A DNA stretch of 64,000 nt, taken from UHGV virus genome UHGV-0248979; one strand, 5' to 3'. The notes under the pieces are model-generated. The model was not told the origin of the DNA. It was given only the letters and a program-made list of their open reading frames with translations, and ran no database searches. The translations under genes and the position numbers were made by a program. The DNA comes from a virus. How positions within the stretch are numbered: position 1 is the first letter of the stretch; the number at the start of each line of letters is the position of its first letter. Positions 1 through 64,000 of the stretch are shown piece after piece.

Positions 1-238
1 AGAACAACGGTTGCGACGCAGCGATCAGTTCTTCAGGCTGTTCACGCGCAACACAAAGTAAGCGTATCAAATCAGGGTTAGAATCCGATAAAATATACCG
101 GCTGTAATTCGTATTTAGGAAAACAGACCCTGCACCCACAAACGGTTCTACAAAGGTTGTACGTTTAGGCAAGACCTTTTGTAATTCCCCTAAAACACGT
201 GTTTTCCCACCCATCCACTTAATAATTGGTTTCCGCAT
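1..238 (-). CDS. dam: DNA adenine methyltransferase (Dam-like), N-terminal part only; gene runs off the window start
   Basis: Minus-strand translation from ATG at 238 gives MRKPIIKWMGGKTRVLGELQKVLPKRTTFVEPFVGAGSVFLNTNYSRYILSDSNPDLI..., closely matching the N-terminus of E. coli Dam as recalled (KWAGGK, VEPFVGAGSVFLNT, SRYIL, DLI). Absent from ORF track because truncated. Overlaps the 3' end of the upstream gene. Confidence 0.8.
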   Translation of the reverse strand, partial: MRKPIIKWMGGKTRVLGELQKVLPKRTTFVEPFVGAGSVFLNTNYSRYILSDSNPDLIRLLCVAREQPEELIAASQPLF

Positions 239-1217
239 TATATCCGCCTTGTAACGATGATACTTCGTCGCCTAACACCAGCTCGACACGATTTTTCCGA
301 CGCTCCCAACTGACGACGTCATCGTCGCGCACTAAAACAAATTCGTACTCGTAGGACCGAAATTTAAATAATTCGACGACCAGGTGTCTAAATGCAGGGT
401 TGTTATTGAAACACCCTATCTCCAATGGTGCCGCTGTTGTCGATGCAATCTGCAGAGCACGGTATAACAAAGTCCGTCCGATACCACGCCCCCGATGTGT
501 TTCACTTACCGCAATGGCTTTTAATTCACACTCGTTAAGATTACGCAATTTAACTTGCACCACGCCCACAACATCGTTGCCGTCCATCCAAACGTAGGTG
601 TGGTGGTTGACGTGACGTACTAACTCCACCAACGTTTCGACTTGTGGCATGATTTGTCGTGAGCGGCCCACAGGGTCAGCGTTGATGTTTTCAACTACGC
701 TCGCGCCTAAAAGCAACATAAGCTGTTCTCGTTGTGCAGCGGTTAACTCTTTATAAAAATCACCAGAGATGTTCTTCACGTTCGTTGGTAGAGCGATATC
801 CAATAACGAGCGTGTACCTAAACGGTATGTGGTGTGGGTGTGTCTAAATCCTAAGTCATTAAGCTCAGAGATTTCTTCTACACCACTGGCGATTCGATTA
901 AGATACGTAAAACCGGTGTAGTCGAGTACCAGTAGTAGGTTCAGTTTGTTCAAACAACCTGGTACAATTTCATGCATATACAAGCAGTGTAACGTTGGAT
1001 CGCCGTAAATGTGTTTTGTGATGATAAACCCTTGAATTGTTTTTCCTTTTTGTAAAGAGAACGTATTCAGTTCACTATTGCACAACGCCTCACGAATCAC
1101 CGCACCGTTAGGGCCAGATAAACAAGCCTGAAGTTGAGGGTTGCGAATATCTCTACGTGCTAACCGACCTACTGTTAAATCCGTGGCGGTACGTTCTATA
1201 GTCTTCCTAAAAGCCAT
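219..1217 (-). CDS. Two-domain protein with C-terminal GNAT acetyltransferase domain
   Basis: 332-aa ORF; C-terminal part has GNAT motif A-like HRGRGIGRTLL; N-terminal ~200 aa unrecognised. SD AAGGAG upstream of ATG at 1217. Confidence 0.6.
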   Translation of the reverse strand: MAFRKTIERTATDLTVGRLARRDIRNPQLQACLSGPNGAVIREALCNSELNTFSLQKGKTIQGFIITKHIYGDPTLHCLYMHEIVPGCLNKLNLLLVLDYTGFTYLNRIASGVEEISELNDLGFRHTHTTYRLGTRSLLDIALPTNVKNISGDFYKELTAAQREQLMLLLGASVVENINADPVGRSRQIMPQVETLVELVRHVNHHTYVWMDGNDVVGVVQVKLRNLNECELKAIAVSETHRGRGIGRTLLYRALQIASTTAAPLEIGCFNNNPAFRHLVVELFKFRSYEYEFVLVRDDDVVSWERRKNRVELVLGDEVSSLQGGYNAETNY

Positions 1218-1265
1218 GTTAATTACTCCTTAAAAGGTCGTCTCAAAACAATACGCTAAAGCTGT

Positions 1266-1300
1266 AAAAACAAAAAAGAAAGGGGAACCGAAGTTCCCCA
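1266..1300 (-). terminator. intrinsic terminator
   Basis: Hairpin GGGGAAC-CGAA-GTTCCCC preceded on plus strand by an A-run; just downstream of stop at 1312. Confidence 0.6.
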
Positions 1301-1311
1301 ATTATTAAACA

Positions 1312-1968
1312 TCACGCAAAAGGGGCAGAGCTTGTGAAAGCAAGATTGGGTGTCATGCCAGCTTTCCCTAATTTTTCATACAGGTAATTGAAAAATCTGA
1401 GATGGACCTCGTAGTGGCCAGTCGCTACTCGCTGGCCGTAAACTTCTACCAAGTCAGGCGAAAACTTAATATGGCAGTTTTGTCTAGAGAACAAAGGTTG
1501 TTGCACCCCACCCTTAATTAAGATGCGATACTTTTTACCATCGTCTGTTACGGCGTGAAGAATATTTGTATTGAAATGGAAATAGATAGAAGGGTTAAAA
1601 CTCAACCAGTCGGCAGCATTGACTAGTAGGTCAGCTAACTTAACACCGATTTTGTCAAGTTCAGGCCCTTCAAACTTATGCATTAACCGCAGGAGAATTT
1701 CAGTAATAACCGTACCTGTAAGTAACTTGTCTCTATTAAGGCCAGGCGCAACCGCCAAAATGTCGCCATTATAAGTGCAGACAAGTGTGAATAAGTTGAA
1801 AGGCTGGTCTTGATAAAAATCGAAAACCAGGTCAGTATACGGATTAAAAGTTAAGAATTTCACCCCAATTATTTCATTAACGCAGGGTAAAAGTTCAACC
1901 TTCGCAGCCGGTTGAACTTCGTTGGCTTTAGTCTCGTTCTTTACAGTTTCTTTAGTTTTCGGTGCCAT
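1312..1968 (-). CDS. hypothetical protein
   Basis: 218-aa ORF, SD AGGAG upstream of ATG, hairpin terminator downstream; no motif recognised. Confidence 0.5.
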   Translation of the reverse strand: MAPKTKETVKNETKANEVQPAAKVELLPCVNEIIGVKFLTFNPYTDLVFDFYQDQPFNLFTLVCTYNGDILAVAPGLNRDKLLTGTVITEILLRLMHKFEGPELDKIGVKLADLLVNAADWLSFNPSIYFHFNTNILHAVTDDGKKYRILIKGGVQQPLFSRQNCHIKFSPDLVEVYGQRVATGHYEVHLRFFNYLYEKLGKAGMTPNLAFTSSAPFA

Positions 1969-1989
1969 GATATTACTCCTTCAGGTTGA

Positions 1990-2349
1990 TTAGTGTGTTA
2001 CAGTGTTAGTGATAAAACGCACATTCTTCTTGGTACGTTTAATGGACGTGTTTGCAACGTAGTCCAATGCGGACTCTACGTGAACGGTTACTGAGCAACG
2101 ACCCTTAACGGAATTAAAACTAATCTGATATTTCAGACGAATCGCATCAGCAACTTTCATCATAATCGGCAAGCTTAAACGTTCTACGCGTTCGTTCTTA
2201 ATAGATGAGATAACGGGTTGTGAAACTTTCGCAAGCTGGGCAAGCTCACGCTGGGTAATGTCTTTCGTGGTCAAATGACAAACTACGTAAGACAAATGAA
2301 GGCCAAATTTACGTTTTGCCAGAACGATGGAATTGTGATTGTAAGCCAC
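1990..2349 (-). CDS. XRE-type helix-turn-helix DNA-binding protein (candidate early regulator)
   Basis: 119-aa ORF with HTH-like ITQRELAQLAKVSQPVISSIKN; apparent GTG start at 2349 preceded by AGGAG; conserved upstream motif at 2398-2423. Confidence 0.55.
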   Translation of the reverse strand: MAYNHNSIVLAKRKFGLHLSYVVCHLTTKDITQRELAQLAKVSQPVISSIKNERVERLSLPIMMKVADAIRLKYQISFNSVKGRCSVTVHVESALDYVANTSIKRTKKNVRFITNTVTH

Positions 2350-2397
2350 GGTAATACTCCTTTAGGTTAACAAGTCGGTGTAAAGAGTTAATTGTAA

Positions 2398-2423
2398 CTC
2401 TCACCTAAGTAATATATATCTGA
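2398..2423 (-). promoter_or_regulatory. conserved promoter-like motif, copy 1 (candidate phage early promoter)
   Basis: Plus-strand CTCTCACCTAAGTAATATATATCTGA; on coding strand TCAGATATATATTACTTAGGTGAGAG, 48 nt upstream of start at 2349. Confidence 0.45.
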
Positions 2424-2462
2424 GAAAAAATAAAATATAGGTACCACCGTTGGGTGGTACCT
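2424..2462 (-). terminator. intrinsic terminator
   Basis: Hairpin GGTACCACC-GTTG-GGTGGTACC preceded by A-rich run; downstream of tmk stop. Confidence 0.6.
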
Positions 2463-2468
2463 AAGCGG

Positions 2469-3092
2469 TTAGTTTGCTAAAATGTACGTAACAATCTCTG
2501 CGGCTTTCAAACGGTAATCGTCATTCTGCGTTACCGGTAATAACGCGTGAAGACAACCGCCTTCTGTTAAGATGTGGTGCGCGAATCGATAACGGTCACG
2601 TAAACCATCCCAACATTGGTTGTCCTTTAGATACTTAACTGTAAGTACCTCATCATCCCAATTCTTACCTTGTTCTTCTACACGTTTCTTAAATCGTGTT
2701 AACGCTGTTGGGTAATCAACATCTGTCCAAACATAAAGGTCAGGAGTGTGGAAATGACGAGTTAGCTTACGTTGGAAAACCACATCCTTACCATCTGTCC
2801 CCTGATAAACGATCGTTGAAGGACAGAAGCGATCGAAAATAACGACATCGTACTCGTCAACAACATGGTCCAACGTGTGAAGGAAATCATCACACATCGC
2901 TTCAGCAATTTTTGTATTCGAAGCAGACTGTACAACCAAACTGCGTGCACGAATGCCCGCCTCGGTTTCAGATGTCGGATGGTTCCGAACGCAAACTTTT
3001 AATCCGGCGGATTCCAACATCGCTTTTACCATTTTACACAACGTTGATTTCCCAGAAAAGTCAGGACCATCAATAGACACTGTCTTAAGCAT
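2469..3092 (-). CDS. tmk: thymidylate (dTMP) kinase
   Basis: 207-aa ORF with N-terminal P-loop VSIDGPDFSGKSTL and downstream DRF motif, the thymidylate kinase arrangement; ATG at 3092 verified; terminator downstream. Confidence 0.7.
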   Translation of the reverse strand: MLKTVSIDGPDFSGKSTLCKMVKAMLESAGLKVCVRNHPTSETEAGIRARSLVVQSASNTKIAEAMCDDFLHTLDHVVDEYDVVIFDRFCPSTIVYQGTDGKDVVFQRKLTRHFHTPDLYVWTDVDYPTALTRFKKRVEEQGKNWDDEVLTVKYLKDNQCWDGLRDRYRFAHHILTEGGCLHALLPVTQNDDYRLKAAEIVTYILAN

Positions 3093-3161
3093 TATAGTTT
3101 TACCTTTTTACGCACGTTAAGTGAAACTTCTCACAATGAGGGTAACAGTTGTAATAATTTA

Positions 3162-3210
3162 CAATAAAAAAGAAACCCGCCCCTACCGTTAAGTAGGGGT
3201 AAGGTTTTAT
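3162..3210. terminator. hairpin terminator (bidirectional-looking)
   Basis: CCCCTAC-CGTTAA-GTAGGGG flanked by A-run and T-run. Confidence 0.5.
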
Positions 3211-3812
3211 TGGTGGTCAACAATCGGACCACTCCACACTTCTGACGTTTCCGGTGAGGTGAGGTTAGCAGCCTGTGCAGAAGTTACGCACAGCAAGACT
3301 AACCCTTGTTTAGCAAGATAATGTTGCATTCTTGCTGCCTGCACGGCGGTGTCCACAATAACGAGCTCAGCGTCACGTAGAAGCGTTAGAGCTGCTTGCC
3401 CCTCTTGCGGTGTGGTTAAAGCATCACTGTCGTCCAGAATGCGTTTAAGGCGGTTATACGCCAACCCAGTTACATTACTCCGACCTGCACGAAGATCAAC
3501 GACCATATTGCTGTATTCCCCCACCACTTGTTGCGTCGAGTTTGGATAAAATCGAAACGCAGCACGGCGACGTTTACGTCGCACCTCAGAAATCGCGCGT
3601 TGTAAAACCAGCAATACGTATTTCGGAGCCGCTTCGCTATTCGGTCGACGCATCTTGGCTAAACGTGCAGCTAAATCCAAAATTTTCGTTAAGGGATAGC
3701 GGTGTTTAAACCCGTCACGTTCGATAGTAACGCCACGTTTAGGCAACTTGCCTGTTTTGTTGATATACGATACTGTAATCAATAGTAATGAATCGAGAAT
3801 CATCTCTGACAT
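3207..3812 (-). CDS. hypothetical protein
   Basis: 201-aa ORF in co-directional block; no motif recognised. Confidence 0.5.
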   Translation of the reverse strand: MSEMILDSLLLITVSYINKTGKLPKRGVTIERDGFKHRYPLTKILDLAARLAKMRRPNSEAAPKYVLLVLQRAISEVRRKRRRAAFRFYPNSTQQVVGEYSNMVVDLRAGRSNVTGLAYNRLKRILDDSDALTTPQEGQAALTLLRDAELVIVDTAVQAARMQHYLAKQGLVLLCVTSAQAANLTSPETSEVWSGPIVDHQ

Positions 3813-3826
3813 TACAAGGCCCTCTC

Positions 3827-4198
3827 TTAGAACCCCTCAAGAACAGCTTTCACAAATTCGTAAACCGTGCGTCGGTGTTCTTCAAGCGGATAAACAAACT
3901 TAGAATAATCGTTGTTCCAGACAACCGGATAGAGGTCGCCATCACAACTTAAATAGCTCTTACGAACCATGTAATAATCTAAACCTACACGGAAGTTTAA
4001 CGACAGACTACCGTGTTTACTACAAACGTGTAGCTGGAGCGATTTCACACCGTCGTGAGTTGGCGATTCAATCGTTTCCGCATACAATACATCCGAACAC
4101 TGTTCTATAGCGCTAACGACATCTCTGAGGTTGTTGTCTGCATCGATGGTCGCTTTTCGGAGAGCGTCGGTGTATTGCTGAAGTTCTCGATAGAACAT
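3827..4198 (-). CDS. hypothetical protein
   Basis: 123-aa ORF; AGGAGA SD 8-9 nt upstream of ATG at 4198; overlaps 3' end of upstream gene. Confidence 0.45.
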   Translation of the reverse strand: MFYRELQQYTDALRKATIDADNNLRDVVSAIEQCSDVLYAETIESPTHDGVKSLQLHVCSKHGSLSLNFRVGLDYYMVRKSYLSCDGDLYPVVWNNDYSKFVYPLEEHRRTVYEFVKAVLEGF

Positions 4199-4737
4199 CC
4201 TGCTAATCTCCTGTCTCTACCGTAAGGTAGGGGAAATGCTTTGTGTTCATATTCTGCAACGACATACGCAGGATAGAACAAAAGGTATTTATAGAACGTA
4301 GACAACGTAACGTTTTTCTGGGTGGCTAAAAAGTAATTAAGATCGGGGTTGTCTGGAAAAGCAAAATGCAATCCTGTGTATACCTGACCTTTATACTCCC
4401 CATTAAAGGGTGTGACTGCACATCGTGGGTGTGTCGGCTCGACGTGTAACCAACGACTTCTTACGTGATAAACGCCACGGACTGTCGCGTTTCGTGTTTT
4501 ACCCAAATAACGACAACGAATATTCTTTTCCCACGCCGCACGTTGAGTGGGTGAACCCAGAGAAACAAACCGCGTTAAAGCTTCAGGTGTAAAGTAATCA
4601 AAAATGCCGGTCGGTAAACACCAACACGCTTTATCGATTCGTACCACTCTCCAACCAGGACGAAAACCCACAGCGTAACGCTCTACACCAAAAGTATATC
4701 TAGACCCGTCATGAAACGGTACTAATCTTGCAGCCAT
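4105..4737 (-). CDS. hypothetical protein
   Basis: 210-aa ORF immediately downstream of the GNAT gene; no motif recognised. Confidence 0.45.
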   Translation of the reverse strand: MAARLVPFHDGSRYTFGVERYAVGFRPGWRVVRIDKACWCLPTGIFDYFTPEALTRFVSLGSPTQRAAWEKNIRCRYLGKTRNATVRGVYHVRSRWLHVEPTHPRCAVTPFNGEYKGQVYTGLHFAFPDNPDLNYFLATQKNVTLSTFYKYLLFYPAYVVAEYEHKAFPLPYGRDRRLAGCSIENFSNTPTLSEKRPSMQTTTSEMSLAL

Positions 4738-4738
4738 T

Positions 4739-5206
4739 TTAGATTTCCTTTATCATTTCCCTGCATTCGGTACGGAATCCCATCTTCTCATACAAGGAGA
4801 TAGCTTTAACGTTGTTGTCTAACACATCCAGACTCATCCAACCACAGCCTTTGGACTTTCCGTATTCACGGACTTTGTCCATAAGCGCACGGCCTACCCC
4901 TTGAGAGCGTGCTTCAGGAACCACATAGTAATTCCCGATGTAAACAAACGTGTCCTTTGAGCAAGAACCCATTGAGAACGTCATAAATCCCAGAAGCTGT
5001 TCGTTGTCGTCCACCGCACACGCACAGAGATAATCTTGAGGCCAAATCTCTTCTAAACGTTCGATGGGGTTGAACGTGTCACGTCCGGTTAACTGACTAA
5101 TACGCACTTTCTCTTCTGCGAACAGCATGTTGTGCAGTTTGAGTACCTGGTCGCCGTATAACTTTCCGTATTTACTGTCGGGTTTGAGAATAATAGTAAT
5201 ACGCAT
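4739..5206 (-). CDS. GNAT family N-acetyltransferase
   Basis: 155-aa ORF with canonical GNAT motifs (VPEARSQGVGRALM; NNVKAISLYEKMGF); ATG at 5206 overlaps upstream stop (TAATG). Confidence 0.8.
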   Translation of the reverse strand: MRITIILKPDSKYGKLYGDQVLKLHNMLFAEEKVRISQLTGRDTFNPIERLEEIWPQDYLCACAVDDNEQLLGFMTFSMGSCSKDTFVYIGNYYVVPEARSQGVGRALMDKVREYGKSKGCGWMSLDVLDNNVKAISLYEKMGFRTECREMIKEI

Positions 5207-6339
5207 TATTTAACCTCAATCAGCGACAACCTGCACCATTCCAGTAAGCCCTCCGCAACACGCACCAACGAAGTAGTAAAGGCATCTTCTAAACGCAGCG
5301 CGTTTTTATACCGGACAGTAGCATCGCGTAACTCACGGCCATCTAACGATTTCAGCTCTTTTTTCATTCGCTGAACTTCATCGTAAATACCGGTATAACC
5401 AACACTACGTCGTTTCGTACCACGCTGACGTAACGCTCGGATAATGTTTCTAACAGCGTCTAGAGCTGAACCGATTTCGTGCAAGTTCAGAGATTTGATT
5501 GTGTGGCCAAAATCACCATCGCGGGCAATCGCCCACTCAATCTTACCGTTGTCGTGTTCAACGACCACCACGTTACCAGGCCACGGATACGCTTTCACCG
5601 TTTTAAACGGATCAATAATACCGAACAGTCCTGCGCTTCGTTTAATCGCCCAGTTCGTCGACCGACCCACTTTCTCCAAACCGCTCTCGGTAACTTTCTT
5701 GCTCTTACCGATAATAGTGCGTGTTTTAACGGTATACTCGTTGACCATCGCATCCATTGCGCTCAGGTTCTTACTGAATTCAATACATGCTTTTACGTTA
5801 GGCTTGTCTTCTAAACAAACTTTGGTTGTCCAACTTCCCGTGTCGCAGTCGACAGGCTTTAACGTGTCCTTGATGCCGAGTAAACTTAGCTTTGCGGTTA
5901 ACTTTTGCAGTTTGCGTTCTAAAGTCGTCGCTTTAGACGTCGCTTCTTTTAATTCCTTTATGACTTCTTTACCGGCGGCTTCCGCGAAGTCGACAAAACG
6001 TAACGCAAGTTGCTTAGAATGCTTACCTGCGAAGTTTCCAGTTGCCTTAGCCCCCGCTACCGCTGCCTTTCCAGCAACACGACTAGCCCCTTTAACCGCT
6101 CTGCCGGTCGCGCGTGCGACCGCTTTACCTACTCCTGCGTAAGGCTCAGTGTCCGCAACAAATTGCGCGCGTTCCATCATCGCTGCAGACTCTAGCGCAA
6201 CCTGCACATCGTCTAAAACCCACCGTTTTCGGATAGCGACAATCGCCGGATAATTGTCTTTAACATTAAGCGACTCTAACGCGACCAATCGATCGTAGTC
6301 ATCGCAAAGGACTTCTAAATCGGAATCTAATGTTGACAT
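5206..6339 (-). CDS. hypothetical protein
   Basis: 377-aa ORF; Ala/Lys-rich central region; no motif recognised. Confidence 0.5.
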   Translation of the reverse strand: MSTLDSDLEVLCDDYDRLVALESLNVKDNYPAIVAIRKRWVLDDVQVALESAAMMERAQFVADTEPYAGVGKAVARATGRAVKGASRVAGKAAVAGAKATGNFAGKHSKQLALRFVDFAEAAGKEVIKELKEATSKATTLERKLQKLTAKLSLLGIKDTLKPVDCDTGSWTTKVCLEDKPNVKACIEFSKNLSAMDAMVNEYTVKTRTIIGKSKKVTESGLEKVGRSTNWAIKRSAGLFGIIDPFKTVKAYPWPGNVVVVEHDNGKIEWAIARDGDFGHTIKSLNLHEIGSALDAVRNIIRALRQRGTKRRSVGYTGIYDEVQRMKKELKSLDGRELRDATVRYKNALRLEDAFTTSLVRVAEGLLEWCRLSLIEVK

Positions 6340-6389
6340 CCTTTACCCCATTTTAAGCTAAAGCGGGGAGAAGCCCGCCCTGACTAACT

Positions 6390-6938
6390 TCATAATAAGC
6401 GTAGGTCTTCTAACCACTTAGATGCATCCGTAACATGATAATAGCAAGGGATGTTCAGTGACTGCGCATAGCGGACACCCATTGCTGTACCACCTTTTGG
6501 ATTTCCCTTTTTATCGTGTTCAGCGTAATAATAGACCGCATCTACGGGGTTGTCTAAAGCGTCACCGGATACAATATTTAAGTTTCGTCCATGCAAAGCC
6601 CAAGCTATATCCGATAGCTTATCGGGATTAGGGTGAAGCGATGCCACAATCCCACGATAACGAATGTCTTGAGGGATAACGAGAAAGTCAACATTCGGAT
6701 GTAACTTACGTAACCACAACTTACGATCGTCGGGCAAATAGCAAATATGTGGACCTGGTTCAGTACGCGCTAACATAAACTGTAATTGGTCTGGCCCTTT
6801 ATAACAACCACCCGAACGGGTTTCGATTTTGTGCTGTTTATTACGAAGAATTTTGAACCCGCGTTGCAACACGTCCAACATTTCTTGCATCGTGTCTTCG
6901 GGAGTTTCTCGAGAACCAATAATAGCGATTTTATACAT
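6390..6938 (-). CDS. hypothetical protein, possibly Rossmann-fold SLOG/DprA-like
   Basis: 182-aa ORF starting MYKIAIIGSRE..., reminiscent of SLOG/DprA-type N-termini; assignment weak. Confidence 0.35.
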   Translation of the reverse strand: MYKIAIIGSRETPEDTMQEMLDVLQRGFKILRNKQHKIETRSGGCYKGPDQLQFMLARTEPGPHICYLPDDRKLWLRKLHPNVDFLVIPQDIRYRGIVASLHPNPDKLSDIAWALHGRNLNIVSGDALDNPVDAVYYYAEHDKKGNPKGGTAMGVRYAQSLNIPCYYHVTDASKWLEDLRLL

Positions 6939-6967
6939 TTGTCACCTCCATACTGAAGTTGTGAAGT

Positions 6968-7010
6968 GAAAAAAAGAAAGCAGGAGAGAACCCCGAAAAG
7001 GTTCTCTCCT
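6968..7010 (-). terminator. intrinsic terminator
   Basis: 10-bp stem GGAGAGAACC...GGTTCTCTCC preceded by A-run; downstream of stop at 7024. Confidence 0.6.
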
Positions 7011-7023
7011 ATCGTTGACGATA

Positions 7024-7686
7024 TCACTCTTCTAAACTACTTAAAACGGCAGTTTCGAGTAACGCTTTACCCATCCAGACATCCAACTCACCATCTAAGT
7101 CAGCTAAAGGGCGCTTATCCAGTTCGTTGTTGTAGTTAAGTCCGTCAAGGGTTTTATTCGTAATAATTTGCCCAATATGAAGCGGTAGAATAAAACGATT
7201 TCGTGCGCTATAAATAAACGAATCACATTCGTAAACTACCGCATAGCGCTCAAGATCGTCATCATACTCAACATGGCACTGCGAGCCAGTGTCCCATGCA
7301 CGTGACAAAACCATACCACGATCTTGACACATCTTCTCTACTGACGCTTTCGCGGACTTTGCCCATTTATCGTAATTTTTCGGTTGGCCGTTTTCGAAAT
7401 CGAACCAATCCAGATACTTACCGGGAATCTCAAGAAAGTCGTTTAGTTGAAGTTTTGTGTAAGATACCATCACCGCGTCATTAATATCGTTGCGGTTAGT
7501 TAACTTTACCCGATACCGACCTTCCGGTGTGGGTGCACCCATTAAAGAAACATCCACTTTCTCAGCCGAAAGCTTTTTACGTACACTGCCGTTATTACAG
7601 TAGCTGACGAGGTTGAGTAAGTTCTGTCTATGACCAACTTCAAAATCAATTACAAAAGACATACAAACTCCGCGGGGGTTAATCAC
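7024..7686 (-). CDS. hypothetical protein
   Basis: 220-aa ORF; terminator hairpin downstream (6968-7010). Confidence 0.5.
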   Translation of the reverse strand: MINPRGVCMSFVIDFEVGHRQNLLNLVSYCNNGSVRKKLSAEKVDVSLMGAPTPEGRYRVKLTNRNDINDAVMVSYTKLQLNDFLEIPGKYLDWFDFENGQPKNYDKWAKSAKASVEKMCQDRGMVLSRAWDTGSQCHVEYDDDLERYAVVYECDSFIYSARNRFILPLHIGQIITNKTLDGLNYNNELDKRPLADLDGELDVWMGKALLETAVLSSLEE

Positions 7687-8078
7687 TAATACCCGTATAA
7701 CGGGTAGCGTGCGGTGATCTCATCACCGACATAAAAAGTTAAACGTTGGATTTTAATACTTTTATTTACATAGGGTACAGTTTCTAACGTTACCTTTACA
7801 CCGGCAGAACAGCTTCCAGGATCAACAAACTGATATGTACGTCGTTTGATATTTACCAAATAGTAGCCACCCGCTGGGCACAGTTCGGTTTTGCCATAAT
7901 TTACCGTGGCAAACTCATCGTTTTGAACCGCAACGACTGGTTGGTCGGTAGATTTAAATACGACAGGTTTATCCCCTGGCACCGTAGGTTCAAAACGACT
8001 AATATCGTGCGGTTTAAATTCCGCTATCGCGGAAAATGAAAGTAACGTTAGAAAAAGGGTAATAACAGATCTTTTCAT
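7686..8078 (-). CDS. secreted/periplasmic protein with N-terminal signal peptide
   Basis: 130-aa ORF; N-terminus MKRSVITLFLTLLSFSAIA looks like a Sec signal peptide; ATG at 8078 verified. Confidence 0.5.
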   Translation of the reverse strand: MKRSVITLFLTLLSFSAIAEFKPHDISRFEPTVPGDKPVVFKSTDQPVVAVQNDEFATVNYGKTELCPAGGYYLVNIKRRTYQFVDPGSCSAGVKVTLETVPYVNKSIKIQRLTFYVGDEITARYPLYGY

Positions 8079-8554
8079 CAGTATACCTCATCAAGATGTT
8101 CGCGTAGCCATGGTTTCGACTCTAAGCGCGGAATCATGTTCCGCGTGTTCGGCGAAAACCATAACGCTTCGCGATATTTCTTTTTGAAACGTTCCCAGTG
8201 ATACGAGAATGGCTTGGGTGTAAAACCGCGCTCTTTTAGCACCTCCTCCCAAACCAAGTCTTTAATAAAATCATCCACTAAAATTAATACCAGCGCTTTC
8301 CATTTACTACGTCGGTAGTGCCGTGTAAAAGATTTGCGGAGATCAGAAAAGTCCTCTCGTCGCCGAGAACGTACTACTGGAGTTGCCTTCTCTTTAAATT
8401 GCGAACAAGGATTATGTTCTATTATCGTTACAGGAACACCCCGAACACGACCTGTACGCAAGTCAATCTCGTGAGCGGGGATAACTTCAACGCAACGTAA
8501 CACTTTTGCTTTATTGCCTTCCAAGCACCGCGTCTCATATTCGACACGAATCAT
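8078..8554 (-). CDS. hypothetical protein
   Basis: 158-aa basic ORF; stop overlaps downstream start. Confidence 0.5.
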   Translation of the reverse strand: MIRVEYETRCLEGNKAKVLRCVEVIPAHEIDLRTGRVRGVPVTIIEHNPCSQFKEKATPVVRSRRREDFSDLRKSFTRHYRRSKWKALVLILVDDFIKDLVWEEVLKERGFTPKPFSYHWERFKKKYREALWFSPNTRNMIPRLESKPWLREHLDEVY

Positions 8555-8573
8555 TTTGGGCTCTCAACCATTT

Positions 8574-9050
8574 CTAATAAATCTTATCCGCAACAGAGAG
8601 AAAGATGGGGGTGTTTTCAATAAAATCCACCAAATATCCTTCTTCTGGCGGGGTGTATGACGAATCAATGTTACTGTTCGTCATACGAAAATACCGACGG
8701 GAGTCACTGGCAATAAACCATCGGTCTATTTGGAAGCCTTTTTTGGAAAAGAAACACAGCCCGTCGATGTTTGAGGGATGAACACGACACATCACCATTT
8801 GACGATCTGAATTGAGTTGAACGTATTTCAGTAAAAAGGAACCTACACCACTGCGACGAGAACCCTCGGCCACCACCAGATAAATAAGATTCCCCGGTTC
8901 CCAGATTGCAACCCCATGTGTAATATCGTCTTCAACGGCCAAAGTGATTCTAACCGGCGTTTCACGAATCGAATTTAAGTCTTTCACATATTCGCACAAT
9001 TCAGGAAATTTAGCAGAGATTTTGTCTTCGGTAATATTTAACGGTTGCAT
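8574..9050 (-). CDS. GNAT-like acetyltransferase
   Basis: 158-aa ORF with GNAT motif A-like AEGSRRSGVGSFLL and motif B-like FFSKKGF. Confidence 0.55.
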   Translation of the reverse strand: MQPLNITEDKISAKFPELCEYVKDLNSIRETPVRITLAVEDDITHGVAIWEPGNLIYLVVAEGSRRSGVGSFLLKYVQLNSDRQMVMCRVHPSNIDGLCFFSKKGFQIDRWFIASDSRRYFRMTNSNIDSSYTPPEEGYLVDFIENTPIFLSVADKIY

Positions 9051-9712
9051 TATTGTTCCCCTATCGATAAAACATTTTTAACAAATTCATCCCACGTGGT
9101 GTTCCCACCAGAAGTAAATAAACTGCTAAGTGGGACGTTTCGATGTTGTGGAATAATTGCATCGAGTTTCGTTACTGGAACTTCGCTCCATAAAGCCCAA
9201 CCGTACAACCCTTCCACCGTTTTTCTCTCACCACGTAGGGTCGGCACCCACCAAGCAAACTGAATGAATCTTTTACCGCGACAGATTTTAAGGGCGGTAG
9301 TAAAACCGTGGTCTAACATCCGAACGTCGTCAAACTTACAATTAATCGAGAAAATACCATAGCGGGTGAGTAATCTCCTTATCTGAAGTCTTAGGTCATT
9401 CTGATACTCGTTCAATTCGACAGCGTCTACAAAAACCTGTCCCTTCCCAACCCCAAACCCTTTCTTTTCTAAGTGCTCCGCTATTAACGCAGACGTACTC
9501 CCCTCCACACCCGGACAATCTAAACTGCCGGATAAAGGCACTGCACGATAATAGCGATGGACCGTCTCTTGAAAAGCGGTCGTAACAATTTTTTCGTCTT
9601 TAACGAAATCAACAATTTCCCCATTAGAGGCGACCAACGGTCCAACCTTCAGCTCCTGAATAGGTATCAGCAACGTTCTGGTCATTAAGCGTAACGGTTC
9701 CACAATTAACAC
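9050..9712 (-). CDS. hypothetical protein
   Basis: 220-aa ORF; no motif recognised. Confidence 0.5.
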   Translation of the reverse strand: MLIVEPLRLMTRTLLIPIQELKVGPLVASNGEIVDFVKDEKIVTTAFQETVHRYYRAVPLSGSLDCPGVEGSTSALIAEHLEKKGFGVGKGQVFVDAVELNEYQNDLRLQIRRLLTRYGIFSINCKFDDVRMLDHGFTTALKICRGKRFIQFAWWVPTLRGERKTVEGLYGWALWSEVPVTKLDAIIPQHRNVPLSSLFTSGGNTTWDEFVKNVLSIGEQ

Positions 9713-9749
9713 TCCTTCTTTTAAGTCTCACACTATGTTTAAAAATTGT

Positions 9750-9800
9750 AAAAATAAAAAGAAGTAACCTCTACCCGAAGGTAGAGGTTAATATTATTTC
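9750..9800. terminator. hairpin terminator
   Basis: AACCTCTACC-CGAA-GGTAGAGGTT with A-rich and T-rich flanks. Confidence 0.55.
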
Positions 9801-10372
9801 GTTGTTGGGCTTTCTGTCTTCGACTTAAGCTGGCCTGATTTCTCAAGCTTCTTCTCAACAACTTTTGTGGCTATCTCAAGAGACTTATAAGCCAACGTTT
9901 TAATCGGCCAAGTCGCAAAAACAACCAATGCAAAGAACGGTACCAACGTCACAATCAGAACATCTAGACTGTCTTCTGGAAAATGTTGATGTGTGTCGTA
10001 ACCCAGGAACCCCGTTACAATAACCGTCGCCAACGTCAGAATGGCAATAATGAACTTCTGGGAAGCGGCTAATTTCGGCCATAAGGTTAGCATGGTTTCT
10101 TTACTAACCTCATCCCCGAGAGATTCCACAGCATCAGTTGCCTGCTGATGGAATTGTTCTGATAGTTTGCCTAAATTATCAATTAACGTCGGTCGTAAGT
10201 CGGAAAGAATCTTTGTTCCCGAACGGGTAACGTCAACATCGACTTCATCCCCATACGCCGCTTTCAAGAGTTTCGTTAACTGTTCAGATTGTTCTTTACT
10301 TAACTTTTTGTTTCCAGCTTGAATCAGCAAGTCAAGTATTTCAGTGGGTAGTGCTTGTGTGCTTGGTTCCAT
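9794..10372 (-). CDS. membrane protein (two predicted TM helices)
   Basis: 192-aa ORF; hydrophobic stretches FIIAILTLATVIVTGFLGY and VLIVTLVPFFALVVFATWPI; ATG at 10372 verified. Confidence 0.5.
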   Translation of the reverse strand: MEPSTQALPTEILDLLIQAGNKKLSKEQSEQLTKLLKAAYGDEVDVDVTRSGTKILSDLRPTLIDNLGKLSEQFHQQATDAVESLGDEVSKETMLTLWPKLAASQKFIIAILTLATVIVTGFLGYDTHQHFPEDSLDVLIVTLVPFFALVVFATWPIKTLAYKSLEIATKVVEKKLEKSGQLKSKTESPTTK

Positions 10373-11016
10373 TAACGTTTTCTCCGACGCCTTCTCCGCC
10401 TGGAGGTCTTAGTCGACTTTTGTTTAGGCGGTAGCAAGCTATTTAAGTTTAACAGATTTACCCTGACGAAAATATTTCCCACCGCCACAGCATCAATGCT
10501 GTGCTCATCTAACGTTGTAATATCAAACAAAGCATGTTCACGGTAGAGCTTGGTCACGGCCCGAAACATATCGGTTTTATCCGTCCCCTTCGCTTCCACC
10601 CCAACGAATGATTTTACAATGATAGGATTGAAGCCGTGTAAAATTTTCTCCGGGTAAATATCCCACAAAGTACGTCGCAACATTAATTGTAGTTCGACGC
10701 CAGATTCATAAGCGGAGAGTTTTGCTCTCCGCATGAACGGTGTCTCAGTTGCAACGAAAGTTGGGCAGGCAATCCGAAGAAATTCACGGTAACAAGCTTC
10801 GAGCTTAACTAAACGATCGTCACGTTTACCGACACACTCTGCGAACGCATTTGGATGCGTTGGGTCTAATACATGCATGGTATCAGCCCAAACCACTTCG
10901 GCTTGATCGCTGCCGTATTCCCAATCCAATACTGCCATACCAAGATGGCTCGTACCGGGGTCTATTGCCGCGATTCTTACCATCTTATCTGGAAGTCTCG
11001 GCTCGGGTATCAACAT
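10372..11016 (-). CDS. RuvC-like Holliday junction resolvase with poly-arginine C-terminal tail
   Basis: 214-aa ORF; N-terminal IAAIDPGTSHLGMAV resembles RuvC ILGIDPGSRVTGYGV, with later acidic residues in RuvC-like positions; C-terminus is RRRRRRRKR; ATG at 11016 verified. Confidence 0.7.
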   Translation of the reverse strand: MLIPEPRLPDKMVRIAAIDPGTSHLGMAVLDWEYGSDQAEVVWADTMHVLDPTHPNAFAECVGKRDDRLVKLEACYREFLRIACPTFVATETPFMRRAKLSAYESGVELQLMLRRTLWDIYPEKILHGFNPIIVKSFVGVEAKGTDKTDMFRAVTKLYREHALFDITTLDEHSIDAVAVGNIFVRVNLLNLNSLLPPKQKSTKTSRRRRRRRKR

Positions 11017-11903
11017 CAGTTAGCTGTCCCCAGGAAGAACGGCGCAGGTTGTCCGATGCGAATGGTCAAAGACAGTTTGTCATTCGTCTGTGCCAGGTTG
11101 GTAAACATCGAAATATAGTACAGCGCCTGGACCCCAATCGCCTCGTTATAGCTGAATTTAGACCCAGCTGCAGAATCCCCGGACGCTACCTGGTCTAACC
11201 CAGAACAGAGTGCCAGTTCAGAGATAATTGAACTACGCGGACTACCACGCATAATGCTCGTTACGTTCATGTATTCCTGAACATCAAAGTCTGTCCACGG
11301 AATAACCAGGTCAGCACCAGATTCGACATAACGTCCGTCTGGAATTGCGACAGTACCATCGTCATCGTAATCGTAATCCGGCAATACTTTCGGCACGGGG
11401 TTTAATTCCGTGTCTGTGTACACAAAGTCTTCGACCGTCTCAACGCCGTTCTCACGCTTGATATCGTAGTCTGACGTTTTTACAGCACGCATGTCGATAC
11501 GTTTTAAGTAATACGCCCAATACTGACGTTTATTGATGGTTTCCAGAGTACGGAAGGCGTATTTCTTACGCTGTTCGTCAGACAGATCATTGTCTTTTGT
11601 ACGCAGGACAAACGGAACGCGGGAAAACATCCCGGAAGCAATAGGTTCTTTACCTACAGGTACAACGTCAGCCACCACATCAGAGGTGTCGACCATATGA
11701 CCACGGTTGCCAATTGCCATGTACTGCAAATGAGGACGCGCTTTACCATCCGGCACTGGCGTTTGCATGAGTTTATAGAACTCATTCAGTGTGGATTTTT
11801 GTGGGTATTGCACGTCAGCACCGGTAATTAATGCGGTAGCTAAACGCATCGCATTAAGCGTTACCGTCGAGAGTTTACCGTCGTAAACTTTGACATTAGA
11901 CAT
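11016..11903 (-). CDS. hypothetical protein
   Basis: 295-aa ORF; no motif recognised. Confidence 0.5.
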   Translation of the reverse strand: MSNVKVYDGKLSTVTLNAMRLATALITGADVQYPQKSTLNEFYKLMQTPVPDGKARPHLQYMAIGNRGHMVDTSDVVADVVPVGKEPIASGMFSRVPFVLRTKDNDLSDEQRKKYAFRTLETINKRQYWAYYLKRIDMRAVKTSDYDIKRENGVETVEDFVYTDTELNPVPKVLPDYDYDDDGTVAIPDGRYVESGADLVIPWTDFDVQEYMNVTSIMRGSPRSSIISELALCSGLDQVASGDSAAGSKFSYNEAIGVQALYYISMFTNLAQTNDKLSLTIRIGQPAPFFLGTAN

Positions 11904-12423
11904 TGATTAATTCTCCTGGGCGGAACCCATCCAACGCCAATTTCGTCACAAGAGACGCCAATTTGCGTGGAGTGGAATCAGTAAATACGACCGGAATCGT
12001 TCCTTTAAAAGACAAATGATTCGGGACGAGACGAACATCATAAGAATCCAGTTCCTCTGAAATCGGCTCAATCATAATGTCGTCGGCACGCAGGTCGAGC
12101 CCTGTTTGTGCGACGATATAATCAGCCAACTCTTCGCTGGACGTTACTGCGCCTTTCGGTACACTCACCGGTTCATCGGCCAAGAACGTTGCCAAATCAA
12201 CGCGAGTTAAAATGAATTCCTGGTTACCGACAACGCCGTTACGGAAGACGGCAGCAACCTTTGATTCTAGTCCGTAACGTTGACGTTCTGCTAAGGTTAG
12301 CGGTTGAACGCCGTTTGCGTTAAACTCGATGTTATCAGCAGTATAGGATAGACTAAATACGTAGTTAATCCGGTCTACTAAAATTTGTTTAGGTGCTTTC
12401 GTTAAATCGACACGATATGCCAT
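11896..12423 (-). CDS. hypothetical protein
   Basis: 175-aa ORF; no motif recognised. Confidence 0.5.
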   Translation of the reverse strand: MAYRVDLTKAPKQILVDRINYVFSLSYTADNIEFNANGVQPLTLAERQRYGLESKVAAVFRNGVVGNQEFILTRVDLATFLADEPVSVPKGAVTSSEELADYIVAQTGLDLRADDIMIEPISEELDSYDVRLVPNHLSFKGTIPVVFTDSTPRKLASLVTKLALDGFRPGELINV

Positions 12424-12430
12424 GGTTTTC

Positions 12431-14614
12431 TCACTTAGGTAGCTGGTCTAACGTAAACCCTTCGAGATCGTTAATTTTCACCTGTTCGCTTAACGACCAG
12501 TCGTCAAGTGAAGACTTGACCTTAACAACCCCGGTGGTCGGTTCATTAATATTCACCACGACTTGCTGATTCACTCTCACACGGATACCCATGTAAATGT
12601 TCATCCGTAGTTTGATGTGTTGCGGCATGGACAGCTCTTTAATCACCGGCGCTGCGGGAAGCACTTTGTCCGTCGTCATGTGTTGATGTCGCGTAACTGA
12701 CTGTACGCCTAAGAGAGGTTCAATGATGGTAACTGTACCCTCCCCACTCATAGGGATATCCCCTAAGATTGGACAAAGCGGGTCCATAACGTCGTAAGAA
12801 TCTGACCCCATCCGCGCAGCAAAATGTACGGTATACGACGAAAGCTTGGTCATCAATCGAACCATCGCACGTTGTATTTCAGATTGCGAAATAGTTGCAC
12901 GCGTTTCGAGGTTTGTTGCGGTGTTCAATGCATCAGTTGCGATATCTTGCCACGTCTCTGCGGAGACCAGTGTGTAGTCTAAACCGAAGGTCTTAAAGAA
13001 CTCATCGTAGTTACGATACTTTAACTTTAAATCACATCGGTAATCGCGATAATGGTAATCGAACAACATTAGGCCCGCTGCACGGTCGGGAATTTTACGG
13101 CGGTTTTGGCTGTAACGCCAACGGCGTCGCTTCTGCAAAATAATTTCATTAACAGTGTCGTAAAGTTCATCGGCACTGAGAATGGTTCCGACTACCTCGG
13201 TGTGGGTGTCGGTGTAGTAGTTAATCAGTGCGTCGAAACGGTGTTCCCAACTCGGGATAAGATGTTGTTCCATTTCATCGAACGAAACCCATCGTTTAAT
13301 CAAAACATCAAAAACGTTAAATACCGGGATTTCTTCAAGAGCGACATCGGAGTAACCTTTGTACGCGGCGTACAAAAACAACGCCAACAGCTCTTTCGAA
13401 CTCATTTTTAACGTGTCGCCGTTGGTCGGGTTAAGAATCTCGTGGTAGATGCTGTATTTTCCCTTCGCGACCAAATGCACCCATTCATTAAAGAGGTTAT
13501 GTGTGTATTCAAAACGCTCAATAGCTTCTGGGTCAACAGCGGTGACTTCTACGAGTTTCGTCGTTAAGTTGGGGTATTGTGTCAGACTCAGTCGGGTGTC
13601 TAAGTCTTCTTGATACTCCGGTTCGTACGCCGGGTTATTATACGCTAACCCCACCTCTTTTTGGATTATGTCCGTAGTGGCAACAATATCCAAATCGCGT
13701 CCAGAGTCTTTCTCTGTGTAGTTTAAAGATTGCTGATAGCCGATAGGTAACGGTGTTAAGGAATTATCATCGTTATCTTTCGGTTCGTGAATCTGCTGTG
13801 CAACATTATACCCAACCGCAGGCATTCCCCAACCTGTCAATAGCGCATCGATTTGCCAATCGAAGATCTCCTCTTTCCCTGAATTGCGTTCCCAGTATCG
13901 GATATTCCGATAAAGAATGAATTTTTGTTTCTGAGTCAGATACGGCATAAACTCATGCAGTTCCTGATGCGAAGCTAAAAATTCGGTAACGAAGAAAGAG
14001 TGCGTTTCTGTCGTATGCTGTAAAGAAGAACGTATATAACCAATTATGCCTGGTAACTGAGGAAACAACATGCAATAGAAAGCTAACACAAACGCATCGT
14101 TGTGGACCTTCCAACCCTCAGCCATGTAACGGACATGTGCCGCACGAATTCTCGCTTCCAGTCGGCTAATCAATGACGTCTCTTGCGATTCTACTAACGA
14201 GCTGTCGTAATACAAAATAGAACAATCGTCTACACGTAAAGCGTATTTTAAATCGATTGGCGTAAAGACGCCGCGAATATAAATCGCGTATTCGGGATAA
14301 CTTGCGATCAACGCCTCGATGTACTCAGCATTCGAACGAAAAACGTTAGAGGTCTTTTTATGACGGGACAGGTTGGCTGTCGTTAATTCTATCTGCTCTT
14401 GCGTGTCGAGCGACGTTATGTAAATGGGTTTATCCATTTCGTGACGTTGTCCTGCTAAATGCAGGTAGTATCGCCACGTACTACGGTTATCGGAAACGAA
14501 ACCGCCGTTCTCGGTTATTGCCAGATTCATCTGTTGTGCGATTGATTCTGATTTAATAATCAGCGATTTCGCCAACGTGATGTTCTGATCACGAAATATG
14601 TTAAATCTCTGCAT
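12431..14614 (-). CDS. large hypothetical protein (possible virion protein)
   Basis: ~727-aa ORF; track start at 14626 is TTG, first ATG at 14614 preferred; divergent from the plus gene at 14626. Confidence 0.5.
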   Translation of the reverse strand: MQRFNIFRDQNITLAKSLIIKSESIAQQMNLAITENGGFVSDNRSTWRYYLHLAGQRHEMDKPIYITSLDTQEQIELTTANLSRHKKTSNVFRSNAEYIEALIASYPEYAIYIRGVFTPIDLKYALRVDDCSILYYDSSLVESQETSLISRLEARIRAAHVRYMAEGWKVHNDAFVLAFYCMLFPQLPGIIGYIRSSLQHTTETHSFFVTEFLASHQELHEFMPYLTQKQKFILYRNIRYWERNSGKEEIFDWQIDALLTGWGMPAVGYNVAQQIHEPKDNDDNSLTPLPIGYQQSLNYTEKDSGRDLDIVATTDIIQKEVGLAYNNPAYEPEYQEDLDTRLSLTQYPNLTTKLVEVTAVDPEAIERFEYTHNLFNEWVHLVAKGKYSIYHEILNPTNGDTLKMSSKELLALFLYAAYKGYSDVALEEIPVFNVFDVLIKRWVSFDEMEQHLIPSWEHRFDALINYYTDTHTEVVGTILSADELYDTVNEIILQKRRRWRYSQNRRKIPDRAAGLMLFDYHYRDYRCDLKLKYRNYDEFFKTFGLDYTLVSAETWQDIATDALNTATNLETRATISQSEIQRAMVRLMTKLSSYTVHFAARMGSDSYDVMDPLCPILGDIPMSGEGTVTIIEPLLGVQSVTRHQHMTTDKVLPAAPVIKELSMPQHIKLRMNIYMGIRVRVNQQVVVNINEPTTGVVKVKSSLDDWSLSEQVKINDLEGFTLDQLPK

Positions 14615-14625
14615 CGGAGACCCCA

Positions 14626-17343
14626 ATGGACGATATTAGTAAATTAACGGGCGACCCCGCCGTAGCTGCAATTCTTCGTAAAACTACGGGCCCAGCACCC
14701 CAGCAACAACGCGGTACGCGTAGCGAGGGTGGTTCTACGCCAACACGTCAGGAACTTGCAGGAATTGTAAGTTCGCGTATTCGTACTATCAAAAATGCGG
14801 AACGTATCTTTGATGCGTTACCTGAACTCGAAACGATTGTTACCATTGCAACTTCGAGCTTGCTGTCGACAAAAGACTTAATCAACACCACGTTGATTTA
14901 CGACAACATCGCAGACATTCCAATTGACTTACGTAATGACTTACTGACACCAACGCGTGATTATCATGATAACGTACGTCAATTACCTAAGAAATTATAT
15001 CAGTGGATTTACGACGCGTTAAAAACAAAAGGCGCAAGTCCAGTGATGATAATCTCGGACAATGGATTTGACCAGCTGTTCGGTTTAGACACCAAAATCG
15101 CTACCGAATCCATGCGTCGTTCTCAAGCCGCGTATTTCGAAGAACAACTCGGTATTCTCGGCCCAATCAACTCGCAAGATGACGGGCAACGCGTGGGTGT
15201 GGAATCTATTCTGAGTCGTGTCCGTGGACCTGTTAAAGGACCACAATCACTGAAAATCAATTTCAGTAACCATGATAAGATGTTCTCAGATAAGTTCGAA
15301 ATGGACATCTCGATTACCGACAACCCACGTATCACGTTACTGCCCCATGCTTATCGTCGAATCGCGCATGAGAACGCTCGTACTGGTCTCTACGGCCAAT
15401 TAGAGCAAGCCGCATATGAAAAGCCTGCCACACCGACAGGTGCTGCGCCGTATGAAGTTAATCAACAGTTTAACGATCGTCAGCGCGATGCGGCTGAAAA
15501 AGGTTTCATTAACTTAGGTGATCTGAACGAAGCGTACAAAAGTACACCAAAAACTCAGCTTTATGGTAACATCCCGATTATTTCGATGGATGAAAACAAC
15601 CAGATCGACTATTTCGAATGTTTACTCCCTGCTGAGTCTACCGCCCCGTTGGTTATTGGTGACGACGTTCGTAACCCTATTGGGTTTCTGACCATTATTG
15701 ACGATATGGGTAACTTCATCAACTCACGTTCCTCACTTTACGGGGACGCGAACTTTATGAACTACCTTAATAACGACGGCATGACAGACAGTATTATCAA
15801 CCGCTCTAATTTAGGCTTGGGTAATACCTCTCGTATAACGCCTGAAATCGCCAACCGTTTAAGTGCACGTTGCAGCGAGATTGCTGAGAACGAATTTACC
15901 CGCGCTTTAAGCCAGGCGTTGGGTGGTGCCGAAATCAGCATGAAAATTACCGAAACCTTCGGTCGTATTCTACTGGCACGTCACCTCGCAAAACGTCACA
16001 CACAGGTTGTCTATATCCCGGTTAATAACTTATGCTACTTTGCAACCGACTTTAACGAAGATGGTATCGGGGTGTCTATTACCGAACGTTCCTTTATCAT
16101 CTCCACGGTCAGGATGGCGCTGTTGTTCGCAACAATGAACTCTTCAGTGTTGAACTCAGCGCGTCACATGCAATATGACATTGAGCTATCGCCGGACGAT
16201 ATGAACGGTCAGAAAACAGTTGACCAAGTTAAATCGGATATCCTCAACTCCTATAATCGTCGTTTACCGATGTGGGGCGATATCAACGATGCCTGGTCAA
16301 TGGGGGCTAATGCCGGGATTGCATTTAACGTGACGGGTAACGAATACTACGCCAGTCATAAAGTGTCAGTTTCGGACACAACGCCTGAGTATAAAGTGCC
16401 CGATCAGCAAATCGATGAAAACTTACTCCGCCGTACTTGCCACATCGCGTGTGTAGACCCGGATCTTGTTTTGACACCAGAAAACCTGGAATTTGCTTCG
16501 CAGATTTATTCCAAGTCACTGCTGGTGACTCAACAAATCGTGAAGAAACAAGAAATCCTGTCTACGCCGTTAACACGCTACGTGACAAACAGTTTGCAAG
16601 CCTCTCCTAAGTTACAAGCAGAATTGATTCGTATTATCGTTGAGTATATTCGCAATCAAAATCCTAACGTAACAGGTGAAGACTTGACCAAGCAAACGTC
16701 AGAGTATCTGGCGAAGTTCATCAATGGCATGAAAGTCACCTTACCACCACCAGACACATCAGCTTCTTCTTCACAAGCGGATCTGTTCGATAAACGCTAT
16801 GAGTTCATTGAGAAACTGGCGGATCTGGTTGTTACCGACGACATTTCAAATATGCTTCAGAATGAAGGTATCGAAATGCAACCTGATGATCTCAAGACGA
16901 TGATTAAATCGTTCTATACGCGTAACTGGCTACGCAATCAGGGCATCGAAACCGATCTGTTTGATTTGATCTACGACGAAGATAAACGTGGCGAAAACGT
17001 CAAGATGATTTCTGATGAAATTGCATCGGCATCTAAAACGTTGATTCAGTTAGCAAAGCGTGCAACAGGTAAAGTTGAAACCTTAGCAAAAGCGGCTGAT
17101 TTGAATCCTGAGTACGCCAATAACTTCGGCGGGGGTAGCGACTTTGGTGGCGGGTCTGAAGACGACGGCGGCTTAGGTGGCGATGAGGACTTAGGTGGTG
17201 ACGATCTGGGTGGTGATGAAGACATGGACATGTCTGATGAAGAAACGACGGAAACCGATACGACAACGGAAGAAGACGTTTCTGCTGAAGACACGGACGA
17301 GACGGATACCGGTACAGACGACAACACCGACGAAACTCTCTAA
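14626..17343 (+). CDS. large hypothetical protein with acidic low-complexity C-terminal tail
   Basis: 905-aa ORF, ATG at 14626 verified; last ~70 aa are Gly/Asp/Glu/Thr-rich repeats; followed by bidirectional terminator. Confidence 0.55.
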   Translation: MDDISKLTGDPAVAAILRKTTGPAPQQQRGTRSEGGSTPTRQELAGIVSSRIRTIKNAERIFDALPELETIVTIATSSLLSTKDLINTTLIYDNIADIPIDLRNDLLTPTRDYHDNVRQLPKKLYQWIYDALKTKGASPVMIISDNGFDQLFGLDTKIATESMRRSQAAYFEEQLGILGPINSQDDGQRVGVESILSRVRGPVKGPQSLKINFSNHDKMFSDKFEMDISITDNPRITLLPHAYRRIAHENARTGLYGQLEQAAYEKPATPTGAAPYEVNQQFNDRQRDAAEKGFINLGDLNEAYKSTPKTQLYGNIPIISMDENNQIDYFECLLPAESTAPLVIGDDVRNPIGFLTIIDDMGNFINSRSSLYGDANFMNYLNNDGMTDSIINRSNLGLGNTSRITPEIANRLSARCSEIAENEFTRALSQALGGAEISMKITETFGRILLARHLAKRHTQVVYIPVNNLCYFATDFNEDGIGVSITERSFIISTVRMALLFATMNSSVLNSARHMQYDIELSPDDMNGQKTVDQVKSDILNSYNRRLPMWGDINDAWSMGANAGIAFNVTGNEYYASHKVSVSDTTPEYKVPDQQIDENLLRRTCHIACVDPDLVLTPENLEFASQIYSKSLLVTQQIVKKQEILSTPLTRYVTNSLQASPKLQAELIRIIVEYIRNQNPNVTGEDLTKQTSEYLAKFINGMKVTLPPPDTSASSSQADLFDKRYEFIEKLADLVVTDDISNMLQNEGIEMQPDDLKTMIKSFYTRNWLRNQGIETDLFDLIYDEDKRGENVKMISDEIASASKTLIQLAKRATGKVETLAKAADLNPEYANNFGGGSDFGGGSEDDGGLGGDEDLGGDDLGGDEDMDMSDEETTETDTTTEEDVSAEDTDETDTGTDDNTDETL

Positions 17344-17344
17344 A

Positions 17345-17408
17345 TAGCAAAAAAAAAATAATTCGAGCTTACTCCGACCCTTCTGGGGTCGGAGTAGCTT
17401 TTCTTTAT
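17345..17408. terminator. bidirectional terminator between convergent genes
   Basis: A10 run, ~12-bp stem TACTCCGACCC...GGGTCGGAGTA, then T-rich run. Confidence 0.7.
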
Positions 17409-17710
17409 TCGGACCATGCTATTTCGTCTTTATTAATAACATGGTCTAACATAATTCCTATCGCTAAAGGATCGTTATCAAACGCCATCAGTTTCGCTAA
17501 CAATTCTTGCTGACCTGATTTCTTGACGGCTTTCAGTAACTCATTACGTGCATTATAGTAGATAAGCCAGTATCTACCGCGATTGACTTTGGTGTTTGAA
17601 TGCTCTAAAAAGTAACGATTAAACTCCATGGTTGCATTGGTTTCAGGTAATTCGAAGCGAAAACGTGGACTACGTTCGTAGTTTACATTAATAACAACAT
17701 ATTTAATCAT
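17405..17710 (-). CDS. hypothetical protein
   Basis: 101-aa ORF; palindrome CACTATAGTG lies just upstream. Confidence 0.45.
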   Translation of the reverse strand: MIKYVVINVNYERSPRFRFELPETNATMEFNRYFLEHSNTKVNRGRYWLIYYNARNELLKAVKKSGQQELLAKLMAFDNDPLAIGIMLDHVINKDEIAWSE

Positions 17711-17798
17711 TTCCTCATTCCCTCACTATAGTGGGCGGCTATAATAAATTGGGGAATAAAAATAAAGGAGGAGAGCCGAAGCTCTCCTGTGGGGGCGA

Positions 17799-18047
17799 TT
17801 AAACAATAGCGGCAATGCGTTCTTCTAACAACAATTTCTCTGCGGCCATTACCTCCAGTTCCGCAGTGATCAGTTTCACTTGGCGTTCGTCAATGAAAAT
17901 TGGGCGTTTTTCAATGAGCTGTTCGCGTTCATGTATCCGAACTTGGAGTTGGTATAACTCCAGATTAAGTTGTTGTTTTAAACGTGCGGCGGTATCAATC
18001 TCCTTTAACTCAATTTTTGTTTTACTATAATCAACATAGGCTGCCAT
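17799..18047 (-). CDS. small coiled-coil protein
   Basis: 82-aa ORF with heptad-like, charged sequence; terminator hairpin downstream. Confidence 0.45.
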   Translation of the reverse strand: MAAYVDYSKTKIELKEIDTAARLKQQLNLELYQLQVRIHEREQLIEKRPIFIDERQVKLITAELEVMAAEKLLLEERIAAIV

Positions 18048-18091
18048 GATACTGTCCTGTGGTGTCTATAGATTAGGGGGCACGAAGCCCC

Positions 18092-19732
18092 TTAGTAACG
18101 CACCGGCGCGGTAATTTCACCATTGCTAAGCAGCGTGTACGATGCCGACGGCGTAGCCAGCTTCACAATAGCTTCAGGTGCGCGTTGGTTAATTGCTTCA
18201 TAGATACCGACGATAGGTTCAAACGCATTACCGAATGAGGAAATCTCTACGATATTGCGTCCTTTCGCAGACGGATAATCCGCAGGCAGCTGAATGGTGT
18301 ACGTTACGCGGCAAATTTCAATAGCATGATCGTTAGATTTCAGACGGAAATGTAGCTTACGAACAGAACGTGCGACCAGCAAGCACAGTTCGCGGAAGAA
18401 ATCCGCAGCCGTGGTTACGCCATTTTCACCGATGGTGCGCGGGAACAGAGTGTCACGGAAATATTCGAGATCGCTTAAGTTGCAATCGAATTGCACAAAT
18501 TTCGTACCTGGGATACCTTTACCGTAGTTTGTCGCAACAGAAATAGCGTTGTGAACCAAAACAGTGAGTGTTGCGTTAAACTGCTGACAGAACTCCACAC
18601 AGCTTTGTTTCAACGTTTCTGGCTCCTCAGCCTGGCTATTGAAATATTGCAGTAGGCATTCAGACATTTTACGGATGTGGAACACCATTTCGATAGTATT
18701 CTTCAGCATCTCTTCCGGATCGTCAATATCGCGAATGTCTTCAATACCATCAATTGCCTGACGGGTGGCGGTATAAAATTCTTGAAGGTAAGTTTTGCTC
18801 GAGTCCGTACTTACCATCGGGAACAATTTATACTCGCTTTCGGTTTTCACCATCACGTCCGCTTCATCATAGACGCAATAATCGATGTCTTTATTATCGA
18901 TGATTTCGTCAACCTTTTCAGACCAATTGCGGTGGCTTGAATACGGTGAATTTTTGATGCGTTCGTTGAGTTCTTTTGGCGTAAGAATGTTTTTCTTAAT
19001 CTGTTCTCTAAGTTCGTGATCTAAATAGTCTTCCACAATTTCTACCCGGAAATGATCGATGATAGGTTTATTGTAACGTTCGACAAGTTCTTCGATGGTT
19101 TTCTCGTCGAGCTCACGCGGCTTGTTAGCTTCCACCATAGAGTGCGAAACAGTCGGTTGTGGCTGTGCCTGTTGCACTGGTTGTTGTGCAGGCTGACCGA
19201 AGTTACCTTGCGGTTGCGCTGTTTGCTTCTGTTCCGCTGTGCGCGGATCGTAAGTTGACATTGGGATAGAACCCCCTTCTACCGCTGTTGCTGGTCGTGG
19301 GCTACCGTGGCCACTGCCTGTAAAGCTAGACGCGGGCATCGCTAAGCTCGGCGAAGCGGGCATTGTTGGGCCAGCGAAAGAGCTCGAATGTCCCATAAGC
19401 TGTTTAGCTTGTACCGCATACTGATTCGCCGTACGGAATTCCTGTTCCAGCTGGCTGTGAATACGCGGGTCCAATGGCTGCATACCACGCCCCAGTAAGT
19501 CACTATACAGCGTCGATTTAAATGTTGCCAGAATCGCCGATGCAGTTTCGTTATCTGGACGACGGTTGTATACAAACCACGTGGCGACGGTAACAGCATT
19601 ATCCATGTATTTGTCGTCATTCATTCCGGCAGCACGTGCTTGATTACAAAGGTATGATAAAAGTTCGTCGCGGCCACTAGAGATTGTGCTATAGATGTGG
19701 TTACGAATTGCGTCTTTATTGACAGTTGCCAT
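18092..19732 (-). CDS. hypothetical protein with Gln/Pro-rich linker
   Basis: 546-aa ORF; ATG at 19732 verified; internal QPQGNFGQPAQQPVQQAQPQP segment. Confidence 0.5.
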   Translation of the reverse strand: MATVNKDAIRNHIYSTISSGRDELLSYLCNQARAAGMNDDKYMDNAVTVATWFVYNRRPDNETASAILATFKSTLYSDLLGRGMQPLDPRIHSQLEQEFRTANQYAVQAKQLMGHSSSFAGPTMPASPSLAMPASSFTGSGHGSPRPATAVEGGSIPMSTYDPRTAEQKQTAQPQGNFGQPAQQPVQQAQPQPTVSHSMVEANKPRELDEKTIEELVERYNKPIIDHFRVEIVEDYLDHELREQIKKNILTPKELNERIKNSPYSSHRNWSEKVDEIIDNKDIDYCVYDEADVMVKTESEYKLFPMVSTDSSKTYLQEFYTATRQAIDGIEDIRDIDDPEEMLKNTIEMVFHIRKMSECLLQYFNSQAEEPETLKQSCVEFCQQFNATLTVLVHNAISVATNYGKGIPGTKFVQFDCNLSDLEYFRDTLFPRTIGENGVTTAADFFRELCLLVARSVRKLHFRLKSNDHAIEICRVTYTIQLPADYPSAKGRNIVEISSFGNAFEPIVGIYEAINQRAPEAIVKLATPSASYTLLSNGEITAPVRY

Positions 19733-19771
19733 TATTATACTCCTGTTACGTCTTTTCTATAATTTAATTCG

Positions 19772-21547
19772 TTAACGGCCAATCTTCGCAATGTCTTCTT
19801 CGGTTGCTTGGATCAAGTCGTTGAGTTTTGGATTACGTACCATCACCAGTTGGGTATTCGTCTTCATATACGGATTGAGAATGCCCGATTTGAACGGTGA
19901 TGATTTCGGAATGTAATACACGTTACCACATTCCAGATGAGATGCAGAGGCATGTTTTGTCCGGTCGTTAAGGTTAACCGTCTTACCGCCCTTGCTGCTA
20001 CGTTTTGATTCTGTTTCTGTCTGGCTGATAGCATGGGTTGAAACCCCCAGCACCATAGACTCTGTAGAAGCGTTGAAATAACTTACACCGCCGTTACCGG
20101 TAATGTTCCGCAATACCAGGCTGGTTACAATGTCTTTATTCAACGCACTGCGTATCATGTTCGCACAAGACTCCGGTGTTCTATTCTCCGTTTGTCCCAA
20201 GTGAAAACGAATCGCAGCAATGGTAGGTGTAAAACCACGCTCACCTAATAACAGGTAATCTGTTACGGTCAGACGTTTTCCATACATTGACGGAATATCG
20301 CCTTGTTTCGTGAGACGCGTTCTCACCATCAACTTCGTCGCGTACCAGAAGAAATCAAACATATCCATATCGTCCGGGATATCGGGATCTGACATCATTA
20401 ACTCGCCACGGAATGTTGAGTTAACGTAGCGTTCACACTCCGTATAGTGTTTCGTCATGCTGTGTGCCAGTTCAATATCAGACGGTTTAAGTCCAACAAT
20501 ACTTCTCCCCAAAATCTCCCGCCAAATTGCGGAGGAATTCAGGTTTACAACATCGTCCTCCATTGCAAGTTCATTAATAGCGGTAAACAACGGCGGTAAA
20601 GGAACAACGTTGCCGTTTTTAATCGCTTGTTTTCCGCAATAATAGTGCGCTGCTTTAAAGAATGCAGAAATCGCTACGAGTAATAAGTGTTCGTTTTGAT
20701 CCCATCCCGCTTTATCGAGATTCGGTAAAGCCTCTGCAGGAACCGTCACTACGTACATAATCGCCCGATTATGCTTAGGTTCACCTGAACCGATTACTAC
20801 TTTTTTATCGAGATCGATTTCAGGTACTTTGAATGCAGGATATATCTCTACATCCACACCAGTATAACGTTTGATGGCTTCCTTAAATCCATAACGTCCG
20901 AATAACCAGTACATTAACGGTTTCTCGTCCGTATCAGGATGTGTGGCGTTTTTGGCTTTAAACAAATTGTTTGTTCCGGGCAAGAACAACTCTTCTTTCT
21001 TCCCATTCACTAAAATACGTACCGGGTGCTTACAGAATTTTAGTGACGCTTTACGTTTAAAGTCAAAATTAACAAACACCCCGCCATGCTCACGACAGAT
21101 ACCCGGCTGATGAATAACAGGCGCAACGTGGTACGTTGTCCCGTAATAGTTCATCAACCCACCACGACGAATGAATGGCAAGTTAATCGGTCTTGAGATC
21201 GGCCTTGAGTCGCCAGGAATACGGAACGACGACATGACCATATACGCATCGGTATTCGCTATAGACATCACCCCACGACGTTTATCCATTCTGCTGCTCT
21301 CTGAGCGAGACAACTTGTAGATAAAAGTTTCGAACGGCGACATTAAACGAACACCCAATACAGCCAAGCCTTCAGGAACACGCGGATTCTCTACAGGATG
21401 GTAATCTAGCTCACGTTTCAAGATACGATGCACACGATCGTGAATACCATCTTTGGCTTGTGTATATCCGACTCCTTCCGCAATCGCGCGGTTAAAGGGT
21501 ACTATTTTACCACTCTCTTTAAGCTTTTTGATTGCATCTTTAAACAC
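19772..21547 (-). CDS. hypothetical protein
   Basis: 591-aa ORF; apparent GTG start at 21547 with AAGGAG 6 nt upstream. Confidence 0.5.
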   Translation of the reverse strand: MFKDAIKKLKESGKIVPFNRAIAEGVGYTQAKDGIHDRVHRILKRELDYHPVENPRVPEGLAVLGVRLMSPFETFIYKLSRSESSRMDKRRGVMSIANTDAYMVMSSFRIPGDSRPISRPINLPFIRRGGLMNYYGTTYHVAPVIHQPGICREHGGVFVNFDFKRKASLKFCKHPVRILVNGKKEELFLPGTNNLFKAKNATHPDTDEKPLMYWLFGRYGFKEAIKRYTGVDVEIYPAFKVPEIDLDKKVVIGSGEPKHNRAIMYVVTVPAEALPNLDKAGWDQNEHLLLVAISAFFKAAHYYCGKQAIKNGNVVPLPPLFTAINELAMEDDVVNLNSSAIWREILGRSIVGLKPSDIELAHSMTKHYTECERYVNSTFRGELMMSDPDIPDDMDMFDFFWYATKLMVRTRLTKQGDIPSMYGKRLTVTDYLLLGERGFTPTIAAIRFHLGQTENRTPESCANMIRSALNKDIVTSLVLRNITGNGGVSYFNASTESMVLGVSTHAISQTETESKRSSKGGKTVNLNDRTKHASASHLECGNVYYIPKSSPFKSGILNPYMKTNTQLVMVRNPKLNDLIQATEEDIAKIGR

Positions 21548-21557
21548 GCCATGCTCC

Positions 21558-22568
21558 TTACGTTAGCATCCCTATAAATGCGACACCCGCCGCCAAATAC
21601 GCAGGGACAGATTTAAATAGGTCTGAGCCGTCCTTACGAATGTAAGAACGCGTCTCGTAGAATTCTTTACGCGCCTCAGCCCGTGACTTCGCTTCCAATT
21701 CCTGTTGTTTGAATGCTAAAGTCAATCGCTCCTTTTCTAAAGCCATGCTCTGTAGTTGTTTCTTGTGTTCCAATTCTAGCTTGTCTTTTGCCGAATCCAA
21801 GCTTTCTAATTTTTCTTTGTACTGCTCCTCTAAACGTTGCTTAATCTCAAAGAGACCGGGAACTGCTTCTTGCCATCGAAACGCGTCCGCCGCTGCCTCA
21901 TCCTTAAATAATCTAAATGGTGAAGTAATGTCGTCAAATTCAAAATGAATCATACGACTCCCTTCCACCCTCGTACCACCTCCTATTATCATGTAAACGC
22001 CTGGTTCATAATAGCGAGACGTTATTGGCTCGATTTTCATTTTCGTGCCGTAGAAACGTAGCCACCGATAGTTGTCAGGCTCATCGTAGCGCTGCACAAC
22101 AACAACACCCAATGTAAATTCAGTGCGCTCACCTCCAGGGCGCGTGGTCGGGGGTTTACTATCTAAGCGTATTGGTGTTGTTGAGAAAGCAAAGCCTAAC
22201 TGCTTTAGTACAACCAAATCTCCTCGCAGCAACGCACCAACATCGTTTACTGCATACTCTAACGTCACCTCCCCTTTTTCTTTCAATTGGTCGCAAAAGC
22301 GAGAAAATTGTTTTCCCGGCAACAGTTCAGCAAACCCATTGAGATTCGCACATCTTCCGTACGATTGATACGTCACGTAAACGATAACCCCATGCTCATC
22401 AGCGGGGTTTTTCGAAGCATTTAAAATAAAGCTACCGCCACTGGTTTCAGTGACGTGAATAGGTACGCCAGTGTTATTTTCAAACGTAACGAGTTTCCTC
22501 AATCCAGACGTTTGATACAACGAGCGTTCAGAGATACTGGGCACCACATCGATATCAAGACGTTTCAT
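21558..22568 (-). CDS. hypothetical protein with coiled coil and C-terminal membrane anchor
   Basis: 336-aa ORF; charged coiled-coil segment then C-terminal hydrophobic VPAYLAAGVAFIGMLT; ATG at 22568 verified. Confidence 0.5.
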   Translation of the reverse strand: MKRLDIDVVPSISERSLYQTSGLRKLVTFENNTGVPIHVTETSGGSFILNASKNPADEHGVIVYVTYQSYGRCANLNGFAELLPGKQFSRFCDQLKEKGEVTLEYAVNDVGALLRGDLVVLKQLGFAFSTTPIRLDSKPPTTRPGGERTEFTLGVVVVQRYDEPDNYRWLRFYGTKMKIEPITSRYYEPGVYMIIGGGTRVEGSRMIHFEFDDITSPFRLFKDEAAADAFRWQEAVPGLFEIKQRLEEQYKEKLESLDSAKDKLELEHKKQLQSMALEKERLTLAFKQQELEAKSRAEARKEFYETRSYIRKDGSDLFKSVPAYLAAGVAFIGMLT

Positions 22569-22699
22569 GGGTGACCCAAGCTAAATTTTAATGATGTTAC
22601 ATATCTTTAGTTTAAACTGTATTTTTTCCATACATACTCCTTTAAAGCCAACTGACTGTCTCCCTTTAATAATATCTATCCAAAAAATAATAGAAAGAA

Positions 22700-22742
22700 A
22701 AAAATAAAAGGTCTAAGCCCCGAAGGGCTTAGACTCTTTTTA
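22700..22742. terminator. terminator downstream of the capsid candidate
   Basis: A-rich run, hairpin GTCTAAGCCC-CGAA-GGGCTTAGAC, then T-run. Confidence 0.7.
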
Positions 22743-22749
22743 AGCAAGA

Positions 22750-25044
22750 TTACTTACCGGCAGCAGCTTTGCCTTCGCCAGCAACGTTACCTGCTACACC
22801 ACCTTCGGTTTGTTTCTGACCGTTCTGTTCAACAGAAACATTGTAAGCCAGTTTTTCTTCAACCAGTTTGGTGATGCCTTTAACCCAGATCAGACCAGTG
22901 ATCGGGCAGTGGCAGATGTGCGCGTTACGCGGCTGTACGGCCAGCTCTTTAGAGGTAGAGCCGTTACGCTGAATGTTGATGTTAGTAACCATGATCGGAG
23001 ACCAGAAGTGGTTACCCCAGTTCAGCACGTTGTAGGAACCATCGTCCGCAGTCGGAACTTTCAGGAACCATTGCAGACGACGAGTCCAGGAACCGTCAGC
23101 TGCGTTGTAGATACGCCAGCGGTCATCGTTGGTGGTGATCACTTCGTATTCGTAGCGATCGCCCAGCAGACGTTGGTCGCCCTGTACCAGCAGCAGCATG
23201 GATGCAGTCGGTTCGTCGGTTGCAATAACAACCTTCGGCAGAATGTCCGGATCAGCAGTGTACAGACGCAGCGCAGGAATGAAGCGAGATTCCTGGATAG
23301 CCTGAGTTACCTGATTACCGATACGCTGTACCAGACCCTGACGAGCGTTGATCAGTGCTTCTTTGGTATCCAGGGACTGTACAACTTTATCAACGTTGTA
23401 GTCAGACTCTTTGAACCACGGAGCAACCCAGTGACGGCCCAGACCACGAATGGCCGGTTTGTCCCACGGAGTGATCATGCTTGCAGCAGCGTTACGTACC
23501 GCTTCGGTGTAAGACAGTGTCTGAGTGATAGCCAACTGTTCGTTACGGATGTTAACTGCGGAAATCAGGTCGTCCAGACGCTCGGTATCGTCGTATTCAA
23601 CGCCAACCGGAGACTTGGTCAGAATCGGAGAACCGTATTGCAGCTTGTAGTTTTCTTGTTCCCAGATTGGGTCGAGCAGCAGACCCTGGGTACGACGGTT
23701 TTCGTTGGTACGAGTACCATCGAAACGCCAGCCGATCAGTTCAAGTTTCAGATTTTCCAGGACAGCTTTGCCGGTACCAGTCTTAATATCAACTTTGTTA
23801 CCGGTAGCGTCGTACAGACCTTCGATTTCCAGTTTGTGACCAGCGATGTCAACTTTACCACCGAACTGACCGGTAGTGAACAGAGACATGTTGATGGTGA
23901 TCACATAACGCAGGGTGTAGGAGTTCTGTTCCAGTGTTTTCAGAGCCGGAATAGCTTCGCCTTTCCAGTCGGTAGTTTTCGCGTTCAGAGAGAACGCAGT
24001 ACGACGGAATTGCAGTACCAGCTCACGGCCATCACCTTCAGCAGGGCGCTGGAAGGTTGCGAACTGCATGTCGCGAACGTGCAGTTTAATGAATTTACCT
24101 GCTTTTGCATCTTCAGCCGCTTTACGTACGGAAATCAGCAGGCTGCCCAGAGCACAGCCCGGCGCGATTTCATCAGTTTCGTCGTAACCTTCGATTACGA
24201 TACCCGGATGCGCGGACAGCTGGAACAGGTTCAGAGTGTCTTTAGCAAAGCTCAGGTAGTTAGTCGGGTACGGAGGTACACGACCCAGACGAACAGATTC
24301 GTTCGGTACCAGATCTTCGCTTACGAAGTATTCAGCGTTTTCACCGGTTTCCATTACGTAAGGAACGATGTTGATCGCTTCGTCCTGGAGAACAGTGTGG
24401 TCAGTCAGCGCTTCATGTAAGTTACGACGATGATCTTCAACAACGTCTTTGCTCAGCAGTGCGTTCATTACACCGCGAGAAACGGTGGTCACTTTGGTAC
24501 GTACGGTAATACCAACATCGTTAGTGTCAACAGTGATGGTCGGGAACAGAGTCTCAGCAAAACGAGACTGGGTTTCCAGAGCACGTACGTTCAGCGTCCA
24601 GGTCAGACCCAGGTTTTTGTCGTAGTCTTTGTTGGTGTAGTATTCCTGAGCGACAACCATACGCTCTTTGCCCCAGTCGCCGTTACCAGCTTGGGAGCCA
24701 GGAATCGCAACGTCCAGGTTAAAACGGCTATGGAATTCCGGTTTAGCGTATTCTTGAGCTACTTTTTCTTGCAGGTCCATACCGTGACCAGCAGCACCCA
24801 GAATCATTGCAGAAGCAACTTCCGCAGCGTGGGACATTTTCTTACCGCCAGCAAACGCGTTTGCGTAGTGCTGTGCAGCGTCGTCACGCAGGGTACCAAA
24901 AACTTTAGTGTTGCTACGTACAGATTCACCAGCAACGATGGTGTTCCACATTTCGCCAGCAGTGTTGTTACTAATGACGCTTTGTACCAGCGAGTTACCA
25001 GCTTGTACGAGTTTCTCCAGATTAGAGATTCGGGTATCTTTCAT
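22750..25044 (-). CDS. major capsid protein candidate
   Basis: 764-aa ORF, in the size range recalled for jumbo-phage capsid proteins; codon usage visibly host-optimised, unlike neighbours; strong terminator downstream; N-terminal region has repeated A-Q-E motifs. No direct homology check. Confidence 0.45.
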   Translation of the reverse strand: MKDTRISNLEKLVQAGNSLVQSVISNNTAGEMWNTIVAGESVRSNTKVFGTLRDDAAQHYANAFAGGKKMSHAAEVASAMILGAAGHGMDLQEKVAQEYAKPEFHSRFNLDVAIPGSQAGNGDWGKERMVVAQEYYTNKDYDKNLGLTWTLNVRALETQSRFAETLFPTITVDTNDVGITVRTKVTTVSRGVMNALLSKDVVEDHRRNLHEALTDHTVLQDEAINIVPYVMETGENAEYFVSEDLVPNESVRLGRVPPYPTNYLSFAKDTLNLFQLSAHPGIVIEGYDETDEIAPGCALGSLLISVRKAAEDAKAGKFIKLHVRDMQFATFQRPAEGDGRELVLQFRRTAFSLNAKTTDWKGEAIPALKTLEQNSYTLRYVITINMSLFTTGQFGGKVDIAGHKLEIEGLYDATGNKVDIKTGTGKAVLENLKLELIGWRFDGTRTNENRRTQGLLLDPIWEQENYKLQYGSPILTKSPVGVEYDDTERLDDLISAVNIRNEQLAITQTLSYTEAVRNAAASMITPWDKPAIRGLGRHWVAPWFKESDYNVDKVVQSLDTKEALINARQGLVQRIGNQVTQAIQESRFIPALRLYTADPDILPKVVIATDEPTASMLLLVQGDQRLLGDRYEYEVITTNDDRWRIYNAADGSWTRRLQWFLKVPTADDGSYNVLNWGNHFWSPIMVTNINIQRNGSTSKELAVQPRNAHICHCPITGLIWVKGITKLVEEKLAYNVSVEQNGQKQTEGGVAGNVAGEGKAAAGK

Positions 25045-25056
25045 TTGTTTAATACC

Positions 25057-25581
25057 TTAATGAGATAAATGACATGCGTATAATTGCGTCAGCACTTCGT
25101 TAGCGGCAAACTGCGTTGAGGTACTGAAGCAGTCATCCACGACGCGAGTCTTGGTACGCATATATTTAAAAAGTTCTGCGCAGAACATCTTTTTCGCAGC
25201 GTGGTCTTCACCCGAAGAAAAACCCGAACCGGACTTTGCTTCTGCAAATGACGCCACAATCGTATCACCACGTTGAGTAAACACCCAACGTACGCGACAA
25301 GGAATTGTTTCCCCATATAAATCGTCAAGGGAAACCTTTTCGCCTGATTCGACCAGACGTAACACCTGATCATAATATTTACCTGGAAGCACAGGCGGAG
25401 CCATCAGTGCTTTATAAATAGCAGAACGACTTACTTCAGGTAAGATGATAGAACTGAAACCATTCGGACAGTCATATAACCAGTTAAAGAACCCTGCCTG
25501 GAGCAATTCTATACTTTTAACGGCAGCGCCTTTATCTATGTTAGGTTGAACTTCCCACGGTGGACTAAAACGAATTTGCAT
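25057..25581 (-). CDS. hypothetical protein
   Basis: 174-aa ORF directly upstream of the capsid candidate; ATG at 25581 verified. Confidence 0.45.
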   Translation of the reverse strand: MQIRFSPPWEVQPNIDKGAAVKSIELLQAGFFNWLYDCPNGFSSIILPEVSRSAIYKALMAPPVLPGKYYDQVLRLVESGEKVSLDDLYGETIPCRVRWVFTQRGDTIVASFAEAKSGSGFSSGEDHAAKKMFCAELFKYMRTKTRVVDDCFSTSTQFAANEVLTQLYACHLSH

Positions 25582-25594
25582 TTAAGGATGCTCC

Positions 25595-27157
25595 ATGAAT
25601 AACAAAATGATGTTGATAACCGCCTTAGCCACATTATACGCTGAAAGTCTTCTGACCGATCCTGAAAAGGACCACGACATCATAAGAAAAGTGCTGTTAG
25701 AGGCTAAGCTTCCTGATTACGCAGAGGAAGGTGACGAACGTGCCGCCCTCGTCGAAATCAAGGATATCATCACATCCATCATAGACGGCGGTATGCCTTA
25801 CGACCACACAAACGTCATGAAACGTTTGAAACTGGCCACTACGCAAATACGTCCTCTATACGATACGATTACCAAATTCCTGGAAGATGATATTCCAGAA
25901 GAACCAGAAGCACGCATCGAGCATCTTAATCGCCAAGTAGCACAATACTACTTTCAGTTACGTCAAGCTATTCAAGGCGTACAACTGAAACAAAAATTGG
26001 GTCGTACGTTAGGCGCACTGAACGGTACCGAAACGCGCGTTGATTTACAAACGGCGCTCAACGACCTTAAGGATACCTTATCCACGTTCAGTGAACGCTC
26101 TCATAATAAGATTCCTTCTCTGGTAGGGGAATTGATTACTGATAATAAAGCACCTTTCGTGCACGTTTTCGACTCTATCAGTAAGAAAGCGGCAGGGAAC
26201 GGGTTGCGTACAGGCTGGAAAGCAATTAACCAGATGCTCGGTTGTAACAAAGGGATCACCGAAGAACTCTGGCTGATGCCTGCTCTCCCCTTTAACTGTA
26301 AGTCATTATTCAGTTTATTGCTCTCTATTAGCATTCCTGTTTTCAACACCCCAGAAAAAGTGATGGCGAATGTTAAAGGTGATCTACAACCGGTTATTCT
26401 AGATTTAAGTTTAGAAAACGAATTGGATGTTAACTTGGCTTACGCGTATCAGGCACTTTACGGACACTTTGAAGGTACAGCCCCGGTGATGGTTGCGCCA
26501 GAAACCGCAACTGACGAAGAAAAAGCGTCACATAATGCACAAATGTCAGACTACCTCTGTAGTAAGATGCGGGCGAACGGTTGGGAGTATATTTTCCAAA
26601 AACACACAAACTCCGATTTTAAAATTCACTATTTGAACGATTTGATTTTAGATTTAAAACGTCGAGGTTATCATGTAGCTGGAATACGCGGAGACTATTT
26701 CGGTACTATCAGCAAAGCAGGGCACGGTAACGGCATTGCGGGTAGCGACATTAAAGAAATTTATCGTATCGCACGAAACATCCAAGTGGTACGTAATCGT
26801 GGTTTCCTGTTAGCACCACACCAAATCTCACCAGAAGGCAAAAAATTAAAAGCACTCGACCCAGCAAGTTTCTGTAAGAACTTACCTGGTCGTGGTCTTT
26901 ACGACAACTGCTCTAGCTTAGACAACGAAGCTGACGGTGAGATGTATTTTAACAAACGTGTCGTCAACGGTCACAGCTATTTAGAAGTACAACGCGGTAA
27001 ACACCGTACCATTATCGATACCAAAGAAGCTTATCATTATACTGTAATACCTTTCCGTGATGTTGGCATTTTGCCATGGGATTGTGATAAAGAAGAAACT
27101 GTAACAGCCTCGTCGATTAACGTATTTACCGGCGGCATGGGTGACGAACTCTTTTGA
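25595..27157 (+). CDS. hypothetical protein
   Basis: 520-aa ORF; ATG at 25595 with AAGGA SD; isolated plus-strand gene followed by hairpins. Confidence 0.5.
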   Translation: MNNKMMLITALATLYAESLLTDPEKDHDIIRKVLLEAKLPDYAEEGDERAALVEIKDIITSIIDGGMPYDHTNVMKRLKLATTQIRPLYDTITKFLEDDIPEEPEARIEHLNRQVAQYYFQLRQAIQGVQLKQKLGRTLGALNGTETRVDLQTALNDLKDTLSTFSERSHNKIPSLVGELITDNKAPFVHVFDSISKKAAGNGLRTGWKAINQMLGCNKGITEELWLMPALPFNCKSLFSLLLSISIPVFNTPEKVMANVKGDLQPVILDLSLENELDVNLAYAYQALYGHFEGTAPVMVAPETATDEEKASHNAQMSDYLCSKMRANGWEYIFQKHTNSDFKIHYLNDLILDLKRRGYHVAGIRGDYFGTISKAGHGNGIAGSDIKEIYRIARNIQVVRNRGFLLAPHQISPEGKKLKALDPASFCKNLPGRGLYDNCSSLDNEADGEMYFNKRVVNGHSYLEVQRGKHRTIIDTKEAYHYTVIPFRDVGILPWDCDKEETVTASSINVFTGGMGDELF

Positions 27158-27261
27158 GTCTGGGGAGCTTCGGCTCCCCCTATAACCCCTTATGCGTCTC
27201 GAAAAGCAAAAAAAAACAGAAGGCTATTAATTATGAACGGAAAACAACTACCGAACTAAGT

Positions 27262-27290
27262 AGGGGGTGTTGCTACCACCCCCTTTATTA
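27262..27290 (+). terminator. hairpin plus T-run (H3-type)
   Basis: GGGGGTG-TTGCTAC-CACCCCC followed by TTTATT; ~105 nt downstream of the plus gene stop and abutting small ORF copy 1 stop. Confidence 0.5.
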
Positions 27291-27299
27291 GTTAGTAAC

Positions 27300-27461
27300 T
27301 TATCTCCTTAGAGGTGGTTGCTGAACATTGTGGTTGTTAACCGTTTTCGGTGCCGCAACGAGGCCGAGACGAACATATTCGTCCATGCGTTGGTTAAACT
27401 GAATTTGTTTTTCACGATTTCGCATCGCGGTATTGAACATCTGTATTTGATATTCGTTCAT
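27300..27461 (-). CDS. small protein, copy 1 of a tandem paralogue family (53 aa)
   Basis: Below ORF-track size cutoff. MNEYQIQMFNTAMRNREKQIQFNQRMDEYVRLGLVAAPKTVNNHNVQQPPLRR; AAAGG SD upstream; H3-type hairpin right after the stop. Confidence 0.4.
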   Translation of the reverse strand: MNEYQIQMFNTAMRNREKQIQFNQRMDEYVRLGLVAAPKTVNNHNVQQPPLRR

Positions 27462-27520
27462 TTTTCATTACCTTTCGTAATGTTGTAAAAACGTCAACAA
27501 CTTTATGTGTTGACACCGTA

Positions 27521-27610
27521 CAGCAGAGACTGGCGGAACAGCCTCTGCTGCTTTAACTTCTCTTTCGAAAAGTTAAAGCTATGAAAAGGGGTGGTGGTGC
27601 ACCCCTTTTT
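27521..27610. repeat. three-hairpin module, copy A (candidate structured RNA / regulatory element)
   Basis: H1 27521-27550 (CAGCAGAG...CTCTGCTG), H2 27550-27579 (GCTTTAACTT-loop CTCTTTCGAA-AAGTTAAAGC), H3 27584-27609 (AAAAGGGGTG...CACCCCTTTT). Confidence 0.45.
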
Positions 27611-27685
27611 ATTATACCTACGACCACCATCTCGGCAGGTTACTGTACGAGGAGGAGAGGCGTGTCAGCGCCTCTCCTTTATTTG

Positions 27686-27859
27686 TTAGTAGTGTTCACT
27701 CCTCTTTTCGGTGAATATCTGCGTGAAACGGTTGGTAGACGGTTTTAACCGTTTATCCATGCCGAGCTGACTATACTTGTAGATACGTTGCTGTAAATTG
27801 GTCTTTGCTGCACTCTGTTCTGCAAGCATTTTGTCAGTAAAGTAGTAACCATTGTTCAT
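27686..27859 (-). CDS. small protein, copy 2 of tandem paralogue family (57 aa)
   Basis: MNNGYYFTDKMLAEQSAAKTNLQQRIYKYSQLGMDKRLKPSTNRFTQIFTEKRSEHY; AAGAGGG SD upstream; hairpin 27654-27677 right after stop; shares C-terminal consensus with copy 3. Confidence 0.45.
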   Translation of the reverse strand: MNNGYYFTDKMLAEQSAAKTNLQQRIYKYSQLGMDKRLKPSTNRFTQIFTEKRSEHY

Positions 27860-27949
27860 GGTAGGCCCTCTTTGTAGGGTGATTAAAGAAATCCACTACG
27901 GAAACGTAATGGTGTTGTAAAGGGGTGTGACAGCACCCCTTTATTTTAT

Positions 27950-28120
27950 TTAGTAGTTACTTCTCCTTTCGGTGAAGATTTGTACTCGAGGATTATTAGA
28001 AGGTTTAAGCCTTTTATTTAATCCTAGCTGTTGAACTTCTCTTAATCGTTCATTAAACCTCGCTTGTTCTGCATAGCTGTTTGAAATAGAAGTAAAGATA
28101 CGTGAATTGTTGTTAGTCAT
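27950..28120 (-). CDS. small protein, copy 3 of tandem paralogue family (56 aa)
   Basis: MTNNNSRIFTSISNSYAEQARFNERLREVQQLGLNKRLKPSNNPRVQIFTERRSNY; GAGG SD upstream; hairpin 27919-27942 right after stop. Confidence 0.45.
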   Translation of the reverse strand: MTNNNSRIFTSISNSYAEQARFNERLREVQQLGLNKRLKPSNNPRVQIFTERRSNY

Positions 28121-28175
28121 GTTAAAACCTCACACGAGTTGGGGATTAAGCTATTACGTGACTGTAATAGCGACA

Positions 28176-28264
28176 AGTAGGGACTGCTGGTACAGCCCCT
28201 ACTGCTTTATCTTCTCTTTCGAAAAGATAAAGCGCCTAAGGGGAGTGCGCCAACACACCCCTTT
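28176..28264. repeat. three-hairpin module, copy B
   Basis: H1 28176-28203 (AGTAGGG...CCCTACT, loop ACTGCTGGTACAGC), H2 28204-28233 (GCTTTATCTT-same loop-AAGATAAAGC), H3 28238-28264; same order and spacing as copy A with compensatory stem changes. Confidence 0.45.
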
Positions 28265-28270
28265 AGGTTG

Positions 28271-28321
28271 TTACCTTCTTTCAACTATCAACTGGATGTT
28301 TCTTGGGTATGCAACCTTGGG
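28271..28321 (-). pseudogene. decayed fourth copy of the small-protein family (C-terminal remnant)
   Basis: Minus frame ending at stop 28271-28273 reads ...PKVAYPRNIQLIVERR, matching the family C-terminus (PRVQIFTERR); no in-frame start, upstream frames disrupted; stop abuts an H3-type hairpin. Confidence 0.3.
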
Positions 28322-28449
28322 CTACGTTAACGTTGGTCGCGGTATTGCACTAACCCTTCGCTGAAACTCAAGTTGTTTTGTTGACAACTCGTTTAACCGT
28401 CGAAACAGCAGTTCATGTTTCGTGAACTCATCTCCTATGTCGAATTTGC

Positions 28450-28493
28450 GAAAATAAATAAAGTGTACCCCTAATCCCGAAAAGGATTAGGGG
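28450..28493 (-). terminator. intrinsic terminator
   Basis: CCCCTAATCC-CGAAAA-GGATTAGGGG preceded by A-rich run; immediately downstream of stop at 28500. Confidence 0.6.
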
Positions 28494-28499
28494 TTGCTT

Positions 28500-29315
28500 T
28501 TATTTAGTCGCTACGTATTGAACATGGCCACATTCCTTACATTCCACGTTGGCTTTCGGGATTGTCAGGCCGGTTAAAGGAACACGTATTTGATACTGTG
28601 CTCCACATTCTTCACAAACAAAATCGTATTCTGGATAAACACGACCTTCTAATTTCTCTTCTTTCCTTAGTGTGCCTGCTAAGAACAGCATTGCGCCTAA
28701 CGCTTCATTAATCTGCTGTTCCCATTCTCCGTCTAACGGGTAAGCGAACGCGCGAGTCAACGTTTCCACCATCTCTGGAGTATTACTTACATAAACGTGT
28801 TTCAGTTCAAACTCAACACGTTCTAAACCAAACAATACGCGCGCCGTCACCGTAACATTATCCAACGTTTGTGCAAACACAACGGGATTATCGTCACCGT
28901 GCATTGCGAATAACGCAGCACGTTCGTATTCGATATCACTCCACTCGATTAGTTCTACAGATTTAATCGCTTCCGCAATCTCAGCATTACCGAACGTTTC
29001 GTGTTCCAATAATCCGACGATAACTTCATTCAACGATTTCAATTGCTGTAATCGAATCGTAGGATCGGTATTCACGATAAGTAAACGATGCATTCTGGAT
29101 TTCAACCAGTTAATCGTTCCTTCTACACCGCCCCTAAACGAGCAGATGCTTATCACTTCAGGTTCACGAAGGATAAGAGTAGATTTTCCTGCTGCCGTAC
29201 TCAAGTAGAGTTTAAAAGACTTATCGTTAGACTCTGCAACGATGGCAATGTCTTCAGTTGGAACGAAGTTTTCATTGCTCAGCCCACGCGGAAAATAATC
29301 TTTAATAGTAATCAT
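28500..29315 (-). CDS. hypothetical protein with C-terminal CxxC...CxxC zinc ribbon and degenerate P-loop
   Basis: 271-aa ORF; C-terminus CEECG...CKECG; N-terminal LSTAAGKST resembles a non-canonical Walker A; terminator directly downstream. Confidence 0.5.
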   Translation of the reverse strand: MITIKDYFPRGLSNENFVPTEDIAIVAESNDKSFKLYLSTAAGKSTLILREPEVISICSFRGGVEGTINWLKSRMHRLLIVNTDPTIRLQQLKSLNEVIVGLLEHETFGNAEIAEAIKSVELIEWSDIEYERAALFAMHGDDNPVVFAQTLDNVTVTARVLFGLERVEFELKHVYVSNTPEMVETLTRAFAYPLDGEWEQQINEALGAMLFLAGTLRKEEKLEGRVYPEYDFVCEECGAQYQIRVPLTGLTIPKANVECKECGHVQYVATK

Positions 29316-29369
29316 CTTTTATGCTCCAATTAATAAAAAAATTAAGGGCACCCGAAGGTGCCTTATACA

Positions 29370-29513
29370 TTAACCACGACCAGTGCACTGTGCAACGGAA
29401 TTACCGTTGTCGATGCAAGTGTCGTAGCCTTTGTCGATATCCAGGTACAGGCAACCCAGAACAACAGCGATAACAACAGCGAAGATAGCTTTTTTGTGTT
29501 TTACAGAAATCAT
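29370..29513 (-). CDS. small lipoprotein (47 aa precursor)
   Basis: Below track cutoff. MISVKHKKAIFAVVIAVVLGCLYLDIDKGYDTCIDNGNSVAQCTGRG: signal peptide with lipobox VLGC; AGGAG SD 8 nt upstream; terminator downstream; conserved promoter-like motif upstream. Confidence 0.5.
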   Translation of the reverse strand: MISVKHKKAIFAVVIAVVLGCLYLDIDKGYDTCIDNGNSVAQCTGRG

Positions 29514-29558
29514 GATATAACTCCTAATTAGGTATTCGATAAATGAGTATTACGTAAA

Positions 29559-29584
29559 CTCTCACCTAGGTAATATATATCTGA
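29559..29584 (-). promoter_or_regulatory. conserved promoter-like motif, copy 2
   Basis: Plus-strand CTCTCACCTAGGTAATATATATCTGA, 45 nt upstream of the lipoprotein start (29513). Confidence 0.45.
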
Positions 29585-29702
29585 AATCTTTTTGAATCCA
29601 TATACCCTCTAGAACGCTCTAAAACGCATTCTAACGCAATTTTCTTTTTAAAGGGTAATTAGTCGTCTTAATGGAGAAATGACTTCTGTGTGGCGTTTAG
29701 GG

Positions 29703-29748
29703 ATAAATAAAAGGTATTCCCGTTACCCACAGAGGTAACGGGAAGTTT
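29703..29748. terminator. hairpin terminator
   Basis: 11-bp stem TTCCCGTTACC...GGTAACGGGAA with A-rich and T-rich flanks; adjacent to stop at 29749. Confidence 0.6.
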
Positions 29749-30549
29749 TTACAGACCTTGCATCTTATCCATTACAGCGATTTCAGGATCGCTAATGCCC
29801 GTCTTCGAAGAAATCATAAAGCGCTTATCGCTAATAGCTTCTACGGATTCGCGAATAAACAATGACTTTTCTTCCGCAACAGGAAGAATAGAATCGTTAT
29901 CCTGCGGACCCACAAGCTGGCAACTGAAAGGTACATAGCTGTTGAAGGTCACATAAGGACCTAACTGCAAGACCGGATACACTTCATTGAAGTTATTTGA
30001 TGTGCCACTGTCTGTAGAAATAACAGAATAGCGCACCACCGCACGCACAGCCGTGGTATATTCAGGGTCGCGGGCTTCACCCACTACGGTAAAACGAAAC
30101 GCATTGAAGTCATAGTCTTCCGACTCACTAAAGTGTGAAGGGAGAATACGTTCAATATACTGAGGATAGGTTTCCTGTTGCCCTGGGGTAACCGCTGCAG
30201 CCAATTTCTGAGCATAGAAGTAACAATAAGCAAAGCCGTATTGCGCTTCTAAAGCACCAGACACCACAGCAGTTGTGATCGCGTGCAGGAACAACAAATG
30301 ACCTAACGTCCCTTTTTCTTCGATTGATAATAAGCGACAATTCTGTACACCGTCTACGGTATAGATAACAGAAATCGTTTTGTCAGCACTGGACGCCATG
30401 ATGTAATCCAACTGGCGTTGTTCGCCACCAGGAATAACATTAAGGCAACGTTCTAACAACTTCGACGGTTTCGAAAAATTCTCTTCTTCGAATTTGTCGA
30501 TTTGAATTAACGTTTGACCAGACATTCTGAAAGTAAGTAGATTACTCAT
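29749..30549 (-). CDS. hypothetical protein
   Basis: ORF 29749-30555 in track (TTG start); ATG at 30549 preceded by AAGGA preferred; terminator downstream. Confidence 0.5.
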   Translation of the reverse strand: MSNLLTFRMSGQTLIQIDKFEEENFSKPSKLLERCLNVIPGGEQRQLDYIMASSADKTISVIYTVDGVQNCRLLSIEEKGTLGHLLFLHAITTAVVSGALEAQYGFAYCYFYAQKLAAAVTPGQQETYPQYIERILPSHFSESEDYDFNAFRFTVVGEARDPEYTTAVRAVVRYSVISTDSGTSNNFNEVYPVLQLGPYVTFNSYVPFSCQLVGPQDNDSILPVAEEKSLFIRESVEAISDKRFMISSKTGISDPEIAVMDKMQGL

Positions 30550-30581
30550 TAACAAATCCTTTAGGTTACGGACAACATAAT

Positions 30582-31901
30582 TTACGTAGCGGTTGTAAAT
30601 TTTTCATTAGTCAACCACAACGTCAATTGACTAATGGTATTAAATTGTGGGGACGCCATCGAACCGCCATCAACGGCAGCTTGGAAAACTTCACCAACCA
30701 ACGTCCCATAACGAGTGTATACACCGTAATTATTCGCATACAGATATTTTACTGCCATACCCGGCTGTAATAAACCGTACGCCGAACGGTTCCAGGTCGT
30801 TGCGGTAAGTGTCCCTCTAGCGGCAGCCAACTTAGAACGACGGGGTTTATCTGTGTCGCTGAAGTGTTCGTTTGGATCAATAGGCGCATTAACAACACCA
30901 CCAGGGTACTGTGTAGGGTCTGCCGCTGAAACAAACGAATCTGACGTCGTTGCCGAAACATCGCCTGGAGAGAAAGAACTTGCACGTCCATCTAAGGCAC
31001 GGATTGAACCCACACGGTAACCCGTTCCCTGATTTAGCGCAAGGGCGTCTTTGTCTTCGAAGGTGTGAACATCGCCACCACAAATCAGATAAATGACGTC
31101 ACCTGCAATGTGACACGTTTTATCTAAATAGGCAACCTTCTCTCTTGGAAGGTTAATTACCACCAGTTTCTTTTTCGCCGTAGAGAATTTCTTAGAGTCC
31201 CACGGCTGAAAGATATGCCAACGGTGTTTATACAAGAAGACACCTAATCCTTGGCTATACACACCGTAACGGTTCTGAATGAAATCGAAAACCGAAAGAA
31301 AACTTTGCGAATCGGGAATCAAAATGTCACGATAAGGCTGTTGTTCTTCTTCCTCGTATTCCACACCAACCAACTGACCTTCTGGTGCATCCCCAGTAGG
31401 TAACGTATCAGCAAGTAATGCACGAACGACACTTAATCCATCCGTCTCGTGGTAAATCCCTCCTACCTGCCGACAGCGAAGGAACCACATCGATTCGTCC
31501 ATCAGTTCCAGCGTCACCACGCCCAACCCTTTTTGATCAGACTCACCCAAGAACATCGTGGGCGATTCCATATCAGGATCGTGATTGTTAACCACGATTC
31601 CTCGGTAGTTCAGCTGAGCAATGGTTTTCTTGTTCATTGTCCGCATCAGGATTTTAACTGATAAATCCCCTTCTGCCGACGACGTAAGAATACGTTGCTG
31701 GCTCAGTGGAATTACCACACTGAGATGTGTGATAGTCGTTAAATCCTGAGCGAAATTACTGGCATGGATTATCGACATGGTTTTGTAAACGTCGATCGTC
31801 ACCCCACGAACTGTAATAAGGGGTACGTAGTCGATGGCCGGTAATCCCGCCGCTTGTGCAATGTGCACGTTTGCTATGTTCTGTAACCGACCAAACGACA
31901 T
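30582..31901 (-). CDS. hypothetical protein
   Basis: 439-aa ORF; ATG at 31901 overlaps upstream stop. Confidence 0.5.
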   Translation of the reverse strand: MSFGRLQNIANVHIAQAAGLPAIDYVPLITVRGVTIDVYKTMSIIHASNFAQDLTTITHLSVVIPLSQQRILTSSAEGDLSVKILMRTMNKKTIAQLNYRGIVVNNHDPDMESPTMFLGESDQKGLGVVTLELMDESMWFLRCRQVGGIYHETDGLSVVRALLADTLPTGDAPEGQLVGVEYEEEEQQPYRDILIPDSQSFLSVFDFIQNRYGVYSQGLGVFLYKHRWHIFQPWDSKKFSTAKKKLVVINLPREKVAYLDKTCHIAGDVIYLICGGDVHTFEDKDALALNQGTGYRVGSIRALDGRASSFSPGDVSATTSDSFVSAADPTQYPGGVVNAPIDPNEHFSDTDKPRRSKLAAARGTLTATTWNRSAYGLLQPGMAVKYLYANNYGVYTRYGTLVGEVFQAAVDGGSMASPQFNTISQLTLWLTNEKFTTAT

Positions 31902-32455
31902 TACAGAATTCCTCCACGTCTACGGTATATCTGTTCAATACGGTGCATAATCGTATCGTTGAACTGATGCCGTTCTGTTTCCAATCGGACTTCGCCAAAT
32001 AACGCTTGTACGGAAACCACCATGGTTACTTCAGGTTTCTTAAAGTAACCGTAACGGTTCGCTACCGGGAACAGTTTACGCGCTAACGCATTAAACTGAC
32101 GCAACCCCTCCATAGGGACTTTACGTATTGTTAAGTGTGGGGTCTGCATGTAATTTAGCCAATCGGCTAAGTGCTCCATGATATACCCGTACACGATAAT
32201 CCCGTCATGTGGGTCGTGGACGTCTAATGCCGCACCCGTTTCTGCATAAACCGCAACTTCGAAAGGTCGCATGTATACGGTCTTTTTATTTAGCAGTATC
32301 GCGCGTGCTTTTTTCTCGTCTTCCGGTAAGAACAACCCATGTTCCTGAGACATATACGTTGAAATCGTCGTCCATTCAGGAACACGCCATCCTACCCACT
32401 TGTGAAACAGCATAAATGCTGCGCTACGTTTTTCAGCCACGTTAATCCCTCGCAT
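31901..32455 (-). CDS. hypothetical protein (start uncertain)
   Basis: Track ORF 31901-32542 starts with TTG and overlaps upstream gene by ~100 nt; internal ATG at 32455 or 32413 more likely. Confidence 0.4.
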   Translation of the reverse strand: MRGINVAEKRSAAFMLFHKWVGWRVPEWTTISTYMSQEHGLFLPEDEKKARAILLNKKTVYMRPFEVAVYAETGAALDVHDPHDGIIVYGYIMEHLADWLNYMQTPHLTIRKVPMEGLRQFNALARKLFPVANRYGYFKKPEVTMVVSVQALFGEVRLETERHQFNDTIMHRIEQIYRRRGGIL

Positions 32456-33812
32456 ACCGTAACAACAAATACACCATCGGGATGTAATAGAATTGCGCAT
32501 CCTTCGGCAAACGGTAAACTTCTTCAAACAACCGCAACGCAATTACTGTCGACAGTGGACGTTTATTCAGATAGAGATATAAACCGTATTCTAATAACGA
32601 ACTGTACGAGCCCTCGTAAAACGTTGGGCTTAACAAATACGGCTTGTAGGTCAGCGGTAAAAACGCAGGGATCGATTCGCCTTCGTTACCCCGATAGTTC
32701 TCCACTTCAACCGGTTCAAACTCCGTCCACTTCGGCCACTGTCCAGGAAAACGTTGTGCCATCCCATAACCTGGTTTTAATTCATCGGTAAAGAATCGGG
32801 TATCCGAAATTAATGACCAGGTCACAGAATTCCGATGCTGCATCGTGCGGAAGGTTTTTACCTGCCAGACACTGGAATCACGTTTGTAATCCGCTAAGAA
32901 CGTTGGCGATTGATTTAACAATGCTGTCCAGACCGTTTCAATATCTTCCACACGCATCGGCGGGTGCGGGTAGATTTGAATATCTTTACCGACGGTCCGT
33001 AAGCCTACAGAGCGTACAAACTGTGCCAAGAACACATCGTAATACGCTCGACTACGCAGCCCATCACTGTGACGATCGTGGGGGAAAAGCAACGTTGCCG
33101 TTTCCCCATCGTAAAACCGTTTTACGTAAGTCTGTTCAATATCCGCAATCGCATCAACAACTTTCAAAAACGCACGGTATTCTTTCGGTGTCAGTAACGT
33201 ATCACCGCCCGTCCAGGCACGTTCAGAAACGTAATAATACTCACGAACCGTACAGCGACGAATGGTTTCTGCAACGCCCGGATCAACTTCAAACAGCAAT
33301 GTATACTCGATGTTATATGTTGCAATTTTGTTATTGGACATCCGCACGACGTTAGTGACGTTGAACAACGCAAACCGTCCGTCTCCAATCGGGGCAACGA
33401 AAAAACACCCTTCATTGGGAATCACCGAGTTCGCCATTGTTGCGGCACCGGACATGGTGAACGTTTTGTTTGTTGTGTCCTGAGAACGATCTAACGGTGT
33501 AGTGACACGCAATTCTAACCCGATGATTTTCTCTACTTGCTGGTCAGGCGTAAGCACCTTCGAATCGAAGAATTTCTTCGCGTCGTTACGTCCTTTCAAG
33601 AAGTTAAAGAAATCAACAGTCCAGGAAGACCCTTCCAGGTATTTCATCAGGTACTGCTTCGGTATACGCTCTAAATCCGTCACCGTTGTACGGGTCGGCT
33701 GTGTCACCACGTTCGTGGTTTCCTTCACGCCGTCTTGCGGTTTATTCAACTCAGGTATCGGGCGTTCCACCGGTTCGAAAGAAGACGGTTTATCACGCTT
33801 CGCTTTGAGCAT
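32442..33812 (-). CDS. hypothetical protein
   Basis: 456-aa ORF; no motif recognised. Confidence 0.5.
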   Translation of the reverse strand: MLKAKRDKPSSFEPVERPIPELNKPQDGVKETTNVVTQPTRTTVTDLERIPKQYLMKYLEGSSWTVDFFNFLKGRNDAKKFFDSKVLTPDQQVEKIIGLELRVTTPLDRSQDTTNKTFTMSGAATMANSVIPNEGCFFVAPIGDGRFALFNVTNVVRMSNNKIATYNIEYTLLFEVDPGVAETIRRCTVREYYYVSERAWTGGDTLLTPKEYRAFLKVVDAIADIEQTYVKRFYDGETATLLFPHDRHSDGLRSRAYYDVFLAQFVRSVGLRTVGKDIQIYPHPPMRVEDIETVWTALLNQSPTFLADYKRDSSVWQVKTFRTMQHRNSVTWSLISDTRFFTDELKPGYGMAQRFPGQWPKWTEFEPVEVENYRGNEGESIPAFLPLTYKPYLLSPTFYEGSYSSLLEYGLYLYLNKRPLSTVIALRLFEEVYRLPKDAQFYYIPMVYLLLRYARD

Positions 33813-35301
33813 TCTCTGTTCCTCGCATGGTAATAATGGTCGAGTTCAGCACCGTCAGTAACACACGGGCTTCTACGTTCGGAATCAGTTTATTAATGTC
33901 ATCGATAACACTCGGCGGTAACACCGGCTTATCCCACCACCAATCAGGAACGTCCCATTTCGGGAACAACCATTCAATTAACACTTTCGCTGCCTGCGGA
34001 TATAACTGTAATGGCCAGAGGTTCATTCCACGCCAGTCAAACATAACCGATTCGGTTAAGTAATAACCCTTATTTACTTTCAGGTCACGACCTTTAAGCG
34101 AAAACGTATTTCCTTCCCAATGGTAGAAACGCGGTTCGATAATCTGTCCCTCTTCGAACAGCTCGACACGGAATACGCCCGTCTGTCCTGTCGGGTCTAT
34201 CGCACGACAATGTTCGATATACGGCAGCAACGCTTCGTTCCACTCGTAGGGTAAATCTTCCGTAGACATCACCTTCGGCGATAACATGTTGTCCGGTTCA
34301 AAAACAACATCTGTACCAAAAATCGGTAAGAGTTTATCTTTAAGCGGAGAGTGTGTACGATGGAACTGTTCCGTGGGGGATAACAAATACGGGAGACGAA
34401 TATACTGACGAGTTTCGTTAATCCACCAGGTCGAATCCAGATTGCGTTGCTGAGAATGGCGGTAAACTAACTCCTCGTTAGATACCCACGGAGGATCTAT
34501 CTCCGGCCAATATTCATCAGGCAGTGGTGTCTGATTGATGATATACGGATACGAAACCACAATCTCTTCAGGGCGCTGATAAGAGAAACGGATAACGAAC
34601 GTTGCTTCCCAGCGGTTTTCATCTTTATCCCAGGCCGGTGTTTGAACGTCATATACCGTTTCTAAACGCGTAGGTGCGTAACGTACCGCAATGGTTTCCT
34701 GACCGCCAGCAACATTAGCTGCCCGAAATACATCGGGCGTAAAATACGCTTTCAAATAGGCTTTAAAATCGTCAAACGTTGATACTCGCGTTCCCGCAGC
34801 AACGTAGCAGGCATTCAACAATTTTAAAGCAGGTTTAGGGATATAATAGAACGCTTCTGACTCCGTCATGGTCGAATATCGACCCATGTCCACTAACGAG
34901 TCTAAACGGTTCGTCCAGCGCAATAACTCATCACGTGAGGCACTGGTACGTCGTAACGTTACTGTTACGTTATACATCGTTCTAACGGGCCAGGCGCGTA
35001 CCTGATCGACACGGTTCTCAAAGAAGTACGGTTCAGCCTGCTGACCAACCTGACGGTTGATTCTTGCCCACTCATCGCGTTCTTCTTCTACTTCAACGTA
35101 AACCTTTTCAGGTGAACTGTACTCTACATCAGTACCGTCACCTAACGTGGAATCTGGTTGATGGGCGCTATTGAATTCATCGAGGAAAACAACCGCTGCT
35201 GTATCGATACCAGACTCATTAAGTACACGTTGTATAACACCATCGATTATTGGTTTGCGAATGGTCGCGTCTAACGACGGAATTTCAAAATACTGTTGCA
35301 T
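33793..35301 (-). CDS. hypothetical protein
   Basis: 502-aa ORF; ATG at 35301 verified. Confidence 0.5.
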   Translation of the reverse strand: MQQYFEIPSLDATIRKPIIDGVIQRVLNESGIDTAAVVFLDEFNSAHQPDSTLGDGTDVEYSSPEKVYVEVEEERDEWARINRQVGQQAEPYFFENRVDQVRAWPVRTMYNVTVTLRRTSASRDELLRWTNRLDSLVDMGRYSTMTESEAFYYIPKPALKLLNACYVAAGTRVSTFDDFKAYLKAYFTPDVFRAANVAGGQETIAVRYAPTRLETVYDVQTPAWDKDENRWEATFVIRFSYQRPEEIVVSYPYIINQTPLPDEYWPEIDPPWVSNEELVYRHSQQRNLDSTWWINETRQYIRLPYLLSPTEQFHRTHSPLKDKLLPIFGTDVVFEPDNMLSPKVMSTEDLPYEWNEALLPYIEHCRAIDPTGQTGVFRVELFEEGQIIEPRFYHWEGNTFSLKGRDLKVNKGYYLTESVMFDWRGMNLWPLQLYPQAAKVLIEWLFPKWDVPDWWWDKPVLPPSVIDDINKLIPNVEARVLLTVLNSTIITMRGTENAQSEA

Positions 35302-35390
35302 TGGCTTGTTCCTTCGTTATAGTCATATCACAGGCGCGAAATGAAAAAAAAATAAAAGGGAACCGAAGTCCCCTTTTACGGTTAAACTAC

Positions 35391-35690
35391 CTATAACAGA
35401 TAAGGTATACCTTCAAAGATAATCTCGTCGTTAGCGAAGCCAACAGACGCTTCCTCGCCCCCAGATGTGGTTGCCCAAATCTCTGCCGCAAAACTCTGAT
35501 TGTTAATCAACAGCCCACGGTTGTTTTCGAACAACACTATCAAGACCAGCCTGACACTTTTCTCTTGATGTAAACGACGTATGAACGCGTGTTTTGCAGG
35601 GGAAGGATACCAAGTGAAGCGCGCTATTTTCCTTTTCGCAACGCTACCTAAAAAGAGCTTTTCTAAGGTTGCAAACTCAGTGCCCATCTC
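35391..35690 (-). CDS. hypothetical protein (start uncertain)
   Basis: Track ORF 35391-35723 overlaps DHFR 3' end; internal ATG at 35690 preceded by GGAAAAGAG preferred. Confidence 0.35.
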   Translation of the reverse strand, partial: EMGTEFATLEKLFLGSVAKRKIARFTWYPSPAKHAFIRRLHQEKSVRLVLIVLFENNRGLLINNQSFAAEIWATTSGGEEASVGFANDEIIFEGIPYLL

Positions 35691-36213
35691 TTTTCCAAAT
35701 CTGATAATGCCAACGTGGAACATCGCTATCCGGTTTGGAAGCGTGCGTTAAGTTATAAACCAGTCCAAACTTGTTACGATCGATTTCAGGAAAGAACGCA
35801 TCTGCACCATCGACTTTAACTTCTACACGTGACAAGTAAATCTTATCCACGTAAGGTAACGCCTGACGGTAAATTTCTGCGCCGCCGATAATAAAGATTT
35901 CCTTAGGATAACCCTTTTTCTCAACCTCGGTTTTGAGGAATTCAATAATCGAACCCATTTCACCCTTAAGGTTAAGCACCCCGTCTATATCGGGCACACC
36001 GCCAGGTCTTCTCGTTAACACAACGTGGTGACGATTGGGTAGGGGTTTATACCCTAACGATTCCCATGTCTTGCTTCCCATCACGATAACTTTACCTGAT
36101 GTAAGTGCCTTAAAATTCTTTAAGTCATCAGGAATACGCCACGGTAGTTTATTGTCTTTCCCGATTTCGTTATTCAACCCAGCAGCAGCTATCATCGAAA
36201 CTGTAATTGTCAT
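35677..36213 (-). CDS. folA: dihydrofolate reductase
   Basis: 178-aa ORF: MIAAAGLNNEIGKDNKLPW...VIVMGSKTWESLG...FIIGGAEIYRQALP matches the DHFR fold signature (compare E. coli FolA LIAALAVDRVIGMENAMPW, VIMGRHTWESIG, VIGGGRVYEQFLP); ATG at 36213 verified. Confidence 0.9.
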   Translation of the reverse strand: MTITVSMIAAAGLNNEIGKDNKLPWRIPDDLKNFKALTSGKVIVMGSKTWESLGYKPLPNRHHVVLTRRPGGVPDIDGVLNLKGEMGSIIEFLKTEVEKKGYPKEIFIIGGAEIYRQALPYVDKIYLSRVEVKVDGADAFFPEIDRNKFGLVYNLTHASKPDSDVPRWHYQIWKRDGH

Positions 36214-36515
36214 TTCTCTATCTCCAGTGAGCCCCTTAAATGCCGTATAAAATCTCTTCGGGTATACCGGCTCGTTTTGTATTGATCGGCCAAATGGTAA
36301 ACGGTGATGTACCGCCCTTTGGCTTCCATGTGCAAATGCGTTATATTACCATCGTTCGTAGGAAGTGGTCTGATCAGTGGAATCATCAAATCCCCATTCC
36401 AACCAGGTTCATTAAGTCTCGGTATCAGTAATCGGATGTCTAGCCGTTTTACGCAATACACCACATTACTTTCCGGCAACTTAACAACACATATCGCATC
36501 GGCTTTGAGTTTCAT
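36210..36515 (-). CDS. hypothetical protein
   Basis: 101-aa ORF overlapping DHFR start by 4 nt. Confidence 0.45.
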   Translation of the reverse strand: MKLKADAICVVKLPESNVVYCVKRLDIRLLIPRLNEPGWNGDLMIPLIRPLPTNDGNITHLHMEAKGRYITVYHLADQYKTSRYTRRDFIRHLRGSLEIEK

Positions 36516-36516
36516 T

Positions 36517-37068
36517 TTAACCTTCCTGATATTGTCTAATTCCGTAATCAGGTAGAATGTTTTCTACTGTGGCTTTCGGTACAACTGAAAGTTGGTTGTA
36601 TAGATTCAACAAATCCTCACGCAGTAACTTCTGCTCGATATCAAGTTTATAGCAAGCCATTTCTTTTTCTAGCGGTTTAAGTAATACAACACGGGTTTGA
36701 AAACCGTCAATAGGCTCAGGAACACGATAACTACGACGACGATAGAACGTTTCCAGCTTCGAATAATCACGAATGTATGTTTTCGTCAGTGTAGAATAAC
36801 CTGCGTCTAACATAAACTTGTAGAACGGGCGTAAAGCGATGAAGCGATTATATTCCAAGTGCTCTGGAATATAGAATTCGTAATTGCCGTAAGTGAGCGT
36901 AGAGAGTTGAGAACCATTACAATGCACACAGTTAATAAAAATAGCCAGTCCAATCATTACCGGGCGTGGGACGATAAGAGTTTTATCGCCAAACTGAATA
37001 CGAAAGATTTCCTGCTGTAGGCTGGTTTCAGATACGACTTCAGCGTCTAAGATATTAAATTTGTTCAT
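36517..37068 (-). CDS. hypothetical protein
   Basis: 183-aa ORF; ATG at 37068 with AGGAG SD; terminator downstream. Confidence 0.5.
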   Translation of the reverse strand: MNKFNILDAEVVSETSLQQEIFRIQFGDKTLIVPRPVMIGLAIFINCVHCNGSQLSTLTYGNYEFYIPEHLEYNRFIALRPFYKFMLDAGYSTLTKTYIRDYSKLETFYRRRSYRVPEPIDGFQTRVVLLKPLEKEMACYKLDIEQKLLREDLLNLYNQLSVVPKATVENILPDYGIRQYQEG

Positions 37069-37121
37069 TTCTATTCTCCTAAAGGTCGAAAAAAATAAAG
37101 CCCTCCGAAGAGGGCTTTAAC

Positions 37122-37763
37122 TTACAAGTTTTCAAAGAAAGTAACAACTGCTTCCGAAAGGCTAAGTTCAAATAGTCCGAACGTGTTCTCTTCTTCGAAT
37201 TCTTTACTGGCTATTAGGGGTAATAATTTAAAACAATCGATAGCACCATCAGTAACTTTCAACACACGTGGGATTCTTTTCATCCCTTCTACAAGTTCTG
37301 ATACCGTTTCCATAACAGCTTCCGCCGATTTTTCAATGGTATTATACACAGCATCGTTCTCTGTTGGTGCAATTAAATGAAAGAAACAAACAGAATCGTA
37401 CATTCCATTTTCTTTTTCACGCAACGCTACGTGGCTATCAAGAAATGCATGGTACGTTACTCCGTCGTATTCGGCACTCCCGATCCCGTTGGTTTTAAGT
37501 TTGGCGTTCAGTTCGTTAGCAAAGCTGTCCAGTTTATCTTGGTTTATGGCTTTGAAAACAAACTCGCGTGTACCGACTAATAAGCCACCCTTCGTTTGCT
37601 CTTTAGGTTTCTTACCAGAAAGTAAGCGCAACCAGGTAGAAATAGAAATCACTTCTACCGGATTTAAAGTAACAACTTTACTGTTCGGTGCCACCATCGT
37701 AACGACACCTTTCTCCATAGACACAACACCATCAACAAAATCAGTTAAATTAATGCGGCTCAT
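37122..37763 (-). CDS. hypothetical protein (candidate early gene)
   Basis: Track gives 37122-37790 (TTG); ATG at 37763 preceded by AGGAGA preferred; conserved promoter-like motif at 37815-37838. Confidence 0.5.
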   Translation of the reverse strand: MSRINLTDFVDGVVSMEKGVVTMVAPNSKVVTLNPVEVISISTWLRLLSGKKPKEQTKGGLLVGTREFVFKAINQDKLDSFANELNAKLKTNGIGSAEYDGVTYHAFLDSHVALREKENGMYDSVCFFHLIAPTENDAVYNTIEKSAEAVMETVSELVEGMKRIPRVLKVTDGAIDCFKLLPLIASKEFEEENTFGLFELSLSEAVVTFFENL

Positions 37764-37814
37764 GATATTTCTCCTAAACGTAATAAACAAGTCGTAAAGA
37801 GATTATTGTATAAT

Positions 37815-37838
37815 CCCACCTAGGTAATATATATCTGA
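37815..37838 (-). promoter_or_regulatory. conserved promoter-like motif, copy 3
   Basis: Plus-strand CCCACCTAGGTAATATATATCTGA, 51 nt upstream of ATG 37763; flanking CAAGTCG / TAAAGAG / ATTGTA blocks shared with copy 1. Confidence 0.45.
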
Positions 37839-37852
37839 AATTATTTTTAATC

Positions 37853-37900
37853 GAAAAAAAAAAGAAAAGAGAGAACCACCCTGTAATAGGGTGGTTCTCT
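37853..37900 (-). terminator. intrinsic terminator downstream of paralogue A
   Basis: A-run then 13-bp stem AGAGAACCACCCT...AGGGTGGTTCTCT. Confidence 0.65.
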
Positions 37901-37917
37901 TACTAAACAATCAGAGA

Positions 37918-39183
37918 TTATTTAGATTTTTCGTAAGCAGCGATACCTGCGGAGATATAGCCGTTCAGACCGCCAGCCAGATGTTTCTGAGTAGAAGCAA
38001 TAACTTTCTCACCCAGAGACAGGGCCTGGTTAATGCTGGTGATGTAACGACGGGCAGCACGTACAGCTTCGGTCAGTTCCGGTTTTTCGTCGATCTTAAC
38101 TTTATCGACTTCTTTCAGGAGCTTATCGATATTATCTTCAAAAGTTTTCCGCGCACTTTCGACTTTACGATAATCCTGAACGTTCTTCTCAATCTGTTTG
38201 CCCACTTCATTGAAGAAGGCGTTGATTTTAGCCAATTCGCCAGCAGACGGAGTTTTCACACTAGTTTCAACGCTATTTTCTGCTGCAACAAAGGTGGAGC
38301 TGAAACCGCCTTCGTTGTCATACTCGGTTTTCAACGCCATGTTACCGAGTTTGAAGTTTTGTTGACTGTCTTTTTCGGCCAGTTCGGTAAAGTCGGCTTT
38401 CAGTTTTTCAACTTTAGCACCATTACCTTTGGTAACATCGGAAACCATTTCAGCAGCTTTAGCGGCCATGGAAGGCATCTTAGTGCTATAGAATGTGGAA
38501 ACCTGGCTAAGGATACCTTTCAGTTTCGGAATATTATCGCCGACGAACTTGCCATCGATAGACAGAGACTTGATAAACCCACCAGAGATCTCATCTTTCT
38601 TCTGTTTGCCCAGCTTACGAATAACTTCATCGTATTTCTTAGCACGCGCCTGGATAGATTTACCCTGGTTGGAGAATTTCAGCCAACGATCTTTGATCTT
38701 ACGGCCTTGTTCTTTCAGCCATTCCCAGATACGACCCAGGAAGGCTTTAATGTCTTCCCACAGGGATTCACGAGCCACCTGGCGACGGTTACGAGAACCG
38801 TAGGATTCGTGTGCAACGGAAGAACGGTGATCGAAGTTCCAACGAGAACGGATAGATTCCTGAGCAACGTCCAGCGCGGTCGCAGCGTCGTCCGGCATAT
38901 CTTCTTCGGCGTCCATCGGGTCTTCGCCGTCTTCGCCAGCACCTTCACCGTCAGCAGCGGCCTGAGCTTCATCCAGAACATCCAGCTGAGCGTCAGTTTC
39001 GTCGCCGTCTTCTGCCAGCAGTTCAGCGTCAGCGTCCAGGGCTTCGATCGGTTTGGTGTCATGCTCGATATCGGCCAGAGTGCCTTCTACGGATTCTGCT
39101 GGCAGTTCGATGCCGTCTGGAACTACAGTAGCGGTAGACTCCATAGACTCACGAGCAATTTTGTTTTTGTAGAAATTCGCCAT
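37918..39183 (-). CDS. abundant virion protein candidate, paralogue A (acidic N-terminal region)
   Basis: 421-aa ORF, ATG at 39183 verified; host-optimised codon usage; shares MANF N-terminus, VAQESI after the acidic region, LGKQKKDEISGGFI core and AYEKSK C-terminus with paralogue B; strong terminator downstream. Confidence 0.6.
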   Translation of the reverse strand: MANFYKNKIARESMESTATVVPDGIELPAESVEGTLADIEHDTKPIEALDADAELLAEDGDETDAQLDVLDEAQAAADGEGAGEDGEDPMDAEEDMPDDAATALDVAQESIRSRWNFDHRSSVAHESYGSRNRRQVARESLWEDIKAFLGRIWEWLKEQGRKIKDRWLKFSNQGKSIQARAKKYDEVIRKLGKQKKDEISGGFIKSLSIDGKFVGDNIPKLKGILSQVSTFYSTKMPSMAAKAAEMVSDVTKGNGAKVEKLKADFTELAEKDSQQNFKLGNMALKTEYDNEGGFSSTFVAAENSVETSVKTPSAGELAKINAFFNEVGKQIEKNVQDYRKVESARKTFEDNIDKLLKEVDKVKIDEKPELTEAVRAARRYITSINQALSLGEKVIASTQKHLAGGLNGYISAGIAAYEKSK

Positions 39184-39265
39184 TTTAAGCTTTTCCTCTA
39201 AGGGGAACGCGTTGTTCCCCTGATGATTTATTTCAAGAACTGTACGGAACTACGAATCTAAATTA

Positions 39266-40537
39266 TTATTTAGATTTTTCGTAAGCACCGATACCAGCAC
39301 CCAGGTAACCATTCAGACCGCTAATAACGGTGTTAGCAACATAGCTAACGGCGCGGTTCAGGGTCTGGTAGTTCTTAACAGACCAATCAGCAGCTTGACG
39401 TGCGTTACGCAGGCCATCCCATTTGCTTTCGTCTTTCTCGTTATTCAGCTCTTTGGTTGCTTTTTCAGCAGCCTGTTGCAGTTTCACGATTTCAGAATCG
39501 TAAGCACGGAAATCTTTCAGTACGGCTTCGAAGCCTTTACCGATTGCTTCCAGAGCAGAAGCAGCACCAGCCATTTCAGAAACAGACGGAGTTTTCACGT
39601 CTTTATCGTCAGAAGCGTCACCGGTGCTCATGAAAGCAATTGCGGTGAACTTGTGGCCGCCAGCCAGTTCTTTAGTACCAGCCTGAATGTATGCGTTGCC
39701 TGGCAGTGCCAGCAGTTTAGACGCATCGCCTTTTTCAAAATTCGGCAGAGAATGCAGTTTAGACGCTGCTTTACCGAACAGGTCTACAGGCTGATCGCCG
39801 CGCATTGCTTTGAAGGAATCGTCGTCACCCTTGCTCACAGCAGTTACAGCTTCACCGGCCTGTTTTTCCAGAGCACTGATGGAACCTTTAGCTTTACCAG
39901 CGGTAACTTCTTTCGCAATAGCGATAGAGCCAGCAGCATCGAATTTACCTTCGATAGACAGCTTGGTGATAAACCCACCAGAGATCTCATCTTTCTTCTG
40001 TTTGCCCAGCTTACGCAGCATTTCCTGATATTTCTTCGCACGTTTCTGTGCGGTCTTACCGACGTTGAAATATTTCAGTTTCAGGTCTTTGATCTTCGCA
40101 ATCACTTCTTTACAGAACTGAATGAAACGATCGTAAAGATCTTTCAGGGTTTCTTTCCAACCTTCCTGGGCAGCAGCAGTCATACCACGACCACGGCGAT
40201 AGGATTCGCGAGCCAGTTTAGTACGTTCCAGGCACCAACGACGTGCGATGGATTCCTGTGCCACTTCGTGCAGGGCAACCGCTTCTTCCGGCATTTCTTC
40301 ACCGTTAGCAACGGCTTCTTCCGCCTGTTCGATAGCGTCTTCAGTACGCTCGGTATCGGCAGCCAGGGTTTCACCGTCGGTTTCCAGCTGATCGAGCTGA
40401 CCGTCGATAGATGCAACGTCCGCAAGTTGGACGTCCAGGTTCTCTTCTGCCGGTTCAACGTTGCTGATACCGTCGATTACTTCATCGGCCGCTTCCATCG
40501 ATTCACGAGCGGCGCGAGTTTTTGCGAAATTTGCCAT
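39266..40537 (-). CDS. abundant virion protein candidate, paralogue B (acidic N-terminal region)
   Basis: 423-aa ORF, ATG at 40537 verified with AAGGAAA SD; same conserved blocks as paralogue A. Confidence 0.6.
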   Translation of the reverse strand: MANFAKTRAARESMEAADEVIDGISNVEPAEENLDVQLADVASIDGQLDQLETDGETLAADTERTEDAIEQAEEAVANGEEMPEEAVALHEVAQESIARRWCLERTKLARESYRRGRGMTAAAQEGWKETLKDLYDRFIQFCKEVIAKIKDLKLKYFNVGKTAQKRAKKYQEMLRKLGKQKKDEISGGFITKLSIEGKFDAAGSIAIAKEVTAGKAKGSISALEKQAGEAVTAVSKGDDDSFKAMRGDQPVDLFGKAASKLHSLPNFEKGDASKLLALPGNAYIQAGTKELAGGHKFTAIAFMSTGDASDDKDVKTPSVSEMAGAASALEAIGKGFEAVLKDFRAYDSEIVKLQQAAEKATKELNNEKDESKWDGLRNARQAADWSVKNYQTLNRAVSYVANTVISGLNGYLGAGIGAYEKSK

Positions 40538-40596
40538 TTCGTTTATTTCCTTTGGTTATATAACCCAATTACACGCCCCTAGAATGAGGGGCCCCC

Positions 40597-41157
40597 TTAG
40601 GGACGTGCGATTTTCAAAAACACTGCTAACGACGAGATCATGTCGGACAACCCGTTCGGGCGTGTCATCCAGCGTGCCAGCAGTTCATGGTCTGCATAAG
40701 ATAAAAGACGTTTGCTACACTCAATGGATTGGTGAGCGGAGCCCATATTACGTACAGTACCTCGGCGACCAAACGCAGCAGCTAACAGACGCGAGCCTAA
40801 TGCACCCGTCTGTTCAACATTCTTCGTGTTACGAACATCGTTCATATACGACGACAGCAAAGTCGACCACTGCCCTAACGTCACATTACGTCGCTTACCA
40901 TCCAGCAGGAAGGCTACGCTTTCGTTATAAAACGTATTAAAGGTAAATCCGACCTGCGGATATTCGTCATATAATACCTGCTGCAATGAGTCAGCAGCCA
41001 TCAGACGAAAATACGGTAAAAGAACGGCAGCCGCTTCCAATGTTTTGTGAATAACTTCGTCATCGTGTGTGTCGATTGGGTTCTTCGATAAAATCGACAT
41101 GTAGGATTTAATGCGCTCTACAGCAACACTAAATTCTGGACTATCGTGCTCAAACAT
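40597..41157 (-). CDS. hypothetical protein
   Basis: 186-aa ORF; no motif recognised. Confidence 0.5.
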   Translation of the reverse strand: MFEHDSPEFSVAVERIKSYMSILSKNPIDTHDDEVIHKTLEAAAVLLPYFRLMAADSLQQVLYDEYPQVGFTFNTFYNESVAFLLDGKRRNVTLGQWSTLLSSYMNDVRNTKNVEQTGALGSRLLAAAFGRRGTVRNMGSAHQSIECSKRLLSYADHELLARWMTRPNGLSDMISSLAVFLKIARP

Positions 41158-41174
41158 TCGCCTCTCCTAACGGT

Positions 41175-42110
41175 TTACGCTAAACCGTATTTCTTTTCAA
41201 GACGCTCACGCTTGTGCTTGAGTTCCATCAGATGCTTTTCACTGATTTCAATCAGTTTCTCAATGTGGGCATCACCCTTACCTTCTGCGACTTGCTTTTT
41301 GTAAAGTAAGATACGCAGTTCCGCCGCTTTCGCCGCTTCTACACACTCGTCGTACTTATCCATCTGCCGTTCAGCGATATTTAAACGTACGCGCAGTATC
41401 AGTGAGATTGGGAACGGTACACTGCTCATTCCCAGTGGGTCAACGGAGCTCGAACCGAACTGTTGCGCCAACTCACCGTAAGTTTCGTCGTTAAAGATCG
41501 CTTCAGGAATTTCCGCATAATCCGCTTTCAGTTTATTCAGCGGCGTTGCCAGCACACGGACAGCAATGCAGTAAGAAATAGAACGAGTATTGAGGTATTG
41601 AAGGTCATTCGGACCGACGCCTTTTACTTCAATATTCGAGCCTTCTACGGCGGCTATTTCTTCTGCGGTTACGTAGTTAAGTAAGGTGGCACTGTAGCCT
41701 GTAAAGAAATCAATCAGGTCAAGCAGTCTGAGCACCGTTAATTTATTAAACGTCATTGAAGACGTGACTAACGCTTTACCAATGTCACGTGTAATACATT
41801 GGTCTAAGAAAGAACGCAATTGTAGCGTGTTTTCCATCGAGGCAACGATGTATTCCAGCATCGAAGGATTACGGAGACCTTTGGCTTCCAGACCGGAATT
41901 CCGCAGGTACTTAACCAAATCATCCGACATGTCCTGCACCGTTTTCGATTTGAACGGCTTGCCTTCTTTCGACGCTACCAGCTCTTGCAGAGACTGGAAA
42001 CGCGGTAAAAGTTGTTCACCAATCGCATCACAGTTTGATGAGAGCTGGTTTTTCAAGTTTGTTGCTTCAAAGCTCGGCAACAACATAGCGAGCATATTCG
42101 GGATTGCCAT
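41175..42110 (-). CDS. hypothetical protein
   Basis: 311-aa ORF; no motif recognised. Confidence 0.5.
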   Translation of the reverse strand: MAIPNMLAMLLPSFEATNLKNQLSSNCDAIGEQLLPRFQSLQELVASKEGKPFKSKTVQDMSDDLVKYLRNSGLEAKGLRNPSMLEYIVASMENTLQLRSFLDQCITRDIGKALVTSSMTFNKLTVLRLLDLIDFFTGYSATLLNYVTAEEIAAVEGSNIEVKGVGPNDLQYLNTRSISYCIAVRVLATPLNKLKADYAEIPEAIFNDETYGELAQQFGSSSVDPLGMSSVPFPISLILRVRLNIAERQMDKYDECVEAAKAAELRILLYKKQVAEGKGDAHIEKLIEISEKHLMELKHKRERLEKKYGLA

Positions 42111-42120
42111 GCCTTACCCC

Positions 42121-43227
42121 TTAAAGAACTGGCTGAGCGCCAGAGCGATACGCTTCGATGATTTTATTCACATCGGCGCTACCAGACTTCGATTTACTAA
42201 AGTCAGATTTATCGAGTTCCTGAGAGCCATTCTGACCACGGGTATAAATAGTGACACGATTCCAGGTGGTGTCCACAACAACATAGTAGACAGTCAGGGT
42301 GTCTTTGAATACACGTTGACGGATATTGAAATCGTCGAATTCGCCACCTAGCTGTGCGGTCAAGCCGTCGATTGTGTCTTGAGAAACCACCATGACGGAA
42401 GAAGCGTTATTGATAGACGGTGCCAGAGACAGCAAACCAGATAACCAGTTACCGTTCTTCTTCTCCATCATCTTACGGTAATAGCCGGACTTATCGCGAT
42501 AACGGTTCTTACGATATTCTTCTACCAGGTCGTTACAGAACGCGATGTCTTTTACGTAACTCAACGCACCAACACGTGCACGCAGCCAACGTTCCCAGAA
42601 TGTTTTCGTCTGGTCACTGAACGCAATCAGCGTTTCAATTTGTTCGGTCGGTAAGGATTTCACATCCAAACGTAGGCGCATTGGGAGTTCGACTTTATTA
42701 CCGTCACGTTCGAATGTTACTGAGAACATTTTCCCGTTGGACAACCCTTCTTGATCGAAAAGCAGTTTAATCGGTTCACCTTTCCCGCCACTGACCGAAC
42801 CTTTTGATTCCTGGGCGACCCGTCGGGCAGATTCGCCGACTGCAATGCCGATTTTATCGTATGATGGTAAACCATAACGGGCAGATTCGCCGACTGCAAG
42901 CGCTGCTAAGCGGGAACCGGTGCGGACTGCGTTATCAAGCGCACTACGACGTGTGCTGACCTGATCCAGGGTACCGATAATGTCAACATCCGGTACACCG
43001 GTTAACAGTGAGATAGCCGTTAATTGGTTTCCTGCCAGCAAAATTTGGATTTTCTCCAGAATTCCCGGAAGGTAATCTAAACCCAGCAGGCTTTGTTCGA
43101 CTAAGGTAATGTGCTCGTTATAGAGCACTGAGTTAAATTCCTCCATCGACTCCGCACGCGAACGAAACAGCATGGGAAGTCTGGAGAGGAAAGAGACAAC
43201 GCTTGTCTCAAACGTTTTTTCTAACAT
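42121..43227 (-). CDS. hypothetical protein with internal 18-codon duplication
   Basis: 368-aa ORF; 22-nt exact direct repeat at 42824-42845 and 42878-42899 encodes repeated AVGESAR segments. Confidence 0.5.
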   Translation of the reverse strand: MLEKTFETSVVSFLSRLPMLFRSRAESMEEFNSVLYNEHITLVEQSLLGLDYLPGILEKIQILLAGNQLTAISLLTGVPDVDIIGTLDQVSTRRSALDNAVRTGSRLAALAVGESARYGLPSYDKIGIAVGESARRVAQESKGSVSGGKGEPIKLLFDQEGLSNGKMFSVTFERDGNKVELPMRLRLDVKSLPTEQIETLIAFSDQTKTFWERWLRARVGALSYVKDIAFCNDLVEEYRKNRYRDKSGYYRKMMEKKNGNWLSGLLSLAPSINNASSVMVVSQDTIDGLTAQLGGEFDDFNIRQRVFKDTLTVYYVVVDTTWNRVTIYTRGQNGSQELDKSDFSKSKSGSADVNKIIEAYRSGAQPVL

Positions 43228-43253
43228 TTTCCTAATGAACTCCGGAGTTAAAG

Positions 43254-44552
43254 ATGAGTGACGAGACAGATAAGAACGATCCGGGGTATGACCCGAATAC
43301 TGACTACGACGATTCTCTCCACAATCCGAATAACGCGGACGCGGTGCCTTCGGTCGCAGGATATTTCGACGGACGGATTAGTAATGCTAACCCCCCGACG
43401 CCTTACGACGCTAATACTGAACTTACGGCATGGAACGATCGTATCCGTCTTACTGTAGGTTTGGGTCTTGCTGCGCAGCGTTTGACCAACCCCTACATGG
43501 GGTTCAACCATATGATGGCGTCTAACCCCACGCCAATCAACCGAGAATACGGTGGACTAACTTTTATTACCCGGCCCGATTTTAACCTGTGCTACGACAA
43601 CATTGCTAAGTCACGTAAAATGTCGAACATGGCAATGCAGCCAAAGGACTCCATAGATTATTCGATTTTAGCTGCGCTTGACCCTGATTTTGAACTCGGG
43701 TTTACAGACGCACCTATGGAAAACGGTAGACGAAAGAATCGCTTAGGTACGCCGTTTATGCCTCAAGTAAAATTCGATAATCTACAAGCGTTCATACCAA
43801 TACTCAGTACGCAACTGATCAGCCTTAGTGGTGCACCCGATCAATCGATTGATAACTGGATGGCAAGTGAAGGTTTAATGCGTGAACAATGGGGGATGGT
43901 TGACTCTACCCACGAAGTTAACAATAGCTTTTCCATCAGCATGTCATTAAACAACCCTTATGGCGACCCGTTAATGAAAATGATGGGCGTGTGGCTAGAG
44001 TATATGTCTGGCGTGAAGATGGGTAAATTCCGTCCGAAGATGCGCAACTCCATTCAACGCAGAATCGATTATCAGTCACGAATTTACGGGATGCGTTACG
44101 ATGCTCTGGGAAACATCACCCGCTTCTGGACGATTTGTGTCGCGTGGCCAATGAACGATAACGCAGGACAAATGGCGAACGTTGATAACTCCAAACCGCA
44201 GTTAAACGACGACGTTACGATTACTATTAACTGGCAAGCTATCGGAGCACGGTTTAACGATCCACTATACATGGAAATGTTTAACCGCACCGTCTCCATT
44301 TTTAATCCGGATATGCTCCCACAGCCAGGCTCTATTCAATCGGGCAACTTCATCCCGATTGCTAGTGACCAATTAGTGCCCATCGCGCCACAATTACTGC
44401 CGTTATTCAACTATTACGGTTATCCGCACATCGATTCCGTACGACGCAAACTTACCTGGTATGTTTACCAGGCAGACTACCAACATATTCTCAAGAAAGC
44501 GGGATTACTGGATAATGCTAATGCCGCTTCACTACCGACAGGTAATAACTGA
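43254..44552 (+). CDS. hypothetical protein (possible structural protein)
   Basis: 432-aa ORF; stop overlaps next start (TGATG at 44550-44554). Confidence 0.5.
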   Translation: MSDETDKNDPGYDPNTDYDDSLHNPNNADAVPSVAGYFDGRISNANPPTPYDANTELTAWNDRIRLTVGLGLAAQRLTNPYMGFNHMMASNPTPINREYGGLTFITRPDFNLCYDNIAKSRKMSNMAMQPKDSIDYSILAALDPDFELGFTDAPMENGRRKNRLGTPFMPQVKFDNLQAFIPILSTQLISLSGAPDQSIDNWMASEGLMREQWGMVDSTHEVNNSFSISMSLNNPYGDPLMKMMGVWLEYMSGVKMGKFRPKMRNSIQRRIDYQSRIYGMRYDALGNITRFWTICVAWPMNDNAGQMANVDNSKPQLNDDVTITINWQAIGARFNDPLYMEMFNRTVSIFNPDMLPQPGSIQSGNFIPIASDQLVPIAPQLLPLFNYYGYPHIDSVRRKLTWYVYQADYQHILKKAGLLDNANAASLPTGNN

Positions 44553-47506
44553 TGAGTTCTACGACTTACGATACTTTGGCAAAGAACATATTGTTGTTTG
44601 CCCACCATCCGGCAGCGATGCAAACACTGCTCTTGAATCAGCTTCTGGATGTAGAAGACGCCGAAGGCCAAATAGTGTTACGTGACCCAACAGACCCTGT
44701 TGTTTACTTGGCGGAAATGGGGACAATGTTAGGTCATGCGACGCTCATGGGTTTGCAAGAATCGGTACCAAAGACTTTTCCATCGATGGCGCAAACGTAC
44801 GATGACCTGTTCCGACATATGTCTGATGTAGACTATGTTGATGTGTTCGCCCAACCTTCGACCACCGAGTTGTTGTTATTAATCGACGTTGACAGTTTAA
44901 TCTCCAAGGCGTACCCTTTGCAAATAGCGGGTGTGCGTAAGGTTGTTATCCCTCGAGACACAATTTTCACGGTTTCAGGTTACACCTTCGCCATCCAATA
45001 CCCGATTGAAATCAGGGTACTTCCTTACGGCACCAATGAAAACCCAGCTTTTCAGGTTCTATGGATTACCGAAACACAGTCACCTATTTCTCCTGTCTCA
45101 ACGAATGCGCTGGACTGGGAATTGACATCGTCTAACACCACGGCTTCGCAACTGCTGGCAATCCATATCCCCGTCATGCAGTATGCGGTGAAGAACGAAA
45201 GCGACACCGTTGCGGGGAAAAATACCTTTGTCATGACCCGCCACTACACTAACAAATTTTTCTACGTAAGGGTGTGGATGAAATCAACCAACGATAACAA
45301 GTGGGTTGAGATTCAGCATACGCACAGTCGTGACGTTTACGACCCCAACACCCCAACGGCGTTGATTCAGGTCGGTGACGGTGTTATACGGTGTACCATC
45401 CCTTCGATCTACATGGCGAAGAATTTGGTAAGTGGCGAAATTCGCATGGATATCTACACGACCTTAGGGCCTTTGAGTGTCGATATCTCGGCTTATCCGT
45501 CTGATGAATACACGTTCACATTGCGCGATTTAAACGGCGAATATGACGAAAACTACGTTAACCCGATTAAGAGTTTTTCCATCAAACAGATGGCTGCAAA
45601 AGCGGGTAAAATGTTATCAGGTGGCCGTAGCCAGCTCACGTTCGAAGATTTGCGTACACGTGTGGTCAATAACGCTGTAGGTGCACGAAAACTCCCTGTT
45701 ACGGAGAAGCAATTAGAAGCAACGGTTTCCGATTACGGCCTAACGTTGTCGAAACCAAACGACTATGTTACCAGTCGTACATACTTCTTAACGGCACCGA
45801 TGCTCGATTCGACAATCCCCAACGTCAGTTCTCCCATCGGGACAATCACGGCACCGTTCTATTTCTCTTGGAATGAATTGGTTAATCTGCCGACGGTAAA
45901 GGTTAACGGTAATCGTCTGACGATTCTTCCTGATACACTTTATCGATTCACCGACACCAGCCTGACGGTTGATGCGGAAATGACGGTCTTAGCAAAAACC
46001 ATGCGTAAAGAAGATTTGATTAACGCGGCCAACGCTAATCGTTATCTCTTTACGCCATTCCATTACGTTGTGGATATCAACAATAAAGCCATTGACGTTC
46101 GTATTTATCAATTAGATAAACCGACGTTAAACTCCAAACGCTTTATTGCTACTAACGTAAGCACGGAACTCAGTGTGGTAACGGCCGACTACACTATCGA
46201 AAAGACCGAAGCAGGTTATGTTTTGCGTACCGTAACGAAGTCGGAGGCACCTTATCAAGCACTGACTGACGACCAAGTTTTTGCGCAGCTATCGTTCCGT
46301 CCGCGTAACGCAGACAACACTTTAGCGTACATCAACGGTACGTTAGTCGGTAAGCAGGGTAGCGAACGTGTATGGGAGTTCCTACTGGAAACCAACCTGG
46401 ACGTTGACCGTAATGACGAATTGGTACTAACGAATACGCGTATTAGTAGTAGCACGCCCACGGAAACGCCTGTGCCGCTGACAACAGACTTCAACCTGTT
46501 CTACGGCTGCACGGGTTACTACCCTGGCAATTACGAACGTGCGGAAATGGATGCGTTAATCACTGCCCCATCACGTGATGCGATTGGTATTACCCATGAA
46601 ATTTTCAAAATCGAATTGGGTAAAGCAATGACGTACTACTGGCGTAAAGCGCGTGCTGTTACTGACAGCATTAACTACCAGTATTACGAACAAGACGTGA
46701 TGGCAACGTGGGAGATCGATGTTGTTAAACGCGATGAGAATGGTGTACCAATCTATACTTACGATGCAGGCCGCACACCACCACTTCAGATTACGTACGA
46801 GCATCGTAAAGGCGATCCTAAACTCGACGAAGCTGGAGAACAGATCGTCCTACATCGTGAAGGCGACTTAGTTAAAGACGAGTTTGGTAATCCGAAAATT
46901 GCGAAATCACGTTCTATCAAATTCCGGAGTGAGATGGCAGTGTTCGATGCGCGATATAAATTCGCGACGACACCTTCTGCGAAATCGTATCTGAATGAAG
47001 TTATCGAAAACATCGTTAACTACGTCACGGTAATACTCCCGACTTTGAAGCCTATGTTGTTAGAACGCACCGAAGGTTACTTTGTGCCGATTACAACAAT
47101 GGGGTATATCGACGCTCGTACAGAGGACGGGGTAGTAACACCTGTCCCTGCGGAAAACCAGTTCACAGTACGCTATTACCTAACGGCTGCTAACCGTAAT
47201 AACACCGAGCTCTTAACGCAGATTCGTAAGAAAACTTCTCAGGTTATCAACGATTACTTGGGTAGCCATCTAACAATCTCTGCAACCGAAATCGGTAATG
47301 CGTTGAGTGAAACCCTCGATGCGTCTATTATCGGTGTTGAACTCGATGCTATGGGGCCAGATAAAGACATGCGTCTCTTTACCGTTGTCTCAGAAGCATC
47401 AAGAGCAACTATAGGTAAAAAGCTGGACATTGAGGCCAGCGGCGACATCGGACTTAAAGACGATATCGTTATTGTTTATAACCGCCACGATACTACCGCC
47501 GATTAA
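44552..47506 (+). CDS. large hypothetical protein (possible tail/baseplate component)
   Basis: 984-aa ORF, ATG at 44552; strong bidirectional terminator at 47507-47560; function not recognised. Confidence 0.55.
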   Translation: MSSTTYDTLAKNILLFAHHPAAMQTLLLNQLLDVEDAEGQIVLRDPTDPVVYLAEMGTMLGHATLMGLQESVPKTFPSMAQTYDDLFRHMSDVDYVDVFAQPSTTELLLLIDVDSLISKAYPLQIAGVRKVVIPRDTIFTVSGYTFAIQYPIEIRVLPYGTNENPAFQVLWITETQSPISPVSTNALDWELTSSNTTASQLLAIHIPVMQYAVKNESDTVAGKNTFVMTRHYTNKFFYVRVWMKSTNDNKWVEIQHTHSRDVYDPNTPTALIQVGDGVIRCTIPSIYMAKNLVSGEIRMDIYTTLGPLSVDISAYPSDEYTFTLRDLNGEYDENYVNPIKSFSIKQMAAKAGKMLSGGRSQLTFEDLRTRVVNNAVGARKLPVTEKQLEATVSDYGLTLSKPNDYVTSRTYFLTAPMLDSTIPNVSSPIGTITAPFYFSWNELVNLPTVKVNGNRLTILPDTLYRFTDTSLTVDAEMTVLAKTMRKEDLINAANANRYLFTPFHYVVDINNKAIDVRIYQLDKPTLNSKRFIATNVSTELSVVTADYTIEKTEAGYVLRTVTKSEAPYQALTDDQVFAQLSFRPRNADNTLAYINGTLVGKQGSERVWEFLLETNLDVDRNDELVLTNTRISSSTPTETPVPLTTDFNLFYGCTGYYPGNYERAEMDALITAPSRDAIGITHEIFKIELGKAMTYYWRKARAVTDSINYQYYEQDVMATWEIDVVKRDENGVPIYTYDAGRTPPLQITYEHRKGDPKLDEAGEQIVLHREGDLVKDEFGNPKIAKSRSIKFRSEMAVFDARYKFATTPSAKSYLNEVIENIVNYVTVILPTLKPMLLERTEGYFVPITTMGYIDARTEDGVVTPVPAENQFTVRYYLTAANRNNTELLTQIRKKTSQVINDYLGSHLTISATEIGNALSETLDASIIGVELDAMGPDKDMRLFTVVSEASRATIGKKLDIEASGDIGLKDDIVIVYNRHDTTAD

Positions 47507-47560
47507 GAAAAAATAATAAAAGTTACCCTACTCCTCCGGGAGTAGGGTAATCTTTTTTTA
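47507..47560. terminator. bidirectional terminator between convergent genes
   Basis: A-rich run, stem TTACCCTACTCC...GGAGTAGGGTAA, T-run; stem nearly identical to the 52871-52920 terminator. Confidence 0.7.
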
Positions 47561-49228
47561 ATCAACTAATTTATTGAACTTCCCGCCTTTTACAAGTGGG
47601 TTGGACTTGGCGCGTTTCAACACCGTTGCCATAGACCCTGCAGCCTTGCACCACATGTTAATCATATTTGCACTGTGCGCAACAGAATCCCAGACATTAC
47701 GGTCAGGGTTTAACACCATCATCGTGGTCAATTCACGACCGTGAATGTTAAAATTTTCCCTTCGCGTCACCTGGTCTTTAAACGCCTGTTCCATCGCCTG
47801 CCATTTCTCAGTGTCAACACCAGAACGTGACTGACGCGCCATCTCTTTCAGCGTTTTTACAACCTGATCGACACGTTTTTCCAACACTTTATACTTGTCC
47901 AGCGCAGTATTCGCCACACCGTCCGAGATACCACTACGTGCCAGCGTAATCAGACATGCTAACAGCTCACGATAGTCGCCGTTACTTAAGCTCAACTCCT
48001 GGCGCATCATCTCCAGGTTTGTTGTGGAGCCAAAGAAAGAGTTAACACCGACTGATGCAATCATCCAACCGTTGTCTAATTCACGTGTGGTATAACCGAG
48101 AAGCTCAACCTTGTCTTTTACACGCAAAATTGGGCCCGGGCTACCTTTCTGTCGACCGAACTCCGTGGCAGTAAATTCAATTCGGCCATTGATCTCACCT
48201 AACGCACGGACCAGATGCACCGCAGCAACTTGGTTCTCTTGCGACGTGCCTACCTTCGGGTTATTTGACAGGTAGTAAGTTTTGATATCTTTCAGCGACT
48301 GGTCTAAGTCCTGAAGCGCACGAGCAAAACTGTCAAGAATCATGCTCATTAGGTTGAACTGGGTATCTGACGGAATGTTCACCCCAGCACGTTTCACATC
48401 AGGTGGCAAGCCATTATAGACTTCCTCAGCAACCCCGAAATCAAATACACCGTAACCGATGTTCGTCCGTAGCAGCGTATCTAGCAGATCCTGAATAACC
48501 TGCAGCTCATTCTGACGTCGTTTAAGGTGGTTCTTAAACGTATCGATAAACGGCGATTTCCCTAACGCGGCAGCGAGTTTATTTAGAAACTCTTCAGCTT
48601 CCATGTTCACGAAAACATCGTCGGCCAGTGAAAGAGATAACTCCAGGTTGCTTAACTCGCTGTCTTTCAAACCTTTTGACAGTACCAGATAAACTTCTTT
48701 CAGTACAGTAGTTTTCAAGCGCTCTGTGAAAGGAACATCGGCCAGCTTCTCTTCCAGTTTCTCGCGATAGTCGTTCCCGTCAATGTTCGCAGCGCCCGCA
48801 AAAGGAACAGCGTTGCTGATAATCCAACTGAGGATTTTCATTATCCCCATCATCACCATCACGATAAGGCTAATCTTACCGAAATTAGCGTAAGACTCTA
48901 ATGCCACCACCGTTTCTTTCTGGTGTGTTTTGGAATAATTCGACGTCAGTACACTTTGTACAGCCTTCGGGATCGTGCCAGGACGCAAAGATTCAGTCGC
49001 TACAGCAACATCACGGTTCAATCCTGCTTTACGGATTTCACGCAGAATCGCTTCAATCTGTGCGATAAGACGAGAACCGTAGATCAGGTCTGCTTCATTA
49101 CGCTGCATGTAGAGATTGAGTTGGCTAACAGAATCGATTCGTTCTTCCATACGTTGTTCTAATAACGCAGGAAGTTCATCGAGTTTCCACTGCGGTTGCG
49201 CAATGTTTGCCATCATCTCCATGCTCAT
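47558..49228 (-). CDS. hypothetical protein with one hydrophobic segment
   Basis: 556-aa ORF, ATG at 49228 verified; hydrophobic ISLIVMVMMGIMKILSWIISNAV. Confidence 0.5.
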   Translation of the reverse strand: MSMEMMANIAQPQWKLDELPALLEQRMEERIDSVSQLNLYMQRNEADLIYGSRLIAQIEAILREIRKAGLNRDVAVATESLRPGTIPKAVQSVLTSNYSKTHQKETVVALESYANFGKISLIVMVMMGIMKILSWIISNAVPFAGAANIDGNDYREKLEEKLADVPFTERLKTTVLKEVYLVLSKGLKDSELSNLELSLSLADDVFVNMEAEEFLNKLAAALGKSPFIDTFKNHLKRRQNELQVIQDLLDTLLRTNIGYGVFDFGVAEEVYNGLPPDVKRAGVNIPSDTQFNLMSMILDSFARALQDLDQSLKDIKTYYLSNNPKVGTSQENQVAAVHLVRALGEINGRIEFTATEFGRQKGSPGPILRVKDKVELLGYTTRELDNGWMIASVGVNSFFGSTTNLEMMRQELSLSNGDYRELLACLITLARSGISDGVANTALDKYKVLEKRVDQVVKTLKEMARQSRSGVDTEKWQAMEQAFKDQVTRRENFNIHGRELTTMMVLNPDRNVWDSVAHSANMINMWCKAAGSMATVLKRAKSNPLVKGGKFNKLVD

Positions 49229-49668
49229 ACCAGTTTGCCTCGCGTTTCATCCATATAGAATTTCACCGTTTCCATGAAGCGTTCCAGCCACAGGTTAACG
49301 GTATCCCATACATCATCGCCCAGCGCTTCATTGAAAATCTCACGAACAGAGAAATTCTCAATAGCGCGACGACCGCCCCAAGCACTGTCGTAACGGTTAC
49401 AGAATAGCCCAACGGTCAAATCTTCGATGCTGCCCAGGTCGACACAATAGAGTTCATTCACATCGGACACAACGTTTTTCATCAGCGGACGAAGTTTAAG
49501 TTGTGCTACCTCATTCGCTCCCAGTGGTCCATTATCGGGCATATCGGCGTTATACGCCAGTGTGAATGCAACCAGGCCAGTCAGAGCACGTTGTGCCTGT
49601 ACTCCCTTACCCTCGTTCGTACGTTTAAAGTCCAGAACTAAGGAGTTTAAAGAAACTTTATGCGTCAT
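49225..49668 (-). CDS. hypothetical protein
   Basis: 147-aa ORF overlapping downstream start by 4 nt. Confidence 0.45.
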   Translation of the reverse strand: MTHKVSLNSLVLDFKRTNEGKGVQAQRALTGLVAFTLAYNADMPDNGPLGANEVAQLKLRPLMKNVVSDVNELYCVDLGSIEDLTVGLFCNRYDSAWGGRRAIENFSVREIFNEALGDDVWDTVNLWLERFMETVKFYMDETRGKLV

Positions 49669-49682
49669 GATTTTACCTTTAC

Positions 49683-51017
49683 TTATTCGACATTAAACAT
49701 GGCTGAAGCAATACGAAGGTCGTTCGACATGTACTTCCCGATTGCACGCTGATAGTCCACAGCAGCACGTGAACGACGACCCTTCGGCGTCAAGGTATTC
49801 CAGATAAACTGATACAGATTATCTTTGTCTTTTACCGTTTCTAACAACTTGTCGATAACCGCAATACCATCCAGAATACGTTTACGTTGTTCGTTAGCAG
49901 CTTTCGTATTCTTGTCTTTAATCGTATTGAGTTCTTCAACGAGTGTACGACGCATCGCCTCAAAACGCTGCTGCGGCGGATCGTAAATGGTGTTATCCGG
50001 GTCATTTAAGATCATTCCGAACGTCACAGAGATCACCGGAATAATTGGAATCGTAGAAGAAACTATCAGCGCAGTCACGCGGAAAAGCTCCAGTGTCAAA
50101 TGGACACCCATGTTCATATACGCTGAGTTCCGCAGCAAATAGAACGGACTGGTTTCCATTTTATACAGTGCCGAGGCCAGATAAGGAGCGCCGCCAAAGC
50201 GGGAAGCAAAATCATCCGCAGCACGTTCCCATGTCCTGTTAGCAAAGCCTTGACTGCCGCTAATGTACGGACGATCTAATAACAGCTGTGTGACTAGGTG
50301 CATATAGACGTTTTCTTTTTTGTACTCAGTACAAATCGTTTCCGGCTGATTCACTTTCGTGTTCAGCATCTTTTCCACGTCTTTAACGATACGCAGGCGG
50401 ACAGTTTGGTCTTCCGTTTCCATAATGCGGTTAGCCGCAGCATCTGCCAGCAAATCAGTCACTACAGTGCGCATCAGCGTACGGAAATAATAGTAGATGT
50501 GGCCCACCTCGTGAAGAACCACCGAAGCGATCTCCAGATCGGCCAAGTTTAGTTTTTCCAGCAGCACCGGGGTAAGGTAAAGCGGAGAACCCACTTTGCT
50601 CAGGTCACCACTGATTTTTGCACTGCTGTCATCGATTGTTGTGTTTAACTCGTTTTCTTTGATGAACTTACTGTACATATCCAGGTCTTTGTTACCTGCG
50701 TACAGTGCACGAGTCATCGATGCGATGATTGGGCTGTTTGCATCCAATTTCGGTGGTTCTACACCTGCAAAAGCAACGTCAGCAAGACCCAGTTCGCTAC
50801 CGTTCTTAAAGTGAATCGTAATGCCGATATTCTTAAATACCCAATCCGAAACCCCGGCACTTTCGTAGCCCGCAGGACTGAAATCGCCTGCCCCACGAAA
50901 CTTAGCAATAACATCAGCCAATTCTGCCAGCTTCTTTTTGTCTTGGAATTTAATCGATTCTGCGGCTACAACCTTTGCATCCGCAACTGATGCAATGTGA
51001 TTTTGCCAATATCCCAT
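49683..51017 (-). CDS. hypothetical protein with HExxH motif (possible zinc metallopeptidase)
   Basis: Track ORF 49683-51050 (GTG); ATG at 51017 preceded by AAGGAA preferred; contains VVLHEVGHIYY and a C-terminal hydrophobic stretch. Confidence 0.4.
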   Translation of the reverse strand: MGYWQNHIASVADAKVVAAESIKFQDKKKLAELADVIAKFRGAGDFSPAGYESAGVSDWVFKNIGITIHFKNGSELGLADVAFAGVEPPKLDANSPIIASMTRALYAGNKDLDMYSKFIKENELNTTIDDSSAKISGDLSKVGSPLYLTPVLLEKLNLADLEIASVVLHEVGHIYYYFRTLMRTVVTDLLADAAANRIMETEDQTVRLRIVKDVEKMLNTKVNQPETICTEYKKENVYMHLVTQLLLDRPYISGSQGFANRTWERAADDFASRFGGAPYLASALYKMETSPFYLLRNSAYMNMGVHLTLELFRVTALIVSSTIPIIPVISVTFGMILNDPDNTIYDPPQQRFEAMRRTLVEELNTIKDKNTKAANEQRKRILDGIAVIDKLLETVKDKDNLYQFIWNTLTPKGRRSRAAVDYQRAIGKYMSNDLRIASAMFNVE

Positions 51018-51088
51018 TTGTGTTTCCTTTTGAGAAATTACATTACCCACAAATCAGTATAGCAGCCGCTAGATTTGAGAGTGAAATC

Positions 51089-52870
51089 ATGAATAACTAT
51101 TACGCACCGGAAGACGTTATTGCCAAGGAGTGCAAGTTTGTTTCTTACGCAACCGATCAGCAGAAAGAAAACGACTTCGTGCTCATAAAGGAGGTCGTCC
51201 ATACTAAAGATGGCAGATATATCCCACGAATTGTCATGCGTGAAAATCTGAAACGTCCCATCTACATTACTTTACCACAACATCGTAACCACAAGGAAAA
51301 GAAGGAATACGAGGAACGTAGTAAGTGTCAGGAATATTTAACAACGGATGTAATGATGTCCTCAACCATACAGATGGGTTTGGGGATTCGTTTTCCCGAC
51401 AAAAAGAAACCACTCCGCCAAGTTTGTACTTCACCGTTTGTTTACTGGGCCGATTTGCCCATTACGAGCTGGATTAAAGAAAAGTACACGCGTAAGTGGC
51501 CTAATGCTGTTTCACCCAACCGCATCTGTGTATACGACGTGGAAACTCGAGAAGAAGACAAATCTCGAGACCCCTGGATTATGAGTTTTGTTTTAGACGA
51601 CGAGATTCATTTCTTTGCTACGAAAGACTATGTCACACGCTGCGGACGTGAAAACTTTGAAGCGCGACTCGTCAATCGTGCTCAGGAATTGCTTTCTAAA
51701 ATCGCTTTTCGTGGGAAAGACGAGGACGACAATCCTATCGTTAAATACAAAAACGTTATCGACGGTTACAAAATCTTCGTTTACGAATGTCTCAATTCGG
51801 GTTGTTGTATTCAACGGATGTTTGAGGAAATTCACCCTCGTCTCCCTGACTTACTCGTCGCATGGAACCACGAGTTCGATATTTCACGTATGTTAGAAGC
51901 TTTAGAAGCAGCGGGCATTCCACCGGAAGACGTCTTCTGTCATCCAGACGTGCCGAAACAGTACCGTCGCGTCTACTTTAAGAAAGACGAAGCATCGAAG
52001 AAAACGGAATCAAAGTCACTAACAAAAGCACCTTCACAGCAGTGGCACATTCTTTATTGCACGGCGTCATTCTACTGTGTAGATGCGATGTGTCTATTCC
52101 GTTCATTGCGTGTACACGAAGGGCAACGTCCTTCTTACAAACTTAACGCGATACTGGAAACCGAGTTGGGTTTAAACAAGTTAGACTTACCGGATTTACC
52201 CTACGAGGAAAGATTGGAATGGCACTTAAAGGCACAGAAAGATTTCCCGTTAGAATACTGCGTTTATAACATCTTCGATAACCTGATGATTGTTCTGCTT
52301 GATAAAAAGACGAACGATCTGTCTTCTGCTATTTCAGTGTTGGCAGGTTATTCGATGTACGATATCTTCCCTTCTCTGCCGAAGCGAATCTGTATTGCGT
52401 ACACGTACTACCTCTATGAACAAGGTCTGGTTATCGGCTGTGTGGGTAGCGCGATGCGTAACGATTTTGACAATGAAGTCATTGGGACAGACGGTTGGAT
52501 TGTTACATTGACCGCGTGTATGAACGCAGAGAATGGCCTACGAAACATCATCAAGGAGGTTGATGATTTCTACACGGCTTTCCGTGGTCAAACCGCAGAT
52601 GCTGACTTAACCCAGGCATACCCATCCGCAACAAACATGATGAACCAGTCTCGTGAGACGACGTTAATCGAGTTATTAAGCATTCACGGTGTTCCTGAAG
52701 AAGTACGGCGTCGCGTCGGTATTAACCTTACTGCAGGTCGCGTTAACGCAATGGAGATCGCGACAGATTTCTTCCTATTACCCGATAAAAACGACGTCTT
52801 AGAAGCCTTTCTACGTCGACAAGGAGAAGCAATTACCGATCCTTTTGAATACATCAAAGCCGCAAAGTAA
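51089..52870 (+). CDS. family-B DNA polymerase fragment: 3'-5' exonuclease domain plus motif A
   Basis: Track ORF 50975-52870; ATG at 51089 preferred. Exo I-like YDVETRE, Exo II-like WNHEFDISRM, Exo III-like YNIFD, motif A-like DLTQAYPS; ORF stops before motifs B/C and is followed by a terminator. Confidence 0.6.
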   Translation: MNNYYAPEDVIAKECKFVSYATDQQKENDFVLIKEVVHTKDGRYIPRIVMRENLKRPIYITLPQHRNHKEKKEYEERSKCQEYLTTDVMMSSTIQMGLGIRFPDKKKPLRQVCTSPFVYWADLPITSWIKEKYTRKWPNAVSPNRICVYDVETREEDKSRDPWIMSFVLDDEIHFFATKDYVTRCGRENFEARLVNRAQELLSKIAFRGKDEDDNPIVKYKNVIDGYKIFVYECLNSGCCIQRMFEEIHPRLPDLLVAWNHEFDISRMLEALEAAGIPPEDVFCHPDVPKQYRRVYFKKDEASKKTESKSLTKAPSQQWHILYCTASFYCVDAMCLFRSLRVHEGQRPSYKLNAILETELGLNKLDLPDLPYEERLEWHLKAQKDFPLEYCVYNIFDNLMIVLLDKKTNDLSSAISVLAGYSMYDIFPSLPKRICIAYTYYLYEQGLVIGCVGSAMRNDFDNEVIGTDGWIVTLTACMNAENGLRNIIKEVDDFYTAFRGQTADADLTQAYPSATNMMNQSRETTLIELLSIHGVPEEVRRRVGINLTAGRVNAMEIATDFFLLPDKNDVLEAFLRRQGEAITDPFEYIKAAK

Positions 52871-52920
52871 AAAAAATAAACGTTACCCTACTCCCGATGG
52901 GAGTAGGGTAATACTTTTAT
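52871..52920. terminator. bidirectional terminator between convergent genes
   Basis: A-rich run, stem GTTACCCTACTCC...GGAGTAGGGTAAT, T-rich run. Confidence 0.7.
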
Positions 52921-53426
52921 GCCGCGTTGAAGCAGTAAGCCAGTAAGTGTTGCAGCTCTGGATCGGTCACACGTTGTACCAAACGACCAACGTTGTCACG
53001 CTGAGCGAAGTTTGCTTTATCCTGGGAATTTGCGAAACGTACTAACATATTGATGAACACGACGTATGTTTCACGTTCGGCGGAATCGTAAAACCAATCT
53101 AAATGGTAGTTCACATTCGGATAGTAGAAGATACCGCGCTTGTGTTTAATTGCAGCTTCAACGAACACGTTGAAAGCATCAACGAACGCCTGACCGCGTA
53201 GTTCAAATAACGAACGGAACGATTGATGCAGCTTACGGAAAGCATCGTCAGCTTCTGGAGTATCTTTCGGTTTATTTTGGCTAATTGCCGCGCCAGCCTC
53301 ATCGAGCTGGGTAGCAATAAGTCGCACCTGGTACGCGTCATCTTGGCTGTAATTTACCGCATTTTCCTCAGCACGTCTTACAGCTGACGGACGCTCGTCT
53401 TGTGTCGAAATATCTTTAGTTGCCAT
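52917..53426 (-). CDS. hypothetical protein
   Basis: 169-aa ORF; terminator downstream. Confidence 0.45.
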   Translation of the reverse strand: MATKDISTQDERPSAVRRAEENAVNYSQDDAYQVRLIATQLDEAGAAISQNKPKDTPEADDAFRKLHQSFRSLFELRGQAFVDAFNVFVEAAIKHKRGIFYYPNVNYHLDWFYDSAERETYVVFINMLVRFANSQDKANFAQRDNVGRLVQRVTDPELQHLLAYCFNAA

Positions 53427-53439
53427 TGGCTAATAATCC

Positions 53440-54759
53440 TTACGTAATGTGGATCGATGGATTAAATTCGTGTACCACAGTCTCTTTACCGTGCATCGCG
53501 GCCATTGCCACGGACATAACGTTAGAGAACGCCGAGGATATATCCGCAGCGATTGCACGAGGTTCTTCCCCTTTATTCGCAGACGAACACGCTGTGCAGG
53601 TGTCGATGTGGCCATACTGACATAAGATGGGTCGGCGTAACCGCACCACCTTACCTAACTGCTGCTTTAAATATTCTTCAGACAGTGGTGTCAGTTTACC
53701 ATTAACCATCGCATTCATCCCAACGTAACGTTTTACGTTATCTTCGGTAATCACAACCGGGTACGTTAGTTTCGTTCCGCAGTCGCCAGGGACGATTCGG
53801 TGGTTCTGGAAAATCATCTGGATAATACGTACCTGCTCACCCCCTTTCGCTGTTTCCGCACCACGAGAGAATGAACCTTCACGAATAGAGTTGAATTTCG
53901 CAACCAGGTTTTCCATCCCCGCCTTATCAACCTCAACTAACGCGTTCGGAATGAGCGTATAATGCCCCCCTTCCTGAAAAGACGATTCAATACCGTACAT
54001 CAGCATTAATTTACGTCGACGCATCCGTGATTTCGGCGAGTTATAAAACTCAATAGATTGGTCACCTGACAACCACTCTTTGTCTAACTCATCCAACGCT
54101 TTTTCAATCTTAACGATAACGGCAGGATCGTCTAATTCATCCTTGTGCTTCAACAGCAACGCATCGCGGATTTTATACGCATCAGGATGCACCGTAAGGC
54201 TTCGTAACGTACCGGTTGGTGCAATACCTGACGTGAGTGGAGCGAGTTCGTGTAAGCCGCTTACGAAGCGTTCGATCATACTCGGTCGAATCGCACCTTC
54301 GTTTTCTGGCTCATCGGATTCATGGTCTAAACAACGCCGATGCATCTCTTTGCGGTATTCCAACGGGTTTTGTGAAATCGCCAGATAGGGTAAACGTGTA
54401 CCGAAAGCATACCAGATAACAATCCAGTTAAAAACGTATCGTCCTACTGTCGTGGGGATAGGACCTTCTAAACCGGGATAGTCGTCGGGACGGAGTTCGA
54501 ACTGTTCTTCAGGAATAAACAGCTCCTGATCCTTTACACCATCGGTAATCGGTTCCCAACTGCCCTTGCCGTCTTCTACAGCGTAATAATGCGGTAAGCC
54601 GTCAATGTACGTAATATCAAACGCTTCGGGTTCTTCACGCCCAGTTGGAAACACCGACATGTTAAAGATAGCAATACGCCAGACCAAGCGACGCCATGCT
54701 TCGGCTTTACATGCCGCTACTAAGAACTCAAACCTCGTCATCGTGCTCTGCCTCCTCAA
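53440..54759 (-). CDS. hypothetical protein
   Basis: 439-aa ORF; contains KLMLMYG, faintly like polymerase motif B, but no YGDTDS-like motif C. Confidence 0.5.
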   Translation of the reverse strand: MRRQSTMTRFEFLVAACKAEAWRRLVWRIAIFNMSVFPTGREEPEAFDITYIDGLPHYYAVEDGKGSWEPITDGVKDQELFIPEEQFELRPDDYPGLEGPIPTTVGRYVFNWIVIWYAFGTRLPYLAISQNPLEYRKEMHRRCLDHESDEPENEGAIRPSMIERFVSGLHELAPLTSGIAPTGTLRSLTVHPDAYKIRDALLLKHKDELDDPAVIVKIEKALDELDKEWLSGDQSIEFYNSPKSRMRRRKLMLMYGIESSFQEGGHYTLIPNALVEVDKAGMENLVAKFNSIREGSFSRGAETAKGGEQVRIIQMIFQNHRIVPGDCGTKLTYPVVITEDNVKRYVGMNAMVNGKLTPLSEEYLKQQLGKVVRLRRPILCQYGHIDTCTACSSANKGEEPRAIAADISSAFSNVMSVAMAAMHGKETVVHEFNPSIHIT

Positions 54760-55594
54760 CCCGATAAATTACCCGTAGGCTTTTTAATGCAGGTTGTAAA
54801 ACAGTAATGGGTTGTAACCCATTATTATTAAGTTTCTCTAAGTTCGTCGAAAGATCAGCATACGCGTCATCGAAGTCATCGTTATCGATAATCGAAAGTC
54901 CTACCGTATACATCTCGAGCAATTCTGTTTCGCTGTAATCCTCGACGTCAAAGACTAACGATTGTTGGACAACCGTCAAATCAGGATCTTCAGGTAAGTT
55001 TAAGAATACGAACGCAGAGGGGTTTTGCGGATAAAGACGCAAGTATTCTGCAATACGCGTCAGACGTACATCGTTACCTACAGCGAGTTGCTCATCCACA
55101 ACCATAGCTGAGAGATAATTACGCATCACTGTCATTACACGGGGTGAAACACGAATGACCAAATCTTCAAAATGGATATTATCGTCGCCGTACACGTAAC
55201 GGCAGATACTTTCCAGGATAAACTCTGGCGTTTCTCCAGACATCACGAGACCGTATAACGTATCGGTGTCTTCGAACTCTTCGAATTTAGACGTAATGCC
55301 GTCTAGAATACGTACGGTCTCTTTCGGTTTACGGAAAACTTCTTGTGGGTTTAAAGCAACGCCTAAACGGTTACCTAACGCCACTGCGCATTTTACAATA
55401 ATCCCTTCCAGTCTTACGGTTTCGTCGGCAGGATCAGACGACGGTTGCCAATACACATCGCTTAACGCAACATCGTAACCGTAATCCATGCACAGCGTTA
55501 CTAAGTCCAGGAAAGGCGCAGCACGTTCTTCCGCACGATTGACGGTAAGAACGGCAGCGTAATCGGTATAAATGTCAATCATAGCCTTTTCCAA
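54728..55594 (-). CDS. hypothetical protein (acidic)
   Basis: 288-aa ORF; no motif recognised. Confidence 0.45.
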   Translation of the reverse strand: MEKAMIDIYTDYAAVLTVNRAEERAAPFLDLVTLCMDYGYDVALSDVYWQPSSDPADETVRLEGIIVKCAVALGNRLGVALNPQEVFRKPKETVRILDGITSKFEEFEDTDTLYGLVMSGETPEFILESICRYVYGDDNIHFEDLVIRVSPRVMTVMRNYLSAMVVDEQLAVGNDVRLTRIAEYLRLYPQNPSAFVFLNLPEDPDLTVVQQSLVFDVEDYSETELLEMYTVGLSIIDNDDFDDAYADLSTNLEKLNNNGLQPITVLQPALKSLRVIYRVEEAEHDDEV

Positions 55595-55616
55595 TACAAG
55601 GGGTTCATACCAAAGC

Positions 55617-55658
55617 GAAAAAAAAAAGAAAAAGCTAAGGGAGTCGTAAAGACTCCCT
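55617..55658 (-). terminator. intrinsic terminator
   Basis: A-run then AAGGGAGTC-GTAAA-GACTCCCTT; adjacent to stop at 55664. Confidence 0.6.
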
Positions 55659-55663
55659 TATAC

Positions 55664-55969
55664 TTAATTTTTCAGCTTAAGTTCTTTCTCCAAACCTTGT
55701 AGCTCTGGATCACCGGCAGTAACGTCACTCATGACTTTCTTAATCGCGGCTTTACGTCGATTAAGCACACGGAGCATCATCAAAATCTCCCACCGTGGTC
55801 GATTTAACCACTCGTCGAAGGTCATTCTGAAATGCTCACCTATCTGCTCGCGCAGATACACTTCCATCCAGATTTCATACAGACTCCCATATTCGGGGTT
55901 TTCGAAATCTGATAAGCCAACATGTCTCGTCCCGGTATCTAGTCCGACCGATAAATCGTACGCACCCAA
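55664..55969 (-). CDS. hypothetical protein
   Basis: 101-aa ORF with terminator directly downstream. Confidence 0.4.
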   Translation of the reverse strand: MGAYDLSVGLDTGTRHVGLSDFENPEYGSLYEIWMEVYLREQIGEHFRMTFDEWLNRPRWEILMMLRVLNRRKAAIKKVMSDVTAGDPELQGLEKELKLKN

Positions 55970-56085
55970 AAGCTCATCGTGGGCTTCCTGATAAGTTATC
56001 GGGCGCGTGCTACGTTGTTTGAACAGTGAGGTGGTATCAAGCTTAAGCGTATTAATGACGTGATCCGAAGGAATCTCGTTCGGGT

Positions 56086-58044
56086 CTAGCCAATAACGGC
56101 GTATTGATCCCTCAGATACCGCTGAATCTCGGACACCACTCGAGATAGCTCGAAAAAAACGCGGTCCGGTGAGATCGTCACGATACCACGGTAAGTGCCT
56201 TCTTTCTCGCCTTCATGCGTTTTGCCGCACGACGGACATTTCTGTCCCATATATCCGAACACCGCCAAACGACTACGTTCGTTATAGTTCGCCGCAGCCG
56301 CCTCAAACTCATACACATAATGACGATCGGAAGACAGCTCCTCCAGAATCTGGATAATCTTATCGGTATCCGTTTCTGTGGTGCTTACCTCACGAACTTC
56401 ATCGTCCTGCACAACTTCTTCAGTTACTGTAATGGATTCCACCATATACGCATAACGTGTTAGGCGACGTGCTTCGGTAATGAGACGAAGATGATCTTCA
56501 CGCTCACGTTCGGTACCTTTCTCAGCCAATGCAGATGTAGACGCGGTGTTGTTCTCTTCGACCCAACGTTCCGTATTGTCAAAGAACTTACCTAACGTCG
56601 AACGGCCGAATTTAACGGTAATACCATCGCTTACGAATGTCGCAGACGGATCTTTCAGATGTTCTTCAACAAACTTACGTTGCTCCAAACGACTGATCGT
56701 AACGTCTTCTTTACCGCGCTGCTGGGCCCACAGGCTACGCTGCATATCGGTGTAAAGTGACGTACCCATACGGATACAACGAGCCAGGTTCAGACGAATG
56801 TCTTCCTGATAGCCGCAACCCTCATGGCCACAGATTAACGTCCACGGCAAACCACCCGGATATTTCGCTTGCATCACGCCAATCAGCAACAGCCAATAAT
56901 CCGCAAGATCGATAGTATCCAACAGCACAGTCTTCATGTCGTTCCCTTCGCAATCCAACGTGCAGTCGGTGACGAAGCGTAACGCAAATTCAACCATATG
57001 GCTTAAATAGATACCCGAAGACGCAGATAACATCAGACCGTAAGTCTGCATACCGATTTTTGCAGTTTCCAGGGTCAGCTGAATATCAAAATCACAGATT
57101 TCGCGTTCTAACGGTGCGCGGAAACCTACGAAGATGCCCGTTGCGGGTAACCATACCCAGTTAGGGATACCTGACTTACGGCGACGACGAAGTGCCGCAA
57201 TGGCACCAGTGTGCTGGCTGTTACGTGGCGTAATGAAGCCAACCGGCTTAGACATTCCCGGCAACTGCACACGCTGTTCCCAGGCGGTATCTTCACGAGA
57301 CAATGCACCATCGAACGCTTGCTGTTGGTTTTGTAAACGCGGCGGCATCATGTTCAATGCACGATACAAACGCTCGTACAGATCGCGCTGTTCTTCCGAT
57401 TTAAACAAGAGTCGACCGTCATTACCACGCGGAACGCTGGAAAAGAATTTCTTCAGCTCGCTACCGATGAGATTAGGGTCTTCACGTAAACCAATCAGTG
57501 TATTGAACTCTGTCAGAACTCGACCTGGGTCGTCTTCGGGCAATTCACTGATCTCTTCGTGCGGTGGTTGCGTACCGAAATTCACATGGTGTTCAGCCGG
57601 TTGTTCTTTCACTGCCGGTGACGCTTCAGGTTCGTGATCAGCGGCAATCTGCGAACCTTCAATCGCCTGAGGAACGTAAGGTTCTTCGACTTTCTTTTCT
57701 ACCGCAGGCTCAGGTTTGTGTACGGCAGGGGCAGCATCGGTTTGCTGAATAACCGGTTCAACGACGACGGGTTCTGGCTCGGTAATTGTCACTACCGGAG
57801 CAGGTTCTTCTTCATAAACCGGTTTAGGTAGAACGGGTTCTTCAGCAGGTTTCGCTTTTACGAGATTGTGATACATCTCTTCTGCTTGAGCAAATGAAAA
57901 TTGGGGATTACTGCGCTTGATTGCCATAATCCCATCGTCGGCGGACATCGTAGACAAGTCAACCTCGGGCACGACGACATGAGGTGCGTCTTCCTGAGCC
58001 CGACGACGCCCATTGCCTGGGCGTTGGTCTAAAGTATCTGACAT
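56086..58044 (-). CDS. hypothetical protein with Pro/Glu-rich N-terminal region and Cys clusters
   Basis: 652-aa ORF; N-terminal PEPV-type low complexity; CGHEGCG and CPSCGKTHEG cysteine clusters. Confidence 0.5.
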   Translation of the reverse strand: MSDTLDQRPGNGRRRAQEDAPHVVVPEVDLSTMSADDGIMAIKRSNPQFSFAQAEEMYHNLVKAKPAEEPVLPKPVYEEEPAPVVTITEPEPVVVEPVIQQTDAAPAVHKPEPAVEKKVEEPYVPQAIEGSQIAADHEPEASPAVKEQPAEHHVNFGTQPPHEEISELPEDDPGRVLTEFNTLIGLREDPNLIGSELKKFFSSVPRGNDGRLLFKSEEQRDLYERLYRALNMMPPRLQNQQQAFDGALSREDTAWEQRVQLPGMSKPVGFITPRNSQHTGAIAALRRRRKSGIPNWVWLPATGIFVGFRAPLEREICDFDIQLTLETAKIGMQTYGLMLSASSGIYLSHMVEFALRFVTDCTLDCEGNDMKTVLLDTIDLADYWLLLIGVMQAKYPGGLPWTLICGHEGCGYQEDIRLNLARCIRMGTSLYTDMQRSLWAQQRGKEDVTISRLEQRKFVEEHLKDPSATFVSDGITVKFGRSTLGKFFDNTERWVEENNTASTSALAEKGTEREREDHLRLITEARRLTRYAYMVESITVTEEVVQDDEVREVSTTETDTDKIIQILEELSSDRHYVYEFEAAAANYNERSRLAVFGYMGQKCPSCGKTHEGEKEGTYRGIVTISPDRVFFELSRVVSEIQRYLRDQYAVIG

Positions 58045-58047
58045 TAA

Positions 58048-58620
58048 TTAACCCTCTGCTTCAACGACGGTGTCTGGTTGTTTTACAGCCTGCTCGGCCT
58101 GCTGTAGAAGTTCGTACGCTTCAGCGAACGTGCTACCTTGCTGCATTGCACGTTTTACGAAATCGGCGCGACTATTGTACAGTGACAAGATCTCAATCGC
58201 GGCACCCTGGATATCTTTACCCAGGAACATCGCATCGGTTTCCAGGTTAGTCACCAGCAAAGTATCCAGTTCATATTGCTCTTTGACGTTGGACCAATTC
58301 GTGCTTTCCAACATCGTTTTGGTTTTGGTTGCCACTTCATCGATCGCAATCAATTTGGCACCCAGCTTTTCTTTCCCCTCTGCCATCAGACCCACGAAAG
58401 CCGCTTTCGCTTCATCTAACGCGTTAATGGCAAATTCTTTATATTCTGGTTCTTGCAGCGCGTCCAGAATTTCGCGTTCTTTGTCGATACGCTCAGCCAA
58501 AATTTTCATTTGGTCTTCGAACAGAATGACCAGTTTATACACGTTCTTCACGCTTTCACGAAGGGTTTTCTTCGCCAGAGCACGTGGGTTATAAGCGGGT
58601 TTCTTTTTACGACGTGACAT
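58048..58620 (-). CDS. hypothetical protein
   Basis: 190-aa ORF, basic N-terminus; terminator downstream. Confidence 0.5.
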   Translation of the reverse strand: MSRRKKKPAYNPRALAKKTLRESVKNVYKLVILFEDQMKILAERIDKEREILDALQEPEYKEFAINALDEAKAAFVGLMAEGKEKLGAKLIAIDEVATKTKTMLESTNWSNVKEQYELDTLLVTNLETDAMFLGKDIQGAAIEILSLYNSRADFVKRAMQQGSTFAEAYELLQQAEQAVKQPDTVVEAEG

Positions 58621-58682
58621 TTTTTATATTCCTTTAGCAAAAAAAGAAAGGGTGTACACATTATACACCCGTTCTGTTCTTT

Positions 58683-59066
58683 TTAACCGTTATCATGAGG
58701 AACGGTTACCCAACTGTGCCATTTCTCGGAGTATAACCGATAAGCCACTTTCGGGTTTTGGTCTACGTTACCTGCGGGGTTTTCAGACCACAGAACCCAG
58801 CTGTACAATTCATAAGACGAGGTATTACGAATACTGGAGTTACGTGTGATGTAATAACATTTACCACGTTGGAAAATCTGCATTCCTGCGAAGTGTTCAT
58901 TCACCATGTAATAGTGAAATGCGCCACCCATTACAGGATCAGTGCAGAGTTTATTTACGACGTCTAAAACGTCGGGATACGCCTTTAAAACTTTTTCGAG
59001 AAAACTTGCTAAGTTCAGACCGGCATACGGCGCGGTTGGCTCTGTTGGCTGCGGCGGTAGTAACAT
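58683..59066 (-). CDS. hypothetical protein (start uncertain)
   Basis: 127-aa ORF overlapping helicase 3' end by ~116 nt; internal ATG near 58931 may be the real start. Confidence 0.35.
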   Translation of the reverse strand: MLLPPQPTEPTAPYAGLNLASFLEKVLKAYPDVLDVVNKLCTDPVMGGAFHYYMVNEHFAGMQIFQRGKCYYITRNSSIRNTSSYELYSWVLWSENPAGNVDQNPKVAYRLYSEKWHSWVTVPHDNG

Positions 59067-60660
59067 CAGCTTTCCTTACAATATACGGTGAAGTGGCTAT
59101 CTTAAACGACAACACGGAATCACTCAGTGATTTTTGACGCGCATTCAAGTAATTACAATGCTTCGGTATCGAGTAAGAATGGAATAACCACACAACGGGA
59201 TCGAGTTCACCCCAGTCGTTGTGGAGGATCTTACGTGGGCGTCCGGCCATCTGACGGTTTAACTGCTGGTCTTCCACAGGGGTGGTAATGTACATGTGAA
59301 CCAAGCCCGGTTTGTCAACCGCAGTACCCGCTTTCCCTGGTGTTGAAATAGAGAAATCCGCTTGAATGAAGTCGTCATACGAATCCCCCGCGTTATATTT
59401 CGCAACCATCAAAGCGTGGAACTTATCGGATTGTGCAAGCTTCTCTCGCACATACTCCGTAAAGAACTCGCACATCGCGACAGTTGCAAACAACACCAAC
59501 ACTTTCTGACCAGGTTGATACCCTGCCAGATACGTGCGTTCTATTACATCCCAGACCATATCCGCGTACGACTGATGAAGGTTTTCGCTAATCAACTTCC
59601 CTTCAAATAGTTTGTGGTTGTACGGGGTCATTTTCGATGCCCACCACGCAAACCGTTTATTCTCAATCCGGTAATACAACGCTTTCACGTGTACCGCAGG
59701 AATAATCGGAATGGTGATACGTGCCCCTTGTGGGAAACGTTCTTTATACCGTTCTGCCAAGAACGCTTTCGATTCACCCGGTTGGAGTGTAGCCGACATT
59801 TCAACAGAGGGTGGCGGATTCAACATAATTCCAGCCATGTACACCAAGTGGAAATGTTCGTGCACTTCATCCATCGATAAAAACCCAACACCTAACGTGT
59901 TATAGAAATCATCGATATTCACCGGATTAGTCGCGGCGGTATTGATATACTCTTTCAAAAACCGCTGTAGCGTCACTGTAGAGACGATAATAACTTTGAT
60001 GCCACGTTTATCCAACTCACCACTTTCACCCATTTCTAGCGCTTCGTAGACCGCTTGTACGCCCTGTATAACCAAGACGTCTTCTTTCGATTCGCGAAGT
60101 CCGGTGGGATCTTCCGTTAAGTCGAATAACCATTTAGAAATGTACGTGGGTCGATGGATCAATAACGTTCTTACCCCTTTACGAACCATCACTTTCATGT
60201 TCGTCTTCGACTTACCCATCCCTGTACCAATCTCAAAGATGGTTTGCAGCCGGTTCGGCTGGCACGCCGTTTCTACAACGCCGTTCTGATAAAAGAAGCG
60301 CGACGACTCATCTTCTTCTATCATCTTAAAGCCGTAGTTTTCAAACGTACAGCGGTAAGGTGTTCCCTGGGTTAAGTGGTGCTCGTAAAGTTTGAAATCG
60401 ATTGCAAACTCGGCAGCCGTTCGGTTAATAATGATTCGTAAACGTTCGGAAAAATTCCGATGGAATATAAAGGTACGGATAGAAGGTATATGCGCGTAAT
60501 ACGGATCGCCACGTTCAGTGATGATTCTTCCGTACTGTTTGCCCATCTTCGGGGCGTGCATATTCTCTTCTGCCCACTTTAAAATTGCCGACTCTATAGG
60601 TCGACAAGGGACTTCGACCCTCACGCCCATACTCGTAAAGGTCATGTGGAATTCGTACAT
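58951..60660 (-). CDS. superfamily-2 (DExH-type) helicase
   Basis: 569-aa ORF, ATG at 60660 verified; Walker A GTGMGKS, DExH-like DEVHEHF, motif VI-like QMAGRPRK. Confidence 0.65.
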   Translation of the reverse strand: MYEFHMTFTSMGVRVEVPCRPIESAILKWAEENMHAPKMGKQYGRIITERGDPYYAHIPSIRTFIFHRNFSERLRIIINRTAAEFAIDFKLYEHHLTQGTPYRCTFENYGFKMIEEDESSRFFYQNGVVETACQPNRLQTIFEIGTGMGKSKTNMKVMVRKGVRTLLIHRPTYISKWLFDLTEDPTGLRESKEDVLVIQGVQAVYEALEMGESGELDKRGIKVIIVSTVTLQRFLKEYINTAATNPVNIDDFYNTLGVGFLSMDEVHEHFHLVYMAGIMLNPPPSVEMSATLQPGESKAFLAERYKERFPQGARITIPIIPAVHVKALYYRIENKRFAWWASKMTPYNHKLFEGKLISENLHQSYADMVWDVIERTYLAGYQPGQKVLVLFATVAMCEFFTEYVREKLAQSDKFHALMVAKYNAGDSYDDFIQADFSISTPGKAGTAVDKPGLVHMYITTPVEDQQLNRQMAGRPRKILHNDWGELDPVVWLFHSYSIPKHCNYLNARQKSLSDSVLSFKIATSPYIVRKADVTTAAANRANRAVCRSELSKFSRKSFKGVSRRFRRRK

Positions 60661-60672
60661 GCTCCCCTCTTA

Positions 60673-60700
60673 CAAAAAAAGAGGGGCGCAGGCCCCTCTC
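60673..60700 (-). terminator. intrinsic terminator downstream of beta-prime homologue
   Basis: A-run then GC-rich hairpin GAGGGGC...GCCCCTC. Confidence 0.5.
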
Positions 60701-60702
60701 GT

Positions 60703-62802
60703 TTACTCAATGATAGTCGCGGCCACCGTATTGTCGTATAACGACGCCGGACGTTTACGCGACGTGTAGAAACGCACGTTGTCCAGGTTTTTCTGTTGGC
60801 CTTCGAATAACAACATCGGTACAGCTGAACGCATCGCAATCAACGTATTGTGATCCTCGAAACGTTTGCCATCCATCACATCAGCATCTTCACTATCAAA
60901 CCCAACCGCCGGGAAAGGATTGGTCGGTGATTCAACGCGTGATATCGCCAGCATAATCGCGATGTGTGTCATCGGAATACCACCGAGCTTACGTTGGATA
61001 TATTTAAACACATCAAATAACGCGTGCGTGCATTGCTTTTCTGTAGCACCACGCATCTGAACCAGTGTCGTTGGTTTTACCTTACCCGACTTCTTGCTCA
61101 AGCGCATTGAGTCATCAGAGAACTGTTCGAAAGTATCCGATTTATCAGACGCAACCGAACGAAGTTTCAATTCTAACCCTGCTACAAACTCCGCCATAGA
61201 TTCAGACCGATTCGTATAAATTAGTATCGGCCAACTCGGCTTCCAACCTTTCAGAGGAATCCGTACCAGTTTCTTCGACGGAAACGTAATGTTATCACGC
61301 TGCTTCAGGAAGAAATGCAAGAAGGCTTTCGAGAAGTTACCACAAACGCCCATACGGACATCAATGGGATCTTCGGCCAGCACATTCCCGGCTTCGTCCA
61401 ATCGCAAAAAGGTCAGTTCGTTAATCTCCGGCAATGCCGTTTCGTCGATCACTTCCAAATCGTCATGATAGGCGATTTGGCTGATTTCAGAATAGACTTC
61501 ATCAGAAATAACGAGTTGGTATTCATCCCAATTACCGTACTGCGGTTTCTCTCGTAAACTCAACCCTTTTACGGAGTTGTGTTTATACTCCCCAAGATAA
61601 TCCCGCATTCTTGGAGTCAGCACCAGGTTCAGCAGATAGCGTAAGAAGTCCAGGTGTTTCGTTGAGAGAATCCCCTGTGTACCCTTTTCAGATATCGAGG
61701 TTGAGGCCAAGTGACCTGGGGACGTTCCCGGCGAAAGGTTATAAATCAAATCACCCATACACGTAGCACAAATACTTTGACGTGCCATCCCCTTACAACA
61801 CATCGCACTACGAAACTCAATAGGTTTGCCTAAGACTTTCTCAAACTCCCCTTTCTCGAATCGTAACCACGGACCGCCCACGCCTTCAAAACGATAACGC
61901 ATTCCCACCATCGCATCGTACTTCTTACGCTCCAGTTTACTTTCTGTAAACGTGTGACGGTGAACATGATGCGTACCACAATCGTCGTATTCGAAATACA
62001 TTAACACGTTAGCTGCTAACTGTAGCTTACGTGACGCATATTCCGCATCGGCGATTTTATCGGTGTTATACAGGTGAGAACGTGACGTTGCACCTGCTTC
62101 TTTCAGACGGCTAATTACAGAATGTAGGCCCGTGAAGAAACCTTCCCATACCTGGTTAGAATAAACACGAGAATCAATCTCTGATGTTTTCCCGCGTATA
62201 TACGCCTGAAGAACCTGGTTCATTTTGATGGTCTTATCCAAGACCGACATCACCACAGGGTTTAAACGAAGTTGTGGGTCTTTGAAGATATCTTCGATAA
62301 GAAGATACGCTTCCTCAACCATATCCCGACCTTCTTCGTCGTATCCAGTAGGATACATTTGTGCCCACTGATGAATCTGCGTAAAGTTTCGGTGTTGGTA
62401 AATTTCCATCATCGTATCGTAGTCAATCGTGACGCAATACGATAACAGATTTTTCACCGATAAGTTAAACGCATCCGCATAAACGTGCTGCTGTAATAAA
62501 TAACGGGTGTCTGCTAAATCCACACCCGCTTTACGAGCCGCTACAGCTGCCAATGACATAAACTTCAGATGTGCGTCGTCTGTAGCGGTGTCACCATGTT
62601 TATACGCCATTTGCGAACTGATTGGGATCTGCGGATAAAACCGTGTTAGCCCCCAATAAGGCCAACTGATTTTAATGTGACGTCCTGACATGTTTAAGGT
62701 TACCCCGTCATCAAACGTCACTTCATATCTGCCGCGCAATAGCCACACCTGATCCGAGTTCAGCTTACACAGATCACGCACGTGAACTGGAGTGCCCTTC
62801 AT
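60703..62802 (-). CDS. multisubunit RNA polymerase beta-prime homologue, C-terminal half
   Basis: 699-aa ORF; DDCGTH matches beta-prime region G (E. coli EDDCGTHEG); CATCMGDL...ASTSISEKGTQGILSTKH parallels CAHCYGRDL...AAQSIGEPGTQLTMRTFH; ATG at 62802 overlaps upstream stop. Confidence 0.65.
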   Translation of the reverse strand: MKGTPVHVRDLCKLNSDQVWLLRGRYEVTFDDGVTLNMSGRHIKISWPYWGLTRFYPQIPISSQMAYKHGDTATDDAHLKFMSLAAVAARKAGVDLADTRYLLQQHVYADAFNLSVKNLLSYCVTIDYDTMMEIYQHRNFTQIHQWAQMYPTGYDEEGRDMVEEAYLLIEDIFKDPQLRLNPVVMSVLDKTIKMNQVLQAYIRGKTSEIDSRVYSNQVWEGFFTGLHSVISRLKEAGATSRSHLYNTDKIADAEYASRKLQLAANVLMYFEYDDCGTHHVHRHTFTESKLERKKYDAMVGMRYRFEGVGGPWLRFEKGEFEKVLGKPIEFRSAMCCKGMARQSICATCMGDLIYNLSPGTSPGHLASTSISEKGTQGILSTKHLDFLRYLLNLVLTPRMRDYLGEYKHNSVKGLSLREKPQYGNWDEYQLVISDEVYSEISQIAYHDDLEVIDETALPEINELTFLRLDEAGNVLAEDPIDVRMGVCGNFSKAFLHFFLKQRDNITFPSKKLVRIPLKGWKPSWPILIYTNRSESMAEFVAGLELKLRSVASDKSDTFEQFSDDSMRLSKKSGKVKPTTLVQMRGATEKQCTHALFDVFKYIQRKLGGIPMTHIAIMLAISRVESPTNPFPAVGFDSEDADVMDGKRFEDHNTLIAMRSAVPMLLFEGQQKNLDNVRFYTSRKRPASLYDNTVAATIIE

Positions 62803-64000
62803 TATTCATCGCCCCTTTTCATTTTCACCAATTCAAACCCTTCACAGTTGTGGATGTTTTTCATCATCCTGTCAATCTGCGAATCCCCTAACGGGAATTT
62901 ATTCCGGTCTACTAATGGACCCGGATTAGATGGGGTTTGAGATCGATAAAGCCCTACTAAAATCTCACGATGTACCGCAGGGTTATTTGCCCTATCGTGA
63001 ACTTCTTCGTAGTTACCTGGACCATAACCCGCTAACAGTCGTTCTTCCGAAGGACCAGCCCATTTTAGCGTTTTATAGTTTATCGGATACGAGCCACGAC
63101 CTTGGTTAGACGCGTCTATCGTACCCAGATAATTCAGATACATTGACGAGATACTGGAAAACTCACGACCTGTTTTATCCAGACGCAATGTTTCCACACC
63201 ACCTACGTAAAATTCATCTTTTGTCCATTCCTGCTTACCATCGAAGTTAGTAAGTAGAAGTTTTGATTTACGTGGTTTAAATTCACCCAACCGTTCACTG
63301 ATATCGACTGGCGTGTCGTCAAGTTCATGTGGCAAGTAAATACGTATTGTAAAATCGTAAATCTCTTTAAAGAGTTCGCGTTGTAAATCCTCCGTAGGAT
63401 GTGTTACCTGTAGTGTGTTGGCCCATTCAGGATTATAACGTGACAGATAATCCATCAGGATTTCCCAACATTCACTGATACGGCCTTCGTCCAGCATTGG
63501 TTTAAGACGCATCTTCAACTGCTCAGACGCAGCTGACCAATACATGTGGAATAGTGCTGCATAAGTCGAGCGACGAATTACAGCGTTCATCGAACGTAAA
63601 ACGTGAACACGTTCACCGAATTCGTTAATCGGCATCTGTTCAACGGGTAACACGCGTCCAACAATCCCTTTCGTACCCGAACGGTCAGTAATCTTAGACG
63701 ACACCGTTACCGGGATCGGATAACGAACAGCAATACGAATGGTATACGTGTTGATGGGATCGCTGAGTCCACGCTGTACTGGTGCGGTCAACTTAGAAAG
63801 AATTTGCTGACTGACATTTTCTTTACCATATTCACCACGACGAATCGCTTCATCAATCACCACGCGAATCTCTTCACGAAACTCGTGATAGACTTCGTAC
63901 GTTTCGGAAGCGAAGGCTTTTTCCAACAGCACACACGCCTTCGGCGACCAAATAATATTTTTGTCACGAGACATCGAGAAATAGAAACGTACAATGGCAT
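62802..64000 (-). CDS. multisubunit RNA polymerase beta homologue, C-terminal region (5' end may lie beyond window)
   Basis: ITDRSGTKGIVGRVLPVEQMP...GERVHVLRSMN parallels E. coli RpoB [21 protein letters not shown]...GTPVDIVLNPLGVPSRMN; later SNQGRGSYP parallels HARSTGSYS. Frame stays open upstream of the first ATG (63974) to the window edge. Confidence 0.65.
   Translation of the reverse strand, partial: AIVRFYFSMSRDKNIIWSPKACVLLEKAFASETYEVYHEFREEIRVVIDEAIRRGEYGKENVSQQILSKLTAPVQRGLSDPINTYTIRIAVRYPIPVTVSSKITDRSGTKGIVGRVLPVEQMPINEFGERVHVLRSMNAVIRRSTYAALFHMYWSAASEQLKMRLKPMLDEGRISECWEILMDYLSRYNPEWANTLQVTHPTEDLQRELFKEIYDFTIRIYLPHELDDTPVDISERLGEFKPRKSKLLLTNFDGKQEWTKDEFYVGGVETLRLDKTGREFSSISSMYLNYLGTIDASNQGRGSYPINYKTLKWAGPSEERLLAGYGPGNYEEVHDRANNPAVHREILVGLYRSQTPSNPGPLVDRNKFPLGDSQIDRMMKNIHNCEGFELVKMKRGDE

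What the first reader, a model, noticed from the sequence alone, without database searches (positions are those of the whole stretch)
22750..25044. Capsid candidate with distinct codon usage generating long antisense ORFs
The 764-aa ORF has visibly host-optimised codon usage, unlike flanking genes, and its N-terminal region carries repeated A-Q-E motifs. The antisense strand holds 536-aa and 212-aa ORFs (22810-24420, 24430-25068) that are most simply by-products of this codon periodicity. The capsid call itself rests on size and context, not homology.
Basis: inference. Interest (0 to 1): 0.4.

Follow-up and report, generated by a model that had tools for sequence, protein, structure and literature searches.

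The report
Jumbo-phage capsid gene with mirror ORFs
This is the major capsid protein gene of an SPN3US/phiKZ-type jumbo phage of enterobacteria, written almost entirely in the host's preferred codons, and the two long ORFs on its opposite strand are a known side effect of that codon choice, so the finding is correct but ordinary.

Summary

**Capsid call.** ORF 22750..25044 (-), 764 aa, is a PhiKZ-type major capsid protein. It scores Pfam PF25620 4.8e-209 and phrog_3231 1.4e-278. It is 78% identical to SPN3US gp75 in the same gene order. It matches solved phiKZ and phi-kp24 capsid chains by sequence and by predicted fold. The call now rests on homology.

**Codon usage.** The bias is extreme and of the E. 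coli type. CAI against E. coli ribosomal-protein and elongation-factor genes is 0.776, against 0.359 ± 0.064 for 57 other window genes. The top codon agrees for 17 of 18 amino acids.

**Antisense ORFs.** Both lie in exact codon register with the gene, where stops can arise only opposite TTA, CTA or TCA. The gene uses one such codon, TTA at codon 209, which is the single stop separating the two ORFs. The ORFs have no Shine-Dalgarno motif, no family match and no conserved boundaries in relatives. Their apparent dN/dS is about 2.2, like the mirror frames of neighbouring genes.

**A-Q-E motifs.** The two copies (VAQE-98, VAQE-134) sit at conserved A-x-E positions. The second aligns with the mapped gp75 maturation cleavage site, ATE-130.

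Low interest.

The parts
22750..25044 (-). Major capsid protein precursor gene. 764 codons plus a TAA stop at 22750-22752. Ortholog of SPN3US gp75 and phiKZ gp120.
   Evidence: Pfam PF25620 4.8e-209 covering profile 2-634/635. phrog_3231 1.4e-278. PDB 8y6v gp120 2.4e-33. 79.7% aa identity to Asesino gp91 and 78.1% to SPN3US gp75. Same gene order as SPN3US gp73-gp77.
24643..25044 (-). Codons 1-134: N-terminal propeptide, predicted mostly alpha-helical. Inferred to be removed by the prohead protease.
   Evidence: Alignment places window VAQE-134|YYTNKD on SPN3US VATE-130|YYTNKD. ATE-130 is the cleavage site mapped by mass spectrometry (PMC5694885, PMC10052503). The model shows helices 3-26, 29-37, 46-63, 72-83, 88-97 and 102-107. 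Cleavage itself is inferred.
24751..24759 (-). First A-Q-E motif (residues 96-98, context K-V-A-Q-E-Y). Candidate second protease site inside the propeptide.
   Evidence: A96 and E98 are invariant in 13 relatives. E98 is >=90% conserved in 38 homologs. V at P4 fits the gp245 site logo (PMC10052503). Cleavage here has not been shown in any relative.
24643..24651 (-). Second A-Q-E motif (residues 132-134, context V-V-A-Q-E|Y). Predicted maturation cleavage site.
   Evidence: E134 and Y135 are invariant in 38 homologs. The motif aligns to SPN3US gp75 ATE-130.
22753..24642 (-). Codons 135-764: predicted mature capsid protein, 630 aa and 70.5 kDa, with an HK97-type fold.
   Evidence: Mass computed; mature SPN3US gp75 is 70.4 kDa. 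All PDB sequence matches start at query residues 127-161. Foldseek gives 8y6v 2.4e-32 and 8bfl 6e-31, followed by other HK97-fold capsids.
24418..24420 (-). The only TTA/CTA/TCA codon of the gene (TTA, Leu209). On the + strand it reads TAA and is the single stop that splits the mirror frame into the two ORFs.
22810..24420 (+). 536-aa antisense ORF in frame -1 (codon register). Judged non-coding.
   Evidence: No PHROG or Pfam match. No Shine-Dalgarno motif before its TTG start. Composition F 10.3%, V 13.4%, K 0.4%, W 0.2%. CAI 0.379. Apparent dN/dS 2.1-2.3. Exact sequence absent from 15 billion predicted proteins. Stop positions differ in relatives.
24430..25068 (+). 212-aa antisense ORF in the same frame -1. 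Judged non-coding.
   Evidence: Same tests as for the 536-aa ORF.
22695..22734 (-). Intrinsic terminator about 15 nt after the MCP stop. The stem is 22734..22711 on the - strand (GUCUAAGCCC-UUCG-GGGCUUAGAC), followed by CUUUUAUUUUUUU.
   Evidence: Terminator scan. RNA fold -22.1 kcal/mol, z = -4.8, 0 of 200 shuffles as stable. Function is inferred.

Best explanation
ORF 22750..25044 (-) encodes the major capsid protein precursor of an uncultured SPN3US/Asesino-like jumbo phage related to phiKZ that infects Enterobacteriaceae.

A T=27 capsid needs about 1,600 copies of this protein per virion. The gene has therefore been driven by translational selection to use almost only the codons read by the host's abundant tRNAs: CTG, CGT, GGT/GGC, ATC, AAC, TAC, TTC, GAA, AAA, ACC/ACT, TCT/TCC, GCT, GTT and CCG. 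This codon choice also raises local GC.

TTA, CTA and TCA are all non-preferred codons, so they have nearly vanished from the gene. Their reverse complements are the three stop codons. The codon-register antisense frame is therefore almost stop-free. It appears as a 536-aa and a 212-aa ORF separated by the single remaining TTA. These ORFs are mirror images of the gene, not genes.

The N-terminal 134 residues form a helical propeptide carrying A-x-E motifs. The prohead protease (the SPN3US gp245 type) is predicted to cut after VAQE-134, leaving a 70.5-kDa HK97-fold shell protein.

Shown here: family membership, the codon statistics, the register and origin of the antisense ORFs, their lack of conservation and lack of selection, and conservation of the motifs. 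Inferred: the abundance of the protein, the actual cleavage, and the identity of the host.
For: **Family membership**
- Pfam PF25620 696 bits and phrog_3231 927 bits.
- PDB sequence hits to four jumbo-phage MCP chains.
- Foldseek probability 1.00 to phiKZ and phi-kp24 capsids.
- 78-80% identity to, and shared gene order with, SPN3US and Asesino.

**Translational selection**
- All non-preferred codons are depleted, not only the three that matter for the antisense frame. ATA, AGA, AGG, GGA, GGG and CCC are each 0. ACG is 1, against 36% of Thr codons in the background.
- r = 0.963 with E. coli ribosomal-protein and elongation-factor usage, and the top codon agrees for 17 of 18 amino acids.
- CAI is 0.776, z = 6.5.
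- The only other window genes with this bias are the two internal head protein paralogs (CAI 0.70 and 0.75, 0 antisense stops). Their SPN3US orthologs gp53 and gp54 rank just after gp75 in virion abundance (PMC5694885).
- The bias is family-wide: MCP CAI is 0.68-0.79 against 0.19-0.53 for flanking ORFs in 19 related loci.
- E. coli tufA has 0 of 394 and fusA 2 of 704 antisense-stop codons.

**By-product ORFs**
- P(<=1 stop) = 0.13 under E. coli ribosomal-protein usage.
- Relatives have 0-9 stops at non-conserved positions, even at 97-98% identity.
- Antisense amino-acid identity falls much faster than sense identity: 73.6% against 91.6% for L006.
- Apparent dN/dS is 2.1-2.3, within the 1.4-5.4 range of mirror frames of neighbouring genes that hold no ORF. 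bioRxiv 10.1101/724807 describes this as the expected pattern for unselected frame -1 ORFs.
- No Shine-Dalgarno motif. The two promoter-like matches in 22300-25700 (fewer than the 4.1 expected from shuffles) are not placed to drive either ORF. No family match.

**Cleavage**
-, with PMC5694885 and PMC10052503.
Against: - The host is not known, and E. coli is a proxy. The link rests on the names of assemblies that hold proteins of the same 90% cluster.
- No expression, proteome or ribosome-profiling data exist for this phage, so abundance and cleavage come from orthology.
- The structure model is only moderate (mean pLDDT 66, pTM 0.54). TM-scores to phiKZ gp120 are low (0.32 / 0.42) even though the Foldseek probability is 1.00.
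- The absence of signals on the + strand is weak evidence. The promoter scan uses a sigma-70 consensus, which may not apply if this phage transcribes late genes with its own RNA polymerase, as phiKZ-like phages are reported to do (my own knowledge; not tested here).
- dN/dS tests have little power against a short or weakly constrained antisense product.
Confidence: 0.93

Rival explanations
1. One or both antisense ORFs are real overprinted genes. On this view, the avoidance of TTA, CTA and TCA in the capsid gene is maintained at least partly to keep them open.
For: Against the window's average codon usage, the open frame is extremely improbable (P = 4e-15). Long open mirror frames recur in most relatives, with 0-2 stops in 13 of the 19 distinct related loci. 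Translated antisense ORFs have been reported in bacteria (reviewed in bioRxiv 10.1101/724807).
Against: - The depletion is not specific to the three relevant codons. It extends to every non-preferred codon.
- Host-type ribosomal-protein usage alone gives P = 0.13.
- Stop positions and ORF boundaries are not conserved, even between 97-98% identical phages.
- Apparent dN/dS is 2.1-2.3, the same as mirror frames of neighbouring genes without ORFs.
- There is no Shine-Dalgarno motif at either start, no family match and an aberrant composition.
- The exact sequences are absent from 15 billion called proteins.
- The same artefact appears opposite the two internal head protein genes and opposite E. 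coli tufA and fusA.
Confidence: 0.02
2. The distinct composition marks a recently acquired foreign gene (a horizontal-transfer island), not selection on translation.
For: GC is 0.51 across 23-25 kb, against 0.43-0.45 in the flanks. Synonymous divergence from close relatives differs sharply between adjacent genes, for example dS 0.106 in the MCP against 0.00-0.03 in gp74 and the helicase versus L005. This shows local recombination among related phages.
Against: - The gene sits in the same gene order as in SPN3US, Asesino and phiEaH2.
- The same bias relative to flanking genes is present in all 19 related loci, down to 60% identity.
- The shift is codon-specific: A-ending GAA and AAA and T-ending GCT, GTT, CGT and GGT are favoured. 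It matches E. coli highly expressed genes (r = 0.96) rather than being a simple GC change.
- Two unlinked head genes 13-15 kb away share it.
Confidence: 0.03
3. The protein is a capsid-family paralog with a specialised role, such as a vertex protein like T4 gp24, and not the main shell protein.
For: Only family-level homology was tested here. Only 64 kb of a roughly 225-kb genome is in view, so a second copy elsewhere cannot be excluded from the window alone.
Against: - It is the positional and 78%-identical ortholog of SPN3US gp75, which has 1,560-1,615 copies per virion (PMC5694885, PMC10052503).
- In phiKZ all 1,620 shell positions are gp120 (PMC11297242).
- It has the strongest codon bias in the window.
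- No phage record in the tblastn search held more than one matching place: 225 records, 225 places.
Confidence: 0.02

Closest known systems
Salmonella phage SPN3US gp75 (major capsid protein; Seoulvirus) and Erwinia phage Asesino gp91 (Erskinevirus)
   Same: - 78.1% and 79.7% amino-acid identity over 96-97% of the length.
- Same neighbours: helicase, gp74-like, MCP, gp76-like and the gp77-like polymerase-family gene (phrog_2943, 'polymerase').
- Same N-terminal propeptide, with the cleavage motif aligned (VATE-130 against VAQE-134) and the same predicted mature mass (70.4 against 70.5 kDa).
- Same extreme codon bias (CAI 0.77 and 0.75) and a stop-free mirror frame (0 stops in both).
   Different: - About 20% amino-acid and 22% nucleotide divergence, so this is a distinct lineage with no cultured representative in the phage collection.
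- GC3 is lower (0.52 against 0.61-0.63).
- The P2 residue of the cleavage motif is Q, not T or R.
- There is a three-residue insertion before the site.
Pseudomonas phage phiKZ gp120 (PDB 8Y6V; Pfam PF25620 PhiKZ_MCP)
   Same: - Same Pfam family across the whole profile.
- Sequence E = 2.4e-33 and Foldseek E = 2.4e-32, probability 1.00.
- gp120 has an HK97-type N-arm, P domain and A domain plus an inserted I domain. It is cleaved after a Glu (E163) by the prohead protease (PMC11297242).
   Different: - Only about 21-24% identity.
- The propeptide regions do not align by sequence.
- Different host clade.
Long frame -1 antisense ORFs opposite highly expressed bacterial genes (dnaK, rpoB, tufA, fusA and others)
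   Same: - Stops in frame -1 can arise only opposite TTA, CTA or TCA, and optimised genes avoid these codons.
- Such ORFs look positively selected (Ka/Ks > 1) when they are not under selection (bioRxiv 10.1101/724807).
- Reproduced here with E. coli tufA (0 of 394) and fusA (2 of 704).
   Different: None of substance. This case lies in a phage gene, and at 556 open codons it is long because the gene is long.

Membership tests
PhiKZ-type major capsid protein (Pfam PF25620 / phrog_3231) | Profile match above the curated cut-off over the full domain. | tested here: met
   PF25620 scores 696.1 bits against a cut-off of 27, covering profile 2-634/635 and protein 73-729. phrog_3231 covers 1-744/746 with E = 1.4e-278. 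All 42 database homologs carry PF25620.
PhiKZ-type major capsid protein (Pfam PF25620 / phrog_3231) | HK97-type capsid fold (A and P domains), as in solved gp120. | tested here: met
   - Sequence matches to solved jumbo-phage MCP chains 11bt, 36za, 8bfl and 8y6v (1e-50 to 2e-33).
- The AlphaFold2 model (pLDDT 66, pTM 0.54) hits 8y6v, 8bfl and 7x30, and then many HK97-fold capsids and encapsulins in Foldseek.
- Caveat: TM-scores are low (0.3-0.4) because the model is of moderate quality and includes the propeptide.
PhiKZ-type major capsid protein (Pfam PF25620 / phrog_3231) | N-terminal propeptide ending in an (A/S/G)-x-E prohead-protease site. | tested here: met
   VAQE-134 aligns with the mapped SPN3US gp75 site ATE-130. 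E134 and Y135 are invariant in 38 homologs (PMC5694885). Only the sequence feature was tested.
PhiKZ-type major capsid protein (Pfam PF25620 / phrog_3231) | Actual proteolytic maturation and presence as the dominant virion shell protein (T=27). | not testable with these tools
   Needs virion mass spectrometry or cryo-EM of this phage. Shown for the orthologs SPN3US gp75 and phiKZ gp120 (PMC10052503, PMC11297242).
PhiKZ-type major capsid protein (Pfam PF25620 / phrog_3231) | Conserved genomic position in SPN3US-like genomes. | tested here: met
   The order helicase (PF20307), gp74-like (phrog_8266), MCP, gp76-like (phrog_7286), gp77-like (phrog_2943) matches SPN3US gp73-gp77, Asesino gp89-93 and phiEaH2.
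Translationally optimised, highly expressed gene | Codon adaptation far above the rest of the genome and matching host highly expressed genes. | tested here: met
   CAI 0.776 against 0.359 ± 0.064. r = 0.963, with 17 of 18 top codons shared with E. coli ribosomal-protein and elongation-factor genes. The host is a proxy, supported by the Shigella, Salmonella and Enterobacter assembly names.
Translationally optimised, highly expressed gene | The bias tracks protein abundance across genes. | tested here: met
   The only three window genes with CAI > 0.7 are the MCP and the two phiKZ_IP paralogs. Their SPN3US orthologs gp75, gp53 and gp54 are the three most abundant virion proteins (PMC5694885). 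Abundance in this phage is inferred by orthology.
Functional antisense overlapping (overprinted) gene | Stop-codon avoidance beyond what the sense gene's codon usage explains. | tested here: not met
   P(<=1 stop) = 0.13 under E. coli ribosomal-protein usage. All non-preferred codons are depleted alike.
Functional antisense overlapping (overprinted) gene | Purifying selection on the antisense product and conserved ORF boundaries in relatives. | tested here: not met
   Antisense dN/dS is 2.1-2.3, against 0.12-0.16 for the sense frame. That is the same as the mirror frames of neighbouring genes. Relatives have 0-9 stops at different positions.
Functional antisense overlapping (overprinted) gene | Translation signals and homology to a protein family. 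| tested here: not met
   No Shine-Dalgarno motif before 22810 or 24430. The only + strand sigma-70-like match in 22300-25700 lies at 25349-25376, downstream of both ORFs. No PHROG or Pfam hit. Not among 15 billion predicted proteins.
Functional antisense overlapping (overprinted) gene | Direct evidence of transcription and translation. | not testable with these tools
   Needs strand-specific RNA-seq, ribosome profiling or proteomics.

The most novel reading that the evidence does not exclude
The stop-free mirror frames opposite the three most codon-optimised head genes (the MCP and two internal head proteins) are translated at a low level during infection and give functional or proto-gene products. 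If so, translational optimisation of abundant virion genes would act as a recurrent source of de novo antisense genes in jumbo phages.
Probability: 0.02. Interest if true: 0.6.

Novelty: new member of a known kind. Interest (0 to 1): 0.08.

Why it matters
It matters mainly for annotation.

- **Gene identity.** The gene can be labelled with confidence as the major capsid protein. In public isolate assemblies, proteins of its 90% cluster are still called "hypothetical protein", and some are shortened to 683-685 aa by an internal start.
- **Mirror ORFs.** The two long antisense ORFs here, and the two similar pairs opposite the internal head protein genes, should not be called as genes.
- **Host hint.** The codon profile points to a host with E. 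coli / Salmonella-type tRNA preferences for this uncultured jumbo phage.
- **Testable prediction.** The conserved VAQE-134 site predicts a mature N-terminus at Y135 and a mature mass of 70.5 kDa, which proteomics can check.

None of this changes current understanding of jumbo phages or of antisense ORFs.

Tried and rejected
- **Antisense ORFs as genes: rejected.** PHROG and Pfam scans were empty. The exact-sequence look-up was empty. A scan for Shine-Dalgarno motifs at all in-frame starts found only weak 4-nt matches at internal GTG or TTG codons. dN/dS and stop positions argue against it.
- **Horizontal transfer as the cause of the GC and codon shift: rejected.** Gene order is conserved and the bias is family-wide.
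- **Phage tRNAs shaping the bias: rejected for this window.** There are no tRNA genes in the 64 kb. The rest of the genome was not seen.
- **Structured RNA in the window or in the 181-nt gap after the gene: nothing beyond a terminator.** There are no Rfam families, only an intrinsic terminator.
- **Sigma-70-type promoter for the MCP or for the antisense strand: none convincing.** The scan found fewer sites than shuffles give.
- **First megablast with a 25,001-base query: failed** on the length limit and was repeated.
- **Structure prediction: only a moderate model**. I used it for fold assignment only, not for mapping the variable patches.
- **Correspondence of E134 with phiKZ E163:** suggested by the offset of the PDB alignment, but the alignment does not reach the site. 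I do not claim it.
Full report
**1. What is in the sequence**

- 22750..25044 (-), 764 aa, ATG start
- 22810..24420 (+), 536 aa, TTG start
- 24430..25068 (+), 212 aa, ATG start

GC rises to 0.51-0.52 across 23-25 kb, against 0.43-0.45 on either side.

**2. What the 764-aa protein is**

It is a PhiKZ-type major capsid protein, and the call now rests on homology.
- It matches Pfam PF25620 (PhiKZ_MCP) with E = 4.8e-209. The score is 696 bits against a cut-off of 27, covering profile positions 2-634 of 635.
- It matches phrog_3231 "major head protein" with E = 1.4e-278.
- By sequence it matches four solved jumbo-phage capsid chains, including phiKZ gp120 (8y6v, 2.4e-33) and chain 8bfl_A (1.1e-34). 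One search identifies 8bfl as phage phi-kp24 capsid hexamers.
- Its closest cultured relatives are Erwinia phage Asesino gp91 (79.7% identity) and Salmonella phage SPN3US gp75 (78.1%).
- The neighbourhood is the same as in those phages: divergent DnaB-like helicase, a 174-aa protein, the MCP, a 336-aa protein, and a 591-aa polymerase-family protein (phrog_2943).

An AlphaFold2 model built on 38 homologs is of moderate quality (pLDDT 66, pTM 0.54). In Foldseek it still hits the following:
- the phiKZ capsid (E = 2.4e-32, probability 1.00)
- phi-kp24 (6e-31)
- Staphylococcus jumbo phage S6 (2.8e-8)
- then a long list of HK97-fold capsids and encapsulins

The phiKZ structure paper describes gp120 as an HK97-type N-arm, P domain and A domain with an added I domain (PMC11297242).

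The SPN3US ortholog is the most abundant virion protein by mass spectrometry, at 1,560-1,615 copies (PMC5694885, PMC10052503).

**3. Codon usage**

The gene's synonymous usage differs massively from 57 other window genes (chi2 = 514, df 41, p = 4e-83).
- CTG makes up 91% of Leu codons and CGT 83% of Arg codons.
- TAC is at 96%, AAC at 91%, and GAA and AAA at 85-86%.
- ATA, AGA, AGG, GGA, GGG, CCC, CTA and TCA are all zero.

I built a reference from 29 E. coli K-12 ribosomal-protein and elongation-factor genes.
- Against it the MCP has CAI 0.776. That is higher than the reference genes' own mean (0.68). The other window genes average 0.359 ± 0.064, so z = 6.5.
- Synonymous fractions correlate with the reference at r = 0.963, and the top codon agrees for 17 of 18 amino acids.

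Using E. coli as a proxy host is reasonable. The exact protein is on 76 public contigs of up to 227 kb. Its 90% cluster carries names from Shigella flexneri, Salmonella enterica and Enterobacter ludwigii assemblies.

Only two other window genes share the bias: 37918..39183 (-) and 39266..40537 (-), with CAI 0.70 and 0.75. Both are phiKZ_IP internal head proteins. Their SPN3US counterparts gp53 and gp54 rank second and third in virion abundance after gp75 (PMC5694885). The bias therefore tracks copy number.

It is also family-wide. In 19 related loci the MCP has CAI 0.68-0.79, while flanking ORFs have 0.19-0.53. This argues for long-standing translational selection and against recent horizontal acquisition.

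**4. The antisense ORFs**

Both start at offsets divisible by three from 22750, so they lie in frame -1, in codon register with the gene. In that frame a stop can arise only opposite a sense TTA, CTA or TCA.
- The MCP has one such codon in 764: TTA at Leu209 (24418-24420). This is exactly the stop that ends the 536-aa ORF.
- Other window genes have about 20-80 such codons per 1000.
- With the window's average usage, 30.5 are expected and P(<=1) = 4e-15.
- With E. coli ribosomal-protein usage, 3.55 are expected and P(<=1) = 0.13. No extra force is needed.
- The other antisense frames have 28 and 41 stops.
- E. coli tufA (0 of 394) and fusA (2 of 704) show the same effect. So do the mirror ORFs opposite the two internal head protein genes, at 436 and 395 aa.

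Further tests all point the same way.
- **Conservation of boundaries.** In 19 distinct related loci the MCP has 0-9 antisense stops at non-conserved positions. A 98%-identical relative has them at codons 196 and 370, and a 97% relative has none.
- **Divergence.** The antisense translation diverges much faster than the sense one: 73.6% against 91.6% identity to L006.
- **Selection.** Apparent dN/dS is 2.1-2.3 for the antisense frame, against 0.12-0.16 for the sense frame. Mirror frames of neighbouring genes that contain no ORF give 1.4-5.4. bioRxiv 10.1101/724807 describes this "looks positively selected" signature for unselected frame -1 ORFs.
- **Translation signals.** Neither start has a Shine-Dalgarno motif, and the only + strand sigma-70-like match in the region lies downstream of both ORFs.
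- **Composition.** It is the mirror of the sense bias: F 10%, V 13-14%, K 0.4-1.9%.
- **Homology.** There is no Pfam or PHROG match, and neither sequence is among 15 billion predicted proteins.

**5. The A-Q-E motifs**

Exact AQE occurs at residues 96-98 and 132-134, both times as V-A-Q-E-Y (P(>=2) = 6e-4).
- The SPN3US prohead protease gp245 cleaves after A-x-E, with a preference for V at P4. It cuts gp75 after ATE-130 (PMC5694885, PMC10052503).
- In the alignment, window VAQE-134|YYTNKD lies on SPN3US VATE-130|YYTNKD.
- E134 and Y135 are invariant in 38 homologs, and E98 is conserved in at least 90% of them.
- The predicted mature protein is 630 aa and 70.5 kDa, against 70.4 kDa for mature gp75.
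- Residues 1-134 are predicted to be largely helical, as expected of a scaffold-like propeptide.
- Cleavage at E134 is inferred. Cleavage at E98 is only a candidate.

**6. Gene end**

About 15 nt after the TAA stop lies a strong hairpin, GUCUAAGCCC-UUCG-GGGCUUAGAC, followed by a U-run. It folds at -22.1 kcal/mol with z = -4.8. It is a typical intrinsic terminator.

**7. Verdict**

This is an uncharacterised-lineage member of a well-known capsid family, showing two textbook phenomena. The first is translational codon optimisation of the most abundant virion proteins. The second is the resulting stop-free frame -1 mirror ORFs. Interest is low. The useful outputs are annotation guidance, a host hint, and a predicted maturation site.

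Noticed in passing
window 37918-39183 (-) and 39266-40537 (-), with mirror ORFs 37891-39201 (+) and 39395-40582 (+): Two paralogous phiKZ-type internal head proteins (PF12699, phrog_2497) share the MCP's extreme codon bias (CAI 0.70 and 0.75). They contain no TTA, CTA or TCA, which produces 436-aa and 395-aa mirror ORFs that a gene caller could mistake for genes. They carry V-A-x-E-S motifs (ARE-12, AQE-109/95, AHE-126, ARE-139/111, AQE-125) like the mapped cleavage sites of SPN3US gp53 and gp54.
   Followed up: partly
protein of window 22753-25044 (-); cluster look-up: The exact MCP sequence occurs on 76 public contigs of up to 227 kb. Its 90% cluster (378 members) is named from isolate assemblies of Shigella flexneri, several Salmonella enterica serovars and Enterobacter ludwigii. 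This suggests the jumbo phage is often co-assembled with bacterial isolates, through a carrier state or through contamination.
   Followed up: no
window 22750-25044 (-), residues 284-312, 361-372 and 420-437: Against 97-98% identical relatives, the MCP has a higher dN/dS (0.12-0.16) than its neighbours (0-0.06). The replacements cluster in three short patches, and at most of those positions the window differs from all three relatives compared. These may be surface loops under diversifying pressure or small recombination tracts.
   Followed up: partly
window 19772-27157 compared with L005 and L006: Synonymous divergence from the same relative changes abruptly between adjacent genes. Against L005, dS is 0.00-0.03 in gp74 and the helicase but 0.11-0.13 in the MCP and gp76. 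Against L006, dS is 0.09 in gp74 but 1.4-1.9 in gp76 and gp77. This indicates mosaic recombination among these phages.
   Followed up: no
L001 (phiEaH2) 1600-1713 (-) and 1735-3810 (+); PGAP proteins P0047-P0051: Public records annotate this gene inconsistently. phiEaH2 starts the MCP at an internal Met and adds a 37-aa antisense 'hypothetical protein' over the true N-terminus. Several isolate assemblies give 683-685-aa versions. Conservation of residues 1-134 across 38 homologs supports the long form.
   Followed up: partly
window 1-64000: There are no tRNA genes and no Rfam family at gathering threshold anywhere in the 64 kb. A stretch of about 1.3 kb (27158-28499) has no ORF of 100 aa or more.
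   Followed up: no

What the first reader, a model, noticed from the sequence alone, without database searches (positions are those of the whole stretch)
27158..28499. Tandem array of ~55-aa paralogous ORFs in the only long non-coding-looking region
Between convergent genes lie three intact minus-strand ORFs (27300-27461, 27686-27859, 27950-28120), each with its own SD and a GC-rich hairpin immediately after the stop, plus a decayed fourth copy (28271-28321). They share a C-terminal consensus roughly QLG-x-x-KRLKPS-x-N-x-x-x-QIFTE-x-RS-x-Y. None is in the ORF track (below size cutoff). Tandem small paralogues with one decaying copy is the pattern of fast-evolving accessory loci such as anti-defence or host-takeover genes.
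Basis: partly seen in the sequence, partly recalled or inferred. Interest (0 to 1): 0.8.

Follow-up and report, generated by a model that had tools for sequence, protein, structure and literature searches.

The report
Variable small-protein gene array, jumbo phage
Between the helicase gene and an essential-type gene of an E. coli/Shigella giant (nucleus-forming type) phage lies a real, copy-number-variable row of tiny genes for very basic 50-60-residue proteins of unknown function, each with its own folded RNA leader; it is a genuine accessory locus, but what it does is still unknown.

Summary
Window 27158-28499 carries three intact minus-strand ORFs (53, 57 and 56 aa), each with an SD and a GC hairpin after the stop. 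It also holds a decayed fourth copy, larger than reported (28271-28423: ATG->ACG plus an in-frame TAG), and a 3' stub of a fifth subtype (27618-27653).

The ORFs are true genes. Orthologue pairs give dN/dS of 0.05-0.34, with changes concentrated at third codon positions.

They belong to an orphan family of basic helix-plus-tail proteins (pI 9.8-11.7, net +4 to +7). The family occurs only in SPN3US-like jumbo phages, always at this locus, in 0-4 copies, and is annotated only as "hypothetical". Its SPN3US-type branch is phrog_18219, of unknown function.

Near-identical phages (helicase dS 0.03) carry different cassette sets, with chimeras and stubs. The locus therefore turns over by recombination between paralogous cassettes, not by fast amino-acid change.

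A conserved 58-nt double hairpin precedes most cassettes. It shows strong covariation, and within the 64-kb window it occurs only in the array.

No homology, fold or literature evidence gives a function. Anti-defence or host takeover is plausible but untested. I favour accessory nucleic-acid- or machinery-binding peptides.

Verdict: new member of a known kind; moderate interest.

The parts
28467..28494 (-). Terminator hairpin of the upstream 271-aa (SPN3US gp70-like, Zn-ribbon) gene. It is followed by the T-rich TTTATTTATTTTCGC that leads into the first cassette.
   Evidence: The loop TTTTCG is exactly inverted (CGAAAA) in relatives L006, L008, L012, L027 and L041.
28271..28423 (-). D-type cassette, a pseudogene in this window. 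The start codon is ACG (28421-28423) behind an intact SD AGGAGA. There is an in-frame TAG at 28322-28324.
   Evidence: tblastn with the intact 52-aa L027 protein: 84% identity over aa 2-50, E=1e-24. Family HMM E=2e-6. Alignment. Sister contigs L042-L045 share ACG but have CAG instead of TAG.
28240..28261 (-). GC hairpin after the D cassette.
   Evidence: Folding. The whole hairpin is flipped relative to the L005 group.
28176..28233 (-). Double-hairpin module, copy 1, upstream of ORF3. It is a 13-bp A/U-rich stem with a GAAA loop (28204-28233) directly followed by an 11-bp GC stem (28176-28203).
   Evidence: the repeat finder D1, I10. Covariation count. CM R1 83.4 bits. Fold z=-8.2.
28150..28171 (-). 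Further leader hairpin (GCTATTAC/GTAATAGC) between the module and the SD of ORF3.
27950..28120 (-). ORF3 = C-type small protein, 56 aa, pI 11.3, net +6.
   Evidence: 96%, 82% and 73% identical homologues. dN/dS 0.05-0.34. The exact sequence occurs on 101 contigs. AF2 gives a helix at 2-34 and a disordered tail.
27922..27939 (-). GC hairpin after ORF3. In this window the double-hairpin module that follows it in relatives has been deleted.
   Evidence: About 66 nt are deleted relative to L005-L013 and L025, between short CCTT repeats.
27686..27859 (-). ORF2 = B-type small protein, 57 aa, pI 9.8, net +5.
   Evidence: dN/dS 0.13-0.15 against the L005 group. The exact sequence occurs on 221 contigs and is named 'hypothetical protein [Shigella flexneri]'.
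27654..27677 (-). GC hairpin after ORF2.
27618..27653 (-). Remnant (last 11 codons plus stop) of an E-type cassette. The full 61-aa gene is present in L014 and L024.
   Evidence: tblastn aa 51-61, 91% identity. Alignment.
27588..27605 (-). GC hairpin belonging to the E-type remnant.
27522..27579 (-). Double-hairpin module, copy 2, upstream of ORF1. It is followed by two more leader hairpins, the last of which presents the SD in its loop.
   Evidence: the repeat finder D1, I8, I14. Covariation count. CM R1 80.7 bits. Fold z=-10.0.
27300..27461 (-). ORF1 = A-type small protein, 53 aa, pI 10.4, net +4.
   Evidence: dN/dS 0.12-0.13 against L027. The exact sequence occurs on 138 contigs. Close variants are annotated as hypothetical proteins in E. 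coli and Salmonella assemblies.
27263..27283 (-). GC hairpin after ORF1. On the + strand it is followed by a T-rich run.
   Evidence: Flipped relative to L005.
27190..27216 (.). Conserved T9 tract plus GACGCATAA element between the array and the hairpin at the helicase 3' end. It marks the boundary of the locus but is not part of the cassettes.
   Evidence: Conserved in all clades, including phages with no small ORFs (L028, L033).

Best explanation
The region is a tandem array of self-contained gene cassettes. They encode an orphan family of very small, strongly basic proteins.

**The proteins.** They are 47-61 aa, with a long N-terminal amphipathic helix carrying a conserved F/Y-x-Q/E-R-h-x-E-h core. 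A proline-containing linker follows. The C-terminal motif is short, hydrophobic-plus-basic and poorly ordered: QIFTERR in the window clade, KGLGG[DE]IIFNKR in SPN3US-type phages.

**The cassette.** Each has a structured leader (in most cassettes beginning with the conserved double hairpin), an SD, the ORF and a 3' GC hairpin.

**Distribution.** The family is confined to SPN3US-like giant phages (relatives of nucleus-forming phages). It always sits between the gp70-like gene and the convergent DnaB-like helicase gene.

**Evolution.** The locus is dispensable: some genera have none. It changes by unequal or illegitimate recombination between paralogous cassettes, at the shared 5' module and the shared 3' ends. 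This produces copy-number changes, chimeras, stubs and pseudogenes, while the retained proteins stay under purifying selection.

**Shown:** coding status, family membership, synteny, accessory and variable nature, recombination footprints, and a conserved, covarying hairpin module.

**Inferred:**
- The peptides act stoichiometrically by binding nucleic acid or a nucleic-acid-handling machine of the host (or phage) during infection. Different subtypes would provide different or redundant specificities.
- The double hairpin is a 5' regulatory or stabilising RNA element of the cassette transcript.
For: **Coding.**
- dN/dS is 0.05-0.34 and third-position changes dominate in all four intact subtypes.
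- Amino-acid-level conservation holds across genera with no detectable nucleotide similarity (versus 30, 31).
- hhalign of the window clade against the SPN3US type gives 87.6% probability, E=3.5e-6.

**Synteny.** The family sits at the same position and in the same orientation in SPN3US (2 copies), pEa_SNUABM_29 (1), Machina-like phages (1) and L034 (1). Erskinevirus and several other relatives have none.

**Restricted family.** All significant, interpretable hits come from ~220-250 kb phage contigs or are short fragments of the same proteins, both among the 64 hits in 5.8 billion clusters and the 14 in 1.84 billion representatives. The weakest entries look like mis-called ORFs or a Q-rich 1186-aa chance match.

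**Variability at near-zero flank divergence.** Window vs L024 has helicase dS 0.03, but the arrays are D*-C-B-(E stub)-A vs E-A. Other arrays are L025 (C stub)-B-(E stub)-A, L027 D-C-A, the L005 group D(frameshift)-C-B and L014 C-E-(A stub).

**Chimeric proteins.** Examples are P0019 (D/E) and P0007/P0009 (B start fused to A).

**The window haplotype is real.** It occurs on at least 24 long contigs.

**Protein properties.**
- AF2 gives a helix at 2-34 (block pLDDT 82-93) with a disordered tail.
- The SPN3US type gives a helix plus a low-confidence beta-hairpin.
- pI is 9.8-11.7 and net charge +4 to +7.

**Hairpin module.**
- 24 pairs are 99.2% paired, and 9 pairs have compensatory changes (0/500 shuffles reach this).
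- G-U pairs are almost all on the ORF-sense strand.
- Folds give z=-8 to -10 on the sense strand and -6.6 to -7.4 on the antisense strand.
- Within the 64-kb window the module occurs only in the array.
- The same architecture is present in other genera.
- The GC-stem sequence travels with the downstream ORF subtype.
Against: - There is no direct evidence of transcription, translation or any activity.
- No promoter could be identified. The probable early-promoter motif is absent from the array, and sigma-70-like matches are at chance level.
- The hairpins after the stop codons mostly lack a downstream U-tract and look at least as good as + strand terminators. The transcript boundaries are therefore uncertain.
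- Nucleic-acid binding is inferred only from charge and peptide architecture.
- The module is missing before some intact ORFs: window ORF2, the D cassette and the second SPN3US gene. It is therefore not strictly required.
- The G-U strand asymmetry rests largely on one invariant U-G pair, which could simply be inherited.
Confidence: 0.55

Rival explanations
1. The peptides would be anti-defence or host-takeover effectors that bind and block a host protein. Array diversity would reflect an arms race with variable host defence repertoires.
For: - Presence/absence and subtype polymorphism occur between near-identical phages.
- The locus is dispensable in whole genera.
- A probable early-promoter motif lies about 1.1 kb upstream in the same orientation, at 29563-29583. 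The array could therefore be the distal end of an early unit.
- A 2026 review notes that small uncharacterised jumbo-phage ORFs are prime candidates for undiscovered anti-defence genes (PMC13282480).
Against: - There is no similarity to any known anti-defence or defence-associated family.
- There is no signature of positive selection; dN/dS is at most 0.34.
- Two terminator-like hairpins separate the early motif from the array.
- The strongly basic composition is atypical of the acidic DNA-mimic inhibitors (own knowledge).
Confidence: 0.25
2. The peptide and the RNA module would form a cognate pair. The basic helix/hairpin peptide binds the double hairpin in its own leader, or in other phage RNAs. 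It would autoregulate translation or mRNA stability, or modulate read-through of the many intercistronic hairpins. This would work like lambda N/boxB, HK022 put RNA or T4 RegA-type control.
For: - The module and the ORF family co-occur across genera, and within the 64-kb window the module lies only in the array.
- The module directly follows an intrinsic-terminator-like hairpin and has a GNRA-type loop in many copies.
- The peptides have the charge and architecture of arginine-rich RNA-binding peptides.
- In the ORF1 leader the SD is presented in a hairpin loop.
Against: - Loop sequences are not conserved (GAAA, GAAAA, CAAA, CGAA, GCAAA, ATTGC) and are even inverted between relatives.
- C and E proteins are about 15% identical yet share the same GC stem, so protein and hairpin do not co-vary.
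- Some intact ORFs lack the module.
Confidence: 0.12
3. The peptides would be small basic proteins packaged with, or coating, the phage DNA. They would serve for charge neutralisation or be injected with the genome, analogous to the polymorphic internal-protein (IP) locus of T-even phages.
For: - The proteins are very basic and tiny.
- The locus is polymorphic and lies next to head and replication genes (major capsid protein at 22750-25044, helicase).
- SPN3US-type heads are known to package a large mass of ejection proteins (PMC7411985 abstract).
Against: - There is no family-wide prohead-protease site of the S/A/G-x-E type. G-G-E occurs only in some SPN3US-type members and is G-G-D in the others.
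- No conserved capsid-targeting N-terminus is evident.
- gp71/gp72 do not appear in the searchable SPN3US texts. The virion tables in supplements were not checked.
- Whole genera lack the genes.
Confidence: 0.05
4. The ORFs would be incidental. The functional elements would be non-coding: an array of structured RNAs, terminators or REP-like palindromes, or a replication-origin-like region next to the helicase gene.
For: - Hairpin density is extreme, with five consecutive hairpins per spacer and z down to -10.
- Hairpin loops flip between relatives, as expected for DNA palindromes.
- The position is adjacent to the helicase gene.
- A conserved T9+GACGCATAA element persists even where there are no ORFs.
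Against: - Purifying selection acts on the reading frames, with third-position bias.
- The protein sequence is conserved across genera where the DNA is not.
- SD sequences are correctly spaced.
- There is no Rfam match.
- Structured elements and coding cassettes coexist, so this explains the spacers but not the ORFs.
Confidence: 0.03

Closest known systems
SPN3US gp71/gp72-type hypothetical proteins (RefSeq ACQ60_gp194/gp195; PHROG phrog_18219, function unknown)
   Same: - Same locus, between the gp70-like gene and the convergent helicase gene, and same orientation.
- Same size and charge.
- Shared helix core F/Y-x-Q-R-h-x-E-h.
- Same upstream A/U hairpin plus GC hairpin.
- Tandem duplication in SPN3US.

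   Different: - The window subtypes A-E do not hit phrog_18219 directly.
- The C-terminal motif differs: QIFTERR, QQPPLRR or NLPSWWS instead of KGLGGDIIFNKR.
- The window clade has five subtypes and up to four cassettes, with longer multi-hairpin leaders.
Hypervariable small-gene loci of large lytic phages, e.g. the T-even internal-protein (IP) locus, and phage 'morons' (own knowledge)
   Same: - Tandem small genes that differ between close relatives.
- Each is a compact unit with its own flanking signals.
- Conserved flanking sequence acts as the substrate for recombination.
- The genes are dispensable.
   Different: - No capsid-targeting sequence or protease site was found.
- No promoter was identified.
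- Here the cassettes are all paralogues of one family rather than unrelated genes.
Anti-CRISPR / anti-defence gene clusters (own knowledge)
   Same: Small proteins in variable tandem clusters in phage genomes, without recognisable domains.
   Different: - No associated HTH (aca-like) regulator; the neighbours are a Zn-ribbon protein and a helicase.
- Members are paralogous, basic and under purifying selection.
- No activity is shown.
Arginine-rich peptide / RNA hairpin pairs such as lambda N-boxB, and cis-acting double-hairpin antiterminator RNAs such as HK022 put (own knowledge)
   Same: - A basic helical peptide.
- A conserved pair of adjacent hairpins, one often with a GNRA-type loop.
- The hairpins sit next to terminator-like hairpins in a multi-terminator region.
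   Different: - The loops are not conserved and invert freely.
- Peptide subtype and hairpin do not co-vary.
- The polymerase here would be a phage multisubunit RNAP.
- No functional data exist.

Membership tests
phrog_18219 (SPN3US gp71/gp72-type, unknown function) | Direct match of the protein to the family HMM | tested here: not met
   The three window ORFs give no PHROG hit at E<=0.1. 18 of the 31 aligned family members (count and best E=2.7e-30 only; member identities were not listed) do match.
phrog_18219 (SPN3US gp71/gp72-type, unknown function) | Remote homology plus conserved genomic position | tested here: met
   - A joint profile retrieves both groups.
- hhalign gives 87.6% probability, E=3.5e-6 over the helix.
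- Both have the same flanking genes, orientation and upstream double hairpin.
Protein-coding gene (as opposed to a chance ORF) | Purifying selection on the frame; indels kept in frame; SD present | tested here: met
   - dN/dS is 0.05-0.34, with third-position excess, in subtypes A, B, C and E.
- SDs are present.
- Only subtype D shows disrupting changes, and it is intact in L027 and L041.
Anti-CRISPR / anti-defence locus | Demonstrated inhibition of a defence system | not testable with these tools
   This needs plaque or EOP assays. There are no sequence matches to defence-related models.
Anti-CRISPR / anti-defence locus | Adjacent HTH regulator (aca-like) or a known anti-defence neighbour | tested here: not met
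   The neighbours are a divergent DnaB-like helicase and a Zn-ribbon protein homologous to the essential SPN3US gp70.
Phage moron (autonomous transcription unit) | Own terminator and own promoter | tested here: inconclusive
   Each ORF is followed by a GC hairpin, but mostly without a U-tract. No promoter was identifiable: sigma-70-like matches are at chance level, and the early motif is absent from the array.
Integron-type cassette array | Adjacent integrase, and attC-like imperfect hairpins with extrahelical bases | tested here: not met
   Neither flanking gene is a recombinase. The stems are essentially perfect, at 99.2% paired. The junctions look like paralogue-to-paralogue crossovers and microhomology deletions.
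T-even-like internal proteins / jumbo-phage packaged proteins | Conserved N-terminal targeting sequence and a prohead-protease site (S/A/G-x-E in phiKZ-type phages, PMC13282480) | tested here: not met
   There is no family-wide S/A/G-x-E site. GGE occurs in some SPN3US-type members and GGD in the rest, and the window subtypes have none.
Known RNA family (Rfam), for the double hairpin | Covariance-model match at or near the gathering score | tested here: not met
   There are no gathering-level hits in the window. Only sub-threshold chance-level hits occur, at E 0.3-0.9.

The most novel reading that the evidence does not exclude
The conserved double hairpin and the basic helix/beta-hairpin peptide may form a self-contained RNA-peptide control device. 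It would be specific to phages that transcribe with their own split multisubunit RNA polymerases. For example, it could be a peptide-dependent switch of terminator read-through, mRNA stability or mRNA handling in the nucleus-forming life style. The cassettes would diversify as interchangeable modules.

A related unexcluded twist concerns size. These 5-7 kDa single-helix peptides may be small enough to pass the chimallin lattice passively and act on nucleic acid inside the phage nucleus.
Probability: 0.1. Interest if true: 0.75.

Novelty: new member of a known kind. Interest (0 to 1): 0.4.

Why it matters
Giant nucleus-forming phages are full of tiny unannotated genes, and only one anti-defence protein has been described in them so far (PMC13282480).

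This locus offers a well-defined, experimentally tractable set of such genes.
- It has a clear family definition and natural knock-outs. Whole genera lack the family, and some copies are pseudogenes.
- It provides natural allelic series: five subtypes and several chimeras.
- SPN3US is a genetically workable model phage that carries two copies.

The locus also shows how accessory loci in these phages turn over, by paralogue recombination at conserved hairpin modules. It contributes a conserved, covarying RNA element that current RNA libraries do not contain.

On its own, without a function, it remains an orphan family in a variable region, which is common in large phages.

Tried and rejected
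**Similarity searches of the region**
- Megablast and blastn of the region against 50,697 phage records matched only the helicase 3' end.
- tblastn of ORF3 against the phage records found nothing.

**Protein family and structure searches**
- Pfam, PHROGs, NCBIfam and PADLOC gave nothing on the window ORFs.
- A PDB profile search gave only chance hits at E>=0.9.
- Foldseek of the AF2 model against PDB gave no hits, as expected for a single helix.

**RNA and signal searches**
- Rfam at gathering and E-value thresholds, and a tRNA scan, found nothing meaningful.
- A sigma-70 promoter scan was at chance level.
- I tested the A/U hairpin as a general promoter or terminator motif of the phage and rejected the idea. 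By pattern and by covariance model it occurs only in the array.

**Literature**
- Searches for SPN3US gp71/gp72 found nothing relevant. The one gp71 hit concerns phiKZ gp71.
- The SPN3US infection-proteome paper (PMC6384053) is not held.

**Ideas considered and rejected**
- A second long ORF-free gap at 49.7-50.3 kb was an artefact of my greedy gene picking; a 455-aa ORF covers it.
- Beta-clamp-binding or SSB-tail-like motifs in the C-terminus did not fit the consensus (own knowledge, not a tool test).
Full report
**Context**

The window comes from a giant phage of the phiKZ-like, nucleus-forming type.
- The + strand gene at 25595-27157 is a divergent DnaB-like helicase (PF20307, E=1e-125; phrog_3213).
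- A PhiKZ-type major capsid protein gene lies next to it.
- The helicase is 84-85% identical to those of Erwinia phages phiEaH2 and Asesino and of Salmonella phage SPN3US.
- No phage in the 50,697-record collection is closer than that. The 1.3-kb region of the finding has no nucleotide match there beyond the helicase 3' end.
- Near-identical ~220-227 kb contigs are common in metagenomes and in assemblies labelled E. coli, Shigella flexneri and Salmonella enterica.
- One of these is a 221,873-bp circular 'plasmid' of a urinary E. coli isolate.

**The observation**

- Each has an SD-like sequence and a GC hairpin 10-15 nt after its stop.
- ORF3 and ORF2 are 42% identical (E=1e-13). ORF3 and ORF1 are 34% identical over 41 residues (E=2e-5).

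The 'decayed fourth copy' is real but larger than stated.
- The whole of 28271-28423 is a pseudogene of a fourth subtype (D). Its intact 52-aa form, MKHEQLFQRLNELSVKQLEFQRRVSEIAQPTLTQPKVAYPRNTQLIVERRSN, exists in relatives L027 and L041.
- In the window the start codon is ACG and there is an in-frame TAG.
- Four independent contigs with the same array share the ACG but still read CAG at the TAG position. Decay was therefore stepwise.
- In the L005 group the same gene carries a 16-nt frameshifting deletion.

The last 11 codons of a fifth subtype (E, 61 aa when intact) survive at 27618-27653.

A family HMM finds no further members elsewhere in the 64-kb window.

**Are they genes?**

ORF length proves nothing here, because an 85-aa ORF on the opposite strand is longer than any of them. 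Conservation decides the matter.
- Divergent orthologue pairs give dN/dS of 0.12-0.13 for subtype A, 0.13-0.15 for B, 0.05-0.34 for C and 0.09-0.11 for E.
- Differences at codon positions 1/2/3 run as 5/2/15, 5/2/10, 3/0/8 and 1/1/12.
- A profile of the family retrieves homologues in other genera where the DNA is no longer alignable.
- A profile-profile comparison of the window clade with the SPN3US type gives 87.6% probability, E=3.5e-6, over the N-terminal helix.

It is not met for A, B, C and E. It is met only for D in some lineages.

**The family**
- The big-database searches return only hypothetical proteins. These were 5.8 billion clusters with 64 hits and an exhaustive HMMER scan of 1.84 billion representatives with 14 hits. 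All significant, interpretable hits come from ~220-250 kb phage contigs or are fragments of the same proteins.
- The homologues include SPN3US ACQ60_gp194/gp195 (gp72/gp71 by position), pEa_SNUABM_29_00087 and proteins of Machina and Parshik.
- 18 of 31 aligned members match phrog_18219, which has no annotation. The window subtypes do not match it directly.
- The family always sits between the gp70-like gene and the convergent helicase gene. SPN3US gp70 is an essential non-virion protein (PMC5105663).
- Copy number is 0 in Erskinevirus and several other relatives, 1 in pEa_SNUABM_29 and Machina-like phages, 2 in SPN3US and 2-4 in the E. coli clade.
- Members are 5.4-7.1 kDa, with pI 9.8-11.7, net charge +4 to +7 and 8-26% Gln+Asn.
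- AlphaFold2 predicts one long helix (residues 2-34, block pLDDT 82-93) and a disordered tail for ORF3. For the SPN3US type it predicts a helix plus a low-confidence C-terminal beta-hairpin around KGLGGDII.
- Pfam, NCBIfam, PADLOC, a PDB profile search and Foldseek all gave nothing.

**How the locus evolves**

Cassette content differs between phages that are otherwise almost identical:

| Source | Array, gp70-like side to helicase side |
|---|---|
| window | D(pseudogene)-C-B-(E stub)-A |
| L024 | E-A |
| L025 | (C stub)-B-(E stub)-A |
| L027 | D-C-A |
| L041 | D-A |
| L005 group | D(frameshifted)-C-B |
| L014 group | C-E-(A stub) |

- Window vs L024 has helicase dS of only 0.03. Window vs L005 has helicase dS 0.09, against 0.27-0.40 in the shared cassettes. 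Cassette alleles therefore have older or separate histories than their flanks.
- The junctions lie in sequence shared by the paralogues:
  - the 5' double hairpin;
  - the start region (a B start fused to the A leader gives 79-83-aa extended proteins P0007, P0009 and P0012);
  - the conserved 3' end (...ACTAAC.AATAAAGG...);
  - the RSN/YSN codons (the D/E chimera P0019).
- In the window a ~66-nt deletion between CCTT microrepeats removed the module in front of ORF2.
- Unequal and illegitimate recombination within a paralogous tandem array is enough to explain all of this. Nothing suggests a dedicated recombinase.
- At the protein level the genes are not fast-evolving. Subtype A (dN 0.08) is more conserved than the neighbouring gp70-like gene (dN 0.21) over the same divergence.

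**The spacers**

Each inter-ORF spacer folds into about five consecutive hairpins. The z-score is -8.2 and -10.0 on the ORF-sense strand and -6.6 and -7.4 on the other strand.

The most conserved part is a 58-nt module, found at 28176-28233 and 27522-27579. It has two stems:
- a 13-bp A/U-rich stem, usually closed by C-GAAA-G, whose 5' arm is the T-rich run that follows the preceding GC hairpin;
- directly after it, an 11-bp GC stem with a 6-nt loop.

Over 15 distinct copies the covariation is strong.
- The 24 pairs are 99.2% paired.
- Nine pairs carry compensatory double changes, seven of them in the GC stem. None of 500 shuffles or six slid controls comes close.
- By my count from the per-pair table, G-U pairs fall on the ORF-sense strand in 23 cells against 1.

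The same two-hairpin architecture, with different stem sequences, precedes the first small ORF in SPN3US, pEa_SNUABM_29, Machina-like phages and L034.

A covariance model finds the module at only those two sites in the 64-kb window (pattern search). It is therefore not the phage's generic promoter or terminator.

The GC-stem sequence goes with the downstream ORF subtype: AGAGAC with A, GGTACGC with B, AGGGAC with C and E. I therefore assign the module to the 5' side of the cassette.

Whether it is a promoter-proximal element, a 5' stabilising stem-loop, a processing site or a binding site cannot be decided without transcript mapping. Three things limit any reading:
- No promoter was recognisable.
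- A 21-nt motif CAGATATATATTACYTAGGTG occurs three times in the window and is probably the early virion-RNAP promoter. I base this on the description of AT-rich early promoter motifs in PMC7598289. It is not in the array, but one copy lies about 1.1 kb upstream in the same orientation.
- Most post-ORF hairpins lack a U-tract on the sense strand and score as + strand terminators.

**Interpretation**

Shown:
- The region is a real, accessory, recombination-driven tandem array of paralogous small-protein genes.
- It carries a conserved structured leader module.
- It is specific to SPN3US-like giant phages.

Inferred:
- The peptides act as stoichiometric binders. Their uniform strong positive charge and helix-plus-tail (or beta-hairpin) architecture fit nucleic acid, or a nucleic-acid-handling machine, better than the acidic mimic-type inhibitors.
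- Whether the target is host (takeover or anti-defence) or phage (regulation, possibly through the module itself) is open.
- The loop variability, the free inversion of loops, and the lack of co-variation between peptide subtype and hairpin all weigh against a strict peptide-hairpin recognition pair.

**Novelty and score**

The homologues are already in public records as hypothetical proteins, and part of the family is an unannotated PHROG. Variable clusters of small genes are a familiar feature of large lytic phages.

The new points are:
- the definition of the family across genera, including five divergent subtypes;
- the demonstration of purifying selection;
- the cassette-turnover picture;
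- the conserved double-hairpin module.

I rate this a new member of a known kind, with moderate interest at 0.4. The locus is tractable and could yield a new class of jumbo-phage effector or RNA control element, but nothing found here is surprising in kind.

Noticed in passing
window 28478-28483, 27533-27538, 27263-27283, 28240-28261 (and the homologous hairpins in L005-L027, L041): Hairpin 'flip-flop'. Between close relatives the loops of the GC hairpins are exact reverse complements of one another. The pairs are TTTTCG/CGAAAA, TTCCGC/GCGGAA, TTGTAG/CTACAA, GTGCTA/TAGCAC and CCTATA/TATAGG. Two whole terminator hairpins are also inverted. This suggests frequent palindrome-mediated inversion or template switching at the DNA level, neutral for stem stability.
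   Followed up: partly
window 27190-27216 (T9 at 27208-27216, GACGCATAA at 27190-27198): A T9 tract plus G(G)ACGCATAA element lies between the array and the helicase-end hairpin. It is conserved in all related genera, including phages with no small ORFs (L028, L033). On the + strand it reads TTATGCGTC, which contains the phiKZ late-promoter core TATG. An A9 run follows, then about 70 nt later a + strand terminator-like hairpin (27262-27284). It could mark a short + strand RNA or a binding site.
   Followed up: partly
window 2402-2422, 29563-29583, 37817-37837 (all minus strand): The 21-nt motif CAGATATATATTACYTAGGTG occurs three times, all intergenic (0 expected by chance). It is probably the AT-rich early (virion RNA polymerase) promoter of this phage. 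One copy heads the unit that runs through a 47-aa ORF and the 271-aa gene towards the array.
   Followed up: partly
window 29370-29513 (minus): An unlisted 47-aa ORF (MISVKHKKAIFAVVIAVVLGCLYLDIDKGYDTCIDNGNSVAQCTGRG) lies directly downstream of the probable early promoter. It has a hydrophobic, membrane-type N-terminal segment and three Cys. It is called as a gene in all related contigs.
   Followed up: no
L041 = NZ_CP173450.1 (E. coli strain 98232, urine, Egypt), 221,873 bp circular 'plasmid'; also accessions: This giant-phage type is assembled as a circular replicon in a complete E. coli genome. Its small proteins are annotated in E. coli, Shigella flexneri and several Salmonella enterica serovar assemblies. 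This suggests carriage in isolates (carrier state or pseudolysogeny, or contamination) and a broad enterobacterial host range. No cultured phage in the 2025 phage collection is closer than about 85% (helicase).
   Followed up: partly
L027 5369-5479 region; proteins P0007, P0009, P0012, P0019, P0006, P0051: Recombinant chimeric ORFs occur in relatives. A B-type start is fused in frame through the A leader to A, giving 79-83 aa. A D/E fusion reads ...QLIVERRSNLPSWWS. Other variants have replaced C-termini. The leader of one cassette can therefore be read as protein in another context.
   Followed up: partly
window 25581/25595: The divergent 174-aa gene and the helicase gene start only 13 nt apart. 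Their promoters must therefore lie inside coding sequence. This is consistent with the minimal late promoters described for phiKZ-type phages.
   Followed up: no

What the first reader, a model, noticed from the sequence alone, without database searches (positions are those of the whole stretch)
29370..29513. Unannotated 47-aa lipoprotein gene behind a promoter-like motif
A small ORF with strong SD, signal peptide, lipobox VLGC and three cysteines in the ~27-aa mature part lies between a terminator and the conserved motif. Small early phage lipoproteins are typical of superinfection-exclusion or receptor-masking factors; an outer-membrane spanin is an alternative.
Basis: partly seen in the sequence, partly recalled or inferred. 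Interest (0 to 1): 0.45.

Follow-up and report, generated by a model that had tools for sequence, protein, structure and literature searches.

The report
Small early jumbo-phage envelope peptide gene
This is a real 47-codon early gene of a giant Salmonella/Erwinia-type phage; it encodes a tiny membrane-tethered peptide facing the periplasm, its relatives are already catalogued without a function, and the lipoprotein signal seen here is missing from more than half of them.

Summary
The ORF is real and sits where stated, on the minus strand (29370-29513). It has an AGGAG ribosome-binding site, a phiKZ-type early promoter motif 64 nt upstream and a hairpin plus T7 terminator 8 nt downstream. It is the orthologue of SPN3US gp66 (PHROG 8574, function unknown). 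Homologues occur in 63 SPN3US-like jumbo-phage records, annotated "hypothetical protein" in nearly all of them.

The gene is under purifying selection: over the last 19 codons pS is 0.5-0.87 and pN is 0.11-0.20. The conserved part is the C-terminal DY.C..NGNS...CTGRG. AlphaFold models it as a helix-turn-helix in which the two invariant cysteines could form a disulfide staple.

The lipobox cysteine is not conserved. It is present in 18 of 40 distinct family sequences and replaced by V, S, A, T or others in 22. On a neighbour-gene tree it appears in at least three separate clades.

The "lipoprotein" reading is therefore plausible for this phage but does not define the family. The constant feature is an exported, membrane-tethered periplasmic mini-hairpin made early. 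The spanin reading is rejected. Superinfection exclusion remains untested speculation. There is no homology to Llp, Cor, entericidin, MgrB or any solved structure. Interest is modest.

The parts
29370..29513 (-). 47-aa ORF including the TAA stop. Orthologue of SPN3US gp66 and member of PHROG 8574.
   Evidence: ORF. phrog_8574 match at E=3.4e-23 over 47/47 profile positions. tblastn homologues in 61-63 phage records. Purifying selection shown.
29454..29513 (-). Codons 1-20. Positively charged n-region (K5, H6, K7, K8) followed by a 12-residue uncharged h-region ending in V-L-G. This is either a signal peptide or the N-terminal part of a signal anchor.
   Evidence: Sequence. Pattern test. The longest stretch free of charged or strongly polar residues runs from A9 to L24, only 16 residues. 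Charged residues sit N-terminal to it and acidic residues (D25, D27, D31, D35) C-terminal, which favours an N-in/C-out orientation.
29451..29453 (-). Cys21 codon (TGC), the candidate lipid-modified cysteine. This position varies between lineages.
   Evidence: Cys in 18 of 40 distinct family sequences; V, S, A, T, W, I or L in the other 22. The Cys state is found in three separate clades of a neighbour-gene tree.
29373..29429 (-). Codons 29-47: the conserved periplasmic mini-domain G/D-Y-x-x-C-x-x-N-G-N-S-x-x-x-C-T-G-R-G, with invariant Cys33 and Cys43.
   Evidence: C33, G37, S39, C43, T44, G45 and R46 are invariant in 31 sequences. pS is 0.5-0.87 against pN 0.11-0.20, and invariant residues are encoded by several synonymous codons. 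AlphaFold2: pLDDT 85, helix 4-35, turn 36-39, helix 40-44.
29521..29525 (-). Shine-Dalgarno sequence AGGAG, 7 nt upstream of the ATG.
   Evidence: Read from the sequence. Homologues carry AAGGAG or AAGGA at the same distance.
29562..29586 (-). Early-promoter-type motif TTTCAGATATATATTACCTAGGTGA. The core TATATTAC lies at 29570-29577, 64 nt before the ATG.
   Evidence: Three copies in the window against 0 in shuffles. Each copy lies in an intergenic region just after a hairpin, and two of the three lie upstream of a co-oriented start codon; downstream of the third was not read to a start codon. Conserved upstream of the operon holding the homologue in 13 of 15 relatives, with a variant in Wellington. 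It matches predicted early-promoter motifs published for phiKZ, 201phi2-1, OBP and N1M2 (PMC7058600 Table 2; PMC7598289).
29335..29362 (-). Terminator-like hairpin GGCACC-UUCG-GGUGCC followed by CUUAA-U7, beginning 8 nt after the stop codon.
   Evidence: Found by the terminator scan and read. In a 51-nt context it folds at -12.2 kcal/mol, z = -1.6, so it is not remarkable on energy alone.
29717..29744 (-). Terminator-like hairpin that closes the preceding transcription unit (the 268-aa gp65 homologue). Together with the downstream hairpin it makes the 47-aa gene look like a monocistronic unit.
   Evidence: The hairpin position is conserved in relatives.
29605..29637 (-). Three 10-nt phased repeats (GCGTTAGAAT, GCGTTTTAGA, GCGTTCTAGAGGG) upstream of the promoter. 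Role unknown; possibly a regulatory element specific to this promoter.
   Evidence: Read. The block is conserved in 8 phages, with invariant GCGT...AG.GCGT. Only one exact match in the window.

Best explanation
This is the window phage's orthologue of SPN3US gp66 (PHROG 8574), a 47-residue early-gene product of an SPN3US-like, phiKZ-related jumbo phage.

Shown:
- It is a conserved coding gene under purifying selection.
- It has a strong ribosome-binding site.
- It sits alone between an early-promoter-type motif and a terminator-like hairpin.
- The family consists of a basic N-terminus, one hydrophobic segment, and an almost invariant 19-residue C-terminus with two invariant cysteines.

Inferred:
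- The virion RNA polymerase transcribes the gene immediately after DNA injection.
- The hydrophobic segment inserts N-in/C-out, so the C-terminal helix-turn-helix is displayed in the periplasm and stapled by a Cys33-Cys43 disulfide.
- In this phage the tether is most likely a lipid-modified Cys21. The signal would be a type II signal peptide with lipobox V-L-G-C, and Leu at +2 would predict outer-membrane sorting.
- In more than half of the relatives the same position is V, S, A or T. There the tether must be the uncleaved helix, or the peptide is released by signal peptidase I at the same site.
- The conserved hairpin, not the anchor, is therefore the working part.
- It most likely acts by binding a target conserved across Enterobacterales envelopes, or across incoming related phages. 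That would make it an early envelope-takeover or exclusion-type function. This last step is the least supported.
For: Real gene:
- PHROG 8574 match at E=3.4e-23 over the full length.
- Homologues in 61-63 phage records spanning Seoulvirus, Machinavirus, Erskinevirus and Wellingtonvirus.
- Whole-gene dN/dS is 0.14-0.65. In the C-terminal 19 codons pS is 0.5-0.87 against pN 0.11-0.20, and invariant residues use 2-4 synonymous codons.

Early expression:
- The motif matches published predicted early-promoter motifs of the phiKZ group.
- It has 3 copies in the window against 0 expected.
- It is conserved upstream of the homologous operon in relatives.

Topology and hairpin:
- Lys/His-rich N-terminus and acidic C-terminal side.
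- AlphaFold2 with 31 sequences gives pLDDT 85, helix 4-35, NGNS turn and helix 40-44.
- C33 and C43 are invariant.

Lipobox in this phage:
- The relaxed PROSITE-type pattern passes.
- The uncharged segment is only 16 residues long and is followed by two Asp.
- Within the family, Cys co-varies with lipobox-compatible neighbours. Position -1 is Ala or Gly in 17/18. Position +2 is Ser, Ala or Gly in 15/18. Phe at -2 occurs in 1/18, against 14/22 in non-Cys members.
- UniRef's automatic name for the Kwan homologue is "Lipoprotein".

Anchor interchangeable:
- Cys is absent in 22/40, and the Cys state appears in three separate clades.

Only constant gene of a variable early island:
- SPN3US gp67-gp70 have no match in the window, and the neighbouring genes differ between relatives.
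Against: - No experiment or signal-peptide predictor (LipoP, SignalP) could be run. The strict lipobox pattern fails because position -2 is Leu.
- AlphaFold models one unbroken helix through Cys21.
- MgrB, also 47 aa with a lipobox-like Cys, was concluded not to be lipidated because an N-terminal GFP fusion stayed uncleaved and functional (PMC2789325).
- The covariation counts are not phylogenetically independent.
- If lipidated forms go to the outer membrane and helix-anchored forms stay in the inner membrane, one common target is harder to imagine.
- The promoter class is assigned by motif similarity only. No transcript mapping exists for this phage group in the literature I could reach.
- Nothing here bears directly on the biological function.
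Confidence: 0.6

Rival explanations
1. The product is an unprocessed bitopic inner-membrane micro-protein. Cys21 is simply a residue inside a transmembrane helix, as in most relatives. The protein acts in the inner membrane the way MgrB acts on PhoQ: through its helix plus the disulfide-stabilised periplasmic tail, it binds a host inner-membrane protein such as a sensor kinase, a divisome or transport component, or a membrane-bound defence sensor.
For: - 22 of 40 family members have no Cys at this position, and their hydrophobic run is 18-22 residues, long enough to span the membrane.
- AlphaFold predicts a continuous helix 4-35.
- One member (P0006) has Cys preceded by Val, which is not a lipobox.
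- MgrB has the same size and layout, including a lipobox-like Cys and two essential periplasmic cysteines. It is an inner-membrane protein concluded not to be lipidated (PMC2789325; PMC8404706).
Against: - In the window protein the uncharged run is only 16 residues.
- Cys co-varies with lipobox-compatible residues at -2, -1 and +2.
- There is no homology to MgrB. Pfam gives no hit.
Confidence: 0.28
2. The product is an Llp/Cor-type superinfection-exclusion lipoprotein. It would be an outer-membrane lipoprotein that binds the periplasmic face of the phage's own receptor and blocks further adsorption or DNA entry.
For: - Small size, early-type promoter, lipobox-like Cys and a disulfide pair.
- T5 Llp is likewise a small early lipoprotein with a lipid anchor on Cys1 and a Cys11-Cys58 disulfide (PMC9586334).
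Against: - No similarity to any Pfam, PHROG or NCBIfam family other than PHROG 8574.
- The lipid anchor is missing in most orthologues.
- The mature part would be 27 aa against 61 aa for Llp.
- The gene is not next to a receptor-binding or tail-fibre gene. Its neighbours are the gp65 homologue, a 271-aa protein of unknown function and the DnaB helicase.
- The hairpin is nearly identical in phages of Salmonella, Erwinia, Escherichia and Proteus, which are unlikely to share one receptor.
Confidence: 0.08
3. The product is an outer-membrane spanin subunit (Rz1-like) that acts in the last step of lysis.
For: - Small putative lipoprotein with cysteines.
- A weak PHROG hit to an Rz-like spanin family, phrog_4297, at E=0.04.
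Against: - The weak hit covers residues 4-37, essentially the hydrophobic segment, and is to an i-spanin-type family.
- No adjacent or embedded partner gene, endolysin or holin nearby.
- The promoter motif is of the early type, and the gene forms a monocistronic unit.
- The lipobox Cys is absent in 22/40 orthologues, which is incompatible with an outer-membrane spanin.
Confidence: 0.02
4. The product is a membrane-active toxic peptide of the Hok/Gef or holin/antiholin type. It would perturb the inner membrane by depolarisation, lysis timing or host shut-off, rather than bind a specific partner.
For: The layout resembles Hok-type peptides as I recall them: about 50 aa, one hydrophobic helix and a periplasmic tail with cysteines. 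This rests on my own knowledge and was not tested here.
Against: - No Pfam hit to Hok/Gef or to holin families.
- Conservation is concentrated in the periplasmic hairpin, while the hydrophobic segment is variable. A pore-former would show the opposite pattern.
- Early depolarisation would harm a phage with a long infection cycle.
Confidence: 0.04

Closest known systems
SPN3US gp66 (SPN3US_0066, YP_009153360) and its homologues; PHROG 8574 (unknown function)
   Same: - Full-length profile match at E=3.4e-23.
- Same length.
- Same position between the gp65 homologue and the DnaB helicase.
- Same early-promoter motif upstream.
- Identical CTGRG C-terminus and Cys-x9-Cys spacing.
   Different: - Only 45-60% identical to most relatives.
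- The window protein has Cys21 (lipobox VLGC), where SPN3US has Val.
- It has two extra Asp (D25, D27) and Gly29 in place of the usual Asp.
- In the window it is a stand-alone promoter-gene-terminator unit. The translationally coupled downstream genes of SPN3US (gp67, gp68) are absent.
T5 Llp and T1/phi80 Cor superinfection-exclusion lipoproteins
   Same: Small phage proteins made early, exported, with a lipid anchor on the first mature Cys and an internal disulfide. They act from the periplasmic side (PMC9586334).
   Different: - No detectable sequence or profile similarity.
- The mature part is less than half the size of Llp.
- The lipid anchor is not conserved in the family.
- The gene is not linked to a receptor-binding-protein gene.
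- No exclusion phenotype is known.
MgrB (47-aa inhibitor of the PhoQ sensor kinase in Enterobacterales)
   Same: - Same length.
- N-in single hydrophobic helix containing a lipobox-like Cys.
- Periplasmic tail of about 20 residues with two cysteines 9-10 residues apart that are essential for activity.
- The same ambiguity between type I signal, type II signal and membrane anchor was noted by its discoverers (PMC2789325; PMC8404706).
   Different: - Host-encoded, not phage-encoded.
- No homology: hhalign probability 20% over the hydrophobic segment only, and no Pfam hit.
- The target of the phage peptide is unknown.
Rz1-type outer-membrane spanin subunits
   Same: Very small putative lipoproteins with cysteines, encoded by phages of Gram-negative hosts.
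   Different: No i-spanin partner, no lysis cassette, an early-type promoter, and a lipobox that is dispensable in orthologues.
phiKZ-group early (virion RNA polymerase) promoters
   Same: The core TATATTAC is identical to the phiKZ motif. The extended TTTCAGATA...TATTAC...GGTG matches the motifs listed for 201phi2-1, OBP and N1M2 (PMC7058600). It is intergenic and co-oriented with downstream genes.
   Different: Transcription starts have not been mapped in this phage group. At this one promoter an additional conserved block of phased GCGT repeats lies upstream.

Membership tests
PHROG 8574 / SPN3US gp66 family | Full-length match to the family profile | tested here: met
   E=3.4e-23, residues 1-47 against profile positions 1-47 of 47.
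PHROG 8574 / SPN3US gp66 family | Invariant C-terminal motif C-x9-C-T-G-R-[GS] at the very C-terminus, preceded by N-G-[NH]-S | tested here: met
   The window has CIDNGNSVAQCTGRG at its C-terminus. The motif is invariant in 40 distinct sequences and occurs only once in the six-frame translation of the window.
PHROG 8574 / SPN3US gp66 family | Conserved genome position: same strand as, and downstream of, the gp65 homologue, and before the divergently oriented DnaB helicase, within an operon headed by the early-promoter motif | tested here: met
Bacterial lipoproteins (Lgt/LspA substrates; PROSITE PS51257-type rule, recalled from established knowledge) | Lys or Arg in the first 7 residues, at least 6 uncharged residues before the lipobox, and Cys between positions 15 and 35 | tested here: met
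   K5 and K7; A9-G20 uncharged; Cys21.
Bacterial lipoproteins (Lgt/LspA substrates) | Canonical lipobox [LVI][ASTVI][GAS]C | tested here: not met
   V-L-G-C has Leu at -2. The strict pattern fails for every family member; only the relaxed PROSITE-type pattern passes.
Bacterial lipoproteins (Lgt/LspA substrates) | Lipobox Cys conserved among orthologues | tested here: not met
   Cys in 18 of 40 distinct sequences, with at least three separate clades carrying it. Where Cys is present, positions -1, +2 and -2 are lipobox-compatible.
Bacterial lipoproteins (Lgt/LspA substrates) | Diacylglyceryl modification and globomycin-sensitive cleavage | not testable with these tools
   Needs labelling and inhibitor experiments. 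LipoP and SignalP are not available here.
Outer-membrane spanin (Rz1-like) | Partner i-spanin gene adjacent, overlapping or embedding, within a lysis cassette | tested here: not met
   The neighbours are PHROG 8163, PHROG 10180, PHROG 3245 and DnaB. No overlapping partner ORF is conserved.
Outer-membrane spanin (Rz1-like) | Obligatory outer-membrane lipid anchor in all orthologues | tested here: not met
   22 of 40 lack the Cys.
Llp / Cor superinfection-exclusion lipoproteins | Sequence or profile similarity to the family | tested here: not met
   No Pfam, PHROG or NCBIfam hit other than PHROG 8574 at E<=10. No relative among solved structures.
Llp / Cor superinfection-exclusion lipoproteins | Blocks adsorption or DNA entry of the same or related phages when expressed | not testable with these tools
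   Needs plating and adsorption assays.
MgrB family (Pfam accession recalled as PF13998) | Profile match | tested here: not met
   No Pfam hit. hhalign probability is 20% and covers the hydrophobic segment only.
Entericidin EcnA/EcnB small lipoproteins (Pfam accession recalled as PF08085) | Profile match | tested here: not met
   No hit for six family members at E<=10. The resemblance I recalled (GNS motif, about 45-aa lipoprotein) did not hold up.
phiKZ-group early promoters (virion RNA polymerase) | AT-rich conserved motif with core TATATTAC, repeated in the genome, intergenic, upstream of co-oriented genes | tested here: met
   Published motifs are in PMC7058600 and PMC7598289.
phiKZ-group early promoters (virion RNA polymerase) | Transcripts start a few nt downstream of the motif within minutes of infection, independently of host RNA polymerase | not testable with these tools
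   Needs 5'-end mapping and time-course RNA-seq. I found none for SPN3US-like phages.

The most novel reading that the evidence does not exclude
The family could be a previously unrecognised class of jumbo-phage early effector. It would be a periplasm-displayed, disulfide-stapled mini-hairpin of about 20 residues, conserved in all SPN3US-like phages, whose membrane anchor has switched repeatedly between a lipid anchor and a helix or signal-peptidase-I form. It would bind a conserved Enterobacterales envelope component, for example to exclude superinfecting phages or to blind an envelope-based defence or stress sensor, during the vulnerable first minutes before the phage nucleus is built.
Probability: 0.2. 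Interest if true: 0.55.

Novelty: new member of a known kind. Interest (0 to 1): 0.3.

Why it matters
Early genes of phiKZ-related jumbo phages are mostly uncharacterised. Very few are known to act outside the cytoplasm.

This gene is the only constant element of an otherwise hypervariable early-gene island. It has its own early promoter and a nearly invariant periplasmic tip across phages of four host genera. That makes it a cheap and well-defined candidate for an envelope-directed takeover or exclusion function.

The repeated switching of the anchor is also a tidy natural experiment on whether lipid and helix anchors are interchangeable for a small periplasmic effector.

For annotation, it is a caution. 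A lipobox hit in a 47-aa protein should not be turned into "lipoprotein" without checking orthologues; UniRef already labels one member that way.

Tried and rejected
- **Entericidin EcnA/B lead** (recalled similarity of a GNS motif in a small lipoprotein): no Pfam hit for six members. Rejected.
- **MgrB homology:** hhalign probability is 20% over the hydrophobic segment only. Kept only as an architectural analogy.
- **Spanin:** only a weak hit to an Rz-like i-spanin PHROG through the hydrophobic segment. The genomic context argues against it. Rejected.
- **NCBIfam, solved-structure sequences and Foldseek against PDB:** nothing significant. The best Foldseek E-value is 4.6. Viscotoxin and helical-hairpin toxin matches are far below significance.
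- **First word-indexed protein search:** found only one 98% identical protein. The exhaustive phmmer search and a profile search were needed to recover the family.
- **Plus-strand antisense ORFs** (29358-29531 and 29321-29473): considered as alternatives, but the substitution pattern fits the minus-strand frame.
- **Literature on SPN3US gp66 and SPN3US transcript or proteome timing:** nothing specific found. The infection proteome paper, PMC6384053, is not held.
- **Terminator energy:** the downstream hairpin alone is not statistically remarkable, z = -1.6.
- **SPN3US gp67-gp70:** no counterpart in the window, so no conserved partner gene can be proposed.
Full report
**What is in the sequence**

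On the minus strand, 29513 to 29370, there is an ATG...TAA ORF of 47 codons: MISVKHKKAIFAVVIAVVLGCLYLDIDKGYDTCIDNGNSVAQCTGRG.

- AGGAG lies 7 nt before the ATG, at 29521-29525.
- Sixty-four nt upstream is the core TATATTAC of a 25-nt motif, TTTCAGATATATATTACCTAGGTGA (29562-29586).
- Eight nt after the stop codon is a GGCACC-UUCG-GGUGCC hairpin followed by CUUAA-U7 (29335-29362).
- A second hairpin (29717-29744) closes the preceding gene. The ORF therefore looks like a self-contained promoter-gene-terminator unit.

Three points qualify it. An ORF of this size is not evidence by itself: 45 ORFs of at least 25 aa overlap this 4-kb stretch. A relaxed lipobox pattern is not evidence either, because seven other spurious small ORFs in the window match it. 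The hairpin's folding energy is unremarkable (z = -1.6).

**Where the window comes from**

The window belongs to a jumbo phage related to Salmonella phage SPN3US and the Erwinia phages of Machinavirus, Erskinevirus and Wellingtonvirus.

- Conserved genes are about 75-79% identical at the DNA level, and no close record exists.
- The neighbours are a DnaB-type helicase, a phiKZ-type major capsid protein and virion proteins.
- A 26-kb contig from a public sequencing run carries a 98% identical copy of the ORF with the same flanking genes.

**Is it a gene?**

Yes.

- The protein matches PHROG 8574 (unknown function) over its whole length at E=3.4e-23.
- tblastn finds homologues in 61-63 phage records. 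They are annotated "hypothetical protein" in nearly all of them; in a few records no feature lies under the match. In SPN3US the homologue is gp66, SPN3US_0066.
- I took 15 homologous loci and compared codons. Whole-gene dN/dS is 0.14-0.65.
- In the last 19 codons, synonymous differences are near saturation (pS 0.5-0.87) while non-synonymous ones are rare (pN 0.11-0.20). Invariant residues are written with two to four synonymous codons. This pattern fits the minus-strand frame and not the antisense ORFs.

**What is conserved and what is not**

I combined the phage loci with an exhaustive phmmer search of 1.84 billion representatives and a profile search of 5.8 billion proteins. This gave 40 distinct family sequences.

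All are 45-51 residues long. Each has a short basic N-terminus, one hydrophobic segment, and an almost invariant tail D-Y-[ND]-x-C-x-x-N-G-N-S-x-x-x-C-T-G-R-G that ends the protein. In a 31-sequence alignment C33, G37, S39, C43, T44, G45 and R46 are invariant.

The cysteine that makes the lipobox is not conserved. It is present in 18 sequences and replaced by V (9), S (6), A, T, W, I or L in 22, including SPN3US itself.

On a neighbour-joining tree of the adjacent 268-aa gene, the Cys state appears in three separate clades:
- the window;
- ChrisDB, Caitlin and pEa9;
- Wellington and Kwan.

Sister lineages of these clades lack it. The anchor type has therefore switched several times.

**Is the window protein a lipoprotein?**

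For:
- K5, K7 and K8, a 12-residue uncharged stretch, then V-L-G-C with Cys at position 21. This satisfies the relaxed PROSITE-style rule.
- The uncharged run is only 16 residues and is followed by two Asp, which is short for a membrane span.
- Within the family, Cys travels with lipobox-compatible neighbours. Position -1 is Ala or Gly in 17/18. Position +2 is Ser, Ala or Gly in 15/18. Phe at -2 occurs in 1/18, against 14/22 where Cys is absent.
- UniRef's automatic name for the Kwan homologue is already "Lipoprotein".

Against:
- The strict lipobox pattern fails because of Leu at -2.
- One member has Val-Cys, which is not a lipobox.
- AlphaFold draws a single helix through the site.
- The covariation counts are not phylogenetically independent.
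- There is an instructive precedent. MgrB is also 47 residues, and its discoverers noted possible type I and type II signal cleavage sites. They concluded it is an uncleaved inner-membrane protein (PMC2789325).

I put the lipoprotein reading for this particular phage at somewhat better than even. I reject it as a property of the family.

One further observation: non-Cys members often carry A-F-A or x-F-G immediately before the same position. That looks like a signal peptidase I site. The switch may therefore be between two cleaved forms rather than between a lipid anchor and a helix anchor. I could not test this.

**The conserved tip**

AlphaFold2 with the 31-sequence alignment gives mean pLDDT 85. 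It models a helix from residue 4 to 35, a turn at N-G-N-S (36-39) and a short helix at 40-44. The two invariant cysteines lie on the two helices either side of the NGNS turn, where a disulfide could staple the hairpin. The model's coordinates were not returned, so the Cys-Cys distance is not known.

The charge distribution (basic N-terminus, acidic C-terminal side) predicts N-in/C-out. The hairpin would then sit in the oxidising periplasm. This step is inferred, not shown.

No solved structure or known family resembles it:
- Pfam, NCBIfam and PDB sequence searches give nothing.
- The best Foldseek E-value against PDB is 4.6.

The only hit outside the phage family is a 381-aa metagenomic protein with four tandem copies of Y-[ND]-x-C-I-G-N-G-[NA]-[ST]-x-x-Q-C. 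This suggests the Cys-x9-Cys unit is a small autonomous module. Its Pfam hit to thionins is below the cut-off.

**When it is made**

The upstream motif has the core TATATTAC reported for phiKZ. Its extended form matches the predicted early-promoter motifs of 201phi2-1, OBP and N1M2 (PMC7058600). In this phage group such motifs mark early operons read by the virion RNA polymerase (PMC7598289).

- The window holds three copies against none in shuffles. Each lies just after a hairpin in an intergenic region, and two of the three lie ahead of a co-oriented start codon; the sequence downstream of the third was not read far enough to show a start codon.
- In 13 of 15 relatives the same motif heads the operon that contains the homologue, at 64 to 1334 nt from it. 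Wellington has a variant; Kwan and pEa11 gave no exact core match and were not inspected.
- The genes between motif and homologue differ from phage to phage.
- SPN3US gp67-gp70 have no counterpart in the window.

The 47-aa gene is therefore the constant member of a variable early-gene island. Early timing is an inference from motif class. I found no transcript mapping for SPN3US-like phages.

**How it most likely works**

I commit to the following. The gene encodes an early, exported, membrane-tethered peptide whose working part is the conserved disulfide hairpin. The hairpin binds something conserved across Enterobacterales envelopes or across incoming related phages. The anchor only keeps it at the membrane and can be a lipid (likely here) or a helix.

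The near-identity of the tip in phages of Salmonella, Erwinia, Escherichia and Proteus argues against a strain-specific receptor. It therefore also argues against a strict Llp-type mechanism.

Which process is affected is unknown. Candidates are exclusion of superinfecting phages, protection of the wall, interference with an envelope sensor or defence system, and cell division.

**Rivals**

- An uncleaved MgrB-like inner-membrane regulator: 0.28.
- An Llp/Cor-like receptor-masking lipoprotein: 0.08.
- A membrane-toxic peptide: 0.04.
- A spanin: 0.02.

**Comparison with the known, and verdict**

It is a member of the SPN3US gp66 / PHROG 8574 family, and all three defining features tested were met. 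It is not a member of the Llp/Cor, Rz1, MgrB or entericidin families, because profile tests were not met. It resembles Llp in lifestyle and MgrB in architecture.

The finding is a correct piece of gene-finding and a reasonable but over-specific functional guess. Novelty is a new member of a catalogued family of unknown function. Interest is modest (0.3). It would rise if the peptide proves to be an envelope-directed early effector.

Noticed in passing
window 29605-29637 (minus strand): There are three 10-nt phased direct repeats (GCGTTAGAAT, GCGTTTTAGA, GCGTTCTAGAGGG) about 20-50 nt upstream of the early-promoter motif. The block (invariant GCGT...AG.GCGT) is conserved at the homologous promoter in 8 phages. 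It is not found at the other two promoter copies of the window. It may be a regulator binding site specific to this promoter.
   Followed up: partly
window 2401-2425 (-) and 37816-37840 (-): There are two further copies of the early-promoter motif. Each lies immediately after a strong hairpin plus T-run. They mark other probable early transcription units.
   Followed up: partly
window 27686-27859 (-) and 27950-28120 (-): Two paralogous small ORFs (57 and 56 aa) share a C-terminal QLG.[DN]KRLKPS.N...QIFTE.RS..Y and are each flanked by hairpins. They occupy the position of the paralogous pair SPN3US gp71/gp72 (48 aa each, ...IKGLGGEI...) but are not obviously homologous to them. Neither has a PHROG hit.
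   Followed up: partly
protein P0007 (381 aa, metagenomic; not in the window): It carries four tandem copies of Y-[ND]-x-C-I-G-N-G-[NA]-[ST]-x-x-Q-C, the same Cys-x9-Cys unit as the phage peptide. The repeats follow an N-terminal region with several hydrophobic segments. A weak Pfam hit to plant thionin is below the cut-off.
   Followed up: partly
window 27160-29750, compared with loci L001-L015: The stretch between the gp65 homologue and the DnaB helicase is a hypervariable early-gene island. Gene content differs in almost every relative; some carry a small gene annotated "putative DNA ligase", others 2-5 unrelated small genes. SPN3US gp67-gp70 have no tblastn match in the window.
   Followed up: partly
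window 28500-29315 (-): The 271-aa gene just downstream of the terminator ends in a double CxxC motif (CEECG...CKECG), a zinc-ribbon-like tail. It has only a weak PHROG 10180 match and no early-promoter motif of its own.
   Followed up: no
family alignment, position 18-21 (loci L001, L004, L009, L012 etc.): Members without the lipobox Cys often have A-F-A or x-F-G immediately before the same position. This fits the -3/-1 rule of signal peptidase I. The family may alternate between two kinds of cleaved signal peptide rather than between a lipid anchor and a helix anchor.
   Followed up: partly
locus L002 4042-4272 (Erwinia phage ChrisDB gp83): The annotated start of the gene downstream of the homologue overlaps the 47-aa gene by 49 nt. 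A TAATG stop-start overlap at about 4088-4092, as in SPN3US, looks like the more likely start.
   Followed up: no
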